DNA from: Nanobdellota archaeon
GTDB taxonomy: Archaea > Nanobdellota > Nanobdellia > Woesearchaeales > GCA-2686295
Direction: 5' to 3'
Assembly: GCA_018817005.1 (NCBI GenBank)
Contig: JAHIUF010000018.1
Span: 4,964-68,963 of the forward strand
DNA length: 64,000 nt
Shown here: one piece after another, positions 1 to 64,000 of the stretch
How positions within the stretch are numbered: position 1 is the stretch's first letter
Layout of the letters: each line of letters opens with the position of its first letter
Translations under genes and position numbers: made by a program
The notes under the pieces: generated by a model
Databases searched by the model: none
What the model saw: only the letters and a program-made list of their open reading frames with translations
What the model was told of the DNA's origin: nothing

Positions 1-507
1 TATTTTCATAATTTAGCTATTTCTGGAAATACATCAAGAGATATTCTTAAAAGAATCGAATCCGAAACCAGAGCGCGACTAAGAAATAAATCTAAAGAAG
101 AATGGACAATTTTCATATCTATAGGAACTAATGATTCAAGATTAGAAAATAAACAGCCAAATGTTCCAGAAGATGAGTATCAAAATAATGTTAAAAAAAT
201 ACTTAGAATAGCTAAAGAATTAGCAGGTACAGTAATAGTCATTAGCGGACACCCAGTTATTGAAACTACTTGCAATCCTTGGAAAAATAGGGATTGTTAT
301 TTTTTAAACGAGAGAATTAAAACGTTTGGAAGAATTATGAAAGATTGTGCAGACAAAGAAAACATTCTATATCTCGATATTTTTTCTAAATTAGAATCCC
401 GAAATAACTTAAATAAATTATATTCTGATGGATTGCATCCTAATAAAGAAGGCCATTTAGTTATTTTTAACGAAATTAAAAATTTCTTAGAACAAGAGTT
501 GAATTAA
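1..507 (+). CDS. SGNH/GDSL-family hydrolase (lipase/acylhydrolase), 5' truncated by window edge
   Basis: Frame-1 translation from position 1 (YFHNLAISGNTSRDIL...ISIGTNDSR...DGLHPNKEGH) carries the GDSL block III (GTNDS) and block V DxxH (DGLHPN) motifs; stop TAA at 505-507. Confidence 0.6.
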   Translation, partial: YFHNLAISGNTSRDILKRIESETRARLRNKSKEEWTIFISIGTNDSRLENKQPNVPEDEYQNNVKKILRIAKELAGTVIVISGHPVIETTCNPWKNRDCYFLNERIKTFGRIMKDCADKENILYLDIFSKLESRNNLNKLYSDGLHPNKEGHLVIFNEIKNFLEQELN

Positions 508-582
508 TTCGAACTTATTTATTACTTTAGGAACATGGATCTTTGATAATATGACAAGTAAACCTTAATCGAAAAATTCTTA

Positions 583-1263
583 ATGTTAATCTATTTATAC
601 AGGCATATGAAAGAAATAATTCAACAACTTGAAGAAGAAATTAAAGCGCTATTTCATAAAGACAGTAGCGGACATGACATTTACCATCTGAAAAGAACAT
701 TAAACAACGCTCTTACAATACAAAAAAAAGAAGGTGGAGACAAATTAGTTATTGCGGTTTCTGCATTTTTGCATGATATTCATAGAATCATTCAAAATGA
801 AACAGGTAGTTTTTGTTCTCCGAAAAACTCTCTTCCAAAAGTTAAAGACATACTTGATAAGACTACTCTAACTGAAGACCAAAAAGCAAAAGTTCTTCAT
901 TGTATTGAATTTCATGAAGAATACGATTTTTCTGAAAATGGAAAAACTGTAAATGATGCTGAAACTTTAGTTTTACAGGATGCAGATAATCTGGATGCTA
1001 TTGGTGCCATTGGAATTGGTAGAACTTTTTCCTATGGAGGTTCAAACAATGTCACGATGTGGATTCCAGAAAAACCTTTTGACAGAAACACGTACGAAGA
1101 ATCAGAAAAAGACCCTTCAACAATACACCATTTTTATAGCAAACTTTTGAAACTCAAAGAAAATATGAATACCAAAACTGCTAAAAATATGGCTAGAAAA
1201 AGACATAAATTTATGGAGTTATTTCTTCAAGAGTTTTTTGATGAATGGAATGGAAAAAAGTAA
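583..1263 (+). CDS. HD-domain metal-dependent phosphohydrolase (YedJ-like)
   Basis: FLHDIHR (HD motif) and LQDADNLDAIGAIGIGRTFSYGG, characteristic of HD-superfamily hydrolases; alternative start at Met 607 (MKEIIQ). Confidence 0.6.
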   Translation: MLIYLYRHMKEIIQQLEEEIKALFHKDSSGHDIYHLKRTLNNALTIQKKEGGDKLVIAVSAFLHDIHRIIQNETGSFCSPKNSLPKVKDILDKTTLTEDQKAKVLHCIEFHEEYDFSENGKTVNDAETLVLQDADNLDAIGAIGIGRTFSYGGSNNVTMWIPEKPFDRNTYEESEKDPSTIHHFYSKLLKLKENMNTKTAKNMARKRHKFMELFLQEFFDEWNGKK

Positions 1264-1560
1264 TCATCCTAACTTAAACGATTCTAAAACGCATTTCTTC
1301 TTGTATTGTCTTTTAGATAAATTTAGTAAAAAATAATCCATTTTTTAAAAGGTAATTTCTTCTTCTATTTTAAAATTACCCCATTTCTACTTTTTAGCCT
1401 CTCAAATTTATTGTATCTAATTCATGCTAAGTGACCCGAGTCACTCCTACAAATATTGGCGAGTTGAGAGAATAAGGCGAGAATAGCAAAGTCTTGGAAC
1501 GGTTTTTCTTGTAGTGAAGTGAAAAAAAAAAATTCGATGATTGTTACTCAAAATTATCAA

Positions 1561-4248
1561 CTACCAAACAAGGTATTTTAAAACAAATCTATTTTCTTTT
1601 CTAATAAAAATCTTTCTTAACTCATCTCCAAATAGTATTATTAAAGCAAAAGGCACAGATAATAATATTTCAAAAGCTGTTAATGGTTGAGTTCCAAAAA
1701 AAACATTACCTCCTGGAAGATAGACTACTATTGATAAAATTATTAATTCAATCATTATCCCAAGCAAAATAACTTTATTTTTACTAAATCCTGATTTAAA
1801 CACGGATTGTCTTCTTGTTCTACATATCCAAACATCTGCAATTTGACAAATTATTATGCTTGCAAAGAAAGCTGTAACTGCTTTTTGGTACAATGGATTA
1901 CTTAAAGCTAATTGCTGCCCCCATGTCCACCCACCATTAAATAGCACTACGAAATATGAGAAAAATCCTGCTATTGCTTGTAACATCCCGATTATTCCAT
2001 ACGACATAAAAAGAAGTTGTGGTGTAAGCAACCTTTCTTTTCTTGATCTTGGTTTATTTTTCATAACATCAATTTCTGGTTTTTCAATTCCTAGGCCAAT
2101 AGCAGGCAATATATCTGTACCTAAGTCAATAGCTAATATTAGTATTATACTGAGGGGTAAAGGAAGCCCTAATAAAACAAAGGCGATAAAAGGTAATATC
2201 TCTGGAATATTACTAGTTAAAATATATGCAATGAACTTTTTTATGTTTTCGAAAATAGTCCTTCCTTCTTCCACAGCATTAACGATGGTTGCAAAATTAT
2301 CATCCATCAACACCATGTCACTAGCTTCTCTAGCCACTTCTGTCCCGCTTAACCCCATAGCCACACCCATATCTGCATTTTTCAAAGCAGGAGCGTCATT
2401 AACACCATCACCCGTAACTGTAACTATTTCACCCATTGACTGTAAGGTTTTCACTATCTTGAGTTTTTGAATTGGATTTATTCTTGCAAAAATTATATTT
2501 TGTTTTTTTAGTTCTTCTTTAAGCTTTTTTTCACTCATTCTTTTTAATTCATCCCCGGTTATTATTGTTGCTTTTTCATGATCTACCAGACCAACTTTTC
2601 TTGCAATTGACTCTGCTGTAAGACTATAATCCCCAGTTATCATTATAACTTTTATGCCAGCAGTCTTACATTTTTTTATTGCATCAAAAACCTCTATTCT
2701 AGGGGGATCAAGCATTCCGACTAAGCCAAGAAAGATAAAGTTGTTTTCTTTCGCTTTTTCTGTTTTTGTCTCCTTATATGAGAATGCTAGAACTCTCTCA
2801 CCTCTTGAAGCAAGTTTCTCGTAATAATTAGATATTAATAGTTTATCCCTTTTTGATAAGCTCCTTATTTTATTTTCTACTAAGATTTTATTGCATTTAT
2901 TTATAATTATTTCAGGAGCCCCCTTCATATATGCAATCTTTTTACCAGCTGATTTATTTGTAGTGATCATCCTCTTCGTTTTACTATCGAAAGGAGATTC
3001 GTGGATTCTCTCCTCTTTCATAATTAGTTTTTCTATATCAATAAAATTCTGAGAGAAATTCATTAGTGAAGTCTCTGTAGGATCACCAGAATAGCTTTTA
3101 TCGTTAGTATTTAATTTTGAGTTATTACAAAGAACCATTGTTTTAATCAATAAATTTAACCCTTTAATATTATTTATACCTTTCTCAGAAGCGTTTGTTT
3201 CTTTAGAATTAACAAATAATGTATTAACTGTCATTTTATTCTGAGTTATTGTGCCTGTCTTGTCAGTGCATATCACTGTTGTAGAACCCAATGTTTCAAC
3301 AGATTCAAGATTTTTTATGAGTGCATTCTTCTTTGCCATTCTTTTTGAAGCAATACTTAAACATAAAGTGACTGTTGGCAATAAACCTTCTGGTACGTTT
3401 GCAACTATTATTCCTATTGCGAAGATAATACTTCTAATTAGTGTGTTTCCAATAAAAAAACTTGTGATGAAGAAAACTAAGCTGAGAATAATAGCAATAG
3501 TTGATATTACCTTAATGAAATGATTTAATTCTTTACGTAAAGGAGTTTCTGATCCTTCTGTTTCTTTTGTTAGTTTTACAATATCGCCGATTTGTGTATT
3601 TATACCTGTTCCGTAGACAAGAGCTTTTCCATTTCCTGACTGCACTAAAGTTCCGGAAAAAACCATATTTCTGGATTCTAAAATATTTTTGTGAGTGCAC
3701 TCTAATTTTCTTAGCTGAGGTTCTGATTCACCTGTTATAGATGAGTTATCAACTTTTAAGGAATTCTGTTCTATAAGTCTGGCATCAGCAGGAACTTTTT
3801 CTCCCTCATTAAGAAAGATTATATCTCCAGGCACTATTTCGTTTGCTTCAATTTCTTGTATTTTTCCATCTCTAATAACACTTGCTTTCTGCGGAAGCAT
3901 TTTCTTAAAAGACTCCATAATTTTTTCAGATTGGTATTCTTGAACAAATGTAAAGATTGCATTCAGCACAACAACGCCTGCTAGTGCTATTCCAATGTAA
4001 AGATTTCCCTCACCAGGCAAAATATATTCTGCAAAAAAAGCGATGAGAGATCCTGCTATCAACAATAAGGCAAAGAAATTTTTAAACTGTTTCAAAAATT
4101 TTAATACTGCAGGTATTTTCTTTTTTGTTTCAAGTATATTAAAACCATGTATTTTTAATCGTTCTTTTGCTTCTACGGAAGACAAGCCACTAAAGGAAGA
4201 TTTCACTTGCTGGTAAAGTTGTTCTAATGGAATTTTATGTTCATTCAT
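1561..4248 (-). CDS. P-type cation-transporting ATPase (P2-type, Ca2+/cation pump-like)
   Basis: 895 aa; phosphorylation motif ICTDKTGTITQN, hinge motif TGDGVNDAPALKNADMGVAMG, about 10 predicted TM segments. Confidence 0.85.
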   Translation of the reverse strand: MNEHKIPLEQLYQQVKSSFSGLSSVEAKERLKIHGFNILETKKKIPAVLKFLKQFKNFFALLLIAGSLIAFFAEYILPGEGNLYIGIALAGVVVLNAIFTFVQEYQSEKIMESFKKMLPQKASVIRDGKIQEIEANEIVPGDIIFLNEGEKVPADARLIEQNSLKVDNSSITGESEPQLRKLECTHKNILESRNMVFSGTLVQSGNGKALVYGTGINTQIGDIVKLTKETEGSETPLRKELNHFIKVISTIAIILSLVFFITSFFIGNTLIRSIIFAIGIIVANVPEGLLPTVTLCLSIASKRMAKKNALIKNLESVETLGSTTVICTDKTGTITQNKMTVNTLFVNSKETNASEKGINNIKGLNLLIKTMVLCNNSKLNTNDKSYSGDPTETSLMNFSQNFIDIEKLIMKEERIHESPFDSKTKRMITTNKSAGKKIAYMKGAPEIIINKCNKILVENKIRSLSKRDKLLISNYYEKLASRGERVLAFSYKETKTEKAKENNFIFLGLVGMLDPPRIEVFDAIKKCKTAGIKVIMITGDYSLTAESIARKVGLVDHEKATIITGDELKRMSEKKLKEELKKQNIIFARINPIQKLKIVKTLQSMGEIVTVTGDGVNDAPALKNADMGVAMGLSGTEVAREASDMVLMDDNFATIVNAVEEGRTIFENIKKFIAYILTSNIPEILPFIAFVLLGLPLPLSIILILAIDLGTDILPAIGLGIEKPEIDVMKNKPRSRKERLLTPQLLFMSYGIIGMLQAIAGFFSYFVVLFNGGWTWGQQLALSNPLYQKAVTAFFASIIICQIADVWICRTRRQSVFKSGFSKNKVILLGIMIELIILSIVVYLPGGNVFFGTQPLTAFEILLSVPFALIILFGDELRKIFIRKENRFVLKYLVW

Positions 4249-4283
4249 TATTTAGTTTTATATCATAACTATTATTAAAATTT

Positions 4284-5114
4284 ATGTTTTTCTACAAAGC
4301 CGATATGTTTATAAAACTCAATAATTCTTATATGATTATGACTGTTGAGAAACATACAAAAAAAATGTATAATCAATTTGGTAAAGAATACCAAAGAACA
4401 AGAAAAGAGAAACATAATAGTCGTTTGTACAATGAATTTCTTGAAGTTCCTTGCATGATTAAAGCTATCGGAAACATTAAAGGTAAAAAATTGTTGGATG
4501 TTGGTTGTGGTGCAGGAGTTCATATAAAAAAATATATTTCAAAAGGTGCTAAATGTTGGGGGGTGGATATTAGTCGAACTATGATAAATATGGCAAAAGA
4601 GAAATGTCCTAATGTTGATTTTAAGATTGGTTCTATGACTAAACTACCTTATGAAAATTCTTCATTTGATATTGTTACTGCAAGTCTTAGTATTGATTAT
4701 ATCAAAGATTTAATTCCTGTCTTCAAAGAGATATCGAGAGTTCTGAAGAAAGGAGGGTTGTTTTATTATTCAAATGAAAGCCCCGTTGCTTCTGCAAGGG
4801 AAAGGTATGAAGATAAAAACTTTAAAATTGTTGGAATTGGCAAATTTTTTGATAAAAAAACAGGAAAGCAAATTGCTCTTGGCAAAGGATGGGATGAAAG
4901 ACTTGTAGATTGGGAAATGGTTCCAGGAATGTTAATGAAAACTTACAATAAAACATTTAGAACTCAATTAAAAAATTTAAGAGAATCAGGATTTGAATTG
5001 ATTGATTTTATAGATTGTAAACCAACACCAACATTCAAAAAATATGACCCAACAGCTTATGAATTATTTTCAAAAGTTCCATTATTTAGTATTTATGTTT
5101 CTCAAAAGAAATAA
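4284..5114 (+). CDS. Class I SAM-dependent methyltransferase (type 11-like)
   Basis: Motif I LLDVGCGAGVHI; true start may be an internal Met (4332 or 4365) because the divergent P-type ATPase start is only 35 nt away. Confidence 0.65.
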   Translation: MFFYKADMFIKLNNSYMIMTVEKHTKKMYNQFGKEYQRTRKEKHNSRLYNEFLEVPCMIKAIGNIKGKKLLDVGCGAGVHIKKYISKGAKCWGVDISRTMINMAKEKCPNVDFKIGSMTKLPYENSSFDIVTASLSIDYIKDLIPVFKEISRVLKKGGLFYYSNESPVASARERYEDKNFKIVGIGKFFDKKTGKQIALGKGWDERLVDWEMVPGMLMKTYNKTFRTQLKNLRESGFELIDFIDCKPTPTFKKYDPTAYELFSKVPLFSIYVSQKK

Positions 5115-5160
5115 GCTCAAAACCTTTTGCTTCTTATTCTTCAAGGCACTTCGTACTTGA

Positions 5161-5227
5161 ACAGACAAATTCTCAACTTACTTCAAATTCACTCTGCTAC
5201 GCTACGCTCTCACTCCAATTTGTCTGT
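5161..5227. repeat. Intergenic element: 11-bp perfect inverted repeats (ACAGACAAATT/AATTTGTCTGT) flanking conserved core TTCAAATTCACTCTGC plus GCTAC tandem
   Basis: Read directly; core 16-mer (5182-5197) is identical to 15599-15614 and degenerate at 5886-5914. Confidence 0.35.
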
Positions 5228-5306
5228 AACTAACGACTCAACTAACAGAAATTAAGTTTAATGAAATTTAAGTTCTAAAAAAATAAAAACACTCTTTGGC
5301 AAAAAT

Positions 5307-5789
5307 TTACTTAAGTAATTCTGCAATGTGTTCTTCAGCATCAAGAATACTTCTTAATTCATGTTCTTCAAAAATTGCAATCCTTCTAAATCGTTCCATT
5401 TTTTCCTCTTCTTCATGCAATCCTGTAACAACCATACCAAAAGCCATGTTGCTAACTGTAGAAAGCCATTTTTCAGGTTGATTCTCAATAACATTTTCCA
5501 TAATCTTAGCATCAGCCTCAACATTTCTTAATAATTCGTCAAATTTCTGGAATAACTCAGTAACACTATTTACCCATCCTTCAATCTCAGCTATGTGTAA
5601 TTCATGTAGTCTATTTAGATATTCGCTTGTTTTATGGCTCTCAACCAATTTTCTTAAGCTATGAGTATATACCAAAATCTTAACAAGAATATTTCTTGCA
5701 TGAATCTTGCCTACTTCAGTATCTATAGAACGAGGAATATCTTTAAGTAAGATAATAAGATTATCAATTAATTTAAAAGTATGTTTCAC
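5307..5789 (-). CDS. hypothetical protein
   Basis: 160-aa ORF, helical/acidic, no recognizable motif. Confidence 0.4.
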   Translation of the reverse strand: MKHTFKLIDNLIILLKDIPRSIDTEVGKIHARNILVKILVYTHSLRKLVESHKTSEYLNRLHELHIAEIEGWVNSVTELFQKFDELLRNVEADAKIMENVIENQPEKWLSTVSNMAFGMVVTGLHEEEEKMERFRRIAIFEEHELRSILDAEEHIAELLK

Positions 5790-5860
5790 ACTACAAATAA
5801 TCAGAAAGAATATATAAAACTTATTGTTTTAGAAAAGACCATTTATTTCGTGTTTTGATT

Positions 5861-5925
5861 GTTCATTTTGTTCACTTAATGAACTAACTTCAAATTTTTC
5901 CTTCACTTTGCTACAAAACGTTGCA
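5861..5925. repeat. Degenerate copy of intergenic core motif (ACTTCAAATT...CACTTTGCTAC) with upstream 7-bp inverted repeat GTTCATT/AATGAAC
   Basis: Alignment by eye with copies at 5161-5227 and 15572-15640. Confidence 0.25.
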
Positions 5926-6026
5926 CTCTGGCCCGGTGCTAACGCACTCACTTAACACTGATTAAGTAAAATATTACTTACCACCCATAGAATAATTTAT
6001 AAATATTATTTATTTGAGAATATGTT

Positions 6027-6506
6027 ATGAATATATTTAATCATTTTCTCACATCATTTATTGTACTTTTCATATTATTTCATAACAATGTTTTAATCAA
6101 AGAATTGGTTTTATTTTCATTCGTATTTGGTGTTTTATTAGACCTTAATCAAGTAATTGGAAGATATTTAAAAAAATCAAAAAACCACACTAGAACATGG
6201 ATTGAAGAACCATTTGGTTTAATTATTATTGGAATTCCATTAGGTTTAATTTTTAGTATAATAAAAACTGAATATTTCTTTTTGGTTATTATTCCTTTTG
6301 CAATTCATATAATTCTAGATTATCTTGTCATACATGAGGTTTCACCATTCGTCCCATTTTCAAATAAAAATATTGAACTCGGTTTTTTTAAATCAGCACC
6401 ACCACCTTTATGGTATACTGGAGAAGAAAAGGGTATTTCAGAAAACTATTTTTTAATATTAAATATGATTATAACTATGATTATTTTATGGACTATTTTC
6501 TTTTAA
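6027..6506 (+). CDS. hypothetical integral membrane protein (possibly YdjM/DUF457-like membrane hydrolase)
   Basis: 159 aa, 4-5 hydrophobic segments, His-rich motif IHIILDYLVIHE. Confidence 0.4.
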   Translation: MNIFNHFLTSFIVLFILFHNNVLIKELVLFSFVFGVLLDLNQVIGRYLKKSKNHTRTWIEEPFGLIIIGIPLGLIFSIIKTEYFFLVIIPFAIHIILDYLVIHEVSPFVPFSNKNIELGFFKSAPPPLWYTGEEKGISENYFLILNMIITMIILWTIFF

Positions 6507-6593
6507 TTGACTGTTGTGTCTTACTGTCACCTTTGGAGATTTTTCTTGCAGCCCCTTCACATTATGGTGATTAAACTCAATAATTTTGAGAGG

Positions 6594-7238
6594 CTAAAAA
6601 TTGAAGCGGTTAGGATTTTTTTGTCTTAATGTTTCAACGACTTCGCAAGTTCTTTTTACAATAGAATCATAAACCTCATCTTTAAGTCCTAGATTTGGAA
6701 AATTATTCAAAGAAGTTATTTGTTCTAAAGATGGTTGTTGTAAAGAACTCATTTCAGGAATAATTTTTAACATCCAAGGAGTTTTATGAGGTGGATTAGT
6801 TTTCGCTATTTCAATAACACTATTATAATCGTGTGTTCCTCCTTGATAGCCTCTGTTTTCAAGAAGTGAACAAACCGCATCCACTGCTCCAACAAGCATA
6901 TCATCTTCAGAAGCACCGATGACTGGTTTTGTTCTATCATTCGGATTAGGGTCGTTCCATTTCTGATGATGATATTGTTGTCTGTGTAAATTCAACGCAG
7001 GCATTATGTGAATTTGAAAATCTGGCTTTGGATTTCTATACTGTAGAGCAAACCCCTTTATTATATTCCATGAATATTTGTTTCCAGGTCCAACTAAATC
7101 ATGAGGTCTTTGAGGATCATTCGTTCCAAGGTTTAATCTCCCTAAAAAATATTCGACGTGACACGCGTGTTGAAGAGTTGAAACTAGCCAAGTTTTTATT
7201 TCATCTTCAGTTGGAATTAATTCTGTTTTAAAAGTCAT
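6594..7238 (-). CDS. hypothetical protein (His-rich, possible metal-dependent enzyme)
   Basis: 214-aa ORF overlapping the upstream ORF by 4 nt (operon); motifs HVEYF, RPHDL, HHQKW. Confidence 0.45.
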   Translation of the reverse strand: MTFKTELIPTEDEIKTWLVSTLQHACHVEYFLGRLNLGTNDPQRPHDLVGPGNKYSWNIIKGFALQYRNPKPDFQIHIMPALNLHRQQYHHQKWNDPNPNDRTKPVIGASEDDMLVGAVDAVCSLLENRGYQGGTHDYNSVIEIAKTNPPHKTPWMLKIIPEMSSLQQPSLEQITSLNNFPNLGLKDEVYDSIVKRTCEVVETLRQKNPNRFNF

Positions 7239-7588
7239 TTTTCATCTTGGTTTTTATGATTGTAACCATTCAATAAACCACAAAAAAGCGTGTGAATATA
7301 TGATTTAGGAACAGCTGTGTTAATGCTGCCGTTTCCATCTTCACAAAAATTCACAATTTGACACTCAGTTATAGTTTTATAGTCTTTTTCAAGGTTAATA
7401 AGAAGAGTGTAAAGTGTTTGTTTTTCAGGTTTTCTAAATAGTTTTTTCCTAATAACATTTCTTTCCTCTAGAAAATATTCGTTATCAAATTTTTGTCTTA
7501 CTTCTTGCAATAACTTATTAAGATATTCATCATTTACAGTAGTGTATTGCTCAAGAGTGTCTTTATCGTAATAAGATGTTATCGGCAT
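7235..7588 (-). CDS. hypothetical protein
   Basis: 117-aa ORF, first gene of a two-gene minus-strand operon, divergent from the TrmB-like regulator. Confidence 0.4.
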   Translation of the reverse strand: MPITSYYDKDTLEQYTTVNDEYLNKLLQEVRQKFDNEYFLEERNVIRKKLFRKPEKQTLYTLLINLEKDYKTITECQIVNFCEDGNGSINTAVPKSYIHTLFCGLLNGYNHKNQDEK

Positions 7589-7622
7589 ATATTGGGAATT
7601 GAAGTTAAGTATTTATAGTTAA

Positions 7623-7655
7623 GTGGTGTTGTAATGACACCACAATATTTAAATA
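7623..7655 (+). promoter_or_regulatory. Palindromic putative operator GTGGTGT-N7-ACACCAC overlapping BRE/TATA (ATATTTAAATA) upstream of the TrmB-like gene
   Basis: Perfect 7-bp inverted repeat at 7623-7629/7637-7643, TATA-like box 7645-7655, ATG at 7678. Confidence 0.35.
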
Positions 7656-7677
7656 GCAATGTGACTCACAAAAAATC

Positions 7678-8415
7678 ATGAACTGCTTAGAAAATATTGG
7701 ATTATCAAAAGGAGAAATAAAAGTATATGAAGCAATATTAGACATTGGAACATCAACCATTAATAAAATTCAAGAAATAACTGTAATAGAAAGAAGAAAT
7801 ATCTATGACATTATAAACAAACTAATCCATAAAGGGCTCATATCATATACTGTTGAGAAGGGTAAAAAAACATATCGATGCACGCACCCAAATAAAATCT
7901 TATCTTATCTGGAAGAAAAGAAAAACAATATAGAAAAAGAAGAAGAAAATATAAGAAAAGAACTTCCAAAAATTATTGAAAAATTCAAACTATCAAAGCC
8001 AGCAATATCAGCACAAACATTTATAGGAAAAGAAGGAATAAAAGCAATTTTCGAAGAAATTCTAAACTACAAAAAAAGTTACTTTATAGGTGGTGGGTGG
8101 TATGTGATAAAAGAACTGCCTTATTTCTGGTCACACTATAATGAAAAAAGAATAGAAAAAAAAATAAAATGGTACAACCTCGTAAGATATGAATTAAGGA
8201 ATGAAAAACCCAAAAAAATAGATTTGATTGAAATAAAATATTTACCGAAAGAATTCTCAGGCAGCCCCCACGTAATATTTATTTTTGGAAACAAAATAGT
8301 CAATGTGATGTGGGGAAAAGAAATATTTGCATTCATGATAGAAAGCAAAGAAATTGCTGACAATTACAAGAAATATCATAATTATTTGTGGAAAAACATT
8401 GCAAAGGAAAAATAA
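7678..8415 (+). CDS. TrmB-family transcriptional regulator
   Basis: N-terminal wHTH LSKGEIKVYEAILDIGTSTINKIQEITVIERRNIYDIINKLIHKGLISY typical of TrmB N-domain; about 245 aa. Confidence 0.65.
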   Translation: MNCLENIGLSKGEIKVYEAILDIGTSTINKIQEITVIERRNIYDIINKLIHKGLISYTVEKGKKTYRCTHPNKILSYLEEKKNNIEKEEENIRKELPKIIEKFKLSKPAISAQTFIGKEGIKAIFEEILNYKKSYFIGGGWYVIKELPYFWSHYNEKRIEKKIKWYNLVRYELRNEKPKKIDLIEIKYLPKEFSGSPHVIFIFGNKIVNVMWGKEIFAFMIESKEIADNYKKYHNYLWKNIAKEK

Positions 8416-8504
8416 AAAAATCATCATTTCAACTTTCAAAGTCAAAATTCACAAAAACGTATAGAAAATAAAACGCATATTTTCTGCAAAAAAAATTAAT
8501 TATA

Positions 8505-10682
8505 TTATAGTTTCTTCATCTTCAAAAGCAAAGAATTACTCACAACACTAACAGAACTCATTGCCATGGCAACTCCTGCAATCATAGGATTTAATAGCCA
8601 GCCCATAAAAGGATATAATAAGCCTGCAGCCACAGGAATTCCTAGACTATTATAAAATAAAGCCCAAAACATGTTTTGTTTTATTTTGTTCATCGTGATT
8701 TTGCTTAATTTTATAGTTTTGACCACATCCATGATATCATTTTTCATCAAAATCACATCTCCTGTTTCCATAGCCACATCAGTTCCTGAACCCATAACTA
8801 TTCCCACATCTGCTTGAGCTAATGCTGGTGCATCATTAATCCCATCACCAACCATTGCAACAAATCCTTTCTTTTGCAGTTTCTTCACATAATTTACTTT
8901 GTCTTCAGGCAATACTTCTGCAAAATAGTAATCTATTCCTGCTTGTTTTGCCATGAATTTGGCTGTTCGCTCATTATCTCCTGTAATCATATACACGCAT
9001 ATCTTTAATTTCTTTAATTGTTTAATTGCCTCAAATGAACTATCTTTTATGGTGTCTGCAACAGCCATTAGACCTATTAGTTTTTTTGATTCCGCAAGCA
9101 ACATCACAGTTTTTCCTTGCTCTTCAAACTCAATTATTTCAGACTTATACATATTAAAACTAATGTTGTTATCATTCATTAATTTTTGATTCCCAAAAAA
9201 ATATTTTTTATTTTCAATGCTTGCAGTTATTCCATGTCCCGGAATTGATTTGAAATCTTTCACTTTTTTAAGAATAACTTTTTTTTCTTTTGCTTTTTTT
9301 ACTATTGCTTCAGCCAGAGGGTGTTCACTATTACTCTCAAGCGATCCTGCTAACGAAAGAATAGAATATTTGTTTTGTTTTTTCAAAGGAATTATGTCAG
9401 TTATCTCTGGTTTGCCTTTGGTTATAGTTCCAGTTTTGTCAAAAATAATATTTTTTATTTTGTGAGTGGACTCTAATGCTTCTCCTCCTTTTATTAATAT
9501 CCCGTTCTTTGCTCCTTTTCCAGTGCCAACCATTATAGCAGTTGGTGTTGCGAGACCAAGTGCACAAGGACATGCAATTACTAATACAGCAACACTCGCC
9601 ATTAATGCAAATTGAAACTCAGAGCCTATTATAAAAAACCAAGAAATAAATGTACTAAGTGCTATGATTAAAACAATTGGAACAAAGTATGCTGAAACAT
9701 AATCAGCGAATCTTTGTATTGGTGCTTTGTTTCCCTGAGCATTTTCAATGAGCTTTATTATTTGATAAAGTGTTGTGTTAGCACCTACTTTTGTGGCCTT
9801 GAAAATAAAACTTCCATGTTTGTTAATAGTAGCACCAATAACTAAATCACCTTTATTTTTTTCAACAGGAATACTTTCTCCTGTAATCAAACTTTCATCA
9901 ATAGATGAATAACCTTCAATAATAATTCCATCTACAGGAATTTTTTCTCCTGGTTTAACTATGATATTATCTCTGATTAAAACATCATCAACACCTATTT
10001 TTATTTCAATTCCATCTCTTATTACTGTTGCTAATTTAGGTTTTAATCCGATTAGTTTTTTTATTGCTTCACCAGTTTTTCCTTTTGCTTTTGATTCCAA
10101 TAATCTTCCAAATAAAACAATGGTAATTAAAACAGCACTCGCTTCAAAATATACATGCCCATAACCACTAAAAATAACATATACACTATGAAAATAAGCA
10201 GCCGAGGTTCCTAAAATAATAAGAGTGTCCATGTTAGCACTCTTACTTCTTAAAGAATTCAGTGCACTCTTATACATTGGCCATGCAATAACAAATTGCA
10301 CTGGTGTTGCAAGAACCCACATCAAAATATCTTGATATAATATTGGGTTTTTCATAAAAAACATTCCAAGAATGAAAACGGGGACTGCAAAAAAAAGACT
10401 GAAAAAGAATGATTTCTTAAGTTTCAAATATTCTTTTTTTTGCTTATTTTCATAAACACCAAACTCGTTTTCACTAGCAATTATTGCATTATATCCTTTG
10501 CCTATTATTGTGTTAATGAAAACTGTTTTGTTAGTTCTGCTTTCATCGTATTCAATAGTTACTTTATTAGTTGCTAAATTAACATTTGTACTTTTCACAC
10601 CGTCTAGTTTATTGAGAGATTTATTAATGAGAGTTGAGCAACTAGCACAATGCATTCCTGAAATTTGAATAATTGTTTTCAT
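8505..10682 (-). CDS. copA: Copper-translocating P1B-type ATPase
   Basis: N-terminal HMA domain GMHCASCS, membrane CPC motif (ACPCALG), [29 protein letters not shown]; start set at MKTIIQ so the ATG overlaps the mnmA stop (ATGA). Confidence 0.85.
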
Positions 10683-11731
10683 TTGATAATTCCTCCGCCA
10701 AGACAAACATTTTTTCTGTAAAACACGCAAAATTGTCCGGGTGTAACGCTATCTTGAAATGTGTTAAAAATAATTTTATATCCTGATTTTAAAGGAACAA
10801 GTTCGGCTTTACTCAATTTCTGAGCATACCTTGTTTTTGCTCTTACATCAAGTGTTTTTCTTGGATGCTTATTCGAAATAAAATTTATATTTCTCAAATA
10901 CACTTCTTTAGACCTAACATCAAGTCTGTTTTTAGTAACAATTAAATCATTTTTCTTTTTTTCCTTAACAAAATAAGTTTCTGATAAACCCAAACCTTTT
11001 CTTTGACCAATTGTAAAAAAATGAACCCCTTTATGTTCTCCAAGCAACTTTCCATTAACATCAAATATGTTTCCATTATTAATTCCTATTTCTTTTTCTA
11101 AAAATTTAGGCAAAGATTTATTTGAAATAAAACAAAAATTCTGGCTTTCTTTTTTCTTAAGAAAAATCTTAAAACCTTCTTTTTCGGCAATTTCAAAAAC
11201 TTCGCTTTTTAATAAATCATTCAAAGGAAAAATAATTTTTTTTAATTGGCTCTGTTTAAGAAAAGAAAGACCATAAGTTTGATCTTTATTCTTATCTTTT
11301 GGTCTTACAAGTTTAAATTCTCCACAGTCACTCTTTATTTTTTTAGCATAATGTCCGCTTGCAACATATTTTACACCTATTTTCTTTGCGTATTCTAGTA
11401 ATTTTGAAAATTTATGAAATCTATTACAAATAACACAAGGATTAGGAGTCCTTCCTTTTTTGAGCTCAGAAATGAAATACTCAATCACTTCTTTCTTAAA
11501 CTCCTTTCTAACATCATATACGTAATAAGGCACATTTAATTTTTTACAAACAGCCTTTGCCAAGTTCAAAGATTCTTTAGTACAACAAGCATTTTCACAT
11601 AATTGGTTAAACTTACTTCTCCAAACAGGAAGCTTTAAAGAAACACCCACAGGTTCGTAACCTTTTTTCTTTAATAAGATTAATGATACTGAAGAATCAA
11701 CTCCTCCTGACATACCCACAACGACTTTCAT
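10679..11731 (-). CDS. mnmA: tRNA-specific 2-thiouridylase MnmA
   Basis: PP-loop [15 protein letters not shown], 350 aa, conserved catalytic Cys region (NPCVICN). Confidence 0.85.
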
Positions 11732-11794
11732 TTATAATCTCCACATGATTTTTTGCTCGTTTTAAATTGAATTCTAATAATACTAATATTATAA

Positions 11795-13291
11795 TTAACT
11801 ACCACAACCACAACTTCCACCTCTTGTAGCCTCACAAACAGGAGATCCACAACTTCCACCACATGAGCCTTTTGGTTGTTGTGGAACTTGATTAATCTCT
11901 TTTTGTACTGCTTCTTGGTCAGAAAGATTAACATCATTTATTACAATGAATGTTCCAGGAATCATTCCCATCCAACAACTCCATCTCACAACACCTTCTT
12001 CATCAGGTGTAAACTCAACTATTTGTTCTCCTGATTTAATATTAAACTCCAAACCATATTTTGGTACTTGAATTGCATTATTACAACCAGTTATTTCTTT
12101 ACCATTAATTATCCATCTTACAGGAACTCCTTTCTTTAATACAAATGTGTCAGGATTCCAACCATTTCTGTTTACTTCCATTCTAATCTCTTGAAAACCA
12201 TCACTAACCGCAAGCACGCTTCCAACTGCCATTTCTTTAGTTCCAGTTGCAGTTACAAATCCGGAGATTGAAGAAAAATCATATCCAGTACCTGTTAGGA
12301 CAAGACTGTTGTTAATCATCACTAAACCAAGAATTATAACTATGACTCCTGATGCCTTTAATATTTTTTGCGTAACTTTTCCAGATACAAAACTTGCAAA
12401 ATATCCAAAACCAAGCATTACAGGTAATGTTCCAAGACCAAAAACTAAAAGTAGTTTTGCTCCTCCAATCATACTTCCTGTTCCTGCAGCCATAATATAT
12501 ATTGCCTGCAAAGGTCCACAAGCAATCATCAATCCATTTAACAAGCCGATTGTTAAAGGACTGGAGTATTTTGAGTTTTTACCAACGAAGTTTGTGATAA
12601 ATTTTGGTGTTCTTAATTGAATTTTTCTTAAGATTGGAAATATATTTAGCATTTTAAGTCCGTATAATACAAGAAACAATCCTGCTAGAAATCCAATCAC
12701 GCCTCTAATTGTTGGTGTGAATGCAATAAATGATCCGAGCAATCCAAATATTGCTCCTATAATGGTATATGAAGTAGTTTTTCCAATCCCATACATGAGA
12801 TGAGATTTATGAGATTTTGTTCCTTCCTGAGCGTGTTTTGCAGCATAACTAATAACAAACCCTCCACACATACTAATACAATGAAATCCTGTTAGTAATC
12901 CAACAACAAATAATAACCCAAAACTCATATTCTGACTTATGCTTGGCAACTGGATTCCATCAACAAAATTAAATAAAAAATATCCTACAATTATTAGTCC
13001 TATAATTGCAGAAATCCATCCAAAAGTTTTGTTGGTATTTTGTTTTTGTTCATTAAGAATAGAACAAGTGTAATTTTTTTCCTCAATTTTTGATAATATT
13101 TCATCAATATCTGTTTTTTTCTTATCAAAAACAACATAACCTGTTTCAGTTGACAGATCAAATGATACTTTGTTTACTCCGTTAACTTTAAGTGCTTGTT
13201 TCTTTATAATTGTTGCACAACCATCACAAGTTGTGCCTTTTGCGATAAAACCTTTTTTTTCAATCATTTTAATAAACCTCATAACCTTCAT
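11795..13291 (-). CDS. Heavy-metal-associated membrane protein: HMA domain, DsbD_2-like transmembrane core, cupredoxin-like domain, Cys-rich C-terminal tail
   Basis: N-terminal CDGCA metal-binding motif, TM region with CISMCGG, C-terminal beta-domain with CNNA...CWMGMIPG, tail GSCGGSCGSPVCEATRGGSCGCGS. Confidence 0.55.
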   Translation of the reverse strand: MKVMRFIKMIEKKGFIAKGTTCDGCATIIKKQALKVNGVNKVSFDLSTETGYVVFDKKKTDIDEILSKIEEKNYTCSILNEQKQNTNKTFGWISAIIGLIIVGYFLFNFVDGIQLPSISQNMSFGLLFVVGLLTGFHCISMCGGFVISYAAKHAQEGTKSHKSHLMYGIGKTTSYTIIGAIFGLLGSFIAFTPTIRGVIGFLAGLFLVLYGLKMLNIFPILRKIQLRTPKFITNFVGKNSKYSSPLTIGLLNGLMIACGPLQAIYIMAAGTGSMIGGAKLLLVFGLGTLPVMLGFGYFASFVSGKVTQKILKASGVIVIILGLVMINNSLVLTGTGYDFSSISGFVTATGTKEMAVGSVLAVSDGFQEIRMEVNRNGWNPDTFVLKKGVPVRWIINGKEITGCNNAIQVPKYGLEFNIKSGEQIVEFTPDEEGVVRWSCWMGMIPGTFIVINDVNLSDQEAVQKEINQVPQQPKGSCGGSCGSPVCEATRGGSCGCGS

Positions 13292-13475
13292 TTTTGATAA
13301 TTAATTTCAATTGATTCTCACTTGTCCTTTTCTCATCAAAAAAAATTATTACTGTGCCTTTATTGTGAGAAACTTCAATATTTTTCACTCCTTCTTGTTC
13401 TTCTAATGTATCAATAATTAGCATCTCACAACTTTTGCAGTGCATTCCTTTAACCTGAATCGTGATTTTTTTCAT
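13269..13475 (-). CDS. Copper chaperone (CopZ-like HMA domain protein)
   Basis: 68 aa, MKKITIQVKGMHCKSCE (GMxCxxC). Confidence 0.7.
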   Translation of the reverse strand: MKKITIQVKGMHCKSCEMLIIDTLEEQEGVKNIEVSHNKGTVIIFFDEKRTSENQLKLIIKNEGYEVY

Positions 13476-13589
13476 AATTCATCTCAAAGATACGTAATTA
13501 AAGCTTTATAAATACCCTTCCTCCGAAATAAAACTTCAAAAACAAGCTTAAACTAGAAAATTATTGTCCCAGAACGTTTAAAACGCTTT

Positions 13590-14144
13590 TTAGAACTTCT
13601 TTATTAAGTATATCTCTTTTGTCTTTCCGGCAGGTTTTCTACTTATTATGCTTTTTTCTTCAAGTCCTTTTAGAATTAATGATAATGCTGTTTTTGAAAT
13701 ATTAGTCCTAAATCTTAATGTTGATTGTTTTATACCTTCTTGATCCTTTGTTGCTCTTAGCACTTTTTGTTCTTCTTCATTAAAACCTGCCAGATAAGCC
13801 TTAAATTCATCTTTTTCTCTTTCCTGTTTCTTTGCAGACTCCAAAGCACTTGATACTTTAATTTGATGTTCTGTTATCATTTTCTGTGTTTTATCAAAAA
13901 ATGTTAAGTAAACACCAAATAAGAACAATGCACCTGAAACAGCCCAACCAAAAACATACAATGGTAGGTCTTTTTTATGAAGACATGTTCCATCTTCCAA
14001 ATAACAAGTTCCTTCTTTAGCCATGTAGTCTTGTATAAACGCTTCATTATTGTTTTTTACCATGAAAATAAAACTACTCAGAAGAACTGATACTATTAGT
14101 AATATGATTCCAATATGCTTTTGATCCATGTTGTGTTCTTTCAA
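13590..14144 (-). CDS. Membrane-anchored winged-helix transcriptional regulator (putative metal sensor)
   Basis: Two TM helices bracket an extracytoplasmic CYLEDGTC Cys pair; C-terminal MarR/ArsR-like wHTH (ISKTALSLILKGLEEKSIISRKPAGKTKEIYL). Confidence 0.4.
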   Translation of the reverse strand: MKEHNMDQKHIGIILLIVSVLLSSFIFMVKNNNEAFIQDYMAKEGTCYLEDGTCLHKKDLPLYVFGWAVSGALFLFGVYLTFFDKTQKMITEHQIKVSSALESAKKQEREKDEFKAYLAGFNEEEQKVLRATKDQEGIKQSTLRFRTNISKTALSLILKGLEEKSIISRKPAGKTKEIYLIKKF

Positions 14145-14381
14145 TCTGTAAGGTATTTAAATAATTTTATGTTTATTCGAAAATTTTTTCAACAAATAAA
14201 AAAAATCAGTTCATCAAAGTATTAACATTATATGAAGAATATAAGAACAATTATTTTCCAGAAAGAATAGCAACTAACAATAAATATTAACTCCACTTCT
14301 TAATTTAAAAAATAAAAATCATCATTGTTAAGTAGTTATTTTTAGAAAGATTTATGTGCTGTATTTGATTACCGCCTTAAA

Positions 14382-14687
14382 ATGAGTAAAAAAAATTATT
14401 TCAATCAAATATGTGATGCATTTAAAACAGGAAGAGAACTCATAAAAAGTAATTTTGATATAATGCAAAAAAAATACAATGTGGGTGAATTATACAAAGA
14501 AGAAGATGGTAGTATAGAAATAACTGAATTGAATAACATCGAACAAAAATTAAAAGAGATTCATAAAACAAACTCAAAAATCACTACCGTAGCATTAATT
14601 ACAGGAATTATGTCAAGACCAATATACACATCTCGCATCACTTACATGATGTCGCGTGCTAAAAATACCCCTAGTTCTACTCAATAA
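14382..14687 (+). CDS. hypothetical protein
   Basis: 101-aa ORF, no motif. Confidence 0.3.
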   Translation: MSKKNYFNQICDAFKTGRELIKSNFDIMQKKYNVGELYKEEDGSIEITELNNIEQKLKEIHKTNSKITTVALITGIMSRPIYTSRITYMMSRAKNTPSSTQ

Positions 14688-14830
14688 TCAATTCTAGATT
14701 TTGCTGGTATTATTTACAATATTTAGCAAGAAATCCTCTACGGCATTGTTCGGGTGTATGAAAAATTGTAAACATTTGATTTTTTCAAAATCGTTTCATA
14801 ATCTTTATAAATAATTAAACACAGTTCTTA

Positions 14831-15424
14831 TTAATATGAACTTGTGGGAATGATGGACCGTCTTGGACCAGAAACATTCGGAATCTGGTGTGTATTTCTA
14901 ACTTCTCGTTGGTCTAACATATCTAATAAGCGATTTGCTCTATTCCGATTATATCTTTGAGCCATTATTGGATAAAGATTGATAATTACATTTGTTATAC
15001 CCCAAACAATTGCGCTAGAATAATCTTTATCTGCTAAACTCATCATTGTCAAAGTTGTGTGAATTGGTGCAAGAACAAATGTGTGAATTCCTTCAAGAAG
15101 TTTCGTTGAATTAACGAATGATTGCAAATCTTCTTTTTTTCTTCCTTCAATCAGCGAATCCTTTGAAGAGAATTTAGTTCCATAGTTTGGACAATACTTT
15201 CCAAATAATTTAATTCCTAAAATTTCATATAATTTTCCGCTCTTCTCAAATAATTTTGGTTCAAAATATGACTCTTGTAAATCATTTAATCCCTCACCAA
15301 TTTTTTGCCAGAAGGATTTAGTTTCACCAGAATAAACCGAGTCTGTTTTTTCTTGATATAGTTCTTCTTCTAAATTGAATTGTGACTTAAAATTAGTTAT
15401 TGATAATGCAAGTTCTTGGGCCAT
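14831..15424 (-). CDS. hypothetical protein
   Basis: 197-aa ORF, C-terminal hydrophobic region. Confidence 0.4.
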   Translation of the reverse strand: MAQELALSITNFKSQFNLEEELYQEKTDSVYSGETKSFWQKIGEGLNDLQESYFEPKLFEKSGKLYEILGIKLFGKYCPNYGTKFSSKDSLIEGRKKEDLQSFVNSTKLLEGIHTFVLAPIHTTLTMMSLADKDYSSAIVWGITNVIINLYPIMAQRYNRNRANRLLDMLDQREVRNTHQIPNVSGPRRSIIPTSSY

Positions 15425-15571
15425 ATGATTTTAATGGTGTTTGCACTTTATAAATGTTTCGTTTTGTTGTTACTTAATAGTGATAATTAATTGAAATTTA
15501 AATGGCTTAGACGATACTTGAACATTACAAAGATTTAAAACCCACCACAATTTTAATTCCACATCTTGACT

Positions 15572-15640
15572 ACATACTGTGTTCACTAGACTAATAAGTT
15601 CAAATTCACTCTGCAAACATAAAGTTTTCAAAACAGTATT
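15572..15640. repeat. Intergenic element: core TTCAAATTCACTCTGC (15599-15614) flanked by 7-bp inverted repeats ATACTGT/ACAGTAT
   Basis: Identical 16-mer to 5182-5197; inverted repeats read directly. Confidence 0.35.
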
Positions 15641-15755
15641 AATTATAACTAAAAATAAATTTATCAGAAAAAAATATAATTTAAAAAAAACTAATTTATC
15701 AAAGCGTTTGCAACGCTAGTTAATACTTTTTTATTTTTAATTTAATAAGTTTTAA

Positions 15756-15947
15756 CTAAACTCTTTTTACATTAACTGCTTTTGGGCCTCTGTCTCCATT
15801 TTCTACATCAAATGTGACTTCGTCGTTTTCGTGTAAAGTTACTCCATCTCCTAACGAAGATTGATGTACAAAAACTTCTTTTCCATCTTCAGCAGCAATA
15901 AATCCAAATCCTTTCATTTCATTGAAAAATTTTACTGTTCCATTCAT
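15756..15947 (-). CDS. Cold-shock protein (CspA family)
   Basis: [17 protein letters not shown]...VNVKRV; GGAGGTG Shine-Dalgarno 7 nt upstream of this Met (the upstream Met sits inside the SD). Confidence 0.85.
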
Positions 15948-16122
15948 TTTTTTCACCTCCATATATTTTTTGGTTTAATATTAGTTCTCAGAATTCGCCT
16001 CGTAAATTTGTTAAATAAATATTTTAATTGACAAATAGTCAAAGTTCTGATTAGTATAGAAATGATGGTTCCTTTTTAAATGATTCTATTTAGTTCTGTT
16101 TATTACAACAATCTCAACAATC

Positions 16123-16494
16123 TCAGATGATTTTAGTATTCCAATATTCATTTAGAAAAGAGATTTTATTTCCTTTCATTTTTAGAATCATGATACCAAC
16201 CATTTTGTGTGTTTCTTTTTTGTGAATATTTTTACATTCCCACTCGGAAAACCCAGTTTTTTCATCTTTTGATAAATAACATTTTCCAAGTTTAAATTTT
16301 ATTTTTATAGTTTCTTTTTTAACCACTTCATCCCAAAATTTCTTAATTTCTCTGTGTCCGCGATAAGGTTTTTTCAAAGGGCTTTCTTGATAAACACCGT
16401 TTTTTGTAAAACATTCCATGATTAAATTAGAATCCTGATTTTCCCAAGCTTTTCCATATTTTTTCATCACTTCTTTTATCTGTTCAACATTCAT
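16123..16494 (-). CDS. NTF2-like/SnoaL-like domain protein
   Basis: 123 aa, pattern KAWENQDSNLIMECFTKNGVY typical of the NTF2-like fold. Confidence 0.45.
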   Translation of the reverse strand: MNVEQIKEVMKKYGKAWENQDSNLIMECFTKNGVYQESPLKKPYRGHREIKKFWDEVVKKETIKIKFKLGKCYLSKDEKTGFSEWECKNIHKKETHKMVGIMILKMKGNKISFLNEYWNTKII

Positions 16495-16603
16495 ACTTAG
16501 AACATAATAATTTATTGTTTATTAATGTTTACTCTTTGAAATAAACTCCCCTTATTAAGGATTCAGATAAAGATTTATATACAAATCTGCATTTCCTTTT
16601 ATT

Positions 16604-16948
16604 ATGGCTGAAGATGAATTGTTAATAAAAATAATCCAAAGCGAAAAAAAATCAAAAATACTTGGTATTTCGATTCCATTCACATCACATTTAATAAGTA
16701 ATGGCTTTTATTCATCAACAAAAAGAACTAGTCGTGGAGTTGAAGGAGCGATGAATCCTTTAGACTGTTTAGTAAGCCTTCTGGTAAATGCTGAACTTAA
16801 CAGAGATGATAAGAAACAACTCGGACCAATTCATGCTACTTTTAAACTTCTGGGGGATGATGAATATTATGCTTCTGAGATGGAAGAAATATTAAATATT
16901 TATGCTCGTTCTGAAAAAACAACAGTGAAATTTGAATATATAGAATAA
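16604..16948 (+). CDS. hypothetical protein
   Basis: 114-aa ORF. Confidence 0.3.
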   Translation: MAEDELLIKIIQSEKKSKILGISIPFTSHLISNGFYSSTKRTSRGVEGAMNPLDCLVSLLVNAELNRDDKKQLGPIHATFKLLGDDEYYASEMEEILNIYARSEKTTVKFEYIE

Positions 16949-16983
16949 TTGTAAATGATTTCTTATAACTAATTATATCAAGA

Positions 16984-17607
16984 TTATTCGATTATAATTA
17001 CATCCCCATCTCTCAGAGTCTTAAACTGGATGTTATTGTCTTTGCAATATTGAACTTCTTTGTCAATGTCAGCGGATTCTGGATGGTCTGATTTGTAGTG
17101 TGGGAGGATAATATAATTTAAATATCCAAGACCCTCCAAAATAGTTTCTTGAAGTTCTTTGTATGGTTTATCTGTAGAATCATCAACAATCTGTAAAGCC
17201 TTAAGGTTTGGTGCTAAAACACAAATTCCTGCGCTATATCCTGAGTATACAAAATCCTTTCTGTTTAAAAGTTCATTAAATATTAAATCAAATCCACTCA
17301 AATTCATAGCTTGTCTTAAAATAAAAGTGTTTCCACCACTGACAAAAATACCCCCTAATCCAGTTATTTCTTCCCTGAGAATATCAGTCTTACCAAAATA
17401 ATTTTTCAAATCAAGATATTCAACATTTAATCCAAGATTGCTTAAACTTTCAATATCAAATTTCTCCCAAGCAGTTCTTCTGTTAACATCCACCTTTGTA
17501 AAATCACATGCATTCGGAATATACCCGATTTTTTTATTTTCCGGCATTAATCTAGCTAATTCTTCAGATTTATTTCCAAGTCTGAAAGATGACAAATAAA
17601 ATTTCAT
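16984..17607 (-). CDS. Peptidase S51 family (dipeptidase E-like)
   Basis: FVSGGNTF and YSGYSAGICV active-site Ser motif. Confidence 0.6.
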   Translation of the reverse strand: MKFYLSSFRLGNKSEELARLMPENKKIGYIPNACDFTKVDVNRRTAWEKFDIESLSNLGLNVEYLDLKNYFGKTDILREEITGLGGIFVSGGNTFILRQAMNLSGFDLIFNELLNRKDFVYSGYSAGICVLAPNLKALQIVDDSTDKPYKELQETILEGLGYLNYIILPHYKSDHPESADIDKEVQYCKDNNIQFKTLRDGDVIIIE

Positions 17608-17757
17608 AATGATTTATAAGAATTAAATGTTTATTAATGTTTCTACAAGAATAATCTTCAGCTCCAAAATTTATATTATCAAATTGTTATAATGAAAATT
17701 GTGCTCAATATCGCATTGTAACCAAAAATTTATATAGATTTATTTACATATTTAAAA

Positions 17758-18143
17758 AATGCAAAGCAAATTACCAAAACCTTTTGATAAAGCGATGATT
17801 TATGAAAATTCTAAATTATATGTTTGTTTGGCAAATTATCCAATAGTTAAAGGTCATACAATTATTGTTTGGAAAGAATCAGTTACTGATTTGCATTTGC
17901 TTTCAAAAAAAAGATTATGAACATTTAATGGATAAAGTTGATGAAATTAGAAACGCTCTTCTTAAAACTTTGAAAATAAAAAAGGTTTATTTAATTTACA
18001 TGGATGAAACAAATCAAGTCCATTGGCATCTAGTTCCAAGATATAATGAGAGAGGGTTTGATGTTTTTCAACATAAACCTTCTAAATTAACAGATTTTTC
18101 TTTGACTCAAAAAATAAAGAGAAACTTGGTTCTTAAAATATAG
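17758..18143 (+). pseudogene. HIT-family (histidine triad) hydrolase gene split by a frameshift in an A8 homopolymer (17905-17912)
   Basis: Frame 1: MQSKLPKPFDKAMIYENSKLYVCLANYPIVKGHTIIVWKE...LSKKRL-stop (TGA 17918-17920); frame 0 continues KKDYEHLMDK...QVHWHLVPRYNE (histidine triad). Removing one A gives an intact HIT protein of about 128 aa. Confidence 0.6.
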
Positions 18144-18308
18144 CTGTGTTGTCTGAATCGCGCCACTACTCGTTTTGTTCTATTGCATGCCTTGCAAGTT
18201 TCACAAAATAACAAAAAATTAGTACATCATATGTGAACAGTGCATCTTAAAAGCTTGATTTAAAATTACTAGAATAAAGAATTACATCCAATAAAAAAAT
18301 TGAAATAA

Positions 18309-18902
18309 TTACCATTTATTGTCAAGAACTCTTGTCCAGACTTCATCAGTTGGTTTTATCCATTCAACATTTAATCTGTTAAACTCTATTCCAGACCATA
18401 TTGTTAATTGGGAAAGATTATAATTTTGTTTATATTCAAAAACAGGAACTCTTGATTCCCAATATTTTTTGAACGCATCATTCATAGATTGTTTAGTTGA
18501 TATTCCGAAACCCTTTGATTCTTTATACAATTCTCTTTCTACATGAGCTCTTTCAACAATATATGCTTTGTCTTTTGGCTTTAGTTGAAAACTCAATAGC
18601 AGAACTTCTTTTTCTCGACAAATATCATGCATTAATGAATTCCAAAGATATGAAAACTCAGAATTTTCCAACCAAGAGTTTGGTTCAGGTTCTAACAATC
18701 CTTCGATTACACCCTCATGAGATTCATCAGGCAAAAAATGCCCATAACCAAGACGAATAAATCTTTTTCTAGGAATTAACCCTGCAAATTTTTCAAAATC
18801 AAAAGAAATGTGCCCATCTATTCCTGTTGTTTGCATAGATTGATATGCCTTTGGATTAGAATAATGATAACCAACAATTTTATCATGAATTTTAGTGATC
18901 AT
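18309..18902 (-). CDS. hypothetical protein
   Basis: 197-aa ORF. Confidence 0.4.
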   Translation of the reverse strand: MITKIHDKIVGYHYSNPKAYQSMQTTGIDGHISFDFEKFAGLIPRKRFIRLGYGHFLPDESHEGVIEGLLEPEPNSWLENSEFSYLWNSLMHDICREKEVLLLSFQLKPKDKAYIVERAHVERELYKESKGFGISTKQSMNDAFKKYWESRVPVFEYKQNYNLSQLTIWSGIEFNRLNVEWIKPTDEVWTRVLDNKW

Positions 18903-18962
18903 GTTTCATAAATTTGTTTAATGTAAAAATATTTTGACAGTTTTAAAAAAAATAGTGAAAAA

Positions 18963-19556
18963 TTATTCTTTCCCAACAATAAAATCTGTTATTTCTTTTT
19001 TGTTTTCTGCCAATTTTTTAGAACCATCTATGATATAATAATCCATCGCTATTTTTGGCAGTATTTCTTTATATGATTCATGTAAAGCCGATAAAAAACT
19101 GTCATTCATGACTCTTCCTCTGTAGGTATGATTTACATTTTCTCTTCTAAGTGATTCTTCTGGTGTAACCAAGAAAACCAGTGCTATTTCTTCGAGAAAT
19201 TTGAATTCTTTAAAATATTTTATTTGTGCTTGAAATTGACTTTTGGTTATATAATCTTTTTTGTATAATGCTTGAGTGAATGCCATATGGTCATAAACGC
19301 CCCTGTCAATCAGCAAATAATCAAACTTTTGTTCTTTTGATTCTATCACACGATTCATGGTGTTATGAAATGACCAGGCATTATATAAGAATCGATTATT
19401 TTTATCGATTGGACAAATTCTTGCTCCCTCGTATATATTTCTTGTTAATACTTTTTTTTCGTGTTTTAGAAATGTTTCTATTAACTCTTTGTGCGTAGAC
19501 TTGCCTGCTCTTGGCATTCCCATGAATTCTACAACTTTCATATGAAGATGAATCAA
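18963..19556 (-). CDS. P-loop deoxynucleoside/nucleotide kinase-like protein
   Basis: Walker A GMPRAGKST, LIDRGVYDHMAF and LVTPEESLRR...YRGR resemble the dNK family layout. Confidence 0.5.
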   Translation of the reverse strand: MIHLHMKVVEFMGMPRAGKSTHKELIETFLKHEKKVLTRNIYEGARICPIDKNNRFLYNAWSFHNTMNRVIESKEQKFDYLLIDRGVYDHMAFTQALYKKDYITKSQFQAQIKYFKEFKFLEEIALVFLVTPEESLRRENVNHTYRGRVMNDSFLSALHESYKEILPKIAMDYYIIDGSKKLAENKKEITDFIVGKE

Positions 19557-19597
19557 TAATAATTTATAAAGATTACTATTTAAAAGTAATAACTGTG

Positions 19598-20152
19598 TTA
19601 AATTAAGGTTTCTTTTTTTATATCTTTATAAAAATCCCTTTTAGAATTCTTCATTGATTCAATTGCGTCTTCAGCAAAAGCAGGCATTTTTTTATCCCAA
19701 CCAAAAAAACCACCATTAGAAACATACATACTAAACCTTCCGAAATGAAGAGCTGAAACCTTATATATACCTAAAGAAATAATTGACTCATCAGGAGAGA
19801 TTTGAACAGGTATTAGTTCACCATTATTATACAACGCCTCTTCTTCCTTAGCAGAAAGCGCATCATCAAAACCAACCAAGTTTGAAAGAGATTCATCTCC
19901 ATCAAAATCCTTGGAATTTATATGTTTAAGAATTGTATTTAAATGAGAATTTTCCAACTTCCAAAATTGATTAACATTATAAGAAAGAATGCTTGTTTCG
20001 TACAAATCAGGGTTTTCAGCGGTTTTTTTTACTAGAGTACAAAGATGACTCGTTGCAAAAGCATAATCATCAAATCTTACAAACTTCATAAAGCTTGAAA
20101 AAAAACCTGAGTCTATTGCACCATGAGATTTTGTTATAAGTTCCAATGTCAT
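19598..20152 (-). CDS. hypothetical protein
   Basis: 184-aa ORF. Confidence 0.4.
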   Translation of the reverse strand: MTLELITKSHGAIDSGFFSSFMKFVRFDDYAFATSHLCTLVKKTAENPDLYETSILSYNVNQFWKLENSHLNTILKHINSKDFDGDESLSNLVGFDDALSAKEEEALYNNGELIPVQISPDESIISLGIYKVSALHFGRFSMYVSNGGFFGWDKKMPAFAEDAIESMKNSKRDFYKDIKKETLI

Positions 20153-20196
20153 AAAAAAAAGAAAAGAAGACAGATTTAAAAAGGTTTATAACAAAT

Positions 20197-20497
20197 CTAA
20201 ATTGCACCAAGAATTATGACAACAAGTATTCCTGCAATAAGAGAAAAAATTGTTAAGTGATTCTTACAGTTTCCACAAGAAGCAATAATAACTCCAACAA
20301 CACAAATAAAAATCAACGATTGAGCTATACTTTCAGGTACTAACTCCCAAAAAAGATATCACAAGCATAACACCACCTGCAAATGCAAGCATTGAATACA
20401 TAAATCTATTATTGGGTTTTTTCAAAACACCAATAAGCGAACCTAAAAATGGTCCTAAACCCTAAACCGCCAAAATTAAGATAATAGTGTTCTGCAT
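20197..20497 (-). pseudogene. Remnant of a ZIP-family (ZupT-like) metal transporter: N-terminal ~100 codons with in-frame amber stop and a T-run frameshift
   Basis: Minus-strand translation MQNTIILILAV*GLGPFLGSLIGVLKKPNNRFMYSMLAFAGGVMLVISF(frameshift)ELVPESIAQS... matches the ZupT N-terminus (..[47 protein letters not shown]); about 160 codons are missing. Confidence 0.45.
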
Positions 20498-20665
20498 ATT
20501 ATTTTTATAAAAAAATTAATCTATATAAATGTATTTTTATTTTAAAAAACGAGTTTCAAGCCCTTAAAATGAAAACGTTTATAAACAAATTCTTGTTTTG
20601 TTGAAAAAACATAACTGAAAATCAAAATCTGGTTTTCATTTATGCAATATTTCGGAGGAGAAAAT

Positions 20666-20830
20666 ATGCAAAGATCAAACGGCGGTGGACCAAGAAGAGA
20701 TTTTGGACCACGAGATATGCATAAGGCAACTTGTTCTGAGTGTGGCCAAGAATGTGAAGTTCCATTCAAACCAACTGAAGGCAAACCAGTCTTTTGCAAA
20801 GAATGCTTTAGAAAAAAAAGAAAATTTTAG
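20666..20830 (+). CDS. Small zinc-ribbon protein with RGG-like N-terminus
   Basis: CSECGQEC...VFCKECF (CxxC-x16-CxxC); GGAGGAG SD 5 nt upstream of ATG 20666; upstream in-frame ATG at 20642 is an alternative start. Confidence 0.5.
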   Translation: MQRSNGGGPRRDFGPRDMHKATCSECGQECEVPFKPTEGKPVFCKECFRKKRKF

Positions 20831-21126
20831 ATTTCTAAAAGACATCTAAGAAAAACTAATTTATTATTTTTTTATTAATTATTATTTTAAAATTTACACA
20901 TTGCTATAAAAATAAGTTATCATTCTTCATATTAATTAACACGACAATTAATCCAATCTATGAATTAATAAAACAAAAACCATATTGTTGCGTTCCTGCG
21001 TGTATTCAAATAATTCTTAAACGAAGAGGACTAACATACATTGAACAAGAGAACATAAGATGGGATTTAGGACTGACAATTTCAAGTTTAGAAAAAAATT
21101 ATTTTAAAAAAGTCCTTACAGGAAAA

Positions 21127-21504
21127 ATGCCAAAATCAGGTTGGGGAACTCAAATCAATAAAAAAGAACATGGCTTAACAAATTTTTTCTTAAAAAATGA
21201 TGTTGCTTTAAAAGAAGAATACCACTTGATAAATTATCTGAGCGATATCTCATCATTCATCAAGTTTCACTTGCAAGAAAATCATGACTTGTTAACCTGT
21301 TATAATTATGGCATGCTCCACGACAACTTTTTCCCATATGGTCATGCATCACTCATTGAAAGCATAGATGTGAACAATGAAAAAATTGTGCTTGCAGACC
21401 CGCATAAAAAAAGAATAATTGTTTCTGTAAGCACCCTAGAAAATGCTATTAAAGAACACAAGAAAAGTAATAACGAGTTAGGGAGATTTTGGGTTATTTA
21501 TTAA
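21127..21504 (+). CDS. Peptidase C39-like domain protein (C-terminal part; conserved N-terminal Cys region lies upstream with no canonical start)
   Basis: Open frame continues upstream to 20860, encoding KQKPYCCVPACIQIILKRRGL (C39-type Q/Cys motif) with no ATG/GTG/TTG; putative His motif YGHASLI downstream. Confidence 0.45.
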   Translation: MPKSGWGTQINKKEHGLTNFFLKNDVALKEEYHLINYLSDISSFIKFHLQENHDLLTCYNYGMLHDNFFPYGHASLIESIDVNNEKIVLADPHKKRIIVSVSTLENAIKEHKKSNNELGRFWVIY

Positions 21505-22262
21505 AGAAGTTTTATTGTTTCTTTCAATTTTGTTGGACCGTGGGAATAAACAGGAACTCCTTTGTTTATCACTTGTTTAATTATATCATCTAAAAACACT
21601 CTTTGTGAAGGAAGGGTCATTCCTGTTTCGTTTTCTTCTGGTTTGTAAAAATAATTTGATCCTTTGTATTCTTCACCAGAAGTTATCTCATTACTAAACT
21701 CTACACCGTATAAATGAATATTTTTTGCACCCATAATGAAAGCTACTTGTACAGCCATACATGCACTTGTTCCACCAACATTTATGCTAGTTTGATATTT
21801 TGATACAGGCTCATCACTTGTTACTTTTCTGATTAAATAATGATTTTTGGCAGGTTCAGGTATTTTAGAGAAATAATAATCTATAAATTCATTGCCAGGC
21901 AAAATACATCTTAAACCTTGACCTTTTTTGAAGTGCGTTATATTGGGATTTTTATCCATGTATGTTTCATAGACTCTAATCATATCTTCTCTTAGTTTTT
22001 TATTTGGATAAAATTTTTCAGAATAAATTGCTGTGTGGGGTCTCAGGATGCAATGTACATCAGAGTCTAAACCTTTAAACCAGGATCTGGTGTGTGTTGC
22101 TTCATCTCCTGAAATAAAGTAGTCATCTGACTGCAATAGTTTGCCAGCACCATTAACACCTATTGCTTTTGTTTCATTTCTTTTAAACAATAATGCTGAA
22201 GGTGCAGAACCAATAACTGCAAAGTCTTCTCCTTGATGTAAATCTCTGAATTTATCAAGCAT
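21501..22262 (-). CDS. DUF115/MptE-like protein (possible archaeal 6-hydroxymethylpterin diphosphokinase)
   Basis: AVIGSAPSA N-terminal glycine motif and VGGTSACMAVQVAFIMGAKNIHLYGVEF resemble MptE-like family signatures. Confidence 0.45.
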   Translation of the reverse strand: MLDKFRDLHQGEDFAVIGSAPSALLFKRNETKAIGVNGAGKLLQSDDYFISGDEATHTRSWFKGLDSDVHCILRPHTAIYSEKFYPNKKLREDMIRVYETYMDKNPNITHFKKGQGLRCILPGNEFIDYYFSKIPEPAKNHYLIRKVTSDEPVSKYQTSINVGGTSACMAVQVAFIMGAKNIHLYGVEFSNEITSGEEYKGSNYFYKPEENETGMTLPSQRVFLDDIIKQVINKGVPVYSHGPTKLKETIKLL

Positions 22263-22359
22263 TTTATTAGGTAAAATAAGAGTTAATTTATTAATTTTTT
22301 GTCTTTTTTACCATTAATGAGTAGTTTTAGAGAAATAGTTTGACTTTAAGCATGAACAA

Positions 22360-23142
22360 CTAATAACCATCATCTAAACCTATAAGAAGCGAACTCTCAC
22401 CAATTCTAACTTTTAAAGGGTTCAAATCAATAAAACCATCATCTCTTCCAGACATCGAAAAAAGAATTTTTTTCACGTTAGAAATATTTACTCCACCAGA
22501 AGCCTTAACGCCTTTTGAAAAATTTTTTCGCATAATATTTAAATCTTCAACAAGTGCACCATAAGAACTAAATCCGGTTGAAGTTTTTACAAAATCAACG
22601 TTCGCAGCCTCACAAAGTTCGCAAGCTTTTTTTATCTGTTCCTTTATAAGTTCTGAGTTTTCAAGAATAACCTTTACAAGCACATCAAATTTATGCGCTT
22701 CAAAAACAACCGCTTTTATCTCTTCACAAACAAACTCAAAATCCCCTTTTTTTAGTTTTTCATAATTAATAACCATATCAATTTCTTTTGCACCAGCAGC
22801 AATTGCAAGTTTTGTTTCAAAAATTTTAAAATCAGTAGAATAATGAGATCCATCAGGAAATCCAACAACCGATGCAACTAAAATTTTTTCTTTATCATGT
22901 TCTTTTAAAAAATTTAATGCAAAAGAAACATCTTCAGGTCTTACACAAATCGCGTGAGGAGAAAACTTTAAATTAATAGTTTCATTTAAAAAGTTTAGGA
23001 ATAATTCTTTTCTTAAGCTCACACAACTTTCATTTTCTCGAACTGTTTTTTTAAAAGACTCGGAGCGATAAAGAAAAGTGTGATCACAAATTGAAGCGAT
23101 GTTTTCTGAATTTAAATCATTAATTTTTAATAATTTAGTCAT
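22360..23142 (-). CDS. deoC: Deoxyribose-phosphate aldolase
   Basis: DFVKTSTGF (Schiff-base Lys region), VKASGGV, EIDMVIN, ICVRP. Confidence 0.7.
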   Translation of the reverse strand: MTKLLKINDLNSENIASICDHTFLYRSESFKKTVRENESCVSLRKELFLNFLNETINLKFSPHAICVRPEDVSFALNFLKEHDKEKILVASVVGFPDGSHYSTDFKIFETKLAIAAGAKEIDMVINYEKLKKGDFEFVCEEIKAVVFEAHKFDVLVKVILENSELIKEQIKKACELCEAANVDFVKTSTGFSSYGALVEDLNIMRKNFSKGVKASGGVNISNVKKILFSMSGRDDGFIDLNPLKVRIGESSLLIGLDDGY

Positions 23143-23221
23143 AAAAAAACAATATTAAAAACAAATTATTTAAATGTTTAGAAAATTAACTGATTAAAAA
23201 AAGAAAAGAGATAAAAAAGAA

Positions 23222-23593
23222 ATGAACACACATCAACAAACTGCAAAAGAAACAATTGAGAATCTGAAAAAAATTCAAGGAATCTCGAAAATAATTCTTT
23301 ATGGATCCGTTTTAAAAGAGCAAGAAAAAAAGGATTCAGATATTGATATTGCAATTGTTCTTGATGATATTATGAAAGGAACGCCATTGGACATGGAAGG
23401 CTTACCAACAAACACACATTATAAAATACAACAAATAAAAAAAAAGATAGAAAAACAAAATAAAAAAAAACTTCACATCGTCATGTATTGGGAATCAGAA
23501 TATGAAAAAGGAATATTACTCGAATCTGAAAATAAAAAACCAGGAAAATTATGTGAAGAAGGAAAAATAGTTTATGATGGTTATGATAATTAA
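23222..23593 (+). CDS. Minimal nucleotidyltransferase (MNT, Pol-beta superfamily)
   Basis: ILYGSVLKEQEKKDSDIDIAIVLDD (GS-x9-13-DxD motif). Confidence 0.65.
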   Translation: MNTHQQTAKETIENLKKIQGISKIILYGSVLKEQEKKDSDIDIAIVLDDIMKGTPLDMEGLPTNTHYKIQQIKKKIEKQNKKKLHIVMYWESEYEKGILLESENKKPGKLCEEGKIVYDGYDN

Positions 23594-23839
23594 TTATTGA
23601 TTCTTATTCTCTAAATCAGAAAAAACATCTCTTAAAGATACAAACACCCAAACAGCATTGAGTATTAGAAAAGGATAACTTTTGATAAGAACTGCATAAA
23701 CAACTAACAACAGTGCACCCACCAAGTTCCAAAAATCATATTTGAAATCAGTATCTTTCCACTTGTGAATTTGTACCATGACAAAACATAAAAGAATCAA
23801 AAACATACCAATAAAACCAATTATTTGAACAATCATCAA
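23594..23839 (-). CDS. small membrane protein (hypothetical)
   Basis: 81 aa, two hydrophobic helices. Confidence 0.35.
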   Translation of the reverse strand: MMIVQIIGFIGMFLILLCFVMVQIHKWKDTDFKYDFWNLVGALLLVVYAVLIKSYPFLILNAVWVFVSLRDVFSDLENKNQ

Positions 23840-23950
23840 ATAAATAAGACCATGATTATTAATAAAAGTTTCTAAAAAAAATTAAAAAATTTTCTTCTCG
23901 ACGCCAAAACAACAAATAACTTTATAAATGATTCTGTCTCAAACAATAAA

Positions 23951-26146
23951 ATGACTTTGGGTGAGAGTTCAACTTCTAAATTTCAAAGCAAAAAATTTGG
24001 AACTGCATCAGGAGTGATGGTTCCTTCAATACTCGCTATTTTAGGTGCAGTAATGTATTTGATAGTCCCAAAAGTTTTGGGTGGTGTTGGTCTAATCAAG
24101 ATGCTGGGCATAATTCTATTAGCCCATTCTATAACTATTGCAACAGCGTTTTCAATATCTGCAATTGCGACAAACATCAATGTTAAAGGGGGCGGACTTT
24201 ACTATTTAATCTCCAGAAGTTTAGGTAGAGCATTTGGAGGCAGCATGGGAATACAACTGTTTTTAGCTCAAACAATTGCTGCAGCATTTTATACAATTGC
24301 TTTTACTAAAGTATTCCATGAATTATTAACAACAGTAAACATTTTTATACCTGAAAGATACTTGGCAATGCTTTGTTTAGTGGTTTTTTTCTTAATTGTT
24401 TTTAGAGGTGCACAATTCGTAATAAAAATACAATACCTCATACTTATAACAATATTATTATCATTAGTTTCAATCTTTCTTACTCCAAACATAAATGCGA
24501 TTAATGCAAATCTTTTAGGAAACCACGGAATAAGCATACCTTTCTGGATTGCGTTCGCACTGTTTTTCCCTGCAGTCACAGGAATTGATGCAGGAGTTGG
24601 TATGAGTGGAGATTTGAAAACTCCTAGAAAAAGTCTTGTCAAAGGAACATTTTTTTCAATCATTCTAACAATGTGTATTTATGTTTGTCTTGTGATAAAG
24701 CTTTCTTATAGTATTCTTCCAATAGCATTAAGCTCTGACCCGCTAATAATAAAAAACTTTGCTCTAATACCAAGTCTTATCTATGCGGGAATAATGGTTG
24801 CAACAGTTTCATCAGCCCTTAGTTGTATGATGACTGCTCCAAGATCACTGAGAGCCATAACCGAAGATGAAGTTATCCCAAAAAAATGTGCTATTCTTTC
24901 CAAATCAATTGGAAAAAGTACGGAACCGCATTATTCTTTAATTGTTAGTTTCATAATCGGTGAGATAGTATTATTTTTTGGTGGTCTAGACATAGTCTCA
25001 ATAATTGTTAGTATGTTTTTCTTAAATGTTTATGGCTGGATTAACGGCGCAGCGTTTCTAGAAAACATCAGTAAAAATCCGAGTTACAGACCAACATTTA
25101 ATGCTCCGTGGATAATATCACTATATGGAATGGTGACTTGTTATTTTGTTATGTACTTATTCAATCCATATATTATGCTTGCGGGAATCGCGTTTCAACT
25201 GCTAGTGTTTTATGTGTTAACAAAAAACCGTACATCAATACAAATAGAAAGTGTTTGGGAAGGTGTCTGGTTTCAAATTTTCAGAACTGTTCTTAATAGA
25301 ATAGAAAGCACTTATAAAAGCAAAAAGAACTGGAGACCAACAATTGTTAGTTTTTCGCTCCAAGAACAAAACAGAAATTTAATGCTCTCACTTATTGACA
25401 GCATCAGTTCTAATAGAAGCATTATGAAAATATACATGCTGATAAAAGGAAATGTTTCTAAAAAAACATTAATGAAAACAGAGATAGAAGAAACAACAAA
25501 AGAGCACATCAAAGAAAATGATTTAGATATTTTTCCAAGAGTAATAATAACTCAAGATTGTAAGTCAACAGTTGAAACCATTATACAAAGCGAAACAATT
25601 GGTAACATGTCACTTAATACTGTCCTTTTAGACTATGATGAAAAAATTCCTTTGCAAGATATTGCTAATATTTCATTCAACCTGAGAAAGAATTTTTTAA
25701 TATTAAGAAACAGGGCAGGAATTTCAAATTTTCATAAAATCGATGTTTGGTGGAAAAGCCCACGAAACGGTAACCTTGCACTCTTGATTGCATATTTAGT
25801 AACCCACTCTAATAAATGGAAGGAAAATAATCCAATAATCAGAATATTTCATGTTGTAAGTAATAAAAAACATTATACTCTTGCGCGTGAGCGAATGAAT
25901 CGAATGATAGCACAATCAAGAATTGATAATATAGAGGTCCATGTCATAATAAGTAAAGAATATGAATTTGAAAAAGTCATTCATGAAAATTCAGCATATT
26001 CGGACTTGGTAATTATTGGTCTTTCAAAACACAAGAAAGAAAGTGTAAATAAAAAATCAATTGAAAGAATGAAAAATTTTACAAGTAATTTAAATGCAAG
26101 TCTAATTGTTAATGCGCATGACGAGATTGATTTTAAGGTCAATTAA
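23951..26146 (+). CDS. Cation:chloride cotransporter-like (SLC12/APC superfamily) permease with large C-terminal cytoplasmic domain
   Basis: GGLYYLISRSLGRAFGGSMGIQLFLAQ matches the CCC family signature (GAYYMISRSLGPEFGG); about 12 TM segments plus ~280-aa C-terminal domain. Confidence 0.65.
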   Translation: MTLGESSTSKFQSKKFGTASGVMVPSILAILGAVMYLIVPKVLGGVGLIKMLGIILLAHSITIATAFSISAIATNINVKGGGLYYLISRSLGRAFGGSMGIQLFLAQTIAAAFYTIAFTKVFHELLTTVNIFIPERYLAMLCLVVFFLIVFRGAQFVIKIQYLILITILLSLVSIFLTPNINAINANLLGNHGISIPFWIAFALFFPAVTGIDAGVGMSGDLKTPRKSLVKGTFFSIILTMCIYVCLVIKLSYSILPIALSSDPLIIKNFALIPSLIYAGIMVATVSSALSCMMTAPRSLRAITEDEVIPKKCAILSKSIGKSTEPHYSLIVSFIIGEIVLFFGGLDIVSIIVSMFFLNVYGWINGAAFLENISKNPSYRPTFNAPWIISLYGMVTCYFVMYLFNPYIMLAGIAFQLLVFYVLTKNRTSIQIESVWEGVWFQIFRTVLNRIESTYKSKKNWRPTIVSFSLQEQNRNLMLSLIDSISSNRSIMKIYMLIKGNVSKKTLMKTEIEETTKEHIKENDLDIFPRVIITQDCKSTVETIIQSETIGNMSLNTVLLDYDEKIPLQDIANISFNLRKNFLILRNRAGISNFHKIDVWWKSPRNGNLALLIAYLVTHSNKWKENNPIIRIFHVVSNKKHYTLARERMNRMIAQSRIDNIEVHVIISKEYEFEKVIHENSAYSDLVIIGLSKHKKESVNKKSIERMKNFTSNLNASLIVNAHDEIDFKVN

Positions 26147-26155
26147 AAAAAAAAA

Positions 26156-26539
26156 CTAATTTACCGCTTCCCAATTATTGAGTGTCGCTGTTTTTCTTTC
26201 ACGCAAGTTTCCTTGCTCTAATTCTACAACAAAGCATCCCTGGCATGTTGCAGTTGTAACACTAATTATTGTTGTAGCATTTTTATAACCTACAAAATTC
26301 ACTGCAATCTTTGCAGCTTTTCGTTGATTCAAATCAAGCTCCCATGTTCTTATACAAGCATTCACAGACTCATTCCAAGTATATCCTGCAGCTCCAAGAC
26401 ATCCAAATTCATTTCTTTCTCCACCTATTATTTTTTCTTCTAATAATTCTTTATCATTTTCTTTGATTGTATCATCTGTTTTTGAACATGAACTAAAAAT
26501 TAATAAAGATATTGCTAGAAGAACAATTATTTGTTTCAT
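26156..26539 (-). CDS. putative lipoprotein (hypothetical)
   Basis: Signal peptide with lipobox-like LIFSSC; start set at MKQIIVLL. Confidence 0.4.
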   Translation of the reverse strand: MKQIIVLLAISLLIFSSCSKTDDTIKENDKELLEEKIIGGERNEFGCLGAAGYTWNESVNACIRTWELDLNQRKAAKIAVNFVGYKNATTIISVTTATCQGCFVVELEQGNLRERKTATLNNWEAVN

Positions 26540-26680
26540 ATTACACCTCCAATTCGCTTCATATAATAAAATAGTTGATTTATTCATATTTAAATATTGT
26601 TTTCATTTCAATGGAGTTTAAAACAATAAAGCTTTTAGAGTACAATAAATGTTTTAAAGAGTTAAAAATTTTAAAAAAAT

Positions 26681-27010
26681 ATGTTTTCAAGAAAAAAAGT
26701 TTATGGAGAATACAAAAAAGATATTTGTCCTTTTTGTGAAAAGCAAGCAACAAGCATTAATCAACAGGGTGTTCCTGTATGTCAACAGCACAAAACAGAA
26801 GAGCTTCCTCTTATGAAGTGTGTTTGTGGAGAAACTCTTGATTTAAAAACAGGCAAATTCGGTGCATATTTTCACTGCATGAACTGTGGAAACATTAGCT
26901 TTCACAAAGCAATGGATATAAATCCAAAAATAAACTTTGAAAGAAAAAAAGAAGCAACCCAAAAAAAAGAAATAACTGTCACTTCTGACGAAGCAGATTT
27001 CATATTTTAG
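26681..27010 (+). CDS. Zinc-ribbon protein with topoisomerase-type C4 zinc fingers
   Basis: CPFCEK...VCQQH and CVCGETLDLKTGKFGAYFHCMNCGN match the zf-C4_Topoisom pattern. Confidence 0.5.
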   Translation: MFSRKKVYGEYKKDICPFCEKQATSINQQGVPVCQQHKTEELPLMKCVCGETLDLKTGKFGAYFHCMNCGNISFHKAMDINPKINFERKKEATQKKEITVTSDEADFIF

Positions 27011-28959
27011 GATTTTGAAACATCAATTCTTTCTTTTAATTTTTTAACTCTATCTCGAAGTGCAATTGCTCTTTCGAATTCAAGTTTGTTTGCGGCTTTT
27101 TGCATTTCGAACTCTAATTCTATAATCAAATTCGGAACATCTTTTTTTGGAATGTGTTTTGCATCTGTTAGTTCAATTTCTTTTTCTTTAATAGGCTTTA
27201 TTATTGTTTTTGGTGTAATCTTATTTTTCTTATTATATTTCAACTGCAAATTTCTTCTTCTATTGGTTTCTAAAACTGCTTTTTTTATTGAATCAGTAAT
27301 TTTATCAGCGTATAAAACAACCTTTGAATTTATGTTTCTTGCAGCTCTGCCGATGATTTGTATAAGGCTTCTTGCGTCACGCAAAAATCCTTCTTTATCT
27401 GCGTCAAGTACTCCTATAAATCCTACTTCAGGAATGTCTAACCCTTCTCTTAAAAGATTAATCCCGACTAAGACGTCAAATTTTCCAAGCCTTAATTGTC
27501 TTATAATTTCTGTTCTTTCAAGTGTATCAATTTCAGAATGAAGATATCGAGTTTTTATTCCTGCTTCTGCAAAATATTCTGTTAATTCTTCAGCAAGTTT
27601 TTTTGTAAGTGTTGTTACAAGAACCCGGTCACCTCTGCTGATTGTTAATCGGATCTCTTCTTTTAAATCATTAATTTGTCCTTTAATTGGTTTTATCAAA
27701 ACCACTGGATCAACAAGACCTGTAGGTCTGATTATTTGTTCTACGATCTGTGATGAATGTGTTTCTTCATAAGGCCCTGGAGTTGCCGAAACAAACAACA
27801 CATTATTTTTTTTCATGAATTTTTCAAACTCTGAAAAGTCTAATGGTCGGTTATCAAATGCACTTGGAAGTCTGAAACCATAATCTATTAAATTTTTTTT
27901 TCTCGAATAATCACCCTTATACATTCCTCTTACTTGTGGTAATGTTTGGTGACTTTCATCAATAACAATCATAAAATCTTCTGGAAAATAATCAAGCAAA
28001 CAAAAAGGCCTCTCACCTTTTTTTCTTCCTTCAAAATACCTAGAATAATTTTCTATGCCTTTACAAAAACCTGTTTCTTCAATCATTTCCAAATCATAAA
28101 GAGTTCTTTGTTTTAATCGATGAGCCTCTAAAGGTTCTAATTCCAAAAGTCGCTCTTTAAGATCATCTTTTATTAAGTCTATTGAAGAACTTATTGTTTC
28201 CGGCGATATAACAAATTGTCTTGCGGGATAAACATGAAAATATTTCATATCTTCTAAAACATTACCAGATGTTTTTTCAATTTCAAGAATTTTTTCTACA
28301 ATATCACCAAATAATTCTATTCTTATGATGTTATCAAAATATCCTGGTATAAAATCAATTGTATCACCTTTAACCCTGAATCTTCCGGGCATAAGTTCTA
28401 AATCGTTTCTTTCAAACTGTAAATCAACAAGTTTTCTTATCAAGTCATTTCTTGAAAACTTTTTTTTAGAAACTATTTCAAATCCCATTTGTACAAAATT
28501 TTTTGGATCGCCAACACTGTAAATACAAGAAACTGAAGCTACAACTATCACATCTTTTCTTGATATAAGTGAGGCTGTTGCCGCAAGCCTCATCTGTTCG
28601 ATTTTTGGATTTACCTGGGCATCTTTTTCTATGTACTGATCTTTTTGTGGTATATATGATTCTGGCTGGTAATAATCATAGTATGAGACAAAATATTCAA
28701 CTCTATTTTTGGGAAAGAAATCTTTAAATTCGTTATAGAGTTGAGCAGCTAAAGTCTTGTTGTGTGCTAAAACAAGAGTTGGTTTTTGTATTTGAGATAT
28801 GATGTTTGCAACTGTAAATGTTTTTCCAGAACCCGTAACTCCCAGAAGCGTTTGGTAATTTAGTTTGTTCTTTAATCCTTTCATGAGTTTTTTTATTGCT
28901 TCTGGCTGTGAGCCTTTAGGCTTAAAGCTTGATTTGAGTTTAAATTCATTTAATGCCAT
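27007..28959 (-). CDS. uvrB: Excinuclease ABC subunit B
   Basis: 650 aa, LLGVTGSGKTFTVANII Walker A, helicase motifs, C-terminal UVR domain. Confidence 0.9.
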   Translation of the reverse strand: MALNEFKLKSSFKPKGSQPEAIKKLMKGLKNKLNYQTLLGVTGSGKTFTVANIISQIQKPTLVLAHNKTLAAQLYNEFKDFFPKNRVEYFVSYYDYYQPESYIPQKDQYIEKDAQVNPKIEQMRLAATASLISRKDVIVVASVSCIYSVGDPKNFVQMGFEIVSKKKFSRNDLIRKLVDLQFERNDLELMPGRFRVKGDTIDFIPGYFDNIIRIELFGDIVEKILEIEKTSGNVLEDMKYFHVYPARQFVISPETISSSIDLIKDDLKERLLELEPLEAHRLKQRTLYDLEMIEETGFCKGIENYSRYFEGRKKGERPFCLLDYFPEDFMIVIDESHQTLPQVRGMYKGDYSRKKNLIDYGFRLPSAFDNRPLDFSEFEKFMKKNNVLFVSATPGPYEETHSSQIVEQIIRPTGLVDPVVLIKPIKGQINDLKEEIRLTISRGDRVLVTTLTKKLAEELTEYFAEAGIKTRYLHSEIDTLERTEIIRQLRLGKFDVLVGINLLREGLDIPEVGFIGVLDADKEGFLRDARSLIQIIGRAARNINSKVVLYADKITDSIKKAVLETNRRRNLQLKYNKKNKITPKTIIKPIKEKEIELTDAKHIPKKDVPNLIIELEFEMQKAANKLEFERAIALRDRVKKLKERIDVSKS

Positions 28960-29042
28960 TTTCTTTTGATAAAATTATAACAAACTTATAACAAAAACTT
29001 TTATTTTAATTTAAAAAGGTTACTGCCTCGTGTCTAGTGTGA

Positions 29043-30608
29043 TTATTTCTGCAAAGTTTCTTTTCTTCTTAAAAGCCGGTTATAACTTATTGCAAACCTA
29101 TGAGCTTCGTCTCTAATTTCTCGCAAAAATAAAAGACCTTTATTTTTCTTTTCGAGCTTTATTGAAAATTTAAGACCTGGAACAAATATTTCTTCTTCTT
29201 TTTTAGCAATTGAAATAATTGGGATTTTCAAATTCAAATTTTTTAATTCTTCAAGAGCAAAACTCAGTTGTCCTTTTCCTCCGTCAACAACTATTAAGTT
29301 TGGAAGTGGTTTCTTCTCATCCAATAGTCTTTTATATCTTCTCATTACAACTTCTGATATTGCTTTAAAATCATCAATACCTTCAACAGTTCTTATTTTG
29401 TATCTGCGATAATTTTCTTTGTTAGGTTTGCCGTTTTGAAATTGAATCATTGATGCAACAGTTGAAGTTCCTGATATATGTGAAACATCAAAGCACTCTA
29501 TTACGAATGGTGTTTCTTGCAAGCGAAGTTTTGTTTTTAAAACACTTAATTTTTCTACTTCACCAAAAAATAATGCTTCAATATTTTTTAGAACTAGTTC
29601 AAGAAGCTTTTTTTTATCGCCCTTTTTTGGAACAACAACTAAAACTTTTTCTTTTCGTTGAAATTCTAGAAAAGATTTAAGCGAATTACTAATGTTCTTT
29701 GGTAAGATTATTTCTTTTGGAACCTTATTTTCAGAATAATATTGAGAAATAAATTGTTCAAAAAAATCGTTTTGTTCTTCAAATTCAAATTCCTGTTTAT
29801 TTTCAAGAAGACCTTTGTAAACATTAAAAAGCAAGAGATAAACTTTTCCTTGTGCTCGTTTATAATTTATTATATCTTGATTGTATTTTTTTTGCAGTTC
29901 CATGGTTTGTTTTTCTTTAAGCCAGATTAGTGATTGTATTTGATTTCTTAATTCGATTGCTAATTCAAAATCTTGTTTCTTAGAATAAAGTTCCATATTC
30001 TTTTGAAGTATTTTTAAAAGATCGTTTATTTTCCCTTTAAGAACCATTTTTGTAGCAGATATTTTTTTAGCGTATTCCTTTTTTGAAATATTTTTTATAC
30101 ATGGTGCTTCACAAAGTTTTATATGATATCGTAAACAGGATTTTTTAGAGATTTTTTTGCAGGTTCGAAGCTTAAAAGTTTTTATGAGTGTATGCATAAG
30201 ATAATCTCTTGTTCCTGCAGATGTGAATGGTCCGAAAAATTCTCCTGTACCAATTTTTTTTCTTACAATAAGAATTCTTGAAAAATCTTCTTTCGTAATG
30301 TGAATGTAAGCATATCTTTTTGAGTCTTTAAGTTGAATATTATATTTTGGCTGATACTTTTTTATCAGATTATTTTCCAGAATGAGTGCTTCCACTTCAT
30401 TATTTGTTATAAAAAATTCTATGAATTCAATCTTTGAAACAAGAGATTTTGTTTTTGAATCTAAAGACTTTTTTTGAAAATAACTACTAACTCTTTTTTT
30501 TAGATTATTTGCTTTACCAACATAGATTACTTTTTCTTTTTTGTTTTTGAAAAGATAACAACCGGGTTTGATAGGAATTTTGTTTGGGACATCTTTAAGT
30601 TTTATCAT
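29043..30608 (-). CDS. uvrC: Excinuclease ABC subunit C
   Basis: N-terminal GIY-YIG (PGCYLFKNKKEKVIYVGKANNLKKRVSSYF), 521 aa; overlaps the uvrA stop by 4 nt. Confidence 0.85.
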   Translation of the reverse strand: MIKLKDVPNKIPIKPGCYLFKNKKEKVIYVGKANNLKKRVSSYFQKKSLDSKTKSLVSKIEFIEFFITNNEVEALILENNLIKKYQPKYNIQLKDSKRYAYIHITKEDFSRILIVRKKIGTGEFFGPFTSAGTRDYLMHTLIKTFKLRTCKKISKKSCLRYHIKLCEAPCIKNISKKEYAKKISATKMVLKGKINDLLKILQKNMELYSKKQDFELAIELRNQIQSLIWLKEKQTMELQKKYNQDIINYKRAQGKVYLLLFNVYKGLLENKQEFEFEEQNDFFEQFISQYYSENKVPKEIILPKNISNSLKSFLEFQRKEKVLVVVPKKGDKKKLLELVLKNIEALFFGEVEKLSVLKTKLRLQETPFVIECFDVSHISGTSTVASMIQFQNGKPNKENYRRYKIRTVEGIDDFKAISEVVMRRYKRLLDEKKPLPNLIVVDGGKGQLSFALEELKNLNLKIPIISIAKKEEEIFVPGLKFSIKLEKKNKGLLFLREIRDEAHRFAISYNRLLRRKETLQK

Positions 30609-33406
30609 TTTAATATATTTCTTAAAAAAACTGCGGTGTGACTATTCTTGTTTATTGACACCTCTTCAGGTGTTCCTTTTGCAACAATAAAACCTCCATC
30701 ATCACCGCCATCTGGACCTAAATCTATTATGTAATCCGCAGATTTTATAACATCAAGATTATGTTCAATTACAATCATTGTGTTCCCCTTTGAAACTAGT
30801 TCATCTAAAACCAAGATTAGTTTTTTTACATCATGAAAATGAAGACCTGTTGTTGGTTCATCTAATAAATAAACTGTTTTTCCAGTTCCTTTTTTTGAAA
30901 GTTCTCTTGTAAGTTTAATTCTTTGTGCCTCTCCACCAGAAAGGGTTGTAGAGCTTTGACCAAGTTTGATATATCCTAGACCTACTTTTTTTAATGTTTC
31001 AAGTTTTGATTTTAATAGCGGTCTATTCTGAAAAAGTTCGTAAGCTTCATCTACAGTCATATTCAAAATATCTGCTATTGATTTACCTTTAAATCTCACT
31101 TCTAAAGTTTCACGATTGTATCTTTTGCCCCCACAATCTTCACATTCAACATATACATTTGGAAGAAAATTCATTTCTATCTTTATGACTCCATCACCTT
31201 GACAAATTTCGCATCTTCCACCTTTTACATTAAAAGAGAATCTTCCCGGTTTATAACCCCTTATTTTTGATTCTTTTAATTCTGAAAATAGTTTTCTTAT
31301 TTCATCAAAGATTTTTGTGTATGTTGCAGGGTTGCTTCTTGGAGTTTTACCTATGGGACTTTGATCTATTACTACTACTTTATCAATTTCTGATCCTAAT
31401 ATGATTTTATCATGTTCACCAACTCTTTTTTTTGAGTCATAAAGCTTTTTCATAAGGCCTTTATAGAGAATTTCATAAATCAAAGTTGATTTGCCGCTTC
31501 CTGAAACACCTGTTATGAGCGTTAAAATTCCTATTGGAATACTAACATCAATGTTTTTTAAGTTGTTCTGTCTACAACCTTTGATTTCAATAAAACTCTG
31601 AGCCTTTCTTCTAATGTTCGGAATGGAAATTTTCATTTTTTTGGAAAGATATTTTCCTGTCAGGGATTTTTCGTTTTTTGCAATTTCTTCAGGTGTGCCT
31701 TTGGCAATAATCCTTCCCCCTAAAAGACCTGCACCAGGACCCATATCTACAACGTAATCTGCTTTTCTTATTGTGTCTTCATCGTGTTCTACAACAATAA
31801 GAGTATTTCCAATATCTCGTAAGCGATGAAGTGTATCTATTAGTTTTTGATTATCTTTTTGATGAAGACCAATTGATGGTTCGTCAAGAATGTATATTAC
31901 ACCCATTAGATTGGAACCTATCTGTGTTGCAAGTCTAATTCTTTGGGCTTCTCCGCCAGAAAGCGTTCCTGAGTTTCTTGAGAGTGTTAAGTATGAAAGT
32001 CCTACTTCTGATAAAAATTTAAGTCGAGAATTTATTTCTTTTAAGATGTGTTTTGCAATCTCTTGTTCTTTTTCAGATAATTTTAAATCTTTAAAAAAAT
32101 CTAAAGTATCTTTTATGGAAAGGTCGGTTATATCAATTATTGATTTATCGTTTATTTTTACTGCTAAAACTTTTTCTTTAAGCCTTTTTCCCTTACAAGC
32201 AGGACAGGTAGATACTCTCATAAATTTTTCAAGTTCTCTTCTTCTATAATCTGATTCAGTTTGATGAAAAAGTCTTTCAGATTGAGGTACGAGACCTTCC
32301 CAACTACTGGTATGAGTCCAGTTAGCTTCACCTTGCTTCATCTTCATATTAAATTTTATTCGATCCTCAGATCCATACATCAAAATATTGTATTGTTCTT
32401 TTGATAAGTCTTTGATTGCTGTAAAAACTCCAAACCCATAATGTTTAGCAACTGAACCGATATATTGTCCTCGCCAACCATCAATTGCGTTTCTGTAAAG
32501 CATTATTGCACCATCTGCAATTGACTTATTCTTATCTGGTATTATCAAGTCAGGGTCAAAATCCATTTTTATACCAAGACCATGACATTCTTCACAAGCA
32601 CCAAACGGACTATTAAAAGAAAACATTCTTGGTTGCAATTCTTCAAATGCTAAGCCACATTTTGGACAAGCCATTTTTGAAGAGTATAATTGTTCTTTAT
32701 TTGATTCGTCAAGAACAATCAATAATCCTTTTGATTTTAACAGAGCATTTTCACAAGCCTCTACGAGTCTTTGAGTGTCTGTTATGTTAAGTCTATCTAT
32801 AACTATTTCAATATCATGTTTTTTGTATCTTTCAAGAAGTATTTTTTCATCAGTTCTTACAATTTGTTTATTTACTCTTGCTCTTGCATATCCTTCTTTG
32901 TTTAAATCCATTAACAGTTTTTCATATGTTCCTTTTTTTTGTCTGATTATTGGTGAAAGAACTATTATGTTACCGGAGAGTTCTTCTGCAATTTTCTGTG
33001 CAATTCTTTCTGAAGATTGAGCTTCTATTTTTATTCCGTGTTCCGGACAGTAAGGAATACCTATTCTTGCGAAAAGAAGCCTCAGATAATCATATATTTC
33101 AGTTATTGTTCCAACAGTACTTCGAGGATTCTTACTCGTAGTTTTTTGTTCGATTGATATTGCTGGCGATAAGCCTTCAATACTATCAACATCTGGTTTG
33201 TTCATTAACCCCAAAAATTGTCTTGCATAAGCTGAAAGTGATTCAACATATCTTCTTTGCCCTTCAGCATATAATGTGTCAAAAGCAAGGGTTGATTTTC
33301 CACTGCCTGAAAGACCAGTTATTACTATAAACTTATCCCTTGGAAGTGTTACATTAATGTTTTTTAGGTTGTGCTCACGAGCACCTTTAATTATTATGTC
33401 TTTCAT
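30605..33406 (-). CDS. uvrA: Excinuclease ABC subunit A
   Basis: 933 aa, two ABC modules ([20 protein letters not shown]), zinc fingers, LSGGEAQRI signatures. Confidence 0.9.
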
Positions 33407-33443
33407 TTTGTTTATTTAAAAAAAAATTAGCCTTTATTTATAA

Positions 33444-34139
33444 TTATTTGTCTAAAGTTTTGGAGAATACCCTGTGAGCCTCTTCTTTTGTTATCTCTTT
33501 ATACTCACCAACTCTCAAACCATTTATTGATAATTCTCCAATCTTTGTTCTTTCAAGAGTTTTTATTCTATAACCAAGCTGTTTTAACATTCGCCTAACA
33601 ATGCGATTTTTTCCTTCATGAATTTCTATTTCTACCAAATTCTCTTTTATCTTGTGAGCTTTTGCTGGTGAAGTTATGCCGTCTTCGAGTTTTATTCCAG
33701 TCTCAATTTTTTTCAAGTCTTCTTCCAAAAATTTCTTGTCAACTTCTGCTCTATAGGTTTTGTTCACTTCATAACGTGGGTGCATCACTTTATTTGCAAA
33801 GTCTCCATCATTAGTCATTAAAAGAAGACCTGAAGTGTAATAATCAAGCCTCCCAACAGGAACGACCCGCTCTTTTATTTTAATATAGTCCATTACTGTT
33901 TTATAATGCGCATCCATTAAGGCAGTCACACATTTTACTGGCTTGTGAAATAAAAGATATAGAGTCTTTGGTTTTTTTAAGATTTCTCCTTCAACTTTTA
34001 TTTCATCCTTTTCCGAAGCCTTATCGCCGATAGATATTTTTTTACCATTAACAAAAACTTTTCCCTGATTTATTAATTCTTCAGCTTTTCTTCTGGAACA
34101 ATATCCAAAGTTAGCAATAATTTTTTGAACCCTCTCCAT
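33444..34139 (-). CDS. rRNA pseudouridine synthase, RsuA/RluB family (S4 domain plus catalytic domain)
   Basis: S4 domain at N-terminus; catalytic Asp motif GRLDYYTSGLLLMTNDG. Confidence 0.7.
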   Translation of the reverse strand: MERVQKIIANFGYCSRRKAEELINQGKVFVNGKKISIGDKASEKDEIKVEGEILKKPKTLYLLFHKPVKCVTALMDAHYKTVMDYIKIKERVVPVGRLDYYTSGLLLMTNDGDFANKVMHPRYEVNKTYRAEVDKKFLEEDLKKIETGIKLEDGITSPAKAHKIKENLVEIEIHEGKNRIVRRMLKQLGYRIKTLERTKIGELSINGLRVGEYKEITKEEAHRVFSKTLDK

Positions 34140-34197
34140 AAATAAAAATATTGACGCTTAGAATTTAAAGTTAACTAAAAAAAAAGAGAAAAAAAAA

Positions 34198-36624
34198 TTA
34201 TTTTTCTATAGTCAAATCTTTTCCGAATTCCACTGTTTCTATTTTATGCATTGCTTTTAAGTCTTTTTCAAGCGACTTCAAACTTTTCGGGATACAAACT
34301 TTCTTCAAAGAATCCCTTAAACTTAAGCCAGCATCTTTTTTACACTTCCAAATCGCGCCATTCACATCAGATATTTCTTCTGTTGAAAGTGTTGGTTCAA
34401 AATTAAATTCTACCTCTGGAAATAGTTCTGAATGAATATCTTTTTCTCTCAAATCAAAATAAATCTTGTATGTGATGAAAGGCGTTATTGGAGCTAACAA
34501 TTTCAAAATTATTTCAAGGCAATAATTAAGTGTGAAAAGAGCCGCGTTTTGCTCTTCTTTTGAAAAAGAATTATCTTCATTGTAAGCCCTTGACTTAACA
34601 AGCTCCAAGTAATGAGATGCAAAGGTTTCCCAAATAAAATGTTTTATTTTTATTGCAGGATTATGAAAATCATAGTTTCCATATCTGTCTTCAGAATGCT
34701 TAATTAGTTTTGAAACTTCAGATATTATCCATTTATCAACTTCCATTAATTCATATTTTCCAGAAACCTCAGGAAACATGCTTATGAATCTTGAAACATT
34801 CCACAGTTTTGTAAGGGTTTTTCCAGCACCTTCAATCCTTTCAAATGAGCAGCGAAAATCTGTGCTTTCAAGGTTTCCCTCGATAGCACTCCAAAGTCTA
34901 AATGGTTCTGCACCGAATTGTTTTAAAACTTTTTGTGGGTCTATAATATTACCTTTACTTTTGCTCATTTTATGGCCGTTTTCATCAACAATATGATGAT
35001 TTATCCAAACATCCTTGAAAATGAGTTTATCAGTTAAGAGATAATCCTTTAAAATTGTGTAATAAAGCCAAGTTCTTACTATTTCTTTACCTTGAGGTCT
35101 TAAAGAACATGGACTTGCTCTCTTAAAAAAATCTTCGTCCCGACTATATTTTAAAATGTAAAGTGGAGATATTGATGAATCAAACCAAGTATCAAAAACT
35201 CTTTTTTCACTAACCCATTTGCTTTTAGGATAATCCTTTAGCAGACCAATTTTATTTTTATCTTTGTCATAAATAACAGACTCGCTTGGAGGGGCTTCTT
35301 TCCAAGGCTGATAATATTTTCCTTTTGGTGGAAGAGCAAAATAATTATTTTCAACATCATACCAAAGAGGTATTTCTGTCGCGTAAAATCGACTTCTCGA
35401 TATTGGCCAGTCAATGTTTACAGAGTTAATCCAATTCAAAAGTATTTGAAGACTTTTTGGAGAATACATGTTGAGTTTATGAGCAAGCCCCAACATTTTT
35501 TCTTTGAACTCGACTTGCTTCACATACCATTCTTTCATATTTATGAATTCAATAGGGTCTTTGCTTCGTTCACAAATAGGTGTTCTATGAGTAACTCTTT
35601 TTTGACCCACTAAAAGACCTTTTTTGTCAATTTCAGCAACAATTTTTCTTTGAGCATCCTTTGTCGAAAGTCCTTTTAAAAAACCAGCATTTTTATTCAT
35701 TGTTCCATCTTTGTTAATGGCTATTGTTGGCTCCAATCCTTGTTCTCTGAAGAATCTAATATCAGTCACATCTCCAAAAGAACACATCATCATAATTCCC
35801 GTTCCTTTATCCATTTCAGCTGACGGATGAGCCATTATTGGAACTTCTTTTTCATAAATAGGAGTTATCGCTGTTCGTCCATCAAGATGCTTATATCGTT
35901 CATCTTGAGGATTGAAAATTATTGCTCCACAAGCACATATAAGTTCTGGTCTCGTCGTTGCAATAATTAAGTCATCGCCTATTTCTTTAACTTTAAATTT
36001 TATATCGTTAAAAAAAGCCGGAAAATCTTCATAATCAATTTCTGCATCGGCAATAGTTGTTTGACATCCAGGACACCAGTTATTTGCCCGGTCATCCTCA
36101 TATATCAAACCTTTATTCCACATATCAATAAATGTTTCTTGAGTGAGTGAGCGATAAGATGGTGAATCAGTATAATAAATGTCTCCTGGTTCGTCTCCCA
36201 ATATCCATGAATTAAAGCTTATTCCTGATTCAAAAAAAGATTTTGTGGATGCAAGAGAACTATCTTCGAGTATTTTTTCACAATACTCGGTGGCTTTTTT
36301 TCTTGGAAGAGAAGCAAGTCTAACACCAAACTTTTTTTCTGCAGCCATCTCAATTGGAAGCCCATTTCTATCAAGTCCTAGTGGAAACAAAACATTATAT
36401 CCTTTCATACGCTTAAATCTTGCAAAAAAATCCATTAACACATATGTTGTTGCATGACCAATATGGACTGGCGTATTAACATAAGGTGGCGGTGTATCTA
36501 TCGAATAAACTGGTTTTTTATTTTTCTTATCAAAAGCATACGCTTTATCTTTTTTCCATTTTGTATAAATTTCTTTTTCAAAATCTTTAGTCCAGTGTTT
36601 TCCTTTTAGTTTCGGTTCAATCAT
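34198..36624 (-). CDS. valS: Valyl-tRNA synthetase (archaeal type)
   Basis: HIGH (PPPYVNTPVHIGHA), KMSKS (KMSKSKGN), editing domain; start set at MIEPKL (the ORF extension MVCVSFF... is hydrophobic and implausible); TTTATAAA box about 30 nt upstream. Confidence 0.8.
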   Translation of the reverse strand: MIEPKLKGKHWTKDFEKEIYTKWKKDKAYAFDKKNKKPVYSIDTPPPYVNTPVHIGHATTYVLMDFFARFKRMKGYNVLFPLGLDRNGLPIEMAAEKKFGVRLASLPRKKATEYCEKILEDSSLASTKSFFESGISFNSWILGDEPGDIYYTDSPSYRSLTQETFIDMWNKGLIYEDDRANNWCPGCQTTIADAEIDYEDFPAFFNDIKFKVKEIGDDLIIATTRPELICACGAIIFNPQDERYKHLDGRTAITPIYEKEVPIMAHPSAEMDKGTGIMMMCSFGDVTDIRFFREQGLEPTIAINKDGTMNKNAGFLKGLSTKDAQRKIVAEIDKKGLLVGQKRVTHRTPICERSKDPIEFINMKEWYVKQVEFKEKMLGLAHKLNMYSPKSLQILLNWINSVNIDWPISRSRFYATEIPLWYDVENNYFALPPKGKYYQPWKEAPPSESVIYDKDKNKIGLLKDYPKSKWVSEKRVFDTWFDSSISPLYILKYSRDEDFFKRASPCSLRPQGKEIVRTWLYYTILKDYLLTDKLIFKDVWINHHIVDENGHKMSKSKGNIIDPQKVLKQFGAEPFRLWSAIEGNLESTDFRCSFERIEGAGKTLTKLWNVSRFISMFPEVSGKYELMEVDKWIISEVSKLIKHSEDRYGNYDFHNPAIKIKHFIWETFASHYLELVKSRAYNEDNSFSKEEQNAALFTLNYCLEIILKLLAPITPFITYKIYFDLREKDIHSELFPEVEFNFEPTLSTEEISDVNGAIWKCKKDAGLSLRDSLKKVCIPKSLKSLEKDLKAMHKIETVEFGKDLTIEK

Positions 36625-36774
36625 GATGCTTCTTAGTATAAGGAGGTCATTTATAAAATTTATCCAATAGAAAAATATAAAAAAGGAAACACATACCATC
36701 AGATTAAAGAGGTGGGGCTGGAAGTCTCATAAAAAAAGATTTCTAAAAATAATTTTTTTAAGGGGGGTTTAAAA

Positions 36775-37815
36775 TTGGCTAAAAAAACATTTATTATAGA
36801 CTATGATGATACGCTTACGTGGAACCAACATGATTATTCATATCCACAGATAGAAATGATTCTTTCTTGTTATAATAAATTTAGAAAAAAAATACCTAAA
36901 GATCATTCTTATCCTCAGATAAAACAAGCAAAATACTTGATTGATAATATTCAGCATAATGCACCTGATGTCCAAACAATAATTAATCTTCAAACAACAA
37001 ATGAATCGTTTGAGTTACATAATTTTTTGGAATTTGAATTTGCTAAATCATTTATTAAAACTTATGAAAATATTTGTGCAAAAGCACTTATTAAAACTGA
37101 CCTCAGTTATTTAAAAAAAATGTTTGAGTTGGGAGAGGAAGCTTGGAGAGTTTACGGTGAAAGAACAGACACTTACATACAAGAAACTTTTGCTAAAAAA
37201 ATAATTAATTTAGAGGTTAATATTGACAAAGAACATGTAAAAACAATGGGTTTTTGCATGGAGAGATTTCCAACTTCTTTTGTAAAAACATATGAGTCGT
37301 TGTGTAAAGAATTTGGTTTTGAAATAAAAGAAAAAGAGCAACAAAAATATTATGATATGGGTATGAAGGCATTTTCTTATAAACGATATAAAGAAAAAGG
37401 TTTTGTTAAAGGTGCAGAAGAAATCCTTGATTTTCTGAAAAAAGATGGTAACAAACTTATGTTGTACACAAAAGGAGACAAACGTGTACAGGAGAAAAAG
37501 CTTGAAGCAATAAAAATCTACAAAAATGGTGAAATTATCAGGTGGTTTGATGAAGTGCACATTGTTGATTTGAAAAGTAAAAAGCAGATTGAAGAACTAA
37601 TTGGTTCAGAAGATAAAAACAACGTGTACAAGATTGGAAACTCGATTAGAAGCGATGTAAAACCAGCTCTTGAAGCAGGAATTAAAGTGATTTATATTCC
37701 TTATGAAACTTGGGCTTATGAAAGAGAACATAATGGCCTTAGTGATGAAGAAAGAAAAAGAGTCATTGAAATTCCAAAAATTATCGATATAAAAAAGATA
37801 TATCAAGACTTATAA
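36775..37815 (+). CDS. HAD-superfamily hydrolase with large cap insertion
   Basis: Motif I IDYDDTLT (DxDxT), motif IV-like KIGNSIRSDV. Confidence 0.5.
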   Translation: MAKKTFIIDYDDTLTWNQHDYSYPQIEMILSCYNKFRKKIPKDHSYPQIKQAKYLIDNIQHNAPDVQTIINLQTTNESFELHNFLEFEFAKSFIKTYENICAKALIKTDLSYLKKMFELGEEAWRVYGERTDTYIQETFAKKIINLEVNIDKEHVKTMGFCMERFPTSFVKTYESLCKEFGFEIKEKEQQKYYDMGMKAFSYKRYKEKGFVKGAEEILDFLKKDGNKLMLYTKGDKRVQEKKLEAIKIYKNGEIIRWFDEVHIVDLKSKKQIEELIGSEDKNNVYKIGNSIRSDVKPALEAGIKVIYIPYETWAYEREHNGLSDEERKRVIEIPKIIDIKKIYQDL

Positions 37816-37866
37816 TCAAAATAAGAGGAAATATTTAAAAATAAACTTGATTCTCAATAGTTATAA

Positions 37867-38052
37867 GGACCTATAGCCTAGCCTGGCAACCTTTTGAGCA
37901 AGTCAAAAGCTTGACCAAAAATCGTCCGACATAAAGTCGAACAAGTTGGGCAAATAAGGCGACAGCCTTCTAAAGTCAAGGTTTCCTTGAACTTTTCAAG
38001 AGCTTTGACTGCTGATAGCTGTAGATCGGGGGTTCGAATCCCCCTAGGTCCA
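37867..38052 (+). tRNA. tRNA-Arg (anticodon TCT) with two introns (about 67 nt in the D-loop, about 44 nt at canonical 37/38)
   Basis: Acceptor GGACCTA/TAGGTCC, D-stem GCCT/AGGC (37957-37960), anticodon stem ACAGC/GCTGT, loop CTTCTAA, T-arm GGGGG-TTCGAAT-CCCCC, discriminator A; exons approx 37867-37889, 37957-37972, 38017-38052. Confidence 0.75.
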
Positions 38053-38121
38053 TATTTTCTTTTTTATAATAACAGCTCATCTAATCACAAATTATAATAA
38101 CTCCGTTATTCTCTTGTTATT

Positions 38122-38910
38122 GTGAAAAAACTCAGACTTCAACAATTCTTGAGCATGACAGGGGCTTTTTCCAGTAAAAGCGCTGTTTTGAAAGCAATTA
38201 AAGATGGTGATATAATAATTGATAATAAAATAATGAAAAATCCTAATTTTCAAATTGGAATTTCAAGATTTGTGTTATGGAATAAAACAAAGCTTTTTGC
38301 AATCCGAAAGAAAACTTATATTGTTTTGAATAAGCCAGCAGGATTTCTTTCTTCTAAACTCAGCAAGAATGATGAACTTCTGAGGAAAAAAAGTGTTTTT
38401 TCCTTGCTTAAAGGACTAGATGAACAAACAATTAACACTTTGTTTTGCGTTGGAAGACTGGATGAAGACACAACTGGTCTTTTAATAATAACAAATGATG
38501 GGGAATTATCACACAAAACAACGAATCCTTTGTTCTCTGTTCATAAAAAATATCTTGTAACACTTGAGCAGGATTTATCTTCTGAAGCAAAAAAGAGGCT
38601 AGAACAGGGAGTTATAATAATTTTAGAAGAGAATAACAAAAAAACTGCATACAAAACAAAACCTTGTACAATAAATTTCAAAGATCAAAGTCAAAAACAA
38701 CTCATAATCACGCTTGCTGAAGGTAAAAAGCGTGAAGTAAAAAGAATGATTGAGACTGTGAAAAATAAAGTTACTGCTTTAGAAAGGATATCTATTGGTT
38801 GCTTAGAACTTGATGAACTTGATATTCCAAAAGGACAATATAAGACTTTTGAAAAAGATTTCTTACTTAACAAAATAAACTGCGAAGAAAAATCATCTTG
38901 TAAGCATTGA
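38122..38910 (+). CDS. Pseudouridine synthase, RsuA family (second copy; GTG start)
   Basis: S4 domain, catalytic GRLDEDTTGLLIITNDG. Confidence 0.65.
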   Translation: MKKLRLQQFLSMTGAFSSKSAVLKAIKDGDIIIDNKIMKNPNFQIGISRFVLWNKTKLFAIRKKTYIVLNKPAGFLSSKLSKNDELLRKKSVFSLLKGLDEQTINTLFCVGRLDEDTTGLLIITNDGELSHKTTNPLFSVHKKYLVTLEQDLSSEAKKRLEQGVIIILEENNKKTAYKTKPCTINFKDQSQKQLIITLAEGKKREVKRMIETVKNKVTALERISIGCLELDELDIPKGQYKTFEKDFLLNKINCEEKSSCKH

Positions 38911-39151
38911 TATCTGCTTTGAGTATTTTAATATCCAAAAAATATCTGTTGCTTGCTTTACAGCTGTAAAATCTTTTTGTTTTTTTAAAACTTCAAAGAT
39001 GTTTTTGTATGTCGTTTTTATGTCTCGTTCTTCAGACCATAGAGATAGTGATTTTTCAGTAAATCTAAGAGGACATGGTTCACTTGTTCTTGCAGAAAAT
39101 ATTGAAAAATATATTATATGAACCAAGACCTATGCCTGAAATTGTAAAAGA

Positions 39152-39622
39152 TTATTTGGGAATGTAAAGTCCTTCTTTTGTTCTCCATTCATTTCTTATG
39201 TCTTGCCAGTGTTCTTTTGAATGGATTTTATAGAATAATTTTATTCCTGCACTTTTTATGCCTGTAGTGTTATAATATAAAACATCTCCTTTTGGATATT
39301 CACCTTTATTTATCGCTGCAAGAAAAATTTTTGTTTCTACATCATATTTTTCTTTCATATAATCAACAGTCCAAAAACCTTGTGAAGGTGTTTTTCTGGA
39401 CCAAAGTCCTCCCCAGTCTTTAGCATCTTTGACAACCCATTCATCTGGTAATTCATAGTATTCATTGAATGGGTATTTAAGGATGTAAGGATTATTTGCA
39501 AGTCCTAATGATTTCATATCTGTTGTTACAATCTTGAAACTCATGTTGTAAACTTTATCATCCAGCATTACTTCATAAATGGGCGGTAAAGGACATTTTC
39601 TTGGAAAATCGTGTCTTGGCAT
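39152..39622 (-). CDS. hypothetical protein
   Basis: 156-aa ORF, Trp/Tyr-rich. Confidence 0.4.
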   Translation of the reverse strand: MPRHDFPRKCPLPPIYEVMLDDKVYNMSFKIVTTDMKSLGLANNPYILKYPFNEYYELPDEWVVKDAKDWGGLWSRKTPSQGFWTVDYMKEKYDVETKIFLAAINKGEYPKGDVLYYNTTGIKSAGIKLFYKIHSKEHWQDIRNEWRTKEGLYIPK

Positions 39623-39702
39623 AATTTTAAGGAATTAAAAATTATTTATATACATATCCATAAGCTTTATATATGCTTGACGATTTTTTCAAAAAGAGTT
39701 TC

Positions 39703-39774
39703 GCAGGAGTGGCCAAACGGTAAGGTGAGCGCCTGCAGAGCGCTAGATTGGGGGTTCAAATCCCTCCTCCTGCT
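39703..39774 (+). tRNA. tRNA-Cys (anticodon GCA)
   Basis: Acceptor GCAGGAG/CTCCTGC, anticodon stem AGCGC/GCGCT with loop CTGCAGA, T-arm GGGGG-TTCAAAT-CCCTC, discriminator U73 (Cys identity element); short 3-bp D-stem. Confidence 0.8.
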
Positions 39775-39791
39775 TTGCAAAATTCTAAAAA

Positions 39792-40565
39792 ATGGCGAAA
39801 AAAATACTTATAAAAAAAGATAGGAGTGTGGATGTCAACGGTAGAAAAGTTCTTGTTTCAAAATTTGAAAAGCATTATGTTGATGATTCAAAAGATTTCA
39901 GCACAAAATACGGCATTATAAAAGAGTCTGATATTAAAAAAATTGCTGGAAGTGTTATCAAGACTAAAAACGAAGAGTTTATTATCTTAAATCCTGATTT
40001 CATAGATCACTATAAACAAATAAAACGCTTAGCTCAAATTATTACTCTTAAAGATATCGGCGCAATTATTGCAAATACCGGTCTTACAAAAGACTCGATA
40101 GTTCTTGAAGCTGGTAGCGGCTCTGGCGCTCTTGGCTGTTTCCTTGCAATGCTTTCTAAAAAAGTTATCAGCTATGACATTAAATCTGAACATTTAGAGG
40201 TTGCAAAAAAAAATGTTGAAATGCTTGGTATAAAAAATATTGAGATTAAGAAAGGAGACATTTATGATTTTGAAAAAATCAAAGAGAAAAACATAGATGT
40301 TTTTGTTTTAGATGTTCCAACACCTCACGATGGCATTAAAACTGCCAAAAAAGTTTTGAAGATTGGTGGTTTTTTGGTTTCTTACAGTCCAAACATAAAT
40401 CAAGTTCAAGAATTTGTCAAAAATTTAACCGAAGAATTTTTGTATGAAAAAACCATTGAAGTAATCGAACGTGAGTGGACGGTTAAAGAAAAAATTCTAA
40501 GACCTAAAATGAAAGATTTTGGTCACACAGCATTTTTGACTTTTGTTAGAAAAATTCAAAACTAA
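39792..40565 (+). CDS. trmI: tRNA (adenine57/58-N1)-methyltransferase TrmI
   Basis: SAM motif LEAGSGSGALG, C-terminal GHTAFLTFVRK typical of TrmI/Gcd14. Confidence 0.75.
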   Translation: MAKKILIKKDRSVDVNGRKVLVSKFEKHYVDDSKDFSTKYGIIKESDIKKIAGSVIKTKNEEFIILNPDFIDHYKQIKRLAQIITLKDIGAIIANTGLTKDSIVLEAGSGSGALGCFLAMLSKKVISYDIKSEHLEVAKKNVEMLGIKNIEIKKGDIYDFEKIKEKNIDVFVLDVPTPHDGIKTAKKVLKIGGFLVSYSPNINQVQEFVKNLTEEFLYEKTIEVIEREWTVKEKILRPKMKDFGHTAFLTFVRKIQN

Positions 40566-40577
40566 AAAAAATTCATT

Positions 40578-41276
40578 TCAAGGTTGTTGTTTCTTCTTAT
40601 TAACAAAAAGATAGATTGAAGTAATTATCAAAATTATTGTTATTTTGACTAGAATAAAAAACAACGACTTAGACACCAAGTCTATAAAAAACTGCTTTGA
40701 AAAAATAGTAATTATAAGGGCACCTGCAGGAAATAAATAGTTTCCCTGTGGAAAAAAAAGGTTGTGAAATTGAGTAAATGCTGAGTTGAAGTTCAAAGAT
40801 AAAACGAATAAAATTAACAACAAAATAAGACAGGTTATTGATGAGTAAAACATGTTTCTCATGAATTTTTGAAAAAATTGTTCATGATCAATATAACTAT
40901 AGATAATTATTGAAAAAATAAGCATAATTATGCTTATTGTATAAATAGCATTAAATAATCCATACAATCTTTTTACATCATACAAGTGGCTCTTTTCATC
41001 TCCTTCGAAAAATCTTAGTTCTGCTTTGTTCTGCAGAAAAAAAATCCAGTTCTTTGTTATCTCCAATGTATAATCTTTTCCTAAGGATTCGTAAACACCG
41101 TTTTTTTCGTGTTGTAAAATATAAAACTCGTAATCATTTACGATGCTCCTAAAAGATCCTATTAAAATTATTATTACAATAGATAACATCATTAAAAAAG
41201 AAAGAACTAATTTTAGATTTTTTACGCCAGCCATCTTGATTATTTCAATTTGTTCGAAAATTCTCCGAATTTTCAT
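40578..41276 (-). CDS. hypothetical polytopic membrane protein
   Basis: 232 aa, about 6 TM segments. Confidence 0.4.
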   Translation of the reverse strand: MKIRRIFEQIEIIKMAGVKNLKLVLSFLMMLSIVIIILIGSFRSIVNDYEFYILQHEKNGVYESLGKDYTLEITKNWIFFLQNKAELRFFEGDEKSHLYDVKRLYGLFNAIYTISIIMLIFSIIIYSYIDHEQFFQKFMRNMFYSSITCLILLLILFVLSLNFNSAFTQFHNLFFPQGNYLFPAGALIITIFSKQFFIDLVSKSLFFILVKITIILIITSIYLFVNKKKQQP

Positions 41277-41320
41277 TGTTAAAATTTATTAAAGGTTTAT
41301 TTCATAAGTGAAATAAGTTT

Positions 41321-42379
41321 TTGTTAAAAAAGGTGTTGGTTTTGAAAAAAGAAAAACAATCAACTATAAAGTTACTGCTAAAGCTACTGCTATTGTTAAC
41401 AATTTTAGTGGAAATAATGGTGTTTGTATCACAAGCAACTGCTCAAATCTTAATAACAGAGGTTTTGTACAACCCGATAAATACTGAATCCGGAGGTGAA
41501 GTAATTGAACTTTATAATCCCACAAATAAAACAATAAACATCTCTAATTGGAAAATTTCATCTGAATCATCTGATAAAGACGCAGTCATGGCTCCCAACA
41601 CATCCATAGCGCCAGAAGAGTACTTTTTGATAGCAGACACTGGTTTTAGCCTAAAAAAGGATAACTCTTCCTGGCCGGATGCAAATTATGAAGAAACAAT
41701 AACCCTCTCAAACACGAACGCCGGTATTGCACTAATAGATATTAATAATAAAACTATAGACGCTGTTGGCTGGGGTGAAACGTCAGAAATAAATACGGGA
41801 CTTTATGAAGGCACACCTGTAGAACATGTTCTTGAAGGATTAAGTCTACAAAGAAAATTCAACACGACTTTTCAAGATACAAACAATAACATCAATGATT
41901 TCATATCAAAAAAACCTTCATTAAAACAAGCAACTATTCTAGAAAAAACTATCATCATAAATACAACAATAAACAATACAACAACAAACAATGAAACAAT
42001 AAAAAATGAATCTCAAAAAACAAATTTTTCAAACACATTAATAATTAAGAAAACCCTATTCATAAACATCAACAACAAAAACACAACGATTACGAGTTTT
42101 GAAATAAAAAACAATTCAACACGAAACATAACACTTAAAATAAAAAGCACAAATTTCACAACAGAAAACAAGAGCTTTGATTTAAATTGGATAAATTACT
42201 CAATAAATAATTTTGAAACAGAACAAAAACTAACGAGAACATTTCAAGAAACAAAGATAATAAAATCCAACGAAAAGATTAACTTATCACTAAAAATCAA
42301 GTGGTGCAACCAAACAAACAGAGAATACAAAGGAAGAATAATCTTTGAATCTACATCCAGCAGTATCAACAGCATATAA
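41321..42379 (+). CDS. Secreted lamin-tail-domain (LTD) protein with Asn/Thr-rich sequon-dense C-terminal region
   Basis: Signal/TM at N-terminus; ILITEVLYNPINTESGGEVIELYNPTNKTINISNWKI matches the LTD signature; numerous N-x-S/T sequons. Confidence 0.55.
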   Translation: MLKKVLVLKKEKQSTIKLLLKLLLLLTILVEIMVFVSQATAQILITEVLYNPINTESGGEVIELYNPTNKTINISNWKISSESSDKDAVMAPNTSIAPEEYFLIADTGFSLKKDNSSWPDANYEETITLSNTNAGIALIDINNKTIDAVGWGETSEINTGLYEGTPVEHVLEGLSLQRKFNTTFQDTNNNINDFISKKPSLKQATILEKTIIINTTINNTTTNNETIKNESQKTNFSNTLIIKKTLFININNKNTTITSFEIKNNSTRNITLKIKSTNFTTENKSFDLNWINYSINNFETEQKLTRTFQETKIIKSNEKINLSLKIKWCNQTNREYKGRIIFESTSSSINSI

Positions 42380-42401
42380 CTTATACAAAAAAAAACTATA
42401 A

Positions 42402-44165
42402 CTAACTGTAATATAGATTTCCTTTCGACTTCTGCTCCCTGTCAAGCTGAGAATTAACCTTATTTGCCCTTGGACGATTATTCTCATCATCCCTTCTAAA
42501 AGTAAGCTCTAAATCTTTAAGAAATTTATTCATACCTTCACTCATATCAAAAGGTCCTTTTACAACACCATTCACAGCCGGTTCACCATCAAAAACAATT
42601 AATCTATCGGAAAGATAATCAATGAACAATAAATCATGATCAACAATCAAAGCAGATTTGCCCATTTGCTCCATAACATCTTTTATGACTTTCGAAACAA
42701 TAAGTCTTTGCTCAACGTCAAGATACGCAGAGGGTTCATCCATAAGAATTATGTCTGAATCCTCAGAAAGACATTTCGCAATCATCACTCTTTGAAGCTC
42801 CCCACCACTAAGTTCTGAAAGCTTTTTCGTTAAGAAACCTTTTAGATTCAAAGGATTAACTATCGTTGCTTGATACTTATCTAAGGCACACTTTAATACA
42901 ACCATAACCAACTCATCATTTGGCTCTAAGTATTGAGGTTTATACGCAACTTTCAACTTTTCAATCTTATCCTTTGTATCAACAACCCCTGCAAGAATTC
43001 TTACAAAACTAGTCTTTCCAATTCCATTCTCTCCAAGAATTCCAACAGTATCACTTCTATATAATTTTCCTGAGTTAACCTTTAAATTAAAAGAACCAAA
43101 ATCTTGTTCCAATTCATCCCAAGAAACCATTTCAAACTCAACTTTTTTTGAAATAGGTGGTTTTTTCAAAAACTTTATTTCATGATCCCTAAAACGAATG
43201 TTTTCCTCTTTCAAGTATCCTGATAAATAAACATTAATTCCTGCTTTTGTAGTTTTTATCATTGAAACAATTCCAAAAGCACCTTCTTTCCCATACATTA
43301 AATGAACAAAGTCAGTCATGTAATCAAGTATAATCAAATCGTGTTCTATAACCATAACTGCTGTTTCTTCATCAGCAAGTCCTCTGATAAATTTTGAAAC
43401 CTTTAGTCGCTGCTTCATATCAAGATAAGATGACGGTTCATCAAAAAAATATATGTTCGCTTTTTTTAGAACTGTTGCTGCAATTGCAACTCTTTGAAGT
43501 TCTCCACCAGAAATCTTCTTAATATCATGATCTAAGATTTTTTCAATTTCAAGTTCTTTCGTAATTTCTAAAATTCGATTTTTCTCATCAGTTTTTGACA
43601 ACAAATCCCTTACAGTGCCAGAAAACTCTTTTGGTATCATATCCACTTGTTGAGGCTTATAAGCAACTCTAACAACACCTTTTTTTCGTTTTTCAAAAAA
43701 CATTTGAGCTTCTGTTCCCTTAAAATAATCAATAAGTTCTTCATGCGTCGCAACATGAGCATTAGCTTCAACCCTTCCAAGATTAGGGTCAAGCACACCT
43801 GCAAGAATCTTTATAGCTGTTGATTTTCCAATACCATTACAACCAACAATGCCAACAACTTTTCCGAAAATAGGTGTTGGCAGGTTAAAAAGAGCAAATC
43901 CATTCTTTCCATAACGATGAATAGGCTCTTTATCAAGCTCTGCAGGCAAATTAATCATCTCAAGAGCATTAAAAGGACATTTATTTGCAGCAATTCGGTC
44001 ACCATCAGTAATAACTTCTTCATTTACCTCAACCTTGCCATCGTCAGATTTATGAATCGCATCCTTACCCATTCTATTCGAGGGACTAACCCGAATACAC
44101 AAGTAACCACCACAACCTATAGGATTACATTTCTCTTTTTTTACAATCATGATTCTTTTATTCAT
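42402..44165 (-). CDS. abcE1: ABCE1 (RNase L inhibitor-like ribosome recycling ATPase)
   Basis: N-terminal Fe-S Cys clusters (CNPIGCGGYLC...C; NKCPFNA), two ABC NBDs (GCNGIGKST, GENGIGKTS; LSGGELQRV twice), 587 aa. Confidence 0.85.
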   Translation of the reverse strand: MNKRIMIVKKEKCNPIGCGGYLCIRVSPSNRMGKDAIHKSDDGKVEVNEEVITDGDRIAANKCPFNALEMINLPAELDKEPIHRYGKNGFALFNLPTPIFGKVVGIVGCNGIGKSTAIKILAGVLDPNLGRVEANAHVATHEELIDYFKGTEAQMFFEKRKKGVVRVAYKPQQVDMIPKEFSGTVRDLLSKTDEKNRILEITKELEIEKILDHDIKKISGGELQRVAIAATVLKKANIYFFDEPSSYLDMKQRLKVSKFIRGLADEETAVMVIEHDLIILDYMTDFVHLMYGKEGAFGIVSMIKTTKAGINVYLSGYLKEENIRFRDHEIKFLKKPPISKKVEFEMVSWDELEQDFGSFNLKVNSGKLYRSDTVGILGENGIGKTSFVRILAGVVDTKDKIEKLKVAYKPQYLEPNDELVMVVLKCALDKYQATIVNPLNLKGFLTKKLSELSGGELQRVMIAKCLSEDSDIILMDEPSAYLDVEQRLIVSKVIKDVMEQMGKSALIVDHDLLFIDYLSDRLIVFDGEPAVNGVVKGPFDMSEGMNKFLKDLELTFRRDDENNRPRANKVNSQLDREQKSKGNLYYS

Positions 44166-44286
44166 AGACAGAAGTGAGAATAGATATTATTTAAATGTAA
44201 TGGATTAAAAAAAGTTTTTTGCAAAAAATAATTTTTAACTAAAAGAATCCACTAACTTTAAATATCTTTAACTCTTTTTTCCTGTT

Positions 44287-46587
44287 ATGAAGGGGTTTAT
44301 CGTTTATCCAACTTATAGAATTGTTGATGAGAAGGCTTATGTTCATTTATTCGGAAGGCTTGAGAATGGAGAATCTTTTTTGACCATTAATCATTTTAGG
44401 CCATATTTTTTCATAAGAAAAAAAGACTTGAAAAAAGCCTTAAAAATTGAAACTTTCGAGTACGAAACAACAACTCTTAAAACATTTTCAGAAGACCCGG
44501 TTGTAAAAGTGATTTTGGATATTCCAAGAAAAGTTCCTGAGTTTAGAAAAATTTTTTATGAACAGGATGTTGAAAGTTTTGAAGCAGATATTCGTTTTTC
44601 CTATCGATTCATGATGGATAAGAATCTTAAAGGAAGTATTGAAATAAAAGGTGATTATAAAAAAGGAGAATTTGTTTCAAGGATTTATGAAGAACCTGAG
44701 ATTCTGCCGAGCAATTGGATTCCAAAGCTTAAGGTTTTATCTATTGATATTGAAACTGATAGTCATGCGAGAGAATTATTTTGTATATCAATGCATACAG
44801 ATGATTTTTCAAAAGTAATAATTCGTTCTGAAAAGGATATAAAGAATGCTATAAGCGTAAAGTCTGAAAAAGAATTGCTCGAAGTATTCAAAGAAAAACT
44901 ATTATTGCTTGACCCGGATATTATAACTGGTTGGAATGTCATTGATTTTGACCTTATTAAACTTCAGGAAAAATTCTTGCAGTATGGAATGGATTTCAAA
45001 CTTGGAAGGATTAATTGGAATTGTAAAATTCGAAAACAAGAATCTTTTTTCAAGGATTCAACCGCTGATTTTCCGGGAAGAGTAATTCTTGATGGTATAA
45101 CACTCTTAAAAATTTCATTTGTGAAATTGCCCGACTTCAAACTTGACACTGCAGCAACAATTATCTTGGGTGAAAAAAAGCTTATAGGTGTTGAAAATAA
45201 AGGAAAAGAAATTGAAGACGCATTCAAGAAAAATCCACAAAAACTAGTTGAATATAATTTAAATGATTCTGTTCTTGTTACAAAAATCTTGGAAAAAACA
45301 GGTGTTTTAAATTTAACAATAAAAAGATCGCTTCTTACAGGCATACAACTTGATAAGGTAAAAGGCAGTATTTCAGCTTTTGACTCATTATATCTTCGTG
45401 ATCTTCAAAAAAAAGGATACGTTGCGCCTTCAGCAAAATTTGGTGAACGTGAAGAACGAATAAAAGGCGGATATGTTATGAGCTCAAAACCGGGAATATA
45501 TGATTATGTCATTGTTTGCGACTTCAAAAGTCTATATCCAAGCATCATAAAAACGTTTAACATTGATCCATTCACATATGTTGAAGATTGCAAAGGAAAA
45601 AACCTGATTAAAGCCCCAAATGGTGCTTGCTTTAGAAAAGAAAAAGGCCTTCTTTTTGAAATGATTGAAAGACTTTGGAAAGCAAGAGATGAATTAAAAA
45701 AGAAGGATGATCAAACAGGAAGTTATGCTATAAAAGTTTTGATGAATTCAATGTTTGGGGTTATGGCAAACCCTGTTTTTAGATTTTACAACAATAAAAT
45801 CGCGAATGCAATAACTCATTTTGGTCAGCATTTCATAAAATTCGCTACGAAAAAAGTAGAAGAATTAGGTTATGAAGTGATATACGGCGATACAGATTCA
45901 ATATTTGTTAATCTTGATGTTAAAAATTATGAAGAAGCAAAAAAAGTAGGAATTGACATTCAAAATAAAATAAACAATTTTTTTAATAATCATATAATAA
46001 AAGAATATGGTTGTGAAAATTTTTTAGAATTAGAATTTGAAAAGGTTTACAAGCGTTTTCTCATGCCGAAAGCCAGAGGCTCTGAGCAAGGTTCAAAAAA
46101 AAGATATGCAGGTCTTCTTATAAAAGATAATAAAGAGCAAATGGATTTTGTAGGTTTAGAATTTGTAAGACGAGATTGGACAAAGCTTGCAAAAACATTC
46201 CAACTTGAGCTTTTGAAAAAAATATTTCGTAAAGAAGAGGTTGCAAAGTACATACAAACATTTGTAAAAGACTTAAAAAAAGGAAAACATGATGATTTAC
46301 TCATTTATAGGAAAGCCATTAGAAAAAATCTTGATGAATATACAAAAACAACTCCTCCTCATGTCAAGGCTGCAAGAATGCTTCCAAAACTCACAAGCAG
46401 CATCATTGATTATATTATGACTATTAACGGGCCTGAACCCATTCAACTATTAAAAAGCAATATTGATTATGAACATTACATTGAAAAACAGATAAAGCCG
46501 TTGGCAGATACTGTTCTTTCGTTTTATGACACTAACTTTGATGACATAATTAACAATAGTTCTCAAAAAACCTTGTTTGGATATTAG
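44287..46587 (+). CDS. polB: DNA polymerase, family B
   Basis: Exo I LSIDIETD, Pol motif A DFKSLYPSII, motif C YGDTDS; 766 aa, no intein. Confidence 0.9.
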   Translation: MKGFIVYPTYRIVDEKAYVHLFGRLENGESFLTINHFRPYFFIRKKDLKKALKIETFEYETTTLKTFSEDPVVKVILDIPRKVPEFRKIFYEQDVESFEADIRFSYRFMMDKNLKGSIEIKGDYKKGEFVSRIYEEPEILPSNWIPKLKVLSIDIETDSHARELFCISMHTDDFSKVIIRSEKDIKNAISVKSEKELLEVFKEKLLLLDPDIITGWNVIDFDLIKLQEKFLQYGMDFKLGRINWNCKIRKQESFFKDSTADFPGRVILDGITLLKISFVKLPDFKLDTAATIILGEKKLIGVENKGKEIEDAFKKNPQKLVEYNLNDSVLVTKILEKTGVLNLTIKRSLLTGIQLDKVKGSISAFDSLYLRDLQKKGYVAPSAKFGEREERIKGGYVMSSKPGIYDYVIVCDFKSLYPSIIKTFNIDPFTYVEDCKGKNLIKAPNGACFRKEKGLLFEMIERLWKARDELKKKDDQTGSYAIKVLMNSMFGVMANPVFRFYNNKIANAITHFGQHFIKFATKKVEELGYEVIYGDTDSIFVNLDVKNYEEAKKVGIDIQNKINNFFNNHIIKEYGCENFLELEFEKVYKRFLMPKARGSEQGSKKRYAGLLIKDNKEQMDFVGLEFVRRDWTKLAKTFQLELLKKIFRKEEVAKYIQTFVKDLKKGKHDDLLIYRKAIRKNLDEYTKTTPPHVKAARMLPKLTSSIIDYIMTINGPEPIQLLKSNIDYEHYIEKQIKPLADTVLSFYDTNFDDIINNSSQKTLFGY

Positions 46588-46630
46588 ATTCTACAAATTA
46601 TTTAAATATGAACAAGTATTTTATAATTAT

Positions 46631-49012
46631 ATGAAGAAAAAAATTAACAAAAAAAAGTTAATTATTTTAGGAATCATCATACTGTTTATATTGCTAATTG
46701 TTTTTGGAACTAAGCTCTTTTTGTACTTGAATTTTCTTTTAGGAAATGATGCGTTAATTAAACTCACAACCGACAAGGAATACTTGTCTGTTAAGAGGAA
46801 TCAATCTTTCGAGTTAAATTTCAAAGCAAGCATTATGTCTAATCCCTTCTGCAAGGTGGATTGCAATTCCACATTTGAAGATTTAAGTGATAATCGAATG
46901 CTGGACGAAAATAGTTTTACATTAAAAACTAATAACCCATTTGAAAAACAATACGAATTACAAATAACAAAATTTGGAGAAGGACAAAAACTGCTGCGAT
47001 TTAATCTTGAATGTAGCAGTGGAAAAACAACTCTTTGCCACACGGATGAAAAAAAAATCAAAAGCAGTATTTTAGTGAATGTTGAATATTTATTAAGTGA
47101 AGAAGAAGAACTTCTGAAAGAAACACTATATGAAAAACTTGAACTGATAAAGGAATCTCTTTCAGAACAACAAATAAAAATCCTAACTTTGAATGAACTC
47201 AATCAGACAGAAAAAAAAATATTGGGTTTGAACTCTGAAAGAATAAGTCTGTTAACAAATAAATTGTCTGCAGATATCAAATTATTGATTAAAAGGAAAA
47301 TTCTTTGGGATGGAAAAAATTATTATCTGTTGAAAACAAAAATCGGTGAGATGTCTGTTGATAATAATTCTGACTTGATTAATGAAACCTATAAGCTTCT
47401 AAAGAAAAGAGTTCAAGAATATAACGAATTTCTAAACGAACTAAATACAACTCGTATAGATCTTGGCAAACTAAAAAACAGATTCATAATAGAAGAAACT
47501 CAAGCAGAACAAGTTGTTTTATTAATTGATTTTTTTAATAGTCAAATTTCTTTGTTTAACGAAAAAGATTTTGAAGAAAAAGCGAATATTGTTATGAATT
47601 TAAAAAACAGCACTAAAAAAATAGTTGCTAACATAACACGAGAAGAAAGAACTGAAGCAATTATAAAATCAATTGATATGGATATTCATTATTCGCTACT
47701 TTGTAATCTAACTGGCAAATGTTATGACAGACCATCAATTCAAAGTCGGGCGTATCAGGATGATTTTAATCTAGAATCTGTGTGTCTGGAAATAATCAGT
47801 ATAAATAAATTATATGATGACATTGGAAAAACAATAAATCCTGCGATTAACAAAACAGGATTTAATGAAACAATAAATAAAAAAATATTTGAGTCATTGA
47901 TATCAAAAAGCGCAAGATCATTCTTGGATGAACTTCCCGCAAACAATTTAAACAGCGAAATCATAAAAAAGTTTTTAGAACAAAAAAACACTGTTACAGA
48001 ATTGTTGGAACCAGAAAACAAAAATTGGACTACCAATGAACTCATAAAAAACAACCCTTCTGTCTGTGAAGAAAAAAAAATAGACGCAATATTAAGAATA
48101 GTACAACTAAAAAAAATAGTGATTGAAGACAAAGCAAAAGATTTGAATTTATCTTTCAAAGAGCCAAAAGCACAATGTTGTATTTTTGAGATTTGTAACG
48201 ATTGTTGTGCAACAAAAGAATGCACTGTCAAATCAACACCAATAATTTTCTTGCACGGTCATGCTTTCAATAAAGCTGTTGAAGCTGATTATAGCCTAGA
48301 ATCATTCAACCAATTACAAAATGCCTTAGAAGCACAGTCATATATTAATGCAGGCTCATTATCATTATACAATATAAACACCATTCCTGAAGGCTTATGG
48401 GGTGTTATGGGAAAACCAATAAGCATCAAAGCGAGCTATTATTTCGATGTTTATCAGAATGCAGAAGATTATTACTGGGTTCAAACAAAAAGTGAAAACA
48501 TAGATACTTACACAATAAAATTAAATGACATAATTAACATTGTAATTGAAAAAACAGGTTCTGAAAAAGCAGTTGTGATTGCCCATAGTATGGGTGGTCT
48601 TGTCGCAAGAAGATACTTGCAAATATTTGGAAGTGAAAAAGTAGAAAAACTAATACTGTTAGGGACACCAAATCATGGTATTAGCGGGTATGTTGCTGAT
48701 TATTGCTCAATTACTGGTGAAAAACTTGAATGCAGGGATATGAAAGAAGAAAGCCTTTTCATGAATAAACTTAATAGGGAACCATTGCCTCCAATTAAAA
48801 TATACAATATTATTGGTTTTGGTTGCGATATGCAAGGTGAAGATGGTGATGGTATAGTCCTAAAAAAAAGTGCTTTTCTTCAAGGTGCAGAAAATCATTT
48901 AATAAAAGGAGAATGCAAAGGTTTGGATTTATTTCATAAAGAATTAACTAATGTTCAAAAGCACCCTGATATTTACACAATAATACTCAACACATTGTAT
49001 GAAGAAACATAG
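46631..49012 (+). CDS. Membrane-anchored protein with C-terminal alpha/beta-hydrolase (lipase/PGAP1-like) domain
   Basis: N-terminal TM, long coiled/Asn-rich middle, Cys cluster CCIFEICNDCCATKEC, GxSxG VVIAHSMGGLVARRYL; start set at first ATG (MKKKINKKK); the ORF track uses a TTG at 46577 overlapping polB. Confidence 0.5.
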   Translation: MKKKINKKKLIILGIIILFILLIVFGTKLFLYLNFLLGNDALIKLTTDKEYLSVKRNQSFELNFKASIMSNPFCKVDCNSTFEDLSDNRMLDENSFTLKTNNPFEKQYELQITKFGEGQKLLRFNLECSSGKTTLCHTDEKKIKSSILVNVEYLLSEEEELLKETLYEKLELIKESLSEQQIKILTLNELNQTEKKILGLNSERISLLTNKLSADIKLLIKRKILWDGKNYYLLKTKIGEMSVDNNSDLINETYKLLKKRVQEYNEFLNELNTTRIDLGKLKNRFIIEETQAEQVVLLIDFFNSQISLFNEKDFEEKANIVMNLKNSTKKIVANITREERTEAIIKSIDMDIHYSLLCNLTGKCYDRPSIQSRAYQDDFNLESVCLEIISINKLYDDIGKTINPAINKTGFNETINKKIFESLISKSARSFLDELPANNLNSEIIKKFLEQKNTVTELLEPENKNWTTNELIKNNPSVCEEKKIDAILRIVQLKKIVIEDKAKDLNLSFKEPKAQCCIFEICNDCCATKECTVKSTPIIFLHGHAFNKAVEADYSLESFNQLQNALEAQSYINAGSLSLYNINTIPEGLWGVMGKPISIKASYYFDVYQNAEDYYWVQTKSENIDTYTIKLNDIINIVIEKTGSEKAVVIAHSMGGLVARRYLQIFGSEKVEKLILLGTPNHGISGYVADYCSITGEKLECRDMKEESLFMNKLNREPLPPIKIYNIIGFGCDMQGEDGDGIVLKKSAFLQGAENHLIKGECKGLDLFHKELTNVQKHPDIYTIILNTLYEET

Positions 49013-49044
49013 AAACAATTAATTGTGATGAATCGTTTATATTT

Positions 49045-49317
49045 TCAGGTTAACTGTACATACCCTACTTCTGGTTCGATTATAAGACTATCATGTTTTA
49101 GCGCGTCAATCGTGGATAAAACTTCACTTTCTGCAAGACCTTCAAGCCCTGCTTCAAGAATTACTGCTTCAACTTGAATCTTTGCACCTTTTCTCATTGA
49201 AAGATTGTTAAGAATATCTAAAATTTTTATTTTATTATCTACTTCTGATTCTCGAAGTATGCTGGATGCAGTCATCCTCTGTATTTCCATTAATCTATCA
49301 AAATCTATGTCATCCAT
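49045..49317 (-). CDS. Small winged-helix-like protein resembling the MCM C-terminal WH domain
   Basis: 90 aa; C-terminal ...LIIEPEVGYVQLT resembles the MCM WH ending (..YEPRPGYYRL); encoded divergently from the MCM AAA+ core. Confidence 0.3.
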   Translation of the reverse strand: MDDIDFDRLMEIQRMTASSILRESEVDNKIKILDILNNLSMRKGAKIQVEAVILEAGLEGLAESEVLSTIDALKHDSLIIEPEVGYVQLT

Positions 49318-49478
49318 TTCTGTGTTAGAAAAGCAAGTACTTTTCTATATCCCCCGCTATTAGTATAGGATTGTGTGTATAAAAAGCTTTCGCAAACAGT
49401 ATGGAAAAAAGTATATTAATCCTTGAATCTCGAAACATTTATATTGTAGTGTGTTTTAATGATTAAGAGGGGATAAAG

Positions 49479-50648
49479 ATGGGCTTTTTTAGATTATTAC
49501 TTCCACTATCAAAAAGAAATAAAAGAGACTTATCAGAGTTAGCTAGATATCTTGAAAAAGACGACTTAAAAAAAGTCAAGAGAATGCTTAAACAAAAGAA
49601 GATTGGCTTTGCATACCGATCACTCAACATTTCCCAAAAACTAATCTCTGACACGAGTTTTCCTTTCTTAAATGCAGCGATTGAAGATTCAGAGATTTCA
49701 AAAACCACAGACAACATCAATAGTGTTGTTGAGCAACAAGTACGAGCAAAAAAATATAAAGAATTCTCAGAAGTTGCTTATGAAAAAATAAAGGGTTTTA
49801 TCGCGCCAAACATCGTTGGAATGGATTTTGCAAAAGAAGCAGCCATGCTACAATTATTTGCAGTTGAAAAAGTACACCTTCTACTGTTAGGAGATCCTGG
49901 CACTGGAAAAACTGAGATATTAAGATCTGTTAATGAATTAGCACCAATATCTTCTTTTGGACTCGGATCAGGAATTAGCGGTGTGGGATTAACAGTTTCT
50001 GTGCAAGGAAAAGAGATTCATAAAGGTTTGCTTCCAATAGCAGACGATGGTGTTTGTTGTATTGATGAATTAAATCTTATGAAACAAAAAGATAGGGGCG
50101 CACTTCTTAATGCCATGGAAAAAGGTTTCATAACCTATAACAAAGGAAACAAAAGTCTAAGCCTTGATGCAAGAGTAAGTGTTCTTGCAACTGCAAACCC
50201 CACAGGGGATCGTTTTGTCGGAAAAATAATTGATACCTTCAAAAAACAAATACCTTTTGATTCAGCGCTTTTAACAAGATTTCACATCATTTTCTTCATA
50301 AGAAGACCTAATGAAAAAGAATTCGCAAATATAACTCAAAAAATTGTGAGTGGTAAAGAAATGAGAGTAGAGATAAACGACTCGTTGTTTATCAGAGATT
50401 ATATAGAATTTTCACATTTAATAACTGTGAAGTTTGATGAAAAACTAAAAACAACAATAGTTGATTTCGTTGCCAGACTTAAAAAAGATGAAGATAAATT
50501 CTTGGTTGAAATAAACCCAAGAACAATAATTGGAATAATGAGATTTGCAAAAGCAGCTGCAAGACTTGAGCTTCGAAACAAAGTTGAAGAAAAAGACTTG
50601 AAAAAAGTTTTTGATATTTTAGAGAAAAGCTTATATATTAAAAGATAA
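49479..50648 (+). CDS. MCM-family AAA+ ATPase lacking the N-terminal OB/zinc domain (mini-MCM)
   Basis: IAPNIVGMDFAKEAAMLQLF, Walker A GDPGTGKTE, Walker B CCIDELNLM, VLATANP, arginine-finger region TRFHIIFF; GAGGGG SD upstream; 389 aa versus about 650-700 for full MCM. Confidence 0.7.
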   Translation: MGFFRLLLPLSKRNKRDLSELARYLEKDDLKKVKRMLKQKKIGFAYRSLNISQKLISDTSFPFLNAAIEDSEISKTTDNINSVVEQQVRAKKYKEFSEVAYEKIKGFIAPNIVGMDFAKEAAMLQLFAVEKVHLLLLGDPGTGKTEILRSVNELAPISSFGLGSGISGVGLTVSVQGKEIHKGLLPIADDGVCCIDELNLMKQKDRGALLNAMEKGFITYNKGNKSLSLDARVSVLATANPTGDRFVGKIIDTFKKQIPFDSALLTRFHIIFFIRRPNEKEFANITQKIVSGKEMRVEINDSLFIRDYIEFSHLITVKFDEKLKTTIVDFVARLKKDEDKFLVEINPRTIIGIMRFAKAAARLELRNKVEEKDLKKVFDILEKSLYIKR

Positions 50649-50659
50649 ATTGTAAAAAA

Positions 50660-50962
50660 ATGATAATATTCTATGTTCCCTGCAAAGATAAAACAGAAGC
50701 AAAAAAAATAGCAATAGCTCTTCTTAAAAAAAAGCTTGTAGTCTGCGCAAATATTGTTCCGTCACAAACAATATATGCTTGGGAAGGAAAAATTGTTGAA
50801 GAAAAAGAAGAAATTTTGATTGTAAAAACAATTAACAGACAAGAAGAGGCCACTGAAAAAGAAATTAAAAAATTACATTCCTACGAAATTCCTGCAATAA
50901 TTAAAATGACTGCTAAAGTGAATGAAGAATATCTTGAATGGGCTGAATCAGTAATTGAATAA
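50660..50962 (+). CDS. cutA: Divalent-cation tolerance protein CutA
   Basis: 100 aa, MIIFYVPCKDKTEAKKIAIALLKKKLVVCANIVPSQTIYAWEGKI. Confidence 0.8.
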   Translation: MIIFYVPCKDKTEAKKIAIALLKKKLVVCANIVPSQTIYAWEGKIVEEKEEILIVKTINRQEEATEKEIKKLHSYEIPAIIKMTAKVNEEYLEWAESVIE

Positions 50963-51086
50963 AAAAATAAATTATAAAAAGCCATAATTTTTACACATAA
51001 CTATATTAATATATTTTTTTAGCACATTACAAAACAAAAGATTTTTATATCTCACACGCATAAATTCAACAAGGGGTGAAACTAGT

Positions 51087-51317
51087 TTGGTCTTGGGGTT
51101 AACTGTTAAAAAAGATACTAAAAAACATTTTGAAAAGCAGATTAAAGATTTGTCTAAACAAGAATTAAAGGAACTTGTTTTGATAAACACTTACAAACTA
51201 GCTTTGGTAAGAAGCCAACTTGAAGCAATTACGTCTATTTTGATAAAAAACAAGCTTGCTACATACGAGGAGATTTGGAAGAACACAGATGATAACTTTA
51301 AGAACACCACAGTTTAA
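51087..51317 (+). CDS. hypothetical small protein (TTG start)
   Basis: 76-aa ORF, AGGGGTGA 8 nt upstream. Confidence 0.25.
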   Translation: MVLGLTVKKDTKKHFEKQIKDLSKQELKELVLINTYKLALVRSQLEAITSILIKNKLATYEEIWKNTDDNFKNTTV

Positions 51318-51362
51318 AATGAACAAGTTTATAAGTTATCATCATTATTTCTTAAAAATTGA

Positions 51363-52388
<1,026 letters not shown>

Positions 52389-52404
52389 ATTATGAGTTAT
52401 TAAA

Positions 52405-53538
52405 ATGCGAACCTTAAACAACGTTGATGTTTCGAATAAGAGAGTTCTACTCCGTGTTGATTTTAATGTACCGTTGGATTCTGAGGGAAAAATTTCTGAT
52501 GATTCAAGAATTAGAAAAGCTTTGCCAACAATCAAGCATCTTTTACAAAGTTGTGAACAACTTATCATTATGAGCCATTTAGGAAGACCAAAGGGTAAGG
52601 TTGTTGAAGATTTAAAGATGGATAAGGTTGCAATAAGATTGATGAAACTTCTCGGTAAGAATGTTTCTAAAGTTAATGATTGTGTTGATATAATTCTTCC
52701 TGATGAAAAAATTATTTTGTTGGAAAACCTGCGTTTTCATAAAGAAGAAGAAAAAAATAATGAAGCGTTCGCAAAAAAACTTGCTTCTTACGCAGATTTT
52801 TTTGTTAATGATGCTTTTGGAACCGCGCACAGAGCTCATGCTTCAACCGTTGGTGTAACAAAGTTTCTTCATGGTTGTATTGGTTTTTTAATTGAGAAAG
52901 AATTAAAAAACTTAAATTTTGATTATGTTGAAAAACCATTCATAGTTATTATGGGTGGCAGTAAACTTTCAACCAAATTTCCTATTATTAATAATCTTCT
53001 TCCAAAGGTTGATAAACTTCTTTTGGGTGGTGCTATGATTTTTAATTTTTACAAAGCTTTGGGTTTTGAAATTGGTAAATCTCTTTGTGAAAATGAGCAA
53101 TTGGCAACAGCAAGACTTCTTTATAATAATGAAAAAATTGTTCTTCCACAAGATGTGGTTGTTGCAACCGATATAACTACTTCTTCAGAATCAAAGAATG
53201 TTAACTACCAAAAAATCCCTGCTGATTGGTTTGGTTTGGATATAGGTGTTAATTCTGTTAAACAATTCAAGAAAATATTATCATCTGCAAAAACAGTTTT
53301 TTGGAATGGTCCTCTTGGCTATTTTGAAATTGAAAAATTTGCTAAGTCAACAAATGAGATAATCACATTTCTTTCAGAATTAGATGCAAAAGTTGTTATT
53401 GGTGGTGGTGATAGCGCAGTCGCCATTGAAAAGCTAGGTTTAGAGAACAAGTTCAGCCACATTTCTACTGGTGGTGGAGCTTCACTTGCATATATTCAAG
53501 GAGAAGAACTTCCTGCCTTAAAGGCCTTGAAAAACTAG
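52405..53538 (+). CDS. pgk: Phosphoglycerate kinase
   Basis: N-terminal RVLLRVDFNVP, 377 aa, Gly-rich C-terminal nucleotide-binding motifs. Confidence 0.9.
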   Translation: MRTLNNVDVSNKRVLLRVDFNVPLDSEGKISDDSRIRKALPTIKHLLQSCEQLIIMSHLGRPKGKVVEDLKMDKVAIRLMKLLGKNVSKVNDCVDIILPDEKIILLENLRFHKEEEKNNEAFAKKLASYADFFVNDAFGTAHRAHASTVGVTKFLHGCIGFLIEKELKNLNFDYVEKPFIVIMGGSKLSTKFPIINNLLPKVDKLLLGGAMIFNFYKALGFEIGKSLCENEQLATARLLYNNEKIVLPQDVVVATDITTSSESKNVNYQKIPADWFGLDIGVNSVKQFKKILSSAKTVFWNGPLGYFEIEKFAKSTNEIITFLSELDAKVVIGGGDSAVAIEKLGLENKFSHISTGGGASLAYIQGEELPALKALKN

Positions 53539-53545
53539 AAATTTT

Positions 53546-53983
53546 TTATTTTTCTCTTCTTAAAAAATCTCCTCTGTCAAGAATTGGTTTTAAGATTATT
53601 TGTCTTCCTTGTCTTTGTATACTTCCGTATCCTAAGTTCTCATCTTTCTCGTTTTGAACTAAAACCATTCCTTGAGAAATGTTTGATTTGACAATATTTC
53701 CTTCGAGTATTGTTCTTTTGCATAGAAAAAGCCATTCTCCTTTTTTATTTATGTATGCTTTCTTTTCTGATTTTTTTGAAAGCAAGTCAATTAGTGCTAG
53801 ACTAGGTTTAAAATAATCTTTTTCTTCTCCTAAAAATAATCCTACTGAAAATATTTCTTTATTGGTGTCTTTTATTTTGTTTAGGATTTCTTCTTCTACT
53901 TGAAAATATTCTCGTTTTATTTTTACAACGTTGTCTATTGGTTTATCTGTAAACTGTTTTGTGAACTCGTCTAATTTATTCAT
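53546..53983 (-). CDS. PUA-domain protein, possible Nip7/UPF0113 homolog
   Basis: C-terminal VLVQNEKDENLGYGSI...DRGDFLRRE resembles the Nip7 PUA signature (DxGxYLR). Confidence 0.35.
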   Translation of the reverse strand: MNKLDEFTKQFTDKPIDNVVKIKREYFQVEEEILNKIKDTNKEIFSVGLFLGEEKDYFKPSLALIDLLSKKSEKKAYINKKGEWLFLCKRTILEGNIVKSNISQGMVLVQNEKDENLGYGSIQRQGRQIILKPILDRGDFLRREK

Positions 53984-55200
53984 GTTTTTAGAATGACATC
54001 AATTTTTTTGAGGGAATCTTTTATTTTTTGTTTTATGAATTTTGGATTGCTTCTTTCCATCTTATTTTCTATATCTTCTATTTCTCGTTCTTTTAGTTTT
54101 CTTTGTTCAATTATTGATTCTAAATGAGTTTTTTCTTCCATGAGATTAAGATTTGAAATATTTGCTTTTATTTGTTGTTCATAGTTTTTTTGTTGTTCTT
54201 CAAGTTCTGCTAATTCTTTATTTTTTCTTTCTAAGAATTCTTTGTTTATGGTGGTTATTTCTTCTTTTGTTTTTCCTATTTTTTTATCTTTTATTCCGAG
54301 GCTTTCAAGTTTTTCTTTAAGTTTTTCTAATATCGCTAATATTTTAAGGTTTTTATCTTCTTTTAGGGCTGCAGATGGATTTTGCAGGTATTCATCTATT
54401 AATTTTTCGTCAAGAGACGTTCGCTTGTATTTTTTTAATGGTCGTTCTATGAGTGCGAATTTTTGTAATAATTCTTTTTTGGTTTCTTTTATTTTTTCCT
54501 TTGATGCTTGGATTTTTCTACCAAGTCCTAAATATTCTTTGTATCTGGTGCTTTTTTCTATTTCTGCTATTTTATTTTGTAATTTCTTTTCTTTTTGAAT
54601 TATCTCTTGTAATTCTGTTTGTTTGTTTTCTTTTTCTTTTTCTAATATTTCTTTAACATTTTTTGCTTGAGTATAATCGTTTTTTAATTTTAGTATATCA
54701 TCTATTAGTTCTAAATTTTCTTGTTCAACTAATCGTCTTAGCTTTATTGATTCGCTTTCTATTTCTTTAATTTTTTTTGCAACAGTTGCAGCTTCTGTTT
54801 CTAGAAATTCTTTTAGCACAAAAAAGCTTTTTTGTGTTTCTTCACTTAATTTATCTATTTTTTTTGATAGTTCTATTGAAAAAGTTCTTATTTCAGTTCT
54901 TTTTTTGGGAAATTCTAGGTCGTCGAGAAAAAAATTTATTTTTTGGATATAGTTCTTTCTGTTACCACTTAAAATATGTTTTACTCTTTCAGGTATTTTT
55001 TCATTTAGAAGTGTTGCGCTTTCCAATTCATTTATCGCATCTCTTGCTTCTTTTATTTTATTCTCTGAAAACTGTTTGAAGCCTTCAATTCTTTTTGATA
55101 CATCTTTTTTTTCCAAAAATGAATCTATCCATGTTTCTAATTCTTTGAAAGTTATCTCTTGAGGTTCACTTTTCTTTTTAAAAAAATTAAATAGGCCCAT
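53980..55200 (-). CDS. Lys/Glu-rich coiled-coil protein (hypothetical)
   Basis: 406 aa, heptad-like K/E repeats; overlaps the downstream ORF by 4 nt. Confidence 0.45.
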   Translation of the reverse strand: MGLFNFFKKKSEPQEITFKELETWIDSFLEKKDVSKRIEGFKQFSENKIKEARDAINELESATLLNEKIPERVKHILSGNRKNYIQKINFFLDDLEFPKKRTEIRTFSIELSKKIDKLSEETQKSFFVLKEFLETEAATVAKKIKEIESESIKLRRLVEQENLELIDDILKLKNDYTQAKNVKEILEKEKENKQTELQEIIQKEKKLQNKIAEIEKSTRYKEYLGLGRKIQASKEKIKETKKELLQKFALIERPLKKYKRTSLDEKLIDEYLQNPSAALKEDKNLKILAILEKLKEKLESLGIKDKKIGKTKEEITTINKEFLERKNKELAELEEQQKNYEQQIKANISNLNLMEEKTHLESIIEQRKLKEREIEDIENKMERSNPKFIKQKIKDSLKKIDVILKT

Positions 55201-55281
55201 ACTTTTGTTGTAAAGTTTGTTTTTTTATAATGCTTTCTGTTTGACAAAGCTTTTTATACTTATTATGGTTATTCCTTTTTT

Positions 55282-55599
55282 ATGGCTAAAAGTAATTATC
55301 GAAGGAAACAGTCTGTACATGTAAAGATTGCTAAAGATCGTATAAATCATTTGTTTAGTCGGGCTGATATTATTTTTAATAGTGATGAGTCTCTTTCTGA
55401 TAGGTATGTTTTTATTGCTCGAAGAATTGCTATGAAGTTTAAGGTGAAGCTTGGTTCTGTTTTTAAGAGAAAGTTTTGTCATAATTGTTATAAATATTTT
55501 CGACCCGGTGTTAATTGTTCTGTTCGTTTGCATGACAAACGGCTTGTTTATAGATGTTTTAATTGCAAACACATCATGCGTTTTCCTTATAAAAAATAA
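55282..55599 (+). CDS. rnp4: RNase P protein component 4 (Rpp21/Rpr2)
   Basis: RINHLFSRADIIF...DRYVFIARRIAMKFKV...FCHNCYKYFRPGVNCSVRL...YRCFNCKHIMRFPY (Rpp21 zinc ribbon). Confidence 0.75.
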   Translation: MAKSNYRRKQSVHVKIAKDRINHLFSRADIIFNSDESLSDRYVFIARRIAMKFKVKLGSVFKRKFCHNCYKYFRPGVNCSVRLHDKRLVYRCFNCKHIMRFPYKK

Positions 55600-55802
55600 A
55601 TTTTCTGGTACATTTTAATACCCTTACAAAAAAATAAACTACTTCTCAGTAGCTAAAAAACGAAAGATTTAAATAACACTTATTACTATTTTTAAGTAAT
55701 AACTCACTAAGAGGTGAAAAAATGAACCTTGAACAAGAAGTTAAAAACACAAAGATATCGACGACAAAAGTGTACAGCGAATATTTACTTGGAGGAATAT
55801 GA

Positions 55803-56417
55803 ATGTCTTACAGCGATCAAATCATAAACACAGAAAAACGAGAAAAATACATGATTACAAGAATCGTGTGGCCTAATGTGAATACTCTCGAAACAAGAAT
55901 AGTTCTCAAAGAAAAATATCACCCTGGAAAATTGGCAAAAGAAATAGTTTCAAGAAATAAAATATACACTCTCTTACTTGACGGGGACGATGACCCTTAT
56001 AGTAATACATACTTAGCGCATTTAGAGGTCAAACAACCAACAATAGAAGAATTGGTTGAATTTCAACAAACAAAAGACCCTACAAAACTCTATGAAGGAA
56101 ACATACTTATTAGTAATCATAAAAACGAAACGACAATTAAATTCTGGTTATTTGAAACAGGAACAAATTTTACTGCGAAATCAATTGGTCAGTTTCGAAA
56201 ATTTTTCTCCCCATTATTAGACACATTAAAGAATTATGGGGTAAATGAACCAAACATGTATATGCAGTTTTCTGAAGAAGCAGGTATTATAACAGAACAA
56301 AAAAACGCCGGCACTTTATGCACCCCTGAAGAAGAAATTAAACTATTTACTGATTTTGAATTATACGAATTAGCTCAAGAAGCAAAGAATGAAAGTGACG
56401 AAAGGAGAAAAAATTAA
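55803..56417 (+). CDS. hypothetical protein
   Basis: 204-aa ORF with GGAGG SD, preceded by a coupled 27-codon uORF. Confidence 0.4.
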   Translation: MSYSDQIINTEKREKYMITRIVWPNVNTLETRIVLKEKYHPGKLAKEIVSRNKIYTLLLDGDDDPYSNTYLAHLEVKQPTIEELVEFQQTKDPTKLYEGNILISNHKNETTIKFWLFETGTNFTAKSIGQFRKFFSPLLDTLKNYGVNEPNMYMQFSEEAGIITEQKNAGTLCTPEEEIKLFTDFELYELAQEAKNESDERRKN

Positions 56418-56603
56418 TGATTAAAATGGAAGAACAACTATTTTTTGAGGAAGAAGAAGAACTCCAAAGAATAAGAAGCTCAGAAAATGAGAAAAAAGAT
56501 GTATCGAGCCTTAATAGGAAAAACGTTTCAAAATGGGAACTAGATGAAATCTTTTGCGGCGAATAGACAAAAGAAATTTAAATAACCCCTCTTTTGAAAA
56601 GCT

Positions 56604-57185
56604 ATGAAAAGGCTATCATCGGGAGCAGAAGCTATAATTTTCTTAGATAAAGATAAAATTATAAAAAAAAGAGTTGAAAAAAAATACCGTCATGAAAGAA
56701 TTGATTCTCAGCTTAGAAAAGCCAGAACTAGAAGGGAAGCGAAGGTTTTAGAAAAAATCCCTGTTTCATCACCAAAACTAATTGAAAGTGATGGGCAAGA
56801 AATAATCGTGATGAATTACCTAAAAGGACCAAAAGTTAGAGATGTTCTAGATAAAAAACCCTTGCTTGCTAAAGAAATCGGTGAAAAGCTTGCAAGAATA
56901 CATGACTCAGGCATTATCCATGGAGACTTAACAACCTCTAACATGATTTTAAAAGATAAAGACATTCATTTCATAGATTTTGGACTGTCCTTTTTTTCAG
57001 CAAAAGAAGAAGACAAAGCAGTAGATATCCATCTTTTTAAACAAGCCCTTGAAAGCAAACACTACAAGGTATTCGAAAAAGCATATGAATACTTTATACA
57101 AGGTTATAAAAAATCAAAAAAATTTAAACAAACCATGGAACGATTAAAAAATGTTGAAAAAAGAGGTCGCTACAAGAAAAAATGA
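56604..57185 (+). CDS. bud32: KEOPS complex kinase Bud32 (Kae1-associated RIO-type kinase)
   Basis: GAEAIIF...KKRVEKKYRHERIDSQLRKARTRREAKVL...IIHGDLTTSNMIL...IDFGLS...EDKAVDIHL. Confidence 0.8.
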   Translation: MKRLSSGAEAIIFLDKDKIIKKRVEKKYRHERIDSQLRKARTRREAKVLEKIPVSSPKLIESDGQEIIVMNYLKGPKVRDVLDKKPLLAKEIGEKLARIHDSGIIHGDLTTSNMILKDKDIHFIDFGLSFFSAKEEDKAVDIHLFKQALESKHYKVFEKAYEYFIQGYKKSKKFKQTMERLKNVEKRGRYKKK

Positions 57186-58885
57186 GTTTTGAAAAATTTT
57201 TAAAAATATTTTTTTTACTAACACTAATATTTACACCTTTACAAGTTTCAGCAGCCAATGGACACATAAAGCTTCTTAGCGTTAGTTCTAATTCAGAAAA
57301 AGAAACAGGCGGAACTGCTGACCTTTTTTTAGAAGTAAAATCCGGCAGTGGAAGAATTTTCATAGACTCATTTCCATTAACAAAATTAGACACACAAATT
57401 TCTACTCGTTTTTCAAATCAAGTGGCTTGTGAATTTTTGAATGAAGACTGCTCCAAATATGATTTTTTTTACACAATAAGAGCTAATTCAGCAATAGTTG
57501 GCGGACCAAGTGCAGGTTCAGCAATAACAATTCTAACAATTGCGGTTCTTGATGATTTAAAGCTAGATGAAAAAACAGTTATTACCGGAACTATAAACTC
57601 TGGAGAAGTAATAGGGGTTGTTGGTGGTATAAATGAAAAAATCATAACTGCTGCAAGACAAGGCTTTGAAAAAGTTCTTATACCAAAATGGCAGTTGAGC
57701 TTCAACGAGAGTCTAATAAAAAAAGAGTTAGGAAACAAAAGCATAACTGTTGTAAAGATTTCAAACATAAGAGATGCTCTGTTTCATTTCACAGGGAAAA
57801 ATTATGATTCCAGAACAGGCAGTATAATACTATCTGAAAAGTATCTAAATAGGATGAAATCTGTCTCTGAAAAATTGTGTGAAAGAACAGTATTAATGCA
57901 ACAAAACATACCTGCAGATTTCAATAAATATGATGCTTTTTATAAAAATGCAACTTCTTTTTATAAAAGAGCATTAGAGTCAGAGAAAGTTATGGATTAT
58001 TATTCTAAAGCGAGTCTCTGCTTTTCAGCCAATATTAAACTTCAAAACGTATTGCTTTCAAATAAAACTGTTGAAGAAAAAAAACACCTTGCCAATCAAA
58101 ATATTGACTTTATTCGAGAATTAAATTTTGAAATTGAAAAAAAAGAGTTGTTAACACTTTCAGATCTTGAAACTTTTATGATTGTTAAAGAAAGACTTGT
58201 TGAAGCAGAGGATTTTTTGAGAAATAGTAATTTGAATAATCTGTCTGCTTATACTCTTGGATATTCTATTGAACGTGCATATAGTGCATATTTTTGGTCA
58301 GATTTTTTTGGTTTAAAGGGTGAAATTTTATCTCTTGATGATGAACATTTAAAAAATGGTTGTCTTAAAAAAATATCTGAAGCAGAAGAAAGAATAAATT
58401 ATATTGATTTGTACCTTCCGGGGATTTCTTCTTCTGCTCAAAAAGAATTAAATTATGCTTATAATGATTATTATAATGAAGATTTTGAGCTTTGTATATT
58501 CAAAGCAAGTAAGGCTAAGGCTGAAGCAAATATTATGATGACTGCGATGGGAATTACTCTTGAACAGTTAGATTCTATGATTGAAGAAAAACTTTCTGCC
58601 ATTGAACAAATTATTCTTAAAGAGTTTGATAAAGATTTTTTCCCAATAATTGGTTATAGTTACTATGAATATTCTAAGACCTTAAAAGAAGAAGATCCTG
58701 GATTAAGCCTTATGTTTTCTGAATATGCATTAGAGCTTAGCAATCTTGATGTATACTTTCCCTCTGAGAAAAAAAACATTTTTGGTTCAAATTTTTTTTG
58801 GCTTTTTTGCTATGAGATATTGATTGGTTTTCTTTTAACAATTATAATCATTCTTATTAGTCTTCTTTTCAAGAAACAAAAGTAA
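57182..58885 (+). CDS. Membrane/secreted S16 (Lon proteolytic domain) serine peptidase
   Basis: Signal peptide; VGGPSAGSAITILTIAVLDD...TGTINSGEVIGVVGGINEKIITAARQG matches the Lon S16 domain; C-terminal TM anchor. Confidence 0.65.
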   Translation: MSFEKFLKIFFLLTLIFTPLQVSAANGHIKLLSVSSNSEKETGGTADLFLEVKSGSGRIFIDSFPLTKLDTQISTRFSNQVACEFLNEDCSKYDFFYTIRANSAIVGGPSAGSAITILTIAVLDDLKLDEKTVITGTINSGEVIGVVGGINEKIITAARQGFEKVLIPKWQLSFNESLIKKELGNKSITVVKISNIRDALFHFTGKNYDSRTGSIILSEKYLNRMKSVSEKLCERTVLMQQNIPADFNKYDAFYKNATSFYKRALESEKVMDYYSKASLCFSANIKLQNVLLSNKTVEEKKHLANQNIDFIRELNFEIEKKELLTLSDLETFMIVKERLVEAEDFLRNSNLNNLSAYTLGYSIERAYSAYFWSDFFGLKGEILSLDDEHLKNGCLKKISEAEERINYIDLYLPGISSSAQKELNYAYNDYYNEDFELCIFKASKAKAEANIMMTAMGITLEQLDSMIEEKLSAIEQIILKEFDKDFFPIIGYSYYEYSKTLKEEDPGLSLMFSEYALELSNLDVYFPSEKKNIFGSNFFWLFCYEILIGFLLTIIIILISLLFKKQK

Positions 58886-58938
58886 AAAACCTGTGATTAG
58901 AAAATTAAAATTTGAATTAAAAATTTAAGGTAAACCCT

Positions 58939-58968
58939 GGAAGATTCCAAGAAGTGTCGGAATCTTCC
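58939..58968. terminator. Perfect 10-bp hairpin (GGAAGATTCC-N10-GGAATCTTCC) between convergent genes
   Basis: Inverted repeat read directly; T-rich run follows on the minus strand. Confidence 0.2.
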
Positions 58969-59112
58969 CGGGAAAAAGAGGTGAGTTAGAGTTTGTGATA
59001 ATAAGATTGATTCACCGCTTTTTTCTATTTTAGAATGGTGAAAATAAACTCATATATAAAGCTTTCGTTTTATTTTTCATTCTATAATAGTAACAAAAGC
59101 AGTTGTTGCTTT

Positions 59113-60066
59113 TTAACCCCTAAAAACAAACTCGAATTCCTCAAGAAACCACCCTGCAACAACAGAATTGTGAATCACTAAGATATTCTCATCATTTCTA
59201 AAAAAACCATTATTTGAAGGGTTTGTCGAACCAGTTATAACTGTGTGATTATCAATAATGAAAACCTTGTGATGCATATTAAAAGGATTTGAATCAAAAA
59301 TGATATTTGAATTTGTTAGTGAAATTTTTTGATATTCAGAAAACTGGCTTTGCTGAGTTTTTTCAAACACACCCTTAATATCCAAATCATTTTTTTCAAG
59401 CAACAAATCACCAATTTTATCCGAGGTAAAAGAAAAGGTCATAAAATAAACTGATGAATTAGCAGAATCAATAATGTTCAAAAATACATCTTCACACGAA
59501 TCATCAGGACAAAAATAGTTCTCCAAAAGAAAATCATTAAAAAGTATTTTTGTGTGTTTGGTTTTTTTTGAAAAGTCACCTTTTTTTAATTCAAAAAATT
59601 CGGAAAGATAATTTTGTGCAAGAACTTTTGATTCTACAATTACTAAATTGTTGTTATTCTTATAAGCACCACGAAAAGTCGGATTAAGAGAACCTAATAT
59701 AACAATAGACTCATCCAGAATACAAAATTTGTTATGCATAAGAGATTGACTAGAAATAGATTGTCCAAACCCATTAAAGTTTTCTTCAAATATTAACACA
59801 TCCGCATTTTTTTCTTTTAAAACAGAAATTATTCTTTCCAAACCCAAATCATAAAAAGCACACTTAATATCTGAAGCAGAATAAAAAAAATCCAGAAGAA
59901 CCTGCTCGCAATCATCACGTGGACAAAAAAAAACTTTTAAAAAACCATTATCAGAAGGAAGTTGTATAAAACTTTTTGTTCGAATAAAAAATAAACAAAG
60001 ACCTAAAATAATTATTAAAAATAAACATGCAGAAATAATTAAAGATGACGAAACATGTTTTTTCAT
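59113..60066 (-). CDS. Phospholipase D-family protein (two HKD motifs), N-terminal TM anchor
   Basis: HNKFCILDESIVILGSLNPT and HHKVFIIDNHTVITGSTNPS (HxKx4D). Confidence 0.7.
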   Translation of the reverse strand: MKKHVSSSLIISACLFLIIILGLCLFFIRTKSFIQLPSDNGFLKVFFCPRDDCEQVLLDFFYSASDIKCAFYDLGLERIISVLKEKNADVLIFEENFNGFGQSISSQSLMHNKFCILDESIVILGSLNPTFRGAYKNNNNLVIVESKVLAQNYLSEFFELKKGDFSKKTKHTKILFNDFLLENYFCPDDSCEDVFLNIIDSANSSVYFMTFSFTSDKIGDLLLEKNDLDIKGVFEKTQQSQFSEYQKISLTNSNIIFDSNPFNMHHKVFIIDNHTVITGSTNPSNNGFFRNDENILVIHNSVVAGWFLEEFEFVFRG

Positions 60067-60122
60067 AAAGAAACTTTTGACAACGAAGATTAATAAAACC
60101 TAATGAAAAAAATTCGGAAAAA

Positions 60123-61091
60123 TCACGATTCTAATAGGTTTTCTTCCCATATCTGATTCTTTCCTGCAAGTTTTGCCTTGTAAAGAGCATCATCAGCTGC
60201 TTTCACAATCTGATTTATAGATATATTAAAATCACCCTTAGAAGGCGGATTATATGTTGCAACACCACCACTTACAGTAACTGATTTAATAAAATCTTTT
60301 TTAGGGCTGTAAGGTGCAGAACTAATTCTTTCTCGCAATCTATCAGCAAGGTTGTAAGCTGCATCAAAAGTTGTTTCAGGCAGTAAAAGAACCATTTCTT
60401 CTCCGCCAAATCTTACAGCAAGATCTGTTAAACGAGTGCTTTCCATCAAATTTCTCGCAATCTTTTTCAGAACGTAATCCCCTTCCAAATGACCAAAAGT
60501 GTCATTGTATTTTTTAAAATTATCAACATCAAAAAAAACTAAAGATAAAGGTTTTCTTGACCTAACCAACCTCTTTATTTCTAAAAGACTATGCGACTGA
60601 AATGCACCCATATTATAAAGACCGGTTTTAGGGTCTCTTTCAGAAAGAACTGCATTTTCCTGATTTCTTAACTCCTTTTGAACCTTTAACATCAACATAG
60701 AAAGATTAAGAGGCTTTGAAAGGTAATCACAAGCGCCAATTTTCATTGCTTCAACAGCAGTTTCGAGGTTTGGATTACCAGTCATAACAATTGACATGGT
60801 ATCTTTGCTTTCCTCTTTTATTTTTTTAAGCAATTCTAAACCACTCATGCCTGAAAGATTAATATCAATTAATGCAAGGTCATGATAAACAGACTTTATG
60901 TGTTCTAATCCCTCTTCTCCAGAATAAGCCTCTGAAACACTAAAATAAGGTATTTGACAAAGAGCATACTTGATTAAAGAAGTTATTTTTTTATCATCGT
61001 CAACAATTAAGATATTTTTATCTTTAGGAGTTCCTGATGCAGGGTTTTGTGAGTCAAGCAAATTAGTTAACTCATCGGTTGTGTTGAACAT
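60123..61091 (-). CDS. Response regulator with receiver domain fused to GGDEF diguanylate cyclase domain
   Basis: REC (ILIVDDD...DLALIDINLSGMSGLEL), GGDEF domain (FFDVDNFKKYND, RFGGEEMVLLLPET). Confidence 0.75.
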   Translation of the reverse strand: MFNTTDELTNLLDSQNPASGTPKDKNILIVDDDKKITSLIKYALCQIPYFSVSEAYSGEEGLEHIKSVYHDLALIDINLSGMSGLELLKKIKEESKDTMSIVMTGNPNLETAVEAMKIGACDYLSKPLNLSMLMLKVQKELRNQENAVLSERDPKTGLYNMGAFQSHSLLEIKRLVRSRKPLSLVFFDVDNFKKYNDTFGHLEGDYVLKKIARNLMESTRLTDLAVRFGGEEMVLLLPETTFDAAYNLADRLRERISSAPYSPKKDFIKSVTVSGGVATYNPPSKGDFNISINQIVKAADDALYKAKLAGKNQIWEENLLES

Positions 61092-61202
61092 TTTAAATAA
61101 GAAAATCAGAACATATTTTTAAAACTTTAGTTAAATAACCACTGAAAAGTAGTTTTTTAAAAAATAGAAATAATTAAAAGAACAAAGAGATTCAAAAAAA
61201 AT

Positions 61203-62141
61203 ATGAAACATAATTTAAACGTTACAATAATACTTATCGCGATTTTTATAATAACACAAATAGTAGGGCTTACACTTATAAACTTAGACATAAAAAGTGT
61301 TCAAAACGTAAACGGAACAATAACTATAAACCATCAAGAAACAGCAATAGGTCCAAGGCCGCAAACAGAAGGTGCAGGGTCGTTCATATACTTATCTGGA
61401 GCAGTATTTATAGGAACAATACTAGTATTGATTCTTATAAGATATAAGAAAAGAAATCTCTGGAAAACCTGGTTTTTCCTGGCAGTTGTACTATCAATAA
61501 CAATTGCCCTTGGAACCTTTCTTTCAAAAACACTCGCACTAATCCTTGCAATAATCTTTGCAATTATGAAACTCTACAAACCAAACATATTAACCCATAA
61601 CTTAAGTGAAGTACTCATATACTCGGGGATTGCAGTTTTAATAGTTCCAATACTAGATATTTTTTGGGTAACAATGCTCTTGATAATAATATCTTTCTAC
61701 GACATGTTCGCAGTGTGGAAAAGCAAACACATGATAAAAATGGCTGAATTTCAAACAAAAAGCAATGTCTTTGCAGGAATTATGATACCATACGAACAAA
61801 AAGAACAACACGTAACAATAAAAACACCCATAAAAGCTGCGCCTATGATTGAAAAAAGTCAAACCACCAAAAAGAACAAAGAAATAAGACTAAAAAATGC
61901 AATACTCGGAGGTGGAGACGTTGCTTTTCCACTAATATTTTCAGGAGTTGCAATGGAAAACTTCATACTGAAAGGCTTAAGTCCAATAATCGCTTTTCAA
62001 CAAAGCTTAGTGATAGTTTTATTCACAACAATTGCTGTTTTTGGATTGTTCACATTTGCTAAGAAAAACAAATTTTACCCAGCAATGCCATTTATAACAA
62101 TAGGCTGTTTAGTAGGGTATGCTATAACTCTATTAATATAA
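61203..62141 (+). CDS. Presenilin/signal-peptide-peptidase homolog (A22-family intramembrane aspartyl protease)
   Basis: About 9 TM segments; YD (IISFYDMFAV), GxGD-like (ILGGGDVAFP), PAL-like (YPAMPFI) motifs in the correct order. Confidence 0.5.
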   Translation: MKHNLNVTIILIAIFIITQIVGLTLINLDIKSVQNVNGTITINHQETAIGPRPQTEGAGSFIYLSGAVFIGTILVLILIRYKKRNLWKTWFFLAVVLSITIALGTFLSKTLALILAIIFAIMKLYKPNILTHNLSEVLIYSGIAVLIVPILDIFWVTMLLIIISFYDMFAVWKSKHMIKMAEFQTKSNVFAGIMIPYEQKEQHVTIKTPIKAAPMIEKSQTTKKNKEIRLKNAILGGGDVAFPLIFSGVAMENFILKGLSPIIAFQQSLVIVLFTTIAVFGLFTFAKKNKFYPAMPFITIGCLVGYAITLLI

Positions 62142-62187
62142 CTAGCACATAATTATTGAAAATCACTTTGATTTATTCAAACACAAT

Positions 62188-62997
62188 TTAAAAATTGTTG
62201 AGTTTTTTTTGCTTTAAAGAAGATGCATATGAAACTGGATTAACAATCAAACCATCTTTTGCAGCGATAACCTGACATTTTGTTTTTTTCTGAATTTCTC
62301 TAGCCTCATAAATCGTGTCTGCATCAAGCATTTTTAAACCGAAATGAGTGAGAATTGCAAGTTTTGGATTTATTTTATTCAAAAACTTAACAACATCTTC
62401 AGAATTCATATGTCCTTCTTGAGAAAGCCCAATAGGATGTTTACAATTAATAATAATGACATCCACGTCCTTATGGCCATCGACGAGTTCTTTACAATAC
62501 TCTGTATCGCCAGTGTATGAAACAACAAAATTCTCACTATAAAACTTAAAACCAAGAGATGACTCTGTGTGTTTTGCAAAGACAGGCATTATATTCACTT
62601 CATTTATACCTATTCTCATACCTGGTTTTACCGCAATAAAACGTTCAAGCATTGCTTTGCTATGTTTTTTTAAGCCAGGATAATCATTTTCAGAACCATG
62701 AAGTGTTTCTTCATCACAGACCAACACTCCGTGTTTGTCCATACCAGAATAAGTCATGGCAGAAATTATTGCATTCAAATCATTAACATGATTTATGTGA
62801 TTGTGTGAAACAAAAATCGCAGTGTTTTCTCGAAGGTTAATGCCATAATCTTTGGCCTTTATAATTGCACCTGGACCTGGATCAAGATGGAACTGGTTAT
62901 CATTAAATTTTAAAATTATTCCACCAGAAGACCTTATCTGTTTACCAACGACTTGAGAGTCACCTCCCGTACCCAAGAATAAAATAGCGTTTTTCAT
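62188..62997 (-). CDS. MBL-fold metallo-hydrolase
   Basis: HxHxDH-type motif VSHNHINHVND; start set at MKNAILFLGTGG with GGGGGTG upstream. Confidence 0.6.
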   Translation of the reverse strand: MKNAILFLGTGGDSQVVGKQIRSSGGIILKFNDNQFHLDPGPGAIIKAKDYGINLRENTAIFVSHNHINHVNDLNAIISAMTYSGMDKHGVLVCDEETLHGSENDYPGLKKHSKAMLERFIAVKPGMRIGINEVNIMPVFAKHTESSLGFKFYSENFVVSYTGDTEYCKELVDGHKDVDVIIINCKHPIGLSQEGHMNSEDVVKFLNKINPKLAILTHFGLKMLDADTIYEAREIQKKTKCQVIAAKDGLIVNPVSYASSLKQKKLNNF

Positions 62998-63125
62998 GCG
63001 CACCCCCAAAACAAATATATTTCAGAGAAGTTAATAAAAGTTTCGTTTTAAACCATTAAAAACCGAGACTTAAAGAGATATACAAGAGATAGATTTAAAA
63101 AGCAAAAAACTTTCTTCCAGATTGC

Positions 63126-63390
63126 TAGACTGGGTGGCTCGTCCTCACCTGTAACTGCAAACGGATGTACGGCAGGGTTGAAGCCTGAGGGGCGGCGTAA
63201 TTTTAGTTATAGGTCTTGGTTGGACCGTCGACGTCTTGTCCTTTAGGATCAGGATTTTTATGAACTGAGTCAGATCAGGAATGAAGCAGCTCTAAGTATT
63301 AATCGTGGTGTCTAAGGGGTTGCAGGATTGAGGAAAAATCAAGGTAGCCTTTGATTGGAGTTTTCGTCCACCTTCAGGCGTGCACTTTTA
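63126..63390 (+). ncRNA. Signal recognition particle RNA (7S/SRP RNA) candidate
   Basis: GC-rich island in AT-rich genome; helix-8-like GAGUCAGAUCA-GGAA-UGAAGCAGCUC (compare E. coli 4.5S GUCAGGUCCGGAAGGAAGCAGCC); 5'/3' regions complementary; TATA-like GATTTAAAAA about 30 nt upstream, T-run after. Confidence 0.55.
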
Positions 63391-63412
63391 TAAATTTTAA
63401 AGATTATTAAAA

Positions 63413-63757
63413 ATGGATTTAAAAACAGCGATTCTATCAAGAATTTTAAGCATTGTCTTCATCGCAATTATGATAATAGTATTTTATCTTATTGCAGAAA
63501 AAATGGCTAAAAAAAGAGCGAAGAATGTAAAAAGCCTTTATGTATGTCCTAAATGTGGAAGTATAAATCTTCGATATATAGATGATATTCTTCCAGGAAC
63601 AAGATTCATAAGTACAACACCCTCCAACAACGAATTCGAATGTATTGATTGTGGTTATCAAGGAATAGCACCAAAAGTTGACAGAGAACAAATTAATTCT
63701 TTTAGAGAAGAAATTAAGAAAAACAAGAATAATAATTCTCTCAAACGAAAAAATTAG
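63413..63757 (+). CDS. hypothetical membrane-anchored zinc-ribbon protein
   Basis: N-terminal TM, CPKCG...CIDCG. Confidence 0.35.
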   Translation: MDLKTAILSRILSIVFIAIMIIVFYLIAEKMAKKRAKNVKSLYVCPKCGSINLRYIDDILPGTRFISTTPSNNEFECIDCGYQGIAPKVDREQINSFREEIKKNKNNNSLKRKN

Positions 63758-63999
63758 TTTACAATAATTGCTGGTTTTCCAGGAATTGCCTGGTTTGCTT
63801 TTTCCTCTTTAGAAGCATCTGCTGTTTCTATTAAAACTTCACACTTATAATCAACAGCTAATTTTTTTTTGTATTCTTCTAATTGTTTAAATTCTGTTTT
63901 TTGATCAAGAACAACGTATGGGAGTTTAGTTGGATCTTTTATAATTGCAGGAATCATTTTTGTTATTTCCTGGCCATAACGCTTCAAATCTGTTTTCAT
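63754..63999 (-). CDS. hypothetical protein (start at window edge; may extend beyond)
   Basis: 81-aa ORF ending 63754. Confidence 0.3.
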   Translation of the reverse strand: MKTDLKRYGQEITKMIPAIIKDPTKLPYVVLDQKTEFKQLEEYKKKLAVDYKCEVLIETADASKEEKANQAIPGKPAIIVN

Positions 64000-64000
64000 A

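What the first reader, a model, noticed from the sequence alone, without database searches (positions are those of the whole stretch)
49045..50648. Split or mini MCM: AAA+ core without N-terminal OB/Zn domain, plus a separate divergently encoded WH-like ORF
The 389-aa ORF has every MCM AAA+ signature but begins only about 100 aa before Walker A and ends right after the lid, so it lacks the N-terminal oligomerisation domain. The divergent 90-aa ORF (49045-49317) ends ...IIEPEVGYVQLT, resembling the MCM C-terminal winged helix. This may be a fissioned replicative helicase or a plasmid/virus-type mini-MCM.
Basis: partly seen in the sequence, partly recalled or inferred. Interest (0 to 1): 0.65.

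Follow-up and report, generated by a model that had tools for sequence, protein, structure and literature searches.

The report
Woesearchaeal MCM without its N-terminal domain
A large group of tiny uncultured archaea (Woesearchaeota) encodes its MCM DNA-replication helicase as a bare motor that lacks the DNA-clamping N-terminal half thought to be indispensable, and in this genome's clade the helicase's small C-terminal winged-helix domain is made from a separate neighbouring gene.

Summary
ORF 49479-50648(+) (389 aa) is an MCM AAA+ core plus lid with every catalytic motif. It has no N-terminal A/Zn/OB domain and no winged helix (WH). ORF 49045-49317(-) (90 aa) is a real, conserved gene homologous to the MCM C-terminal WH.

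This is not a one-off, a pseudogene or a mobile element. The same ~390-aa architecture occurs in at least 199 GTDB species, and the best 80 loci are Woesearchaeota/Nanoarchaeota-type MAGs. It sits among housekeeping genes. No close relative was found in viral or plasmid collections.

The WH gene lies directly upstream and divergent only in the window's clade (14 loci). There it is as conserved as PolB.

No MCM N-terminal domain was found in the window, its 77.6-kb contig, or ~1.5 Mb around 85 family members. The HMM used detects a viral MCM N-terminus at E 2.5e-47.

Canonical full-length MCMs of related low-GC archaea have the same neighbours as the mini-MCM: ValRS, a membrane protein and a GTPase operon. 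The mini-MCM therefore probably occupies the ancestral MCM locus.

Caveats: whole genomes could not be scanned. Some relatives at the orthologous locus are catalytically dead. Verdict: a new variant of a known kind.

The parts
49479..50648 (+). mini-MCM gene, 389 aa. It comprises a lineage-specific N-terminal module, a linker helix, the MCM AAA+ alpha/beta domain and the lid. It has no A/Zn/OB N-terminal domain and no WH.
49479..49688 (+). Residues 1-70: a small conserved alpha/beta module (helices 12-21 and 27-38, strands 42-47 and 61-66). It is specific to this family and includes the invariant P9 in an 'LLPL' motif.
   Evidence: AF2 secondary structure. Conserved across 42 aligned members and aligned from residue ~3-18 in ~70 distant representatives. 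No detectable homology to the canonical MCM N-terminal domain (hhalign probability 0.2%).
49689..49766 (+). Residues 71-96: a long helix corresponding to the N-C linker / pre-AAA+ region of canonical MCM.
   Evidence: AF2. The alignment to Sso MCM starts at residue 78 = Sso 261.
49890..49913 (+). Walker A, GDPGTGKT (residues 138-145).
   Evidence: Invariant G138, D139, T142, G143, K144 and T145 in 42 sequences. Motif table.
49992..50024 (+). Shortened helix-2-insert hairpin (residues ~172-182, strands 173-176 and 179-182). It is about 5-12 residues shorter than in canonical MCMs.
   Evidence: Alignment gaps against MCM7 and Sso MCM. Motif table against 10 canonical MCMs. AF2 strands.
50052..50075 (+). 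Walker B, VCCIDELN (residues 192-199; D196 and E197). The family signature is IDELNLM, where canonical MCMs have IDE[FIL]DKM.
   Evidence: Invariant D196, E197, L198 and N199..
50127..50168 (+). Pre-sensor-1 beta-hairpin (residues 217-230) with invariant K222.
   Evidence: AF2 strands 217-222 and 225-230. K222 invariant.
50184..50201 (+). Sensor 1, LATANP (N240).
   Evidence: Invariant A237, N240 and P241.
50268..50285 (+). Arginine finger, LLTRFH (R267). Canonical MCMs have SRFD here.
   Evidence: Invariant R267 and F268..
50388..50633 (+). MCM lid domain (residues 304-385), including sensor-2 R348 (INPR).
   Evidence: PF17855 at 304-385. Invariant P347 and R348.
49045..49317 (-). Stand-alone MCM winged-helix gene, 90 aa: a long N-terminal helix (residues 3-39, equivalent to the lid-WH linker) followed by the WH (H49-58, H63-75, beta-hairpin 79-89).
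49318..49478 (.). 161-bp AT-rich spacer between the two divergent start codons. It is the presumed shared promoter region. A GAGGGG Shine-Dalgarno-like element lies 6-11 nt before the mini-MCM ATG.
   Evidence: Sequence read directly. Promoter function is inferred only. The bacterial-type promoter scan is uninformative.
44287..46587 (+). Family-B DNA polymerase, a syntenic partner. The order PolB - WH(-) - mini-MCM(+) is conserved in this clade.
   Evidence: Pfam. Same order in L003. PolB, WH and mini-MCM are all present in L003, L006, L008-L014, L056 and L027.

Best explanation
The 389-aa protein is the Woesearchaeal version of the archaeal chromosomal MCM helicase. It descends from a canonical full-length MCM at the same genomic locus.

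In this lineage the whole N-terminal tier (helical A, zinc B and OB-fold C subdomains) has been lost. It is replaced by a ~70-residue lineage-specific module. The C-terminal winged helix has been separated from the motor.

What remains is a complete AAA+ motor: Walker A and B, sensor 1, a trans arginine finger, sensor 2 and the pre-sensor-1 hairpin lysine. It has a shortened helix-2 insert. It most likely still assembles into a ring and translocates on DNA by ATP hydrolysis at subunit interfaces.

In the window's clade the WH, together with the linker helix that normally joins it to the lid, is made from a 90-aa gene. That gene is transcribed divergently from the same 161-bp spacer, next to PolB. 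It presumably acts in trans as the regulatory or recruitment module that the fused WH provides in other archaea.

Shown here:
- domain content and motif integrity
- WH homology and predicted fold
- lineage-wide conservation and chromosomal context
- shared synteny with canonical MCMs
- absence of an N-terminal domain in all sequence that could be read

Inferred:
- ring formation and helicase activity
- physical association of the WH protein with the motor
- that no N-terminal domain or canonical MCM is encoded elsewhere in the genome
For: Domain content:
- MCM P-loop plus lid only.
- All catalytic residues are invariant in 42 homologues, and are kept in about half of the ~70 mini-type representatives in the motif table.

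Breadth of the family:
- More than 700 homologues; the top 120 are all 290-469 aa, mostly 380-440, and none carries extra domains.
- 199 GTDB species have a relative. The best 80 loci are mostly titled Woesearchaeota/Nanoarchaeota, one Pacearchaeota, and many 'uncultured Methanosarcinales' (probably mislabelled). They include a closed 1.84-Mb chromosome.
- In an exhaustive search of 1.84 billion representatives, roughly 70 of the best 150 have the ~340-445 aa architecture. Full-length MCMs appear only from ~150 bits down.

Housekeeping context:
- PolB, CutA, GAPDH, PGK, Rpr2, RIO kinase and Lon are neighbours, and ribosomal proteins and RNA polymerase subunits lie on the same contig.
- Conservation across the clade is 61-68% for the mini-MCM and 60-76% for the WH, against 66-77% for PolB and 65-72% for GAPDH.

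WH:
-.
- It is adjacent and divergent in 14 loci.

Positional orthology:
- Canonical 670-726 aa MCMs (as called) on 30-36% GC contigs have three kinds of neighbour: a ValRS ortholog (L146, L175, L179), a Cys-rich membrane protein (L109, L132, L153, L175, L179) and a GTPase operon (L127, 60% identity).
- The same three families flank the mini-MCM in 5, 8 and ~22 Woesearchaeal loci respectively.
- No locus holds both kinds of MCM.

Not mobile.

Background knowledge, not tested here and cited from memory: the isolated AAA+ domain of Sulfolobus MCM retains helicase activity in vitro (Barry et al. 2007; Pucci et al. 2007).
Against: - Whole genomes could not be scanned. A canonical MCM or a stand-alone N-terminal domain elsewhere in these genomes is not excluded.
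- In at least one Woesearchaeal lineage the gene at the orthologous locus (P0218) is catalytically dead. Its neighbours are 32-43% identical to those of an active member, but the protein itself is only 28% identical. It has lost the Walker A lysine, the arginine finger and sensor 2. About 33 such degenerate representatives exist. Those genomes must use another motor, which weakens the claim that this family is the universal, only helicase.
- In studied MCMs the N-terminal domain is needed for stable hexamers, loading and processivity. A cellular replicative MCM without it has no precedent that I know of.
- The synteny argument rests on three shared neighbour families, and gene orientations differ. 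The pool of mini-MCM neighbours compared is large, so some overlap is expected by chance.
- The WH gene was not found within 10 kb in most clades. The two-gene arrangement is therefore not a property of the whole family.
Confidence: 0.58

Rival explanations
1. Accessory or regulatory MCM paralog. The genomes also encode a canonical full-length MCM elsewhere that does the replication. The N-less protein, with its WH partner, has another role such as repair, regulation or a non-catalytic subunit. Precedents are the inactive second MCM of Methanopyrus kandleri and the non-essential extra MCMs of Thermococcus.
For: - Catalytically dead derivatives sit at the orthologous locus in some Woesearchaeota, and ~33 degenerate representatives exist. 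This shows the family can lose ATPase function without being lost.
- The missing N-terminal domain would normally be disabling.
- Canonical MCMs do exist in low-GC ultra-small '[archaeon]' MAGs with similar neighbours. Their exact relation to the mini-MCM genomes is unknown.
Against: - The mini-MCM, not a canonical MCM, sits next to ValRS, the membrane protein and the GTPase operon. These flank canonical MCMs in relatives.
- No canonical MCM or N-terminal domain was seen in ~1.5 Mb around 85 family members or on the 77.6-kb contig.
- The active members are as conserved as GAPDH or PGK and keep every catalytic residue.
- It is hard to explain why an accessory copy would keep its own WH gene under PolB-like constraint.
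Confidence: 0.22
2. Three-piece split MCM. The N-terminal A/Zn/OB domain is still present but is encoded by a separate, unlinked gene, as is known for several split genes of Nanoarchaeota. It reassembles non-covalently with the motor, possibly docking on the conserved 70-residue module.
For: - The C-terminal WH is demonstrably split off as its own gene. Gene fission at MCM domain boundaries has therefore happened in this lineage.
- The motor starts close to the canonical N-C linker.
- DPANN archaea are known for split informational genes (PMC6349945).
Against: - A canonical N-terminal HMM that scores E 2.5e-47 on a distant viral MCM finds nothing in the window, the contig or 85 related loci.
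- No conserved candidate neighbour exists.
- Pfam scans of all window ORFs of 110 aa or more show no MCM_N or MCM_OB.
- The split-off WH stayed adjacent in one clade, but no clade shows an adjacent N piece.
Confidence: 0.15
3. Mobile-element (virus, plasmid or integrated element) mini-MCM acquired horizontally.
For: Truncated and divergent MCMs are common in archaeal viruses and plasmids (PMC3914693). An IS/rve transposase gene lies at the far end of the contig.
Against: - Conserved housekeeping synteny across many genomes.
- IMG/VR holds only 2 relatives, at 29% identity.
- Phage and plasmid collections have nothing above ~30% identity, no closer than cellular MCMs.
- No integrase, att sites or viral genes lie near the locus.
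- GC content is uniform.
Confidence: 0.03
4. The 90-aa ORF is not an MCM piece but another replication-related winged helix (for example RPA32-like) or a small transcription factor that happens to lie next to the helicase gene.
Against: - The only significant sequence-family match is the C-terminal end of the MCM model, and it holds for 22 of 22 members.
- The two best profile-vs-PDB hits are MCM WHs.
- The family HMM hits exactly the last ~60 residues of more than 25 independent full-length MCMs.
- No RPA_C match was reported at E up to 0.1.
- The protein and the motor together tile the MCM model (234-592 and 614-680) with a ~20-residue gap.
- Conserved adjacency to the motor.
Confidence: 0.05

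Closest known systems
Canonical archaeal MCM (e.g. Saccharolobus solfataricus MCM, PDB 3f9v/6mii; Methanothermobacter MCM)
   Same: - AAA+ alpha/beta domain and lid with the MCM-specific motifs: Walker A and B, PS1 hairpin lysine, sensor 1, SRF-type arginine finger and sensor 2.
- The C-terminal WH is homologous to the 90-aa protein.
   Different: - No N-terminal tier (A, Zn and OB). A ~70-aa unrelated module takes its place.
- The helix-2 insert and the pre-Walker-A segment are shortened.
- Signature changes: IDE[FIL]DKM becomes IDELNLM, AMEQQ becomes AMEKG, SRFD becomes [ST]RFH.
- The WH is encoded by a separate, divergently transcribed gene (or is not found nearby).
Engineered N-terminally truncated SsoMCM AAA+ constructs (Barry et al. 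2007; Pucci et al. 2007; recalled from memory, not checked here)
   Same: AAA+-only MCM. These constructs show that such a protein can hydrolyse ATP and unwind DNA in vitro, which makes the proposed mechanism plausible.
   Different: Those are laboratory deletions with reduced processivity. Here the architecture is natural, ancient and conserved in hundreds of species.
Methanopyrus kandleri MCM2 (PDB 3f8t), an inactive MCM paralog
   Different: MkaMCM2 keeps most of an N-terminal domain and coexists with a canonical MCM. The window's protein has intact motifs, lacks the N-terminal domain entirely and appears to sit at the ancestral MCM locus.
MCMs of archaeal viruses, plasmids and integrated elements (Krupovic et al. 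2010; e.g. Haloferax tailed virus 1, TPV1, pTN-type plasmids)
   Same: They are often divergent or truncated, and similarly distant in sequence (26-30% identity).
   Different: No mobile-element context here, and the family is absent from viral and plasmid collections. The IMG/VR relative inspected (L086) is full-length, with a canonical N-terminal domain.
Split informational genes of Nanoarchaeota/DPANN (reverse gyrase, alanyl-tRNA synthetase, Dph1/2; PMC6349945)
   Same: A DPANN lineage in which one domain of a core informational protein (the WH) is encoded as a separate gene, cut at a domain boundary.
   Different: A split MCM was not mentioned in the literature that could be searched. Here one piece (the N-terminal domain) seems to be missing rather than relocated.

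Membership tests
MCM family AAA+ ATPase (Pfam PF00493 + PF17855) | MCM P-loop domain scoring above the Pfam gathering threshold | tested here: met
   145.1 bits against a cut-off of 23.3, residues 99-291.
MCM family AAA+ ATPase (Pfam PF00493 + PF17855) | MCM AAA-lid domain | tested here: met
   40.9 bits against a cut-off of 27.4, residues 304-385.
MCM family AAA+ ATPase (Pfam PF00493 + PF17855) | Catalytic set: Walker A GK[ST], Walker B DE, sensor-1 N, trans arginine finger (SRF), sensor-2 R, PS1 hairpin K | tested here: met
   K144/T145, D196/E197, N240, R267, R348 and K222 are all invariant in 42 homologues. Motif table.
MCM family AAA+ ATPase (Pfam PF00493 + PF17855) | MCM-type fold of the motor, including the helix-2 insert and PS1 hairpins | tested here: met
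Canonical full-length archaeal MCM (NCBIfam NF040949) | N-terminal domain: MCM_N (PF14551), the zinc-binding subdomain and MCM_OB (PF17207) | tested here: not met
   - No Pfam or NCBIfam match to these.
- NF040949 scores 155 bits against a cut-off of 940.
- hhalign of residues 1-100 against canonical N-terminal domains gives probability 0.2%.
- There is no upstream coding room.
Canonical full-length archaeal MCM (NCBIfam NF040949) | C-terminal winged helix fused to the lid | tested here: not met
   The protein ends 4 residues after the lid. The WH is on a separate 90-aa gene. No family member has a fused WH; the longer members carry only low-complexity tails.
Canonical full-length archaeal MCM (NCBIfam NF040949) | Hexameric ring with 3'-5' helicase activity; the essential replicative helicase | not testable with these tools
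   Needs biochemistry or genetics.
MCM C-terminal winged helix (PF21120 / PF21100; NF040949 positions ~614-680), for the 90-aa ORF | Sequence match to the MCM WH region | tested here: met
   - NF040949 positions 614-680, E 3.4e-5; 22 of 22 homologues match, best E 3.2e-7.
- The reverse search hits the C-termini of more than 25 canonical MCMs.
- The Pfam models alone are below threshold (13.5 and 13.2 bits against 26-27).
MCM C-terminal winged helix (PF21120 / PF21100; NF040949 positions ~614-680), for the 90-aa ORF | Winged-helix fold | tested here: met
Split gene (DPANN type): all pieces of the ancestral protein separately encoded in one genome | Complementary pieces that tile the ancestral protein at a domain boundary | tested here: inconclusive
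   - Met for motor plus WH: model positions 234-592 and 614-680, on the same contigs, adjacent in 14 loci.
- Not met for the N-terminal piece in any sequence available.
- Whole genomes were not searchable.
Mobile-element MCM | Location within a virus, plasmid or integrated element (integrase, capsid or replication modules, att sites), with patchy distribution | tested here: not met
   Housekeeping synteny across genomes. The family is absent from IMG/VR, phage and plasmid collections.
Inactive MCM paralog (MkaMCM2-like) | Degenerate ATPase motifs together with a canonical MCM in the same genome | tested here: not met
   The motifs are intact in the window's protein. Coexistence with a canonical MCM could not be tested. 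Some relatives (P0218 and others) do have degenerate motifs.

The most novel reading that the evidence does not exclude
An entire, species-rich archaeal order replicates its chromosome with an MCM that has no N-terminal OB/zinc tier at all. This would be a natural AAA+-only replicative helicase, with its winged helix supplied in trans or dispensed with.

Loading, double-hexamer formation, strand exclusion and GINS/Cdc45-type contacts are attributed to the N-tier in all studied MCMs. They would have to be achieved differently or not be needed.

In some sublineages even this motor has become catalytically dead. That would imply a further, unidentified replicative helicase.
Probability: 0.4. Interest if true: 0.85.

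Novelty: new variant of a known kind. Interest (0 to 1): 0.68.

Why it matters
In every studied archaeon and eukaryote, the MCM N-terminal domain is taken to be the part that:
- holds the ring together
- binds and melts origin DNA
- sets polarity and processivity
- docks GINS/Cdc45

A widespread cellular lineage whose only MCM lacks this domain would be a natural experiment on what the minimal replicative helicase needs. It would show how far genome reduction in DPANN symbionts can strip a core machine. It would also give a small, soluble-looking motor (389 aa) plus a detachable 90-aa WH for testing what the WH does when it is not tethered.

There are practical consequences too. Marker-gene and annotation pipelines that count 'MCM present' by the AAA+ domain hide this architecture. 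NCBI names these proteins 'ATP-binding protein' or 'hypothetical protein'.

If a canonical MCM turns out to coexist instead, the family is still a large, conserved, unstudied MCM paralog with its own trans WH and its own inactive derivatives.

Tried and rejected
1. Looked for an MCM N-terminal domain in the window.
That ORF turned out to be an MptE-like protein.
- In related loci the weak hits were adenylate kinases with zinc-ribbon lids.

2. Built a canonical N-terminal HMM from 46 real full-length MCMs. Its only hits were UvrA zinc fingers.

3. Tested whether residues 1-100 are a remnant of subdomain A or the OB fold. hhalign gave no signal. The idea of an internal Zn/OB deletion that kept subdomain A remains pure speculation.

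4. Examined conserved neighbours as candidate N-terminal pieces. None fits.
- The 181-aa + DUF3368 pair looks like a toxin-antitoxin pair.
- The 155-196 aa downstream protein is a membrane protein.
- The 339-aa protein in L091 is a membrane protein.
- The 87-aa ORF after the dead ortholog is a charged helix.
- The ~520-aa protein has an N-terminal wHTH.

5. Searched for unlinked or more divergent WH genes with an iterated HMM. None lies within 10 kb in the other clades.

It returned only 11 proteins and was uninformative for that purpose, although it made P0218 and P0203 available for context look-ups.

7. Tried to get taxon names for the canonical MCMs closest to the family. Names were mostly absent.

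8. The AFDB fold library was unavailable.

9. Supplementary tables of the 2025 replisome survey are not held.

10. Six literature searches found no description of an N-less or split MCM in Woesearchaeota or DPANN.

11. The bacterial-type promoter/terminator scan of the locus gave nothing above shuffled expectation for promoter-like sites, and the three terminator-like hits were not informative.
Full report
**What is in the sequence**

The window has ~30% G+C throughout. It matches a contig of a Nanoarchaeota/Woesearchaeota-type MAG (GCA_018824025.1) and a 77.6-kb ENA contig.

ORF 49479-50648(+) encodes 389 aa. ORF 49045-49317(-) encodes 90 aa. Their start codons face each other across a 161-bp AT-rich spacer.

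The 389-aa protein:
- Pfam finds the MCM P-loop domain at residues 99-291 (E 2.2e-42) and the MCM lid at 304-385.
- NCBI's full-length MCM model is matched only from model position 234 to 592 of 682.
- Sulfolobus MCM aligns from its residue 261 onward.
- The reading frame opens only four codons before the ATG. A GAGGGG ribosome-binding-like element precedes the ATG. The protein therefore really starts there.

The motor has no A/Zn/OB N-terminal domain and stops four residues after the lid.

**Is the motor intact?**

In an alignment of 42 homologues at 48-68% identity, these residues are invariant:
- Walker A GDPGTGKT (138-145)
- Walker B D196/E197
- the pre-sensor-1 hairpin lysine K222
- sensor-1 N240
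- the arginine finger R267
- sensor-2 R348

Differences from canonical MCMs:
- a shortened helix-2 insert
- a ~10-residue deletion before Walker A
- family-specific signatures: IDELNLM, AMEKG and [ST]RFH, where canonical MCMs have IDE[FIL]DKM, AMEQQ and SRFD

Residues 1-70 form a small, confidently predicted two-helix, two-strand module. It is conserved in the whole family. It has no detectable similarity to the canonical N-terminal domain (hhalign probability 0.2%).

**The small ORF is an MCM winged helix**

- It matches the last 67 positions of the MCM model (E 3.4e-5).
- All 22 aligned homologues match the same place, best E 3.2e-7.
- A profile of the family searched against PDB sequences puts two MCM winged helices on top: 8x7t_D residues 614-680, and the Sulfolobus MCM WH NMR structure 2m45.
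- In the reverse direction, the family HMM hits the last ~60 residues of more than 25 independent full-length MCMs.
- The AlphaFold model (pLDDT 84.8) shows a long N-terminal helix followed by a classic winged helix.

The assignment therefore rests on the sequence profiles. It also rests on the fact that the two proteins tile the MCM model (234-592 and 614-680) with a ~20-residue gap.

**How widespread, and in what context**

Breadth:
- The word-indexed search found more than 700 homologues. The best 120 are all 290-469 aa, mostly 380-440. The longer ones have only lysine-rich tails.
- A scan of one genome per GTDB species found relatives in 199 species. The best 80 loci are mostly titled Woesearchaeota or Nanoarchaeota, with one Pacearchaeota and many 'uncultured Methanosarcinales' that are probably mislabelled. 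They include the closed 1.84-Mb chromosome OY970338.1.
- An exhaustive HMMER search of 1.84 billion cluster representatives lists roughly 70 representatives with the same ~340-445 aa architecture. They align from residue ~3-18 to ~385. Canonical 600-700 aa MCMs appear only from about 150 bits down.

Neighbours on this contig are ordinary chromosomal genes:
- PolB, CutA, GAPDH, PGK, Rpr2, RIO kinase and Lon
- UvrABC
- a ribosomal-protein/RNA-polymerase operon

The stand-alone WH gene:
- It has 28 close homologues on the same contigs as the motor.
- It lies directly upstream and divergent in 14 loci: the window's clade plus L027.
- In the other clades no WH gene is detectable within 10 kb.

Within the window's clade the order PolB - WH - mini-MCM is conserved. 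Identities to the window are 61-68% for the motor and 60-76% for the WH. For comparison, PolB is 66-77% and GAPDH 65-72%. Both genes are therefore under strong constraint.

**Not a mobile element**

- IMG/VR contains only two distant relatives (29% identity). The one inspected (L086) is a full-length 705-aa MCM.
- tblastn against GenBank phages and PLSDB plasmids finds only 25-30% identical MCMs of haloarchaeal, methanogen and Thermococcus elements. These are no closer than cellular MCMs.

**Where is the N-terminal domain?**

I could not find one.
- Every window ORF of 110 aa or more was scanned against Pfam or has precomputed Pfam hits. None has MCM_N or MCM_OB.
- The remaining 13.6 kb of the 77.6-kb contig is also negative.
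- I built an HMM from the N-terminal domains of 46 diverse full-length MCMs. It scores E 2.5e-47 on the viral MCM of L086, which serves as a positive control.
- That HMM finds nothing but UvrA and adenylate-kinase zinc motifs in the window and in ~1.5 Mb around 85 family members.
- No conserved neighbour looks like a candidate.

An unlinked N-terminal gene or a canonical MCM elsewhere is therefore not excluded.

**Evidence that this is the ortholog of the canonical MCM**

I scanned JGI metagenome contigs with an AT-rich DNA pattern for the canonical Walker-B...AMEQQ signature. This returned 120 loci with full-length MCMs.

One related group of these is 670-726 aa as called, on 30-36% G+C contigs. 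Where named at all it is labelled '[archaeon]' or comes from TARA's 0.1-0.22 µm fraction. It has the following neighbours:
- a ValRS ortholog (L146, L175, L179; 45-52% identical to the Woesearchaeal one)
- a Cys-rich membrane protein (L109, L132, L153, L175, L179)
- in L127, a GTPase + small-protein operon (60% identical)

The same three families flank the mini-MCM in different Woesearchaeal clades:
- ValRS upstream in 5 loci
- the membrane protein directly downstream in 8 loci
- the GTPase operon downstream in ~22 loci

No locus contains both a canonical and a mini MCM.

The simplest reading is that the mini-MCM occupies the ancestral MCM slot and is the reduced descendant of a canonical MCM.

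This inference has limits. Gene orientations differ. The pool of neighbours compared is large. The taxonomy of the canonical contigs is not established.

**A complication**

About 33 of the short representatives have eroded catalytic motifs.

One of them, P0218 from a Woesearchaeota MAG, is colinear with the window's protein from end to end. Its motifs have changed as follows:

| Motif | Window protein | P0218 |
|---|---|---|
| Walker A | GDPGTGKT | ADPHVLSS |
| Arginine finger | TRFH | MAFH |
| Sensor 2 | NPR | DNQ |

It lies at the same locus as an active member in the closed genome. The flanking genes are 32-43% identical between the two loci: the 181-aa protein, the DUF3368 protein, ThyA and the AsnC-like regulator. 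The ~520-aa protein there is 28% identical. The MCM itself is only 28% identical.

So in some lineages the ortholog has become non-catalytic. Those organisms must have another motor: a second copy, a canonical MCM, or something else.

This is the main reason my confidence in 'sole replicative helicase' is moderate.

**Literature**

Six full-text searches and several targeted reads found no description of an N-terminal-domain-less or split MCM in Woesearchaeota or DPANN. One comparative paper simply lists 'Mcm' as retained in all DPANN phyla (PMC8407392). The search covers open-access papers and bioRxiv only.

**Verdict**

The WH fission is well supported. The virus/plasmid reading is rejected.

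| Explanation | Probability |
|---|---|
| Reduced ortholog of the chromosomal MCM, working as an AAA+-only motor with a trans WH in this clade | ~0.58 |
| Accessory paralog beside an undetected canonical MCM | ~0.22 |
| Unlinked N-terminal piece (three-piece split) | ~0.15 |

It is a new variant of a known kind.

Noticed in passing
Relatives only: P0186-P0293 subset; L088 8055-9206, L090 8556-9710, L091 10001-11131: About 33 representatives of the mini-MCM family have lost Walker A, Walker B, arginine-finger or sensor-2 residues but keep the full-length fold. One of them, P0218, sits at the same syntenic locus as an active member. These look like catalytically dead orthologs or paralogs of unknown role.
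   Followed up: partly
window 46577-49012 (+): An 811-aa protein with an N-terminal membrane anchor, a long coiled and Cys-rich region (CCIFEICNDCCATKEC) and a C-terminal PGAP1/lipase-type alpha/beta hydrolase. It is inserted between PolB and the WH gene in this lineage but is absent at that position in L003.
   Followed up: partly
L004 11866-13467; L043 3452-5101; L088 10641-12176; L090 11138-12658: A ~510-550 aa protein with an N-terminal winged helix-turn-helix and no Pfam match. It recurs near the mini-MCM together with an AsnC-like regulator and thymidylate synthase.
   Followed up: partly
L003 11164-11631; L048 11694-12281; also L006, L010-L012, L014, L056; canonical loci L109, L132, L153, L175, L179: A Cys-rich membrane protein family of 155-200 aa with no Pfam match. 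It lies directly next to the MCM gene both in mini-MCM genomes and in genomes with a canonical MCM. In L003 its start overlaps the MCM stop codon. The window's own lineage has lost it.
   Followed up: partly
window 27007-33406 (-): A complete bacterial-type UvrB, UvrC and UvrA cluster in a genome-reduced DPANN archaeon.
   Followed up: no
window 60123-61091 (-): A response-regulator receiver fused to a GGDEF diguanylate-cyclase domain, which is unusual in archaea.
   Followed up: no
P0205 (515 aa, metagenomic): A degenerate mini-MCM with a ~130-residue N-terminal extension made of KEKxAEFA-type repeats.
   Followed up: no
Record titles of L009, L018, L021, L024, L027-L029 and others; P0004/P0138: Many GTDB records that carry this Woesearchaeota-type gene pair are titled 'uncultured Methanosarcinales archaeon (binchicken)'. 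One pair is labelled 'Bacteroidota bacterium'. These are probably mislabelled bins or contaminant contigs.
   Followed up: no
L095 20232-20939 (far end of the 77.6-kb contig, outside the window): An IS-type transposase (rve/HTH) at the contig end, next to the ribosomal-protein operon.
   Followed up: no
window 53980-55200 (-) and 55803-56417 (+): A 406-aa coiled-coil protein and a 204-aa protein, both conserved in the clade (the 406-aa protein at 35-47% identity; the 204-aa gene recurs on related contigs) and both without any Pfam match. They sit between PGK/UPF0113 and the RIO kinase.
   Followed up: no

What the first reader, a model, noticed from the sequence alone, without database searches (positions are those of the whole stretch)
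60123..61091. REC-GGDEF diguanylate cyclase in an otherwise archaeal gene set, beside a TM-anchored PLD-family protein
c-di-GMP signalling is essentially bacterial. The surrounding genes (PolB, ABCE1, Bud32, Rpp21, intron-containing tRNA) are archaeal. A PleD-like response regulator with a GGEEM variant of GGDEF suggests horizontal acquisition and possibly functional c-di-GMP signalling in an archaeon. The adjacent PLD-family protein (59113-60066) could be an effector, but this is speculative.
Basis: partly seen in the sequence, partly recalled or inferred. Interest (0 to 1): 0.6.

Follow-up and report, generated by a model that had tools for sequence, protein, structure and literature searches.

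The report
Genuine diguanylate cyclase in DPANN archaeon
A gene for an enzyme that should make the "bacterial" messenger c-di-GMP sits in a small symbiotic-type (DPANN/Woesearchaeota) archaeal genome, is not an assembly artefact, and probably belongs to a small archaeal family of such enzymes, which makes c-di-GMP signalling in archaea testable.

Summary
Window 60123-61091 (-) encodes a 322-aa receiver (REC) plus GGDEF protein. All phospho-acceptor, metal, guanine and I-site (RxxD) residues are intact; the only deviation is GGEEM for GGEEF.

The contig is archaeal and not chimeric. Archaeal presenilin, archaeal SRP RNA, Bud32, Rpp21 and an archaeal ribosomal-protein/RNA-polymerase operon flank the gene. 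At least 7 contigs from several assemblies carry it, with the same neighbours wherever they were shown. GC and codon usage match the neighbours.

It is not PleD-like. It has a single REC, and its closest solved relative is DgcR.

Its nearest homologues are only 36-42% identical. However, a 100%-bootstrap clade of Woesearchaeota REC-GGDEF proteins exists on unambiguous archaeal contigs. The window protein shares that clade's off-series 26-residue linker and C-terminal tail, but tree support for joining it is weak (29-49%).

The adjacent PLD protein is a Nuc-type, membrane-anchored protein family common in DPANN archaea. It occurs without GGDEF elsewhere, so the effector idea is unsupported.

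No kinase, phosphodiesterase, PilZ or riboswitch lies on the 77.6-kb contig.

Verdict: a probably active archaeal diguanylate cyclase with unknown downstream targets. It is a new member of a known kind, of moderate interest.

The parts
60123..61091 (-). Gene for a 322-aa REC-GGDEF response-regulator diguanylate cyclase. It is identical to NCBI MBU0665846.1, MBU1030089.1 and MFH1606304.1, annotated 'diguanylate cyclase [Nanoarchaeota archaeon]'.
   Evidence: ORF. Pfam and NCBIfam domain hits. Exact cluster look-up. AF2 model with mean pLDDT 91.5. Foldseek top hits are WspR, DgcR and PleD.
60681..61013 (-). REC receiver domain (residues 27-137). Acidic pocket D31/D32, phospho-acceptor D76 (nt 60864-60866), T104 and K126.
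   Evidence: PF00072 E=1e-25. Residue check on a 192-sequence alignment.
60636..60713 (-). Linker from the KP motif to the DPKT turn: 26 residues between K126 and D153, mostly one continuous predicted helix (130-150). This is 4 residues shorter than DgcR and falls off the 30/37/44/52 heptad series of the bacterial relatives.
   Evidence: Linker-length counts. DgcR alignment with a 4-residue gap. AF2 secondary structure. Heptad rule from PMC8041772.
60153..60638 (-). GGDEF catalytic domain (residues 152-313). Residues present: D188, D190, K193, N196, D205, R227, E231, E232 and K307.
   Evidence: PF00990 E=2.3e-38. Alignment to PleD and DgcR. Conservation table.
60393..60407 (-). Active-site hairpin motif GGEEM (residues 229-233). 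It has Met where 191 of 192 aligned relatives have Phe.
   Evidence: The same Met is present in the 99%-identical variant MBU1849949.1.
60423..60434 (-). Inhibitory I-site RxxD (R220-L-T-D223), five residues upstream of GGEEM. This is the position of RAID in PleD.
   Evidence: PleD alignment. Conservation R 191/192 and D 189/192.
61092..61202 (.). A 111-bp divergent intergenic region between the REC-GGDEF gene (-) and the presenilin gene (+). An A/T-rich TATA-like element (TTTAAAAAT) lies about 30 nt upstream of the REC-GGDEF ATG. This fits an archaeal promoter with a short or absent leader, but is weak evidence in a 30% GC genome.
   Evidence: Read directly from the sequence. The bacterial sigma-70 scan found no more sites than in shuffled sequence.
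59113..60066 (-). Downstream neighbour: a membrane-anchored protein with two HKD (PLD-superfamily) domains of the Nuc/NucT/Zucchini nuclease type. It belongs to a protein family common in Woesearchaeota. It is context only, not a demonstrated partner.
   Evidence: Pfam and NCBIfam. Best PDB hit is Nuc endonuclease 1BYR, E=1.3e-11. There are 3084 homologues; the best 120 are 44-60% identical and every organism name attached to them is Woesearchaeota, Nanoarchaeota, Nanobdellota or 'archaeon'. The fully readable relative has no GGDEF beside it.
61203..62141 (+). Archaeal presenilin-family intramembrane protease (PSH). It serves as a flanking archaeal marker 111 bp from the REC-GGDEF start.
   Evidence: PF06550 E=4.9e-13. 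NF041679 IMP_arch_presen E=2.9e-17.
63118..63389 (+). Archaeal SRP RNA. It serves as a flanking archaeal marker 2 kb from the gene.
   Evidence: Rfam RF01857, 119.5 bits against a gathering score of 96.5, E=1.4e-26.

Best explanation
The gene encodes a bona fide archaeal response-regulator diguanylate cyclase. The host is a low-GC DPANN archaeon (NCBI 'Nanoarchaeota archaeon', Woesearchaeota-like).

Proposed mechanism:
- Shown from sequence: the receiver domain keeps the full phospho-acceptor residue set, and the GGDEF domain keeps every residue needed to bind Mg2+ and GTP.
- Inferred: phosphorylation of D76, by a histidine kinase encoded elsewhere or by a small phosphodonor, rearranges a constitutive dimer through the alpha5 linker helix. 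This lets two GTP-loaded GGDEF domains meet and make 3',5'-c-di-GMP.
- Inferred from motif conservation: product binding at the retained RxxD I-site limits output.
- Substrate specificity is predicted to be GTP-only. The Watson-Crick-face residue is Asp (D205) combined with GGEE-, which is the canonical rather than the Hypr combination.

Origin: the gene is an old resident of the genome. It most likely belongs to a Woesearchaeota-specific REC-GGDEF family that descends from one ancient, ultimately bacterial, acquisition. It is that family's most divergent known member.

What c-di-GMP controls in these cells is unknown. No degrading enzyme or receptor is visible within reach.
For: Domain and residue evidence:
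- Pfam and NCBIfam hits are far above cut-offs.
- Residue-by-residue alignment to PleD and DgcR shows D188/D190, K193, N196, D205, R220xxD223, R227, GGEE and K307.
- REC residues D31, D32, D76, T104 and K126 are present.
- The AF2 model has pLDDT 91.5 and pTM 0.75.
- Foldseek matches DgcR in its native state (6zxb_A) at E=5.4e-28, TM 0.64/0.69 over 297 columns, followed by WspR and PleD.
- The rule 'Asp at the 348-equivalent position plus GGEEF gives a diguanylate cyclase' comes from PMC6456294.

Authenticity of the contig:
- At least 7 contigs carry the exact protein, from NCBI MAGs, ENA and two Logan runs, with the same neighbours in every contig that was displayed.
- GC is flat at about 0.30 across 64 kb.
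- Gene GC is 0.341 (z=+1.3), GC3 is 0.238 (z=+0.6) and the codon-usage likelihood has z=-0.8 against 42 window genes.
- Archaeal PSH lies 111 bp away and archaeal SRP RNA 2 kb away.
- The 77.6-kb contig continues into LeuRS and an RpoN-S9-L13-L18e-RpoD-S11-S4-S13 operon.

Archaeal family:
- Ten further REC-GGDEF proteins (P0060, P0076, P0089, P0244-P0247, P0249-P0251; 39-90% identical to one another) form a clade with 100/100 NJ bootstrap.
- Their contigs are archaeal. In three species the gene sits between the S13 end of the archaeal ribosomal-protein/RNA-polymerase operon and a Ski2-like helicase. P0249 occurs on contigs of up to 636-677 kb named Woesearchaeota.

Links between the window protein and that clade:
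- It is the clade's sister in the best NJ tree.
- The KP-to-D linker is 26 residues in 11/11 archaeal proteins against 3/181 bacterial ones.
- The C-terminal 'x5-N-x-L' tail occurs in 11/11 against 1/181.
- A clade HMM built without the window protein ranks it first of 182 non-members (235.8 bits, against 228.5 and 216 for the next two).
- REC-GGDEF diverges about 1.4 times faster than the linked ribosomal-protein operon at short distance (90.5% against a mean of 93.0% identity, L087 versus L089). It shows the same uncorrected ratio at long distance (36.7% against a mean of 55.6%, window contig versus L087).
Against: - No enzymatic evidence exists. The fifth motif residue is Met, not Phe: 1 of 192 in my sample, and no report of GGEEM was found in the searched literature.
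- No histidine kinase, EAL, HD-GYP, PilZ or c-di-GMP riboswitch was found in the 64-kb window or on the rest of the 77.6-kb contig.
- c-di-GMP has never been detected in any archaeon (PMC10249747).
- Membership of the Woesearchaeal clade is only weakly supported by trees. Bootstrap is 29/100 for the full length and 49/100 for GGDEF alone, and the grouping is absent from the REC-only tree.
- Raw identity to the best bacterial-type hits (up to 42% on alignment A1; 36-40% by BLASTP) is slightly higher than to the archaeal clade (33-37%).
- The window protein lacks the clade's roughly 20-residue insertion before the last helix.
- The tail motif was defined after looking at the data.
- The 26-residue linker is off the heptad series. 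The DgcR register-shift mechanism may therefore not apply as such (PMC8041772 'group 0').
Confidence: 0.72

Rival explanations
1. Assembly or binning artefact: a bacterial GGDEF gene wrongly joined to archaeal DNA.
For: Galperin et al. 2018 raised this concern for bacterial-type response regulators on archaeal contigs (PMC5847659). The nearest named homologues are bacterial.
Against: The same gene with the same flanks was assembled independently in at least 7 contigs from different samples and assemblers. Archaeal-specific genes lie within 111 bp on one side, and a DPANN-wide PLD family gene lies 56 bp away on the other. Archaeal SRP RNA lies 2 kb away. GC, GC3 and codon usage are indistinguishable from the neighbours. 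No homologue above 42% identity exists that could have served as a source.
Confidence: 0.02
2. Independent acquisition: the window gene was taken from bacteria separately from the Woesearchaeal REC-GGDEF clade. On this view the shared short linker and tail are convergent or reflect a similar bacterial donor.
For: Bootstrap for the joint clade is only 29-49%, and the REC-only tree does not recover it. Identity to bacterial-type hits (up to 42%) is at least as high as to archaeal ones (33-37%). Three bacterial-type sequences also have a 26-residue linker (P0265, P0273, P0305). The window protein lacks the clade's insertion and its Cys/Pro-rich tail residues. The genomic position differs from all clade members.
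Against: Three discrete characters are shared 11/11 against at most 3/181. The clade HMM ranks the window protein first. Divergence fits the relative rate seen against the linked ribosomal-protein operon. Both hosts are Woesearchaeota-type DPANN archaea.
Confidence: 0.25
3. Catalytically dead GGDEF. On this view the GGEEM variant no longer makes c-di-GMP, and the protein acts as a c-di-GMP receptor through its I-site, or simply as a phospho-sink or protein-interaction response regulator. Most archaeal response regulators work by protein-protein interaction.
For: Met at the fifth motif position is unique among 192 relatives. No literature on this variant was found in the searched library. Galperin et al. 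describe REC plus inactivated GGDEF in Micrarchaeum. No partners for a c-di-GMP circuit were found nearby.
Against: Every residue with a known catalytic, metal-binding or substrate-binding role is intact, and only a buried hydrophobic residue changed conservatively from Phe to Met. Known receptor-type GGDEF domains usually lose the GGEE acidic residues. The ten clade relatives carry canonical motifs: GGEEF in nine and GGDEF in P0251. A receptor would still need a source of c-di-GMP.
Confidence: 0.12
4. One reading: REC-GGDEF and the downstream PLD protein form a signal-effector operon.
For: The two genes run in the same direction and are only 56 bp apart. In one other lineage the gene downstream of REC-GGDEF is also a phosphodiesterase of lipid head groups, GDPD (L095).
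Against: The PLD family is common in Woesearchaeota. The relative that could be read on both sides keeps the Rpr2-Bud32-Lon_C...PLD order without any GGDEF. Three other archaeal REC-GGDEF lineages have no PLD neighbour. The PLD protein has an N-terminal membrane anchor, paired Cys residues in each half, and homologues fused to LTD domains. These features point to an extracellular nuclease-type enzyme (best PDB hit Nuc) that cytoplasmic c-di-GMP could not reach. The intergenic region carries T-runs and its own TATA-like element.
Confidence: 0.05

Closest known systems
DgcR of Leptospira biflexa (PDB 6ZXB, 6ZXC, 6ZXM), the 'small prototypic Rec-GGDEF diguanylate cyclase' (PMC8041772)
   Same: Both have a single REC, an alpha5 helical linker and a GGDEF domain, at about 300 residues. 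The alignment is near full-length (query 21-314 against chain residues 21-316, E=5.8e-38). NCBIfam DgcR scores E=9e-46 over 2-293/295. DgcR gives the best full-length fold superposition (TM 0.64/0.69). Both have an RxxD I-site, a GGEE- motif and an Asp phospho-acceptor.
   Different: Identity is only about 33-34%. The score is far below the DgcR equivalog cut-off (156 against 500 bits). The linker is 4 residues shorter (26 against 30), which breaks the heptad series on which the register-shift model rests. The turn motif is DPKT instead of DxLT, and the active-site motif is GGEEM instead of GGEEF. The host is an archaeon.
WspR (Pseudomonas) and PleD (Caulobacter)
   Same: All are response-regulator diguanylate cyclases with I-site feedback. 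The catalytic residues align one-to-one. Foldseek gives E of 1e-24 to 1e-28.
   Different: WspR has a much longer coiled-coil stalk. PleD has two receiver domains (REC-REC'-GGDEF), so the label 'PleD-like' is wrong for the architecture. The score against the NCBIfam PleD equivalog is 198 bits against a cut-off of 474.
Woesearchaeota REC-GGDEF clade found here (P0076, P0060, P0089, P0244-P0247, P0249-P0251; NCBI 'diguanylate cyclase [Candidatus Woesearchaeota archaeon]')
   Same: All come from DPANN archaeal hosts. All share the 26-residue linker, an N-terminal extension before REC, the C-terminal x5-N-x-L tail, and an intact active site and I-site. The window protein is the clade's sister in the NJ tree and the top-ranked non-member for the clade HMM.
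   Different: Identity is 33-37%. The window protein lacks the clade's roughly 20-residue insertion before the last helix and the Cys-Tyr-Pro tail residues. It has DPKT where the clade mostly has DSMT, and GGEEM where the clade has GGEEF or GGDEF. Its genomic position differs. Bootstrap for the grouping is weak.
Previously noted archaeal GGDEF proteins (Methanocella arvoryzae CAJ37382; REC plus inactivated GGDEF in Ca. Micrarchaeum; more than 300 BLAST hits in Asgard and DPANN MAGs)
   Same: These are GGDEF domains in archaeal assemblies whose authenticity the literature left open (PMC5847659, PMC8646023, PMC10086821).
   Different: In the present case the catalytic residues are intact, unlike the Micrarchaeum proteins as Galperin et al. 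describe them. Contamination is also excluded here by multiple assemblies and by archaeal flanks.

Membership tests
GGDEF diguanylate cyclase domain (PF00990 / TIGR00254) | Significant match to the family profile over the whole domain | tested here: met
   PF00990 E=2.3e-38, 131.9 bits against a cut-off of 23.8, profile positions 3-161 of 161. TIGR00254 E=2.6e-45.
GGDEF diguanylate cyclase domain (PF00990 / TIGR00254) | GG[D/E]EF signature in the beta2-beta3 hairpin | tested here: inconclusive
   The motif is G229-G230-E231-E232-M233. The four catalytically relevant residues are present, but the fifth is Met where 191 of 192 relatives have Phe. No data on GGEEM activity were found.
GGDEF diguanylate cyclase domain (PF00990 / TIGR00254) | Metal-binding Asp (PleD D327), guanine-binding Asn and Asp (PleD N335, D344), and phosphate-binding Lys and Arg | tested here: met
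   D188, N196, D205, K193, R227 and K307 align to the PleD and DgcR residues.
GGDEF diguanylate cyclase domain (PF00990 / TIGR00254) | Nucleotidyl-cyclase-type fold | tested here: met
   AF2 gives pLDDT 91.5. Isolated GGDEF domains superpose with TMt 0.84-0.91 and rmsd of about 2 Angstrom.
GGDEF diguanylate cyclase domain (PF00990 / TIGR00254) | Synthesis of c-di-GMP from 2 GTP | not testable with these tools
   This needs an enzyme assay or an in-vivo reporter.
I-site-regulated diguanylate cyclases | RxxD motif five residues upstream of GG[D/E]EF | tested here: met
   R220-L-T-D223 followed by LAVRF-GGEEM aligns with PleD RAID-LPCRY-GGEEF.
Two-component receiver (REC, PF00072) | Acidic pocket, phospho-acceptor Asp, conserved Thr/Ser and Lys | tested here: met
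   D31, D32, D76, T104 and K126 are present. PF00072 E=1e-25.
Two-component receiver (REC, PF00072) | Cognate histidine kinase in the genome | tested here: inconclusive
   No HisKA or HATPase_c kinase lies in the 64-kb window or on the rest of the 77.6-kb contig. The rest of the genome could not be read. Some Woesearchaeota and Pacearchaeota MAGs do encode kinases (supplement of PMC5847659).
PleD family (NF007135) | REC-REC'-GGDEF architecture and the equivalog score | tested here: not met
   There is a single REC. The score is 197.9 bits against a cut-off of 474.
DgcR-type (group 1) Rec-GGDEF with register-shift linker | KP-to-DxLT linker length on the heptad series, and a DxLT turn | tested here: not met
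   The linker is 26 residues against 30 in DgcR, and bacterial relatives fall at 30/37/44/52. The turn is DPKT. The NCBIfam DgcR score is 156 bits against a cut-off of 500. The protein works like this class but is not a member.
Hypr GGDEF (cGAMP synthases such as GacA) | Ser/Thr at the Watson-Crick-face position (GacA S348) together with GGDEF | tested here: not met
   The position is Asp (D205) and the motif is GGEE-, which is the diguanylate-specific combination according to PMC6456294.
Woesearchaeota REC-GGDEF clade (defined here) | 26-residue linker, C-terminal x5-N-x-L tail, N-terminal extension | tested here: met
   The linker is shared by 11/11 against 3/181, and the tail by 11/11 against 1/181. 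The N-terminal extension measures 26 residues in the window protein against 24-48 in the clade.
Woesearchaeota REC-GGDEF clade (defined here) | Well-supported monophyly with the clade | tested here: inconclusive
   The window protein is the sister group in the best NJ tree, but bootstrap is 29/100 (full length) and 49/100 (GGDEF), and the grouping is absent from the REC tree. The clade HMM ranks it first by a small margin. It lacks the clade's roughly 20-residue insertion.
Complete c-di-GMP signalling module | A phosphodiesterase (EAL or HD-GYP) and a receptor (PilZ, MshEN, degenerate GGDEF/EAL, or GEMM riboswitch) | tested here: inconclusive
   None was found on the 77.6-kb contig. The HD protein at 583-1263 lacks the GYP motifs. 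Rfam found no c-di-GMP riboswitch.

The most novel reading that the evidence does not exclude
A lineage of DPANN (Woesearchaeota-type) archaea runs a working c-di-GMP pathway. REC-GGDEF cyclases have been inherited vertically for a long time. Output would go through receptors and degrading enzymes that are not the canonical bacterial ones, since no PilZ, EAL or HD-GYP was seen near any of the five archaeal loci. The pathway might control attachment to a host or to surfaces. An even bolder variant is that the nucleotide is made to act on bacterial neighbours.
Probability: 0.4. Interest if true: 0.78.

Novelty: new member of a known kind. Interest (0 to 1): 0.52.

Why it matters
Reviews up to 2023 state that c-di-GMP has not been detected in any archaeon and that diguanylate cyclases are almost exclusively bacterial (PMC10249747). 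Earlier surveys left open whether GGDEF genes on archaeal contigs are real or are contamination (PMC5847659, PMC10086821).

This locus settles authenticity for one case. It also exposes a conserved Woesearchaeota REC-GGDEF family whose active sites are intact across 39-90% sequence divergence. That pattern is the signature of a maintained function.

The result turns the question "is there c-di-GMP signalling in archaea?" into a testable one. There are now concrete genes to express, a defined M233 variant to test, and near-complete Woesearchaeota contigs to mine for non-canonical receptors.

The enzyme type itself is ordinary, and NCBI already annotates the protein as a diguanylate cyclase.

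Tried and rejected
- Metagenome-contig scan with the 11-sequence archaeal alignment.
- Exact look-ups of two window proteins with uncertain starts (8505-10730 and 11795-13291) found nothing on record. The left third of the window was annotated with Pfam instead.
- HD protein at 583-1263 as a possible HD-GYP phosphodiesterase. Rejected: it is a generic HD domain, and no GYP motif is visible in the translation.
- The 121-aa ORF beside the S13 gene on the contig extension, as a possible remnant of a REC-GGDEF at the position used by clade A. Rejected: no similarity by tblastn.
- Stand-alone MshEN-domain protein two genes from the REC-GGDEF of P0249 (L093), as a c-di-GMP receptor. PF05157 matches residues 96-184. 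The N-terminal part does not show the RLGxxLLxxG...Q binding motif as I recall it from Wang et al. 2016. That motif comparison was done by eye and from memory, so this stays a weak lead only. No homologue of this protein is present in the window.
- Defence-system reading. PADLOC gave no hit for the REC-GGDEF, MBL, presenilin or Lon_C proteins, and only generic DrmC/DpdK PLD similarity for the neighbour.
- Bacterial promoter and terminator scan. It found no more promoter-like sites than in shuffled sequence and is not applicable to archaea.
- Conserved-neighbour search across five archaeal REC-GGDEF lineages. Nothing is shared other than the ribosomal-protein operon lying nearby in two of them.
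- Literature search for GGEEM or GGDEM variants found nothing relevant.
Full report
**1. The observation**

The ORF listing gives a 322-aa ATG-initiated ORF at 60123-61091 on the minus strand. Pfam finds Response_reg at residues 27-137 (E=1e-25) and GGDEF at 152-313 (E=2.3e-38, profile positions 3-161 of 161). NCBIfam adds TIGR00254 (E=2.6e-45) and sub-threshold similarity to PleD and DgcR. The motif RFGGEEMVLL is present at nt 60393-60407. The downstream ORF 59113-60066 (-) has one N-terminal hydrophobic helix and two PLDc_2 domains with intact HxK...D motifs.

**2. Is the contig archaeal and continuous?**

- *Flanking genes.* The gene diverges from an archaeal presenilin (PSH) gene 111 bp away. 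It lies 2 kb from an archaeal SRP RNA (Rfam 119.5 bits against a gathering score of 96.5). To the left are a Lon_C membrane protein, Bud32, Rpr2/Rpp21, PGK, GAPDH, MCM and family-B DNA polymerase.
- *Contig extension.* The public 77.6-kb contig runs beyond the window. It continues into LeuRS and the archaeal RpoN-S9-L13-L18e-RpoD-S11-S4-S13 operon, which contains a 116-nt tRNA hit, and it ends in an IS element.
- *Composition.* GC is flat at about 0.30 across 64 kb. The gene's GC (0.341), GC3 (0.238) and synonymous-codon likelihood lie within about 1.3 SD of 42 window genes.
- *Independent assemblies.* The exact protein occurs on at least 7 contigs from NCBI MAGs, an ENA assembly and two Logan runs, with the same neighbours in every contig displayed. 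A 321/322-identical variant also carries GGEEM.
- *Conclusion.* A chimera is excluded for practical purposes.

**3. Residues and fold**

- *Catalytic residues.* Alignment to PleD and DgcR and to 191 relatives shows the metal-binding Asp (D188), K193, guanine-binding N196 and D205, R227, G229-G230-E231-E232, K307 and the I-site R220-x-x-D223.
- *Receiver residues.* The REC domain has D31, D32, phospho-acceptor D76, T104 and K126.
- *The one deviation.* M233 stands where 191 of 192 sequences have Phe. This residue opens strand beta3 in the model. I found no data on this variant.
- *Substrate specificity.* Asp at the Watson-Crick-face position together with GGEE- is the diguanylate-specific combination, not the Hypr (cGAMP) one (PMC6456294).
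- *Fold.* AlphaFold2 with a 104-sequence alignment gives pLDDT 91.5 and an uninterrupted alpha5 helix over residues 130-150. The best Foldseek hits are full-length WspR, DgcR (6zxb_A, TM 0.64/0.69) and PleD. Isolated GGDEF domains superpose at TMt of about 0.9.

**4. Relatives and origin**

Among 5.8 billion proteins, the nearest sequences outside the gene's own 90% cluster are 36-40% identical by BLASTP (up to 42% on alignment A1). Where they are named, they are bacterial: Desulfobacterota, Geobacter, Omnitrophota and others.

*An archaeal clade.* In an NJ tree the protein grouped with three 350-aa proteins. These sit on unmistakably archaeal contigs, between the S13 end of the archaeal ribosomal-protein/RNA-polymerase operon (with RpoN, L18e and Spt5 nearby) and a Ski2-like helicase, in three species. 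A profile search then recovered more members. Two are named Woesearchaeota by NCBI. One of these, P0249, occurs on contigs of up to 636-677 kb. After these members the score drops sharply, from 332 to 249 bits. The ten proteins are 39-90% identical to each other. All keep the catalytic and I-site residues, and they form a clade with 100/100 bootstrap.

*Does the window protein belong to it?* The evidence is mixed.

Tree support is weak:
- Bootstrap is 29/100 for the full length and 49/100 for GGDEF only.
- The REC-only tree does not recover the grouping.

Other evidence favours membership:
- The KP-to-D linker is exactly 26 residues in 11/11 archaeal proteins against 3/181 bacterial ones, whose lengths fall at 30/37/44/52.
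- A C-terminal x5-N-x-L tail occurs in 11/11 against 1/181. This motif was defined post hoc.
- The N-terminal extension is comparable in length.
- A clade HMM built without the window protein ranks it first of 182 non-members, at 235.8 bits against 228.5 and 216.
- REC-GGDEF diverges about 1.4 times faster than the linked operon proteins. This holds at short range (90.5% against 93.0% identity) and, uncorrected, at long range (36.7% against 55.6%).

Some evidence counts against membership:
- The window protein lacks a roughly 20-residue insertion typical of the clade.
- It sits at a different genomic position.

I rate common descent within Woesearchaeota as more likely than not, at roughly 0.6-0.7. 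An independent transfer is the main rival.

**5. Mechanism**

The architecture and residue set predict a phosphorylation-activated, product-inhibited diguanylate cyclase of the DgcR/WspR type (PMC8041772). One caveat applies. The linker is 4 residues shorter than DgcR's and off the heptad series. The turn reads DPKT rather than DxLT. This resembles the off-series 'group 0', for which Teixeira et al. suspected a different linkage. The coiled-coil register-shift step is therefore inferred by analogy and may differ.

No kinase, EAL, HD-GYP, PilZ or riboswitch was found in the window or on the contig extension. Five archaeal lineages share no conserved neighbour that could be an effector.

**6. 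The PLD neighbour**

- The protein has 3084 homologues. The top 120 are 44-60% identical, and every organism name attached to them is Woesearchaeota, Nanoarchaeota, Nanobdellota or 'archaeon'.
- Its best solved relatives are the Nuc endonuclease (1BYR, E=1.3e-11) and MitoPLD/Zucchini.
- A relative keeps the Rpr2-Bud32-Lon_C...PLD order without any GGDEF. A second relative's contig begins inside its PLD gene and shows no GGDEF downstream.
- The membrane anchor, the paired cysteines and the homologues fused to LTD domains suggest an extracellular nuclease-type enzyme.
- It is a native DPANN gene that happens to lie next to the cyclase. The effector idea is unsupported.

**7. Comparison with the literature, and verdict**

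- Galperin et al. 2018 knew one archaeal GGDEF (Methanocella). They questioned whether bacterial-type response regulators on archaeal contigs are real.
- Braun et al. 2021 mention more than 300 BLAST hits in Asgard and DPANN MAGs.
- Roemling 2022 says their presence needs confirmation.
- The 2023 review states that c-di-GMP has not been detected in archaea.

The protein is already annotated as a diguanylate cyclase in NCBI, so the enzyme is a new member of a known kind. What this analysis adds is proof of authenticity, the intact residue set, and a conserved Woesearchaeal family with an unusual linker class. Interest is moderate at 0.52. It would rise considerably if c-di-GMP synthesis and a receptor were demonstrated.

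Noticed in passing
L093 8761-9330 (-), two genes upstream of the Woesearchaeota REC-GGDEF P0249 (same arrangement in L094): A stand-alone 189-aa protein matches the Pfam MshEN domain (PF05157, E=2.6e-19) at residues 96-184. MshEN is a known c-di-GMP-binding module in bacteria. Here, however, the N-terminal part does not show the RLGxxLLxxG...Q binding motif (judged by eye). It is a possible receptor lead.
   Followed up: partly
window 62188-63009 (-): An MBL-fold hydrolase lies two genes from the cyclase and next to the SRP RNA. It has precomputed Pfam hits to Anti-Pycsar Apyc1 (PF23023) and an NCBIfam hit to 'cyclic nucleotide-degrading phosphodiesterase' (E=2.9e-11), as well as partial RNase Z similarity. 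Its best PDB relative is the uncharacterised BA1088 (1ZKP). It could be a nucleotide phosphodiesterase. Conservation in relatives was not checked.
   Followed up: partly
L097 13185-17308 (contig beyond the window) compared with L087, L088 and L089: The window's contig carries the same RpoN...S13 operon that directly abuts REC-GGDEF in clade A. Here the cyclase lies about 5.5 kb from the RpoN end instead of next to S13. The S13 side has a 121-aa orphan ORF and an IS (rve) element at the contig end. This could be an ancestral linkage broken by rearrangement, or it could be coincidence.
   Followed up: partly
L095 11119-11877 (+): In the P0244 lineage the gene immediately downstream of REC-GGDEF is a glycerophosphodiester phosphodiesterase (GDPD, E=2.3e-44), followed by an FGGY sugar kinase. 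In the window the downstream gene is a PLD-superfamily protein. So a phosphodiesterase-type gene follows the cyclase in two lineages. This may be chance.
   Followed up: no
window 27007-33406 (-): A complete bacterial-type UvrB-UvrC-UvrA nucleotide-excision-repair cluster sits in this archaeal contig, so the cyclase is not the only gene of bacterial type here.
   Followed up: no
window 8505-13291 (-): A heavy-metal module is present. It comprises a P-type ATPase with an HMA domain (8505-10730) and an unusual HMA-DsbD_2 fusion protein (11795-13291). Upstream lies a second, cation-type P-type ATPase (1561-4248).
   Followed up: no
window 56604-58885 (+); L090 and L091: The Bud32 kinase gene overlaps by 4 nt the start of a 567-aa membrane protein that carries only a Lon_C proteolytic domain. 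The Rpr2-Bud32-Lon_C order is conserved in a relative whose PLD protein is 55% identical. This suggests a conserved DPANN gene pair of unknown significance.
   Followed up: partly
L097 14674-14789 (-): A 116-nt Rfam tRNA hit (33 bits) lies inside the ribosomal-protein operon. It is presumably an intron-containing archaeal tRNA.
   Followed up: no
window 59113-60066 (-) and homologues P0181, P0211, P0212, P0232, P0238: Each half of the PLD/Nuc-like protein carries a CxxxxC pair (CPRDDC and CPDDSC). Several homologues are fused to a lamin-tail (LTD) domain, and the window itself has a separate LTD protein at 41321-42379. This fits a secreted or surface nuclease family typical of DPANN archaea.
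   Followed up: partly

What the first reader, a model, noticed from the sequence alone, without database searches (positions are those of the whole stretch)
63126..63390. GC-rich structured RNA, probably SRP (7S) RNA
A ~265-nt GC island contains the helix-8 signature (stem-GGAA tetraloop-UGAAGCAGC with symmetric non-canonical loop positions) and complementary 5'/3' arms, with a TATA-like box upstream and a T-run downstream. RNase P RNA is the alternative, but the AGCAGC/GGAA arrangement favours SRP.
Basis: partly seen in the sequence, partly recalled or inferred. Interest (0 to 1): 0.5.

Follow-up and report, generated by a model that had tools for sequence, protein, structure and literature searches.

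The report
Archaeal SRP RNA lacking helix 6
This is the gene for the RNA core of the signal recognition particle (the machine that sends new proteins to the membrane) of a tiny DPANN archaeon, and it lacks the hairpin (helix 6) that textbooks treat as universal in archaea, as do the matching RNAs of at least 30 related species.

Summary
Window 63118-63389 (+) is a signal recognition particle (SRP/7S) RNA gene: a full-length Rfam Archaea_SRP hit of 119.5 bits (threshold 96.5, E 1e-26), with no RNase P signal. The GGAA loop, AGCAGC motif, paired ends, TATA-like box and T-run are all present.

The RNA is only about 270 nt, against about 317 for the model. The 40 model positions of helix 6, the SRP19-binding hairpin, are replaced by 3 nt, so helix 5 runs straight into helix 8. 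Taken alone, the apical half matches the bacterial 4.5S model end to end.

Pattern scans found the same short, archaeal-scoring RNA in 5 distinct metagenome sequences and 30 archaeal species genomes (Woesearchaeota, Nanoarchaeota, Aenigmatarchaeota, Nanohalarchaeota). In a 34-sequence alignment, 71 of 80 base pairs and the Alu pseudoknot show compensatory changes, and 33 of 34 loci have a TATA box at a fixed distance.

Published marker surveys report the SRP19 family (PF01922) absent from all 152 Woesearchaeota genomes examined. The best reading is therefore a two-part SRP (RNA plus SRP54) that lost helix 6 and SRP19 together.

I found no paper describing this. It is an ordinary gene family in a probably undescribed structural variant.

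The parts
63094..63101 (+). Archaeal TATA-box promoter element (TTTAAAAA). It predicts a transcription start near 63120-63125.
   Evidence: Read directly from the sequence. A TATA-like hexamer starts 26-36 nt upstream of helix 1 in 33 of 34 homologous loci, against 0-6 of 34 in equal-sized control windows.
63118..63389 (+). SRP (7S) RNA gene, archaeal type, helix-6-less variant (about 266-272 nt).
   Evidence: RF01857 at 119.5 bits (GA 96.5), E 1.4e-26, model 1-317. 100% identical copies occur in NCBI MAG GCA_018824025.1 and in ENA/Logan assemblies.
63121..63125 (+). Helix 1, 5' strand. It pairs with 63382-63386 (4 of 5 pairs canonical in the window, so weak in this lineage).
   Evidence: RNAalifold consensus and pair counts on 34 sequences: all 5 pairs show double changes.
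63128..63179 (+). Alu (small) domain. Helix 2 is 63128-63131/63176-63179, helix 3 is 63132-63137/63145-63150, and helix 4 is 63155-63158/63172-63175. The UGUAAC (UGUNR) motif is at 63150-63155. The loop-loop pseudoknot is 63140-63144 (CGUCC) with 63163-63167 (GGAUG).
   Evidence: Pseudoknot: 98.8% of cells paired, 5 of 5 pairs with double changes, covariation score 0.91 against <=0.19 when partners are slid.
63183..63261 (+). Helix 5, 5' strand. It pairs with 63296-63379 (54 consensus pairs, 49 canonical in the window).
63248..63309 (+). Unbranched apical rod. A 14-bp helix (63248-63261 with 63296-63309) carries helix 8 directly on top. It occupies the place of the helix 5/6/8 three-way junction, and there is no helix 6.
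   Evidence: cmscan replaces 40 model positions with 3 nt. All 14 pairs covary in the 34-sequence alignment. Window 63233-63328 alone matches Bacteria_small_SRP RF00169 end to end (1-97 of 97), 44.4 bits against GA 40.
63262..63295 (+). Helix 8, the SRP54 M-domain binding site. Asymmetric loop: GAACU 63262-63266 / UAA 63293-63295. Stem: 63267-63270/63289-63292. Symmetric loop: CAGA 63271-63274 / AGCA 63285-63288. Stem: 63275-63277/63282-63284. GGAA tetraloop: 63278-63281.
   Evidence: The three apical pairs are 100% paired with 12-21 double changes each. CAG, GGRA and AGCAGC were required by the search patterns, so their invariance across the retrieved set is not independent evidence.
63386..63398 (+). 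T-runs (TTTT at 63386-63389 and 63395-63398), the likely archaeal oligo-T terminator.
   Evidence: Read from the sequence. T-runs follow the 3' end in many, but not all, homologous loci.

Best explanation
This is the single-copy gene for the SRP RNA of a DPANN archaeon of the Woesearchaeota/Nanoarchaeota radiation, transcribed from its own TATA-box promoter. The RNA keeps an intact Alu domain (helices 2-4, UGUNR motif, 5-bp loop-loop pseudoknot), a long helix 5, and a canonical helix 8 with the SRP54-binding loops and GGAA tetraloop. It has lost helix 6, so the S domain is an unbranched hairpin like that of bacterial 4.5S and Bacillus scRNA.

Inferred mechanism: SRP54 binds helix 8 directly, without SRP19. 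The particle recognises signal sequences at the ribosome exit. The GGAA tetraloop and distal helix 5 serve docking of FtsY and GTPase activation, as in bacterial SRP. The protein-free Alu domain reaches the factor-binding site to slow elongation. In short, it is a two-component (RNA + SRP54) archaeal SRP.

Shown here: RNA identity, secondary structure, absence of helix 6, conservation of the variant and of its promoter across DPANN species. Taken from the literature: SRP19 is absent in the clade. Inferred only: binding, targeting and arrest functions.
For: Identity: RF01857 full length, 119.5 bits against 96.5.

Helix 6 missing: 40 model positions are replaced by 3 nt in the window and by 0-3 nt in 5 distinct metagenome homologues. 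20 archaeal genome homologues score 112-177 bits on RF01857 yet are only 260-278 nt long. An independent RNAalifold consensus of 34 sequences has no third hairpin. The S domain alone is an end-to-end RF00169 match.

The variant is functional: 91.2% of cells are paired against 40-45% when partners are slid; 71 of 80 pairs show double changes; the covariation score is 0.77 against 0.12-0.17; 0 of 500 shuffles reach the observed value. The pseudoknot covaries. A TATA box sits at a fixed distance in 33 of 34 loci. Median pairwise identity is only 54% while length stays at 265-275 nt.

Archaeal host: family B DNA polymerase and MCM are in the window, and the archaeal rpoN-S9-L13-L18e-rpoD-S11-S4-S13 cluster lies downstream. 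The SPP-MBL-SRP RNA-LeuRS neighbourhood is shared with Woesearchaeota/Nanoarchaeota MAGs at 40-58% protein identity.

Partner protein: PF01922 is the SRP19 family. It is reported absent across 152 Woesearchaeota genomes (PMC8421398) and in Parvarchaeales/Jingweiarchaeales (PMC10134863). Cultivated nanohaloarchaea list only FtsY, Ffh and a very highly expressed SRP RNA (PMC10266531). SRP19 is dispensable in Haloferax, and archaeal SRP54 binds SRP RNA without it (PMC2905702).
Against: The rest of this particular genome could not be searched for SRP19 or for a second, canonical SRP RNA copy. SRP19 absence rests on other authors' marker-gene tables for the clade, and a very divergent SRP19 could escape PF01922.

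The homologues were retrieved with patterns that required the short Alu-to-helix-8 spacing. They therefore show that the variant exists and is widespread, not that it is the only form in these lineages.

No expression data exist for this organism.

In the window, helix 1 is weak (4 of 5 pairs) and the base of the apical rod has three non-canonical pairs.
Confidence: 0.85

Rival explanations
1. It is RNase P RNA.
For: Only the general appearance: a GC-enriched structured RNA of about 270 nt in an AT-rich archaeal genome.
Against: No RNase P family reached the gathering threshold anywhere in the 64-kb window or E<=1 in 62900-63600. The whole length is accounted for by the SRP model, and the covariation fits the SRP fold.
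Confidence: 0.01
2. It is a bacterial-type large SRP RNA (Bacillus scRNA type, RF01854). Either the archaeon acquired it by horizontal transfer, or it sits on a bacterial contig binned wrongly.
For: The architecture is the same: helices 2-5 and 8, no helix 6. The Alu-to-helix-8 span is the same (142-149 nt in both groups). 19 of 20 tested hits from the first, unrefined metagenome scan were RF01854. The S domain alone scores as a bacterial 4.5S RNA.
Against: For the window and all 25 further archaeal-type loci tested, RF01857 outranks RF01854 in clan competition, whereas true bacterial examples score 148-226 bits on RF01854. The bacterial Alu core (AGCGGUGCCCUGUAACC) and the CGUGCUAG / GGUGCACG termini are absent. 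An archaeal TATA box is conserved at a fixed distance. The contig carries archaeal replication, transcription and ribosomal genes. The tool hides lower-ranked clan hits, so the actual RF01854 score of the window is unknown.
Confidence: 0.04
3. It is a decaying, non-functional SRP RNA copy with helix 6 deleted, and the working canonical gene lies elsewhere in the genome.
For: Only 64 kb of the genome (plus about 8.5 kb of extension in locus L001) could be inspected. Helix 1 and part of the apical rod are imperfect in the window.
Against: The same architecture is kept in at least 35 diverged sequences, with compensatory changes in 71 of 80 pairs and a conserved promoter. That is the signature of purifying selection. 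The gene sits in a conserved neighbourhood. The helix-6 partner SRP19 is reported absent from the clade.
Confidence: 0.03
4. The helix-6-less form is not a loss but the ancestral archaeal (LUCA-like) state, retained in DPANN. Helix 6 and SRP19 were then invented later, in the lineage leading to other archaea and eukaryotes.
For: The layout is identical to the bacterial large SRP RNA. It is present in several deep DPANN lineages: Woesearchaeota, Nanoarchaeota, Aenigmatarchaeota and Nanohalarchaeota. SRP19 is also missing from Parvarchaeales.
Against: DPANN show widespread reductive evolution, and a recent reconciliation study argues for a derived origin of host-associated lineages (PMC13473441; abstract only, seen). 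I could not determine whether other DPANN lineages keep helix 6 and SRP19. Nothing here polarises the character.
Confidence: 0.07

Closest known systems
Canonical archaeal SRP (7S) RNA, Rfam RF01857 (e.g. Methanocaldococcus jannaschii, Archaeoglobus fulgidus, Sulfolobus solfataricus)
   Same: It is the best-scoring covariance model, matched over its full length. Shared features are helix 1 closing the ends, an Alu domain with helices 2-4, the UGUNR motif and a loop-loop pseudoknot, a long helix 5, helix 8 with a GGAA tetraloop and the symmetric and asymmetric loops, and an archaeal TATA promoter with an oligo-T terminator.
   Different: There is no helix 6, and so no GNAR tetraloop, no helix 6-helix 8 adenosine clamp and no three-way junction. 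The RNA is about 270 nt instead of about 300-317 nt. [quoted passage not shown]
Bacterial large SRP RNA / Bacillus subtilis scRNA, Rfam RF01854
   Same: The overall architecture and size are the same (Alu domain + helix 5 + helix 8, no helix 6, about 265-270 nt), as is the Alu-to-helix-8 spacing. By inference it has the same two-component logic: the RNA plus one SRP54/Ffh protein, with RNA-mediated elongation arrest.
   Different: RF01857 outscores it on every archaeal-type sequence tested. The Alu core sequence and the terminal motifs differ. The host is archaeal and the promoter is of the archaeal type. Bacillus uses HBsu on the Alu domain, and no counterpart is known here.
Bacterial small SRP RNA (4.5S RNA), Rfam RF00169
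   Same: The S domain alone (63233-63328) matches this model end to end and above its threshold: an unbranched hairpin with the same loops and tetraloop.
   Different: 4.5S RNA has no Alu domain and no long helix 5. Here the hairpin is only the apical third of a 270-nt RNA.

Membership tests
Archaeal SRP RNA (RF01857) | Covariance-model score at or above the curated gathering threshold, over the full length | tested here: met
   119.5 bits against 96.5, model positions 1-317, E 1.4e-26.
Archaeal SRP RNA (RF01857) | Alu domain: helices 2, 3 and 4, the UGUNR motif, and loop-loop tertiary pairing | tested here: met
   Helices 2-4 are 95-99% paired with double changes. UGUAAC lies at 63150-63155. 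The pseudoknot is 98.8% paired with a covariation score of 0.91.
Archaeal SRP RNA (RF01857) | Helix 1 formed by the 5' and 3' ends | tested here: met
   All 5 pairs show double changes across the family (87.6% paired). In the window 4 of 5 are canonical. The TATA position suggests the window's 5' end may begin inside helix 1.
Archaeal SRP RNA (RF01857) | Helix 8 with a GRRA tetraloop and the symmetric and asymmetric internal loops (the SRP54 site) | tested here: met
   GGAA at 63278-63281; CAGA/AGCA loops; both stems 99-100% paired with covariation.
Archaeal SRP RNA (RF01857) | Helix 6 with a GNAR tetraloop (the SRP19 site) and the helix 6-helix 8 adenosine clamp, described as present in all archaea (PMC2905702) and strictly conserved (PMC4731332) | tested here: not met
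   The 40 model positions are replaced by 3 nt. The RNAalifold consensus has no hairpin there. A continuous covarying 14-bp rod occupies the place. The S domain matches the unbranched 4.5S model end to end.
Archaeal SRP RNA (RF01857) | An SRP19 partner protein encoded in the same genome | not testable with these tools
   Whole genomes cannot be fetched. There is no SRP19-like ORF in 344 kb of held archaeal loci. The literature reports PF01922 absent in 152 Woesearchaeota genomes, and PF01922 is SRP19.
Bacterial large SRP RNA (RF01854) | It is the best-scoring model in the SRP clan | tested here: not met
   RF01857 wins the clan competition for the window and for 25 further archaeal-type loci. 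True bacterial hits score 148-226 bits on RF01854.
Bacterial large SRP RNA (RF01854) | Architecture: Alu domain + helix 5 + helix 8, without helix 6 | tested here: met
   The Alu-to-helix-8 span is the same as in the bacterial examples.
Bacterial large SRP RNA (RF01854) | Bacterial Alu core and termini (AGCGGUGCCCUGUAACC; 5' CGUGCUAG / 3' GGUGCACG) and a bacterial host | tested here: not met
   The motifs are absent from the window and from all 30 archaeal-labelled loci. The contig carries archaeal informational genes and the gene has an archaeal TATA promoter.
RNase P RNA | A covariance-model hit to any RNase P family | tested here: not met
   No hit at the gathering threshold in the window or at E<=1 in 62900-63600.

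The most novel reading that the evidence does not exclude
The two-component, helix-6-less SRP of DPANN archaea may not be a reductive loss. It could be the ancestral archaeal state, shared with the Bacillus-type bacterial SRP. In that case helix 6 and SRP19 would be later inventions on the lineage leading to other archaea and eukaryotes, and the SRP RNA would become a marker for rooting the archaeal tree. The more modest novel reading, that clade-wide co-loss of an RNA helix and its dedicated protein in archaeal SRP has simply not been described before, is much more likely (about 0.6).
Probability: 0.07. Interest if true: 0.8.

Novelty: new variant of a known kind. Interest (0 to 1): 0.5.

Why it matters
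SRP RNA is one of the most conserved non-coding RNAs. For archaea the accepted picture is a roughly 300-nt RNA with helix 6, bound by SRP19 and SRP54, with the helix 6-helix 8 contacts described as strictly conserved.

The RNAs found here are archaeal by sequence, promoter and host, but they lack helix 6. They occur in at least 30 DPANN species, in clades where SRP19 has been listed, without comment, as a missing marker gene. This matters in four ways:

- It explains why that marker is absent: the loss is biological, not genome incompleteness.
- It provides natural SRP19/helix-6 knockouts for testing how archaeal SRP54 assembles on RNA without help.
- It shows archaeal SRP converging on, or retaining, the Bacillus-type two-component design.
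- It warns annotators that the SRP19 marker and length expectations for archaeal SRP RNA should not be applied to DPANN.

For the window itself, the practical result is a confident annotation of a housekeeping RNA gene.

Tried and rejected
- **Single-sequence folding.** z = -2.3 only, and the minimum-free-energy fold does not recover the Alu domain. I relied on covariance models and covariation instead.
- **First metagenome pattern.** It was flooded by bacterial large SRP RNAs (19 of 20 tested). I refined it by requiring a non-C base before CCUGUAAC, which kept 7 of 7 archaeal and 2 of 113 bacterial sequences.
- **Near-identical copies from exact-protein look-ups.** They carry no comparative information.
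- **A borderline SRP19-like ORF next to the SRP RNA on L011** (E about 0.01). It would have contradicted co-loss, but Pfam shows it is a CYTH-domain protein.
- **Literature searches.** Searches combining SRP19 or helix 6 with DPANN lineage names and the Undinarchaeota supplementary tables found nothing linking SRP RNA structure to DPANN. Only a search for PF01922 led to the marker-absence statements.
- **RF01854 score of the window.** The tool hides lower-ranked clan members. Scanning the S domain alone was the workaround.
- **Not attempted.** I did not use the conserved gene neighbourhood to fetch more distant relatives that might retain helix 6, because those contigs would come without organism names. 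I did not build my own covariance model, because a 270-nt model exceeds the calibration limit.
- **'Methanosarcinales' labels on L174, L189 and L213.** I did not take these as evidence for the variant outside DPANN. L213 is 84% identical to a Woesearchaeota RNA.

Full report
**1. What is there**

The interval lies in a 403-bp gap between an MBL-fold gene (62188-63009, minus strand) and a small zinc-ribbon membrane protein gene (63413-63757). Its GC content is 0.41-0.47, against about 0.27-0.35 in the flanks.

A scan of the whole 64-kb window against Rfam at gathering thresholds gave two hits: a tRNA-Cys, and a full-length match of 63118-63389 (+) to Archaea_SRP RF01857. That match scores 119.5 bits against a threshold of 96.5, with E = 1.4e-26 and model positions 1-317.

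A permissive rescan of 62900-63600 found nothing else credible and no RNase P family.

- UCA-GGAA-UGA followed by AGCAGC, at 63275-63290;
- paired ends;
- TTTAAAAA at 63094-63101;
- TTTT at 63386-63389.

**2. The host**

Exact-protein look-ups place the window on NCBI MAG GCA_018824025.1 (contig JAHJHF010000107.1) and on a 77.6-kb ENA contig. The SRP RNA is 100% identical in those copies.

The window encodes a family B DNA polymerase and MCM. Just downstream lie LeuRS and the archaeal rpoN-S9-L13-L18e-rpoD-S11-S4-S13 cluster.

The neighbourhood of signal-peptide peptidase, MBL-fold protein, SRP RNA and LeuRS recurs in at least 12 loci. Most come from MAGs labelled Woesearchaeota or Nanoarchaeota, with 40-58% protein identity to the window. 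The closest SRP RNA, at 70% identity, comes from a Nanoarchaeota MAG. The organism is an AT-rich DPANN archaeon of that radiation.

**3. The oddity: no helix 6**

The RNA is 272 nt, while the model has 317 positions. In the cmscan alignment, 40 consecutive model positions are skipped as a local end and replaced by 3 nt. These positions lie between the 5' strand of helix 5 and helix 8.

By the standard SRP RNA nomenclature, the only element at that place is helix 6, the hairpin whose GNAR tetraloop binds SRP19. This assignment rests on established knowledge, because the tool does not print the hidden columns.

Two independent checks agree:
- RNAalifold on 34 homologues predicts helices 1, 2, 3, 4, 5 and 8 and no further hairpin.
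- The apical half of the window's RNA alone (63233-63328) is an end-to-end match (1-97 of 97) to the bacterial 4.5S model RF00169, which is a plain hairpin. It scores 44.4 bits against a threshold of 40.

**4. The variant is shared and under selection**

A metagenome scan required the short spacing between the Alu motif CCUGUAAC and the helix-8 core. Of 20 tested, 19 were ordinary bacterial large SRP RNAs scoring 148-226 bits on RF01854. Six loci (five distinct sequences) were best matched by RF01857 at 123-137 bits. They are 273-279 nt long, with the helix-6 block replaced by 0-3 nt in the five alignments that were printed.

A refined pattern excluded the bacterial Alu core. Thirty of these are archaeal:
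- 15 Woesearchaeota, including the closed chromosome OY970338.1;
- 1 Nanoarchaeota;
- 3 Aenigmatarchaeota;
- 1 Nanohalarchaeota;
- 7 unclassified archaea;
- 3 bins labelled Methanosarcinales, whose labels are doubtful.

All 20 archaeal loci that I tested scored best on RF01857 (112-177 bits) and are 260-278 nt long.

The scans selected for short spacing. They therefore show that the variant exists and is widespread, but not that it is the only form in these lineages.

**5. Covariation**

The 34-sequence alignment has a median pairwise identity of 54%, and the RNAs are 265-275 nt long. On this alignment:
- 91.2% of cells form standard pairs, against 40-45% when the partners are slid;
- 71 of 80 pairs show changes on both sides;
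- the covariation score is 0.77 against 0.12-0.17 for the slid controls;
- 0 of 500 shuffles reach the observed values.

A 14-bp segment takes the place of the three-way junction (window 63248-63261 with 63296-63309). It covaries at all 14 pairs.

The Alu loop-loop pseudoknot (window 63140-63144 with 63163-63167) is 98.8% paired. All five of its pairs show double changes.

In the window itself, 74 of the 80 consensus pairs are canonical.

**6. Expression signals**

A TATA-like hexamer starts 26-36 nt upstream of helix 1 in 33 of 34 loci, against 0-6 of 34 in control windows. This is the geometry of an archaeal promoter, and it argues against a bacterial origin.

In the window and its closest relative the box lies 4-5 nt nearer, which predicts a start at about 63124 and a shortened helix 1.

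Oligo-T runs follow the 3' end in many of the loci.

**7. The protein partner**

I could not search whole genomes. The 344 kb of held archaeal sequence contains no SRP19-like ORF. One borderline hit proved to be a CYTH-domain protein.

The literature fills the gap:
- Huang et al. 2021 excluded the CheckM marker PF01922.12 because it was absent across 152 Woesearchaeota genomes (PMC8421398).
- The same marker is consistently absent in Parvarchaeales and Jingweiarchaeales (PMC10134863).
- PF01922 is the SRP19 family, and my test query was the M. jannaschii SRP19 of PDB 1LNG.
- Cultivated nanohaloarchaea list only FtsY, Ffh and a very highly expressed SRP RNA (PMC10266531).

None of these papers connects the missing protein with the RNA.

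Reviews state the opposite general picture. SRP19 is said to occur in all archaeal subgroups and to coexist with helix 6, and the adenosine clamp is said to exist probably in all archaea (PMC2905702). The helix 6-helix 8 contacts are called strictly conserved (PMC4731332).

The same review notes that archaeal SRP54 binds the RNA without SRP19 and that SRP19 is dispensable in Haloferax. That makes the loss plausible.

**8. How it most likely works**

The best reading is a two-component SRP. SRP54 binds helix 8 directly. The GGAA tetraloop and distal helix 5 serve docking of FtsY and GTPase activation. The intact, protein-free Alu domain mediates elongation slowing. This is the design known from Bacillus, here in an archaeal RNA.

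The structure, its conservation and the promoter are shown here. SRP19 absence comes from the literature for the clade. The binding and targeting steps are inferred from the families involved.

**9. Rivals**

| Rival | Probability |
|---|---|
| RNase P RNA | about 0.01 |
| Horizontally acquired or mis-binned bacterial large SRP RNA | about 0.04 |
| Decaying extra copy | about 0.03 |
| Ancestral state rather than loss (changes only the evolutionary reading, not what the gene is) | about 0.07 |

The bacterial-origin rival fails on model ranking, sequence signatures, promoter type and gene context. The decaying-copy rival fails on covariation, the conserved promoter and synteny. I could not test the ancestral-state reading.

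**10. Verdict**

The finding is a correct identification of a housekeeping RNA gene, which on its own would be ordinary. The added value is the helix-6-less architecture shared across DPANN and its match with the unremarked absence of SRP19.

I found no description of this in the searchable literature. I therefore rate it a new variant of a known kind, with moderate interest.

Noticed in passing
window 60123-61091 (-): A response-regulator receiver domain fused to a GGDEF (diguanylate cyclase) domain, on an archaeal DPANN contig (Pfam PF00072 + PF00990). From my own knowledge, c-di-GMP signalling is rare in archaea, so this may be a bacterial acquisition.
   Followed up: no
window 61203-63009, and loci L233, L180, L147, L225, L146, L143, L216, L139, L220, L166, L109: The SRP RNA gene sits in a conserved neighbourhood: presenilin-type signal-peptide peptidase (PF06550), an MBL-fold protein (Lactamase_B_2 / Apyc1-like), the SRP RNA, then LeuRS. 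A protein-targeting RNA next to a signal-peptide-clearing protease is a suggestive functional pairing.
   Followed up: partly
window 27007-33406 (-): A complete bacterial-type UvrA/UvrB/UvrC excision-repair gene set in this archaeal genome.
   Followed up: no
window 49479-50648 (+): A short MCM homologue (389 aa). Pfam matches only the AAA+ P-loop and lid domains and finds no N-terminal domain match. This suggests a truncated or split replicative helicase.
   Followed up: no
L174, L189, L213 (genome contigs): Three 'binchicken' TPA bins labelled Methanosarcinales carry the DPANN-type helix-6-less SRP RNA. L213's RNA is 84% identical to that of a Woesearchaeota MAG (L161), so the taxonomic labels are probably wrong.
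   Followed up: partly
window 63413-63757 (+): A small ORF (114 aa) immediately downstream of the SRP RNA. It has an N-terminal hydrophobic segment and two CxxC pairs (zinc-ribbon-like). Its only Pfam match is a sub-threshold one to DUF7129. It is identical in several assemblies.
   Followed up: no
window 63424-63469 (-): A weak C/D-box snoRNA-like match (RF00526, 20.5 bits against a threshold of 50, E 0.88) inside the small ORF. It is almost certainly chance.
   Followed up: no
window 39703-39774 (+): tRNA-Cys (GCA), the only tRNA in the window.
   Followed up: yes
L001 18022-18891 (ENA contig beyond the window's end): An rve-family integrase/transposase gene at the end of the contig, just past the ribosomal protein cluster.
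   Followed up: no
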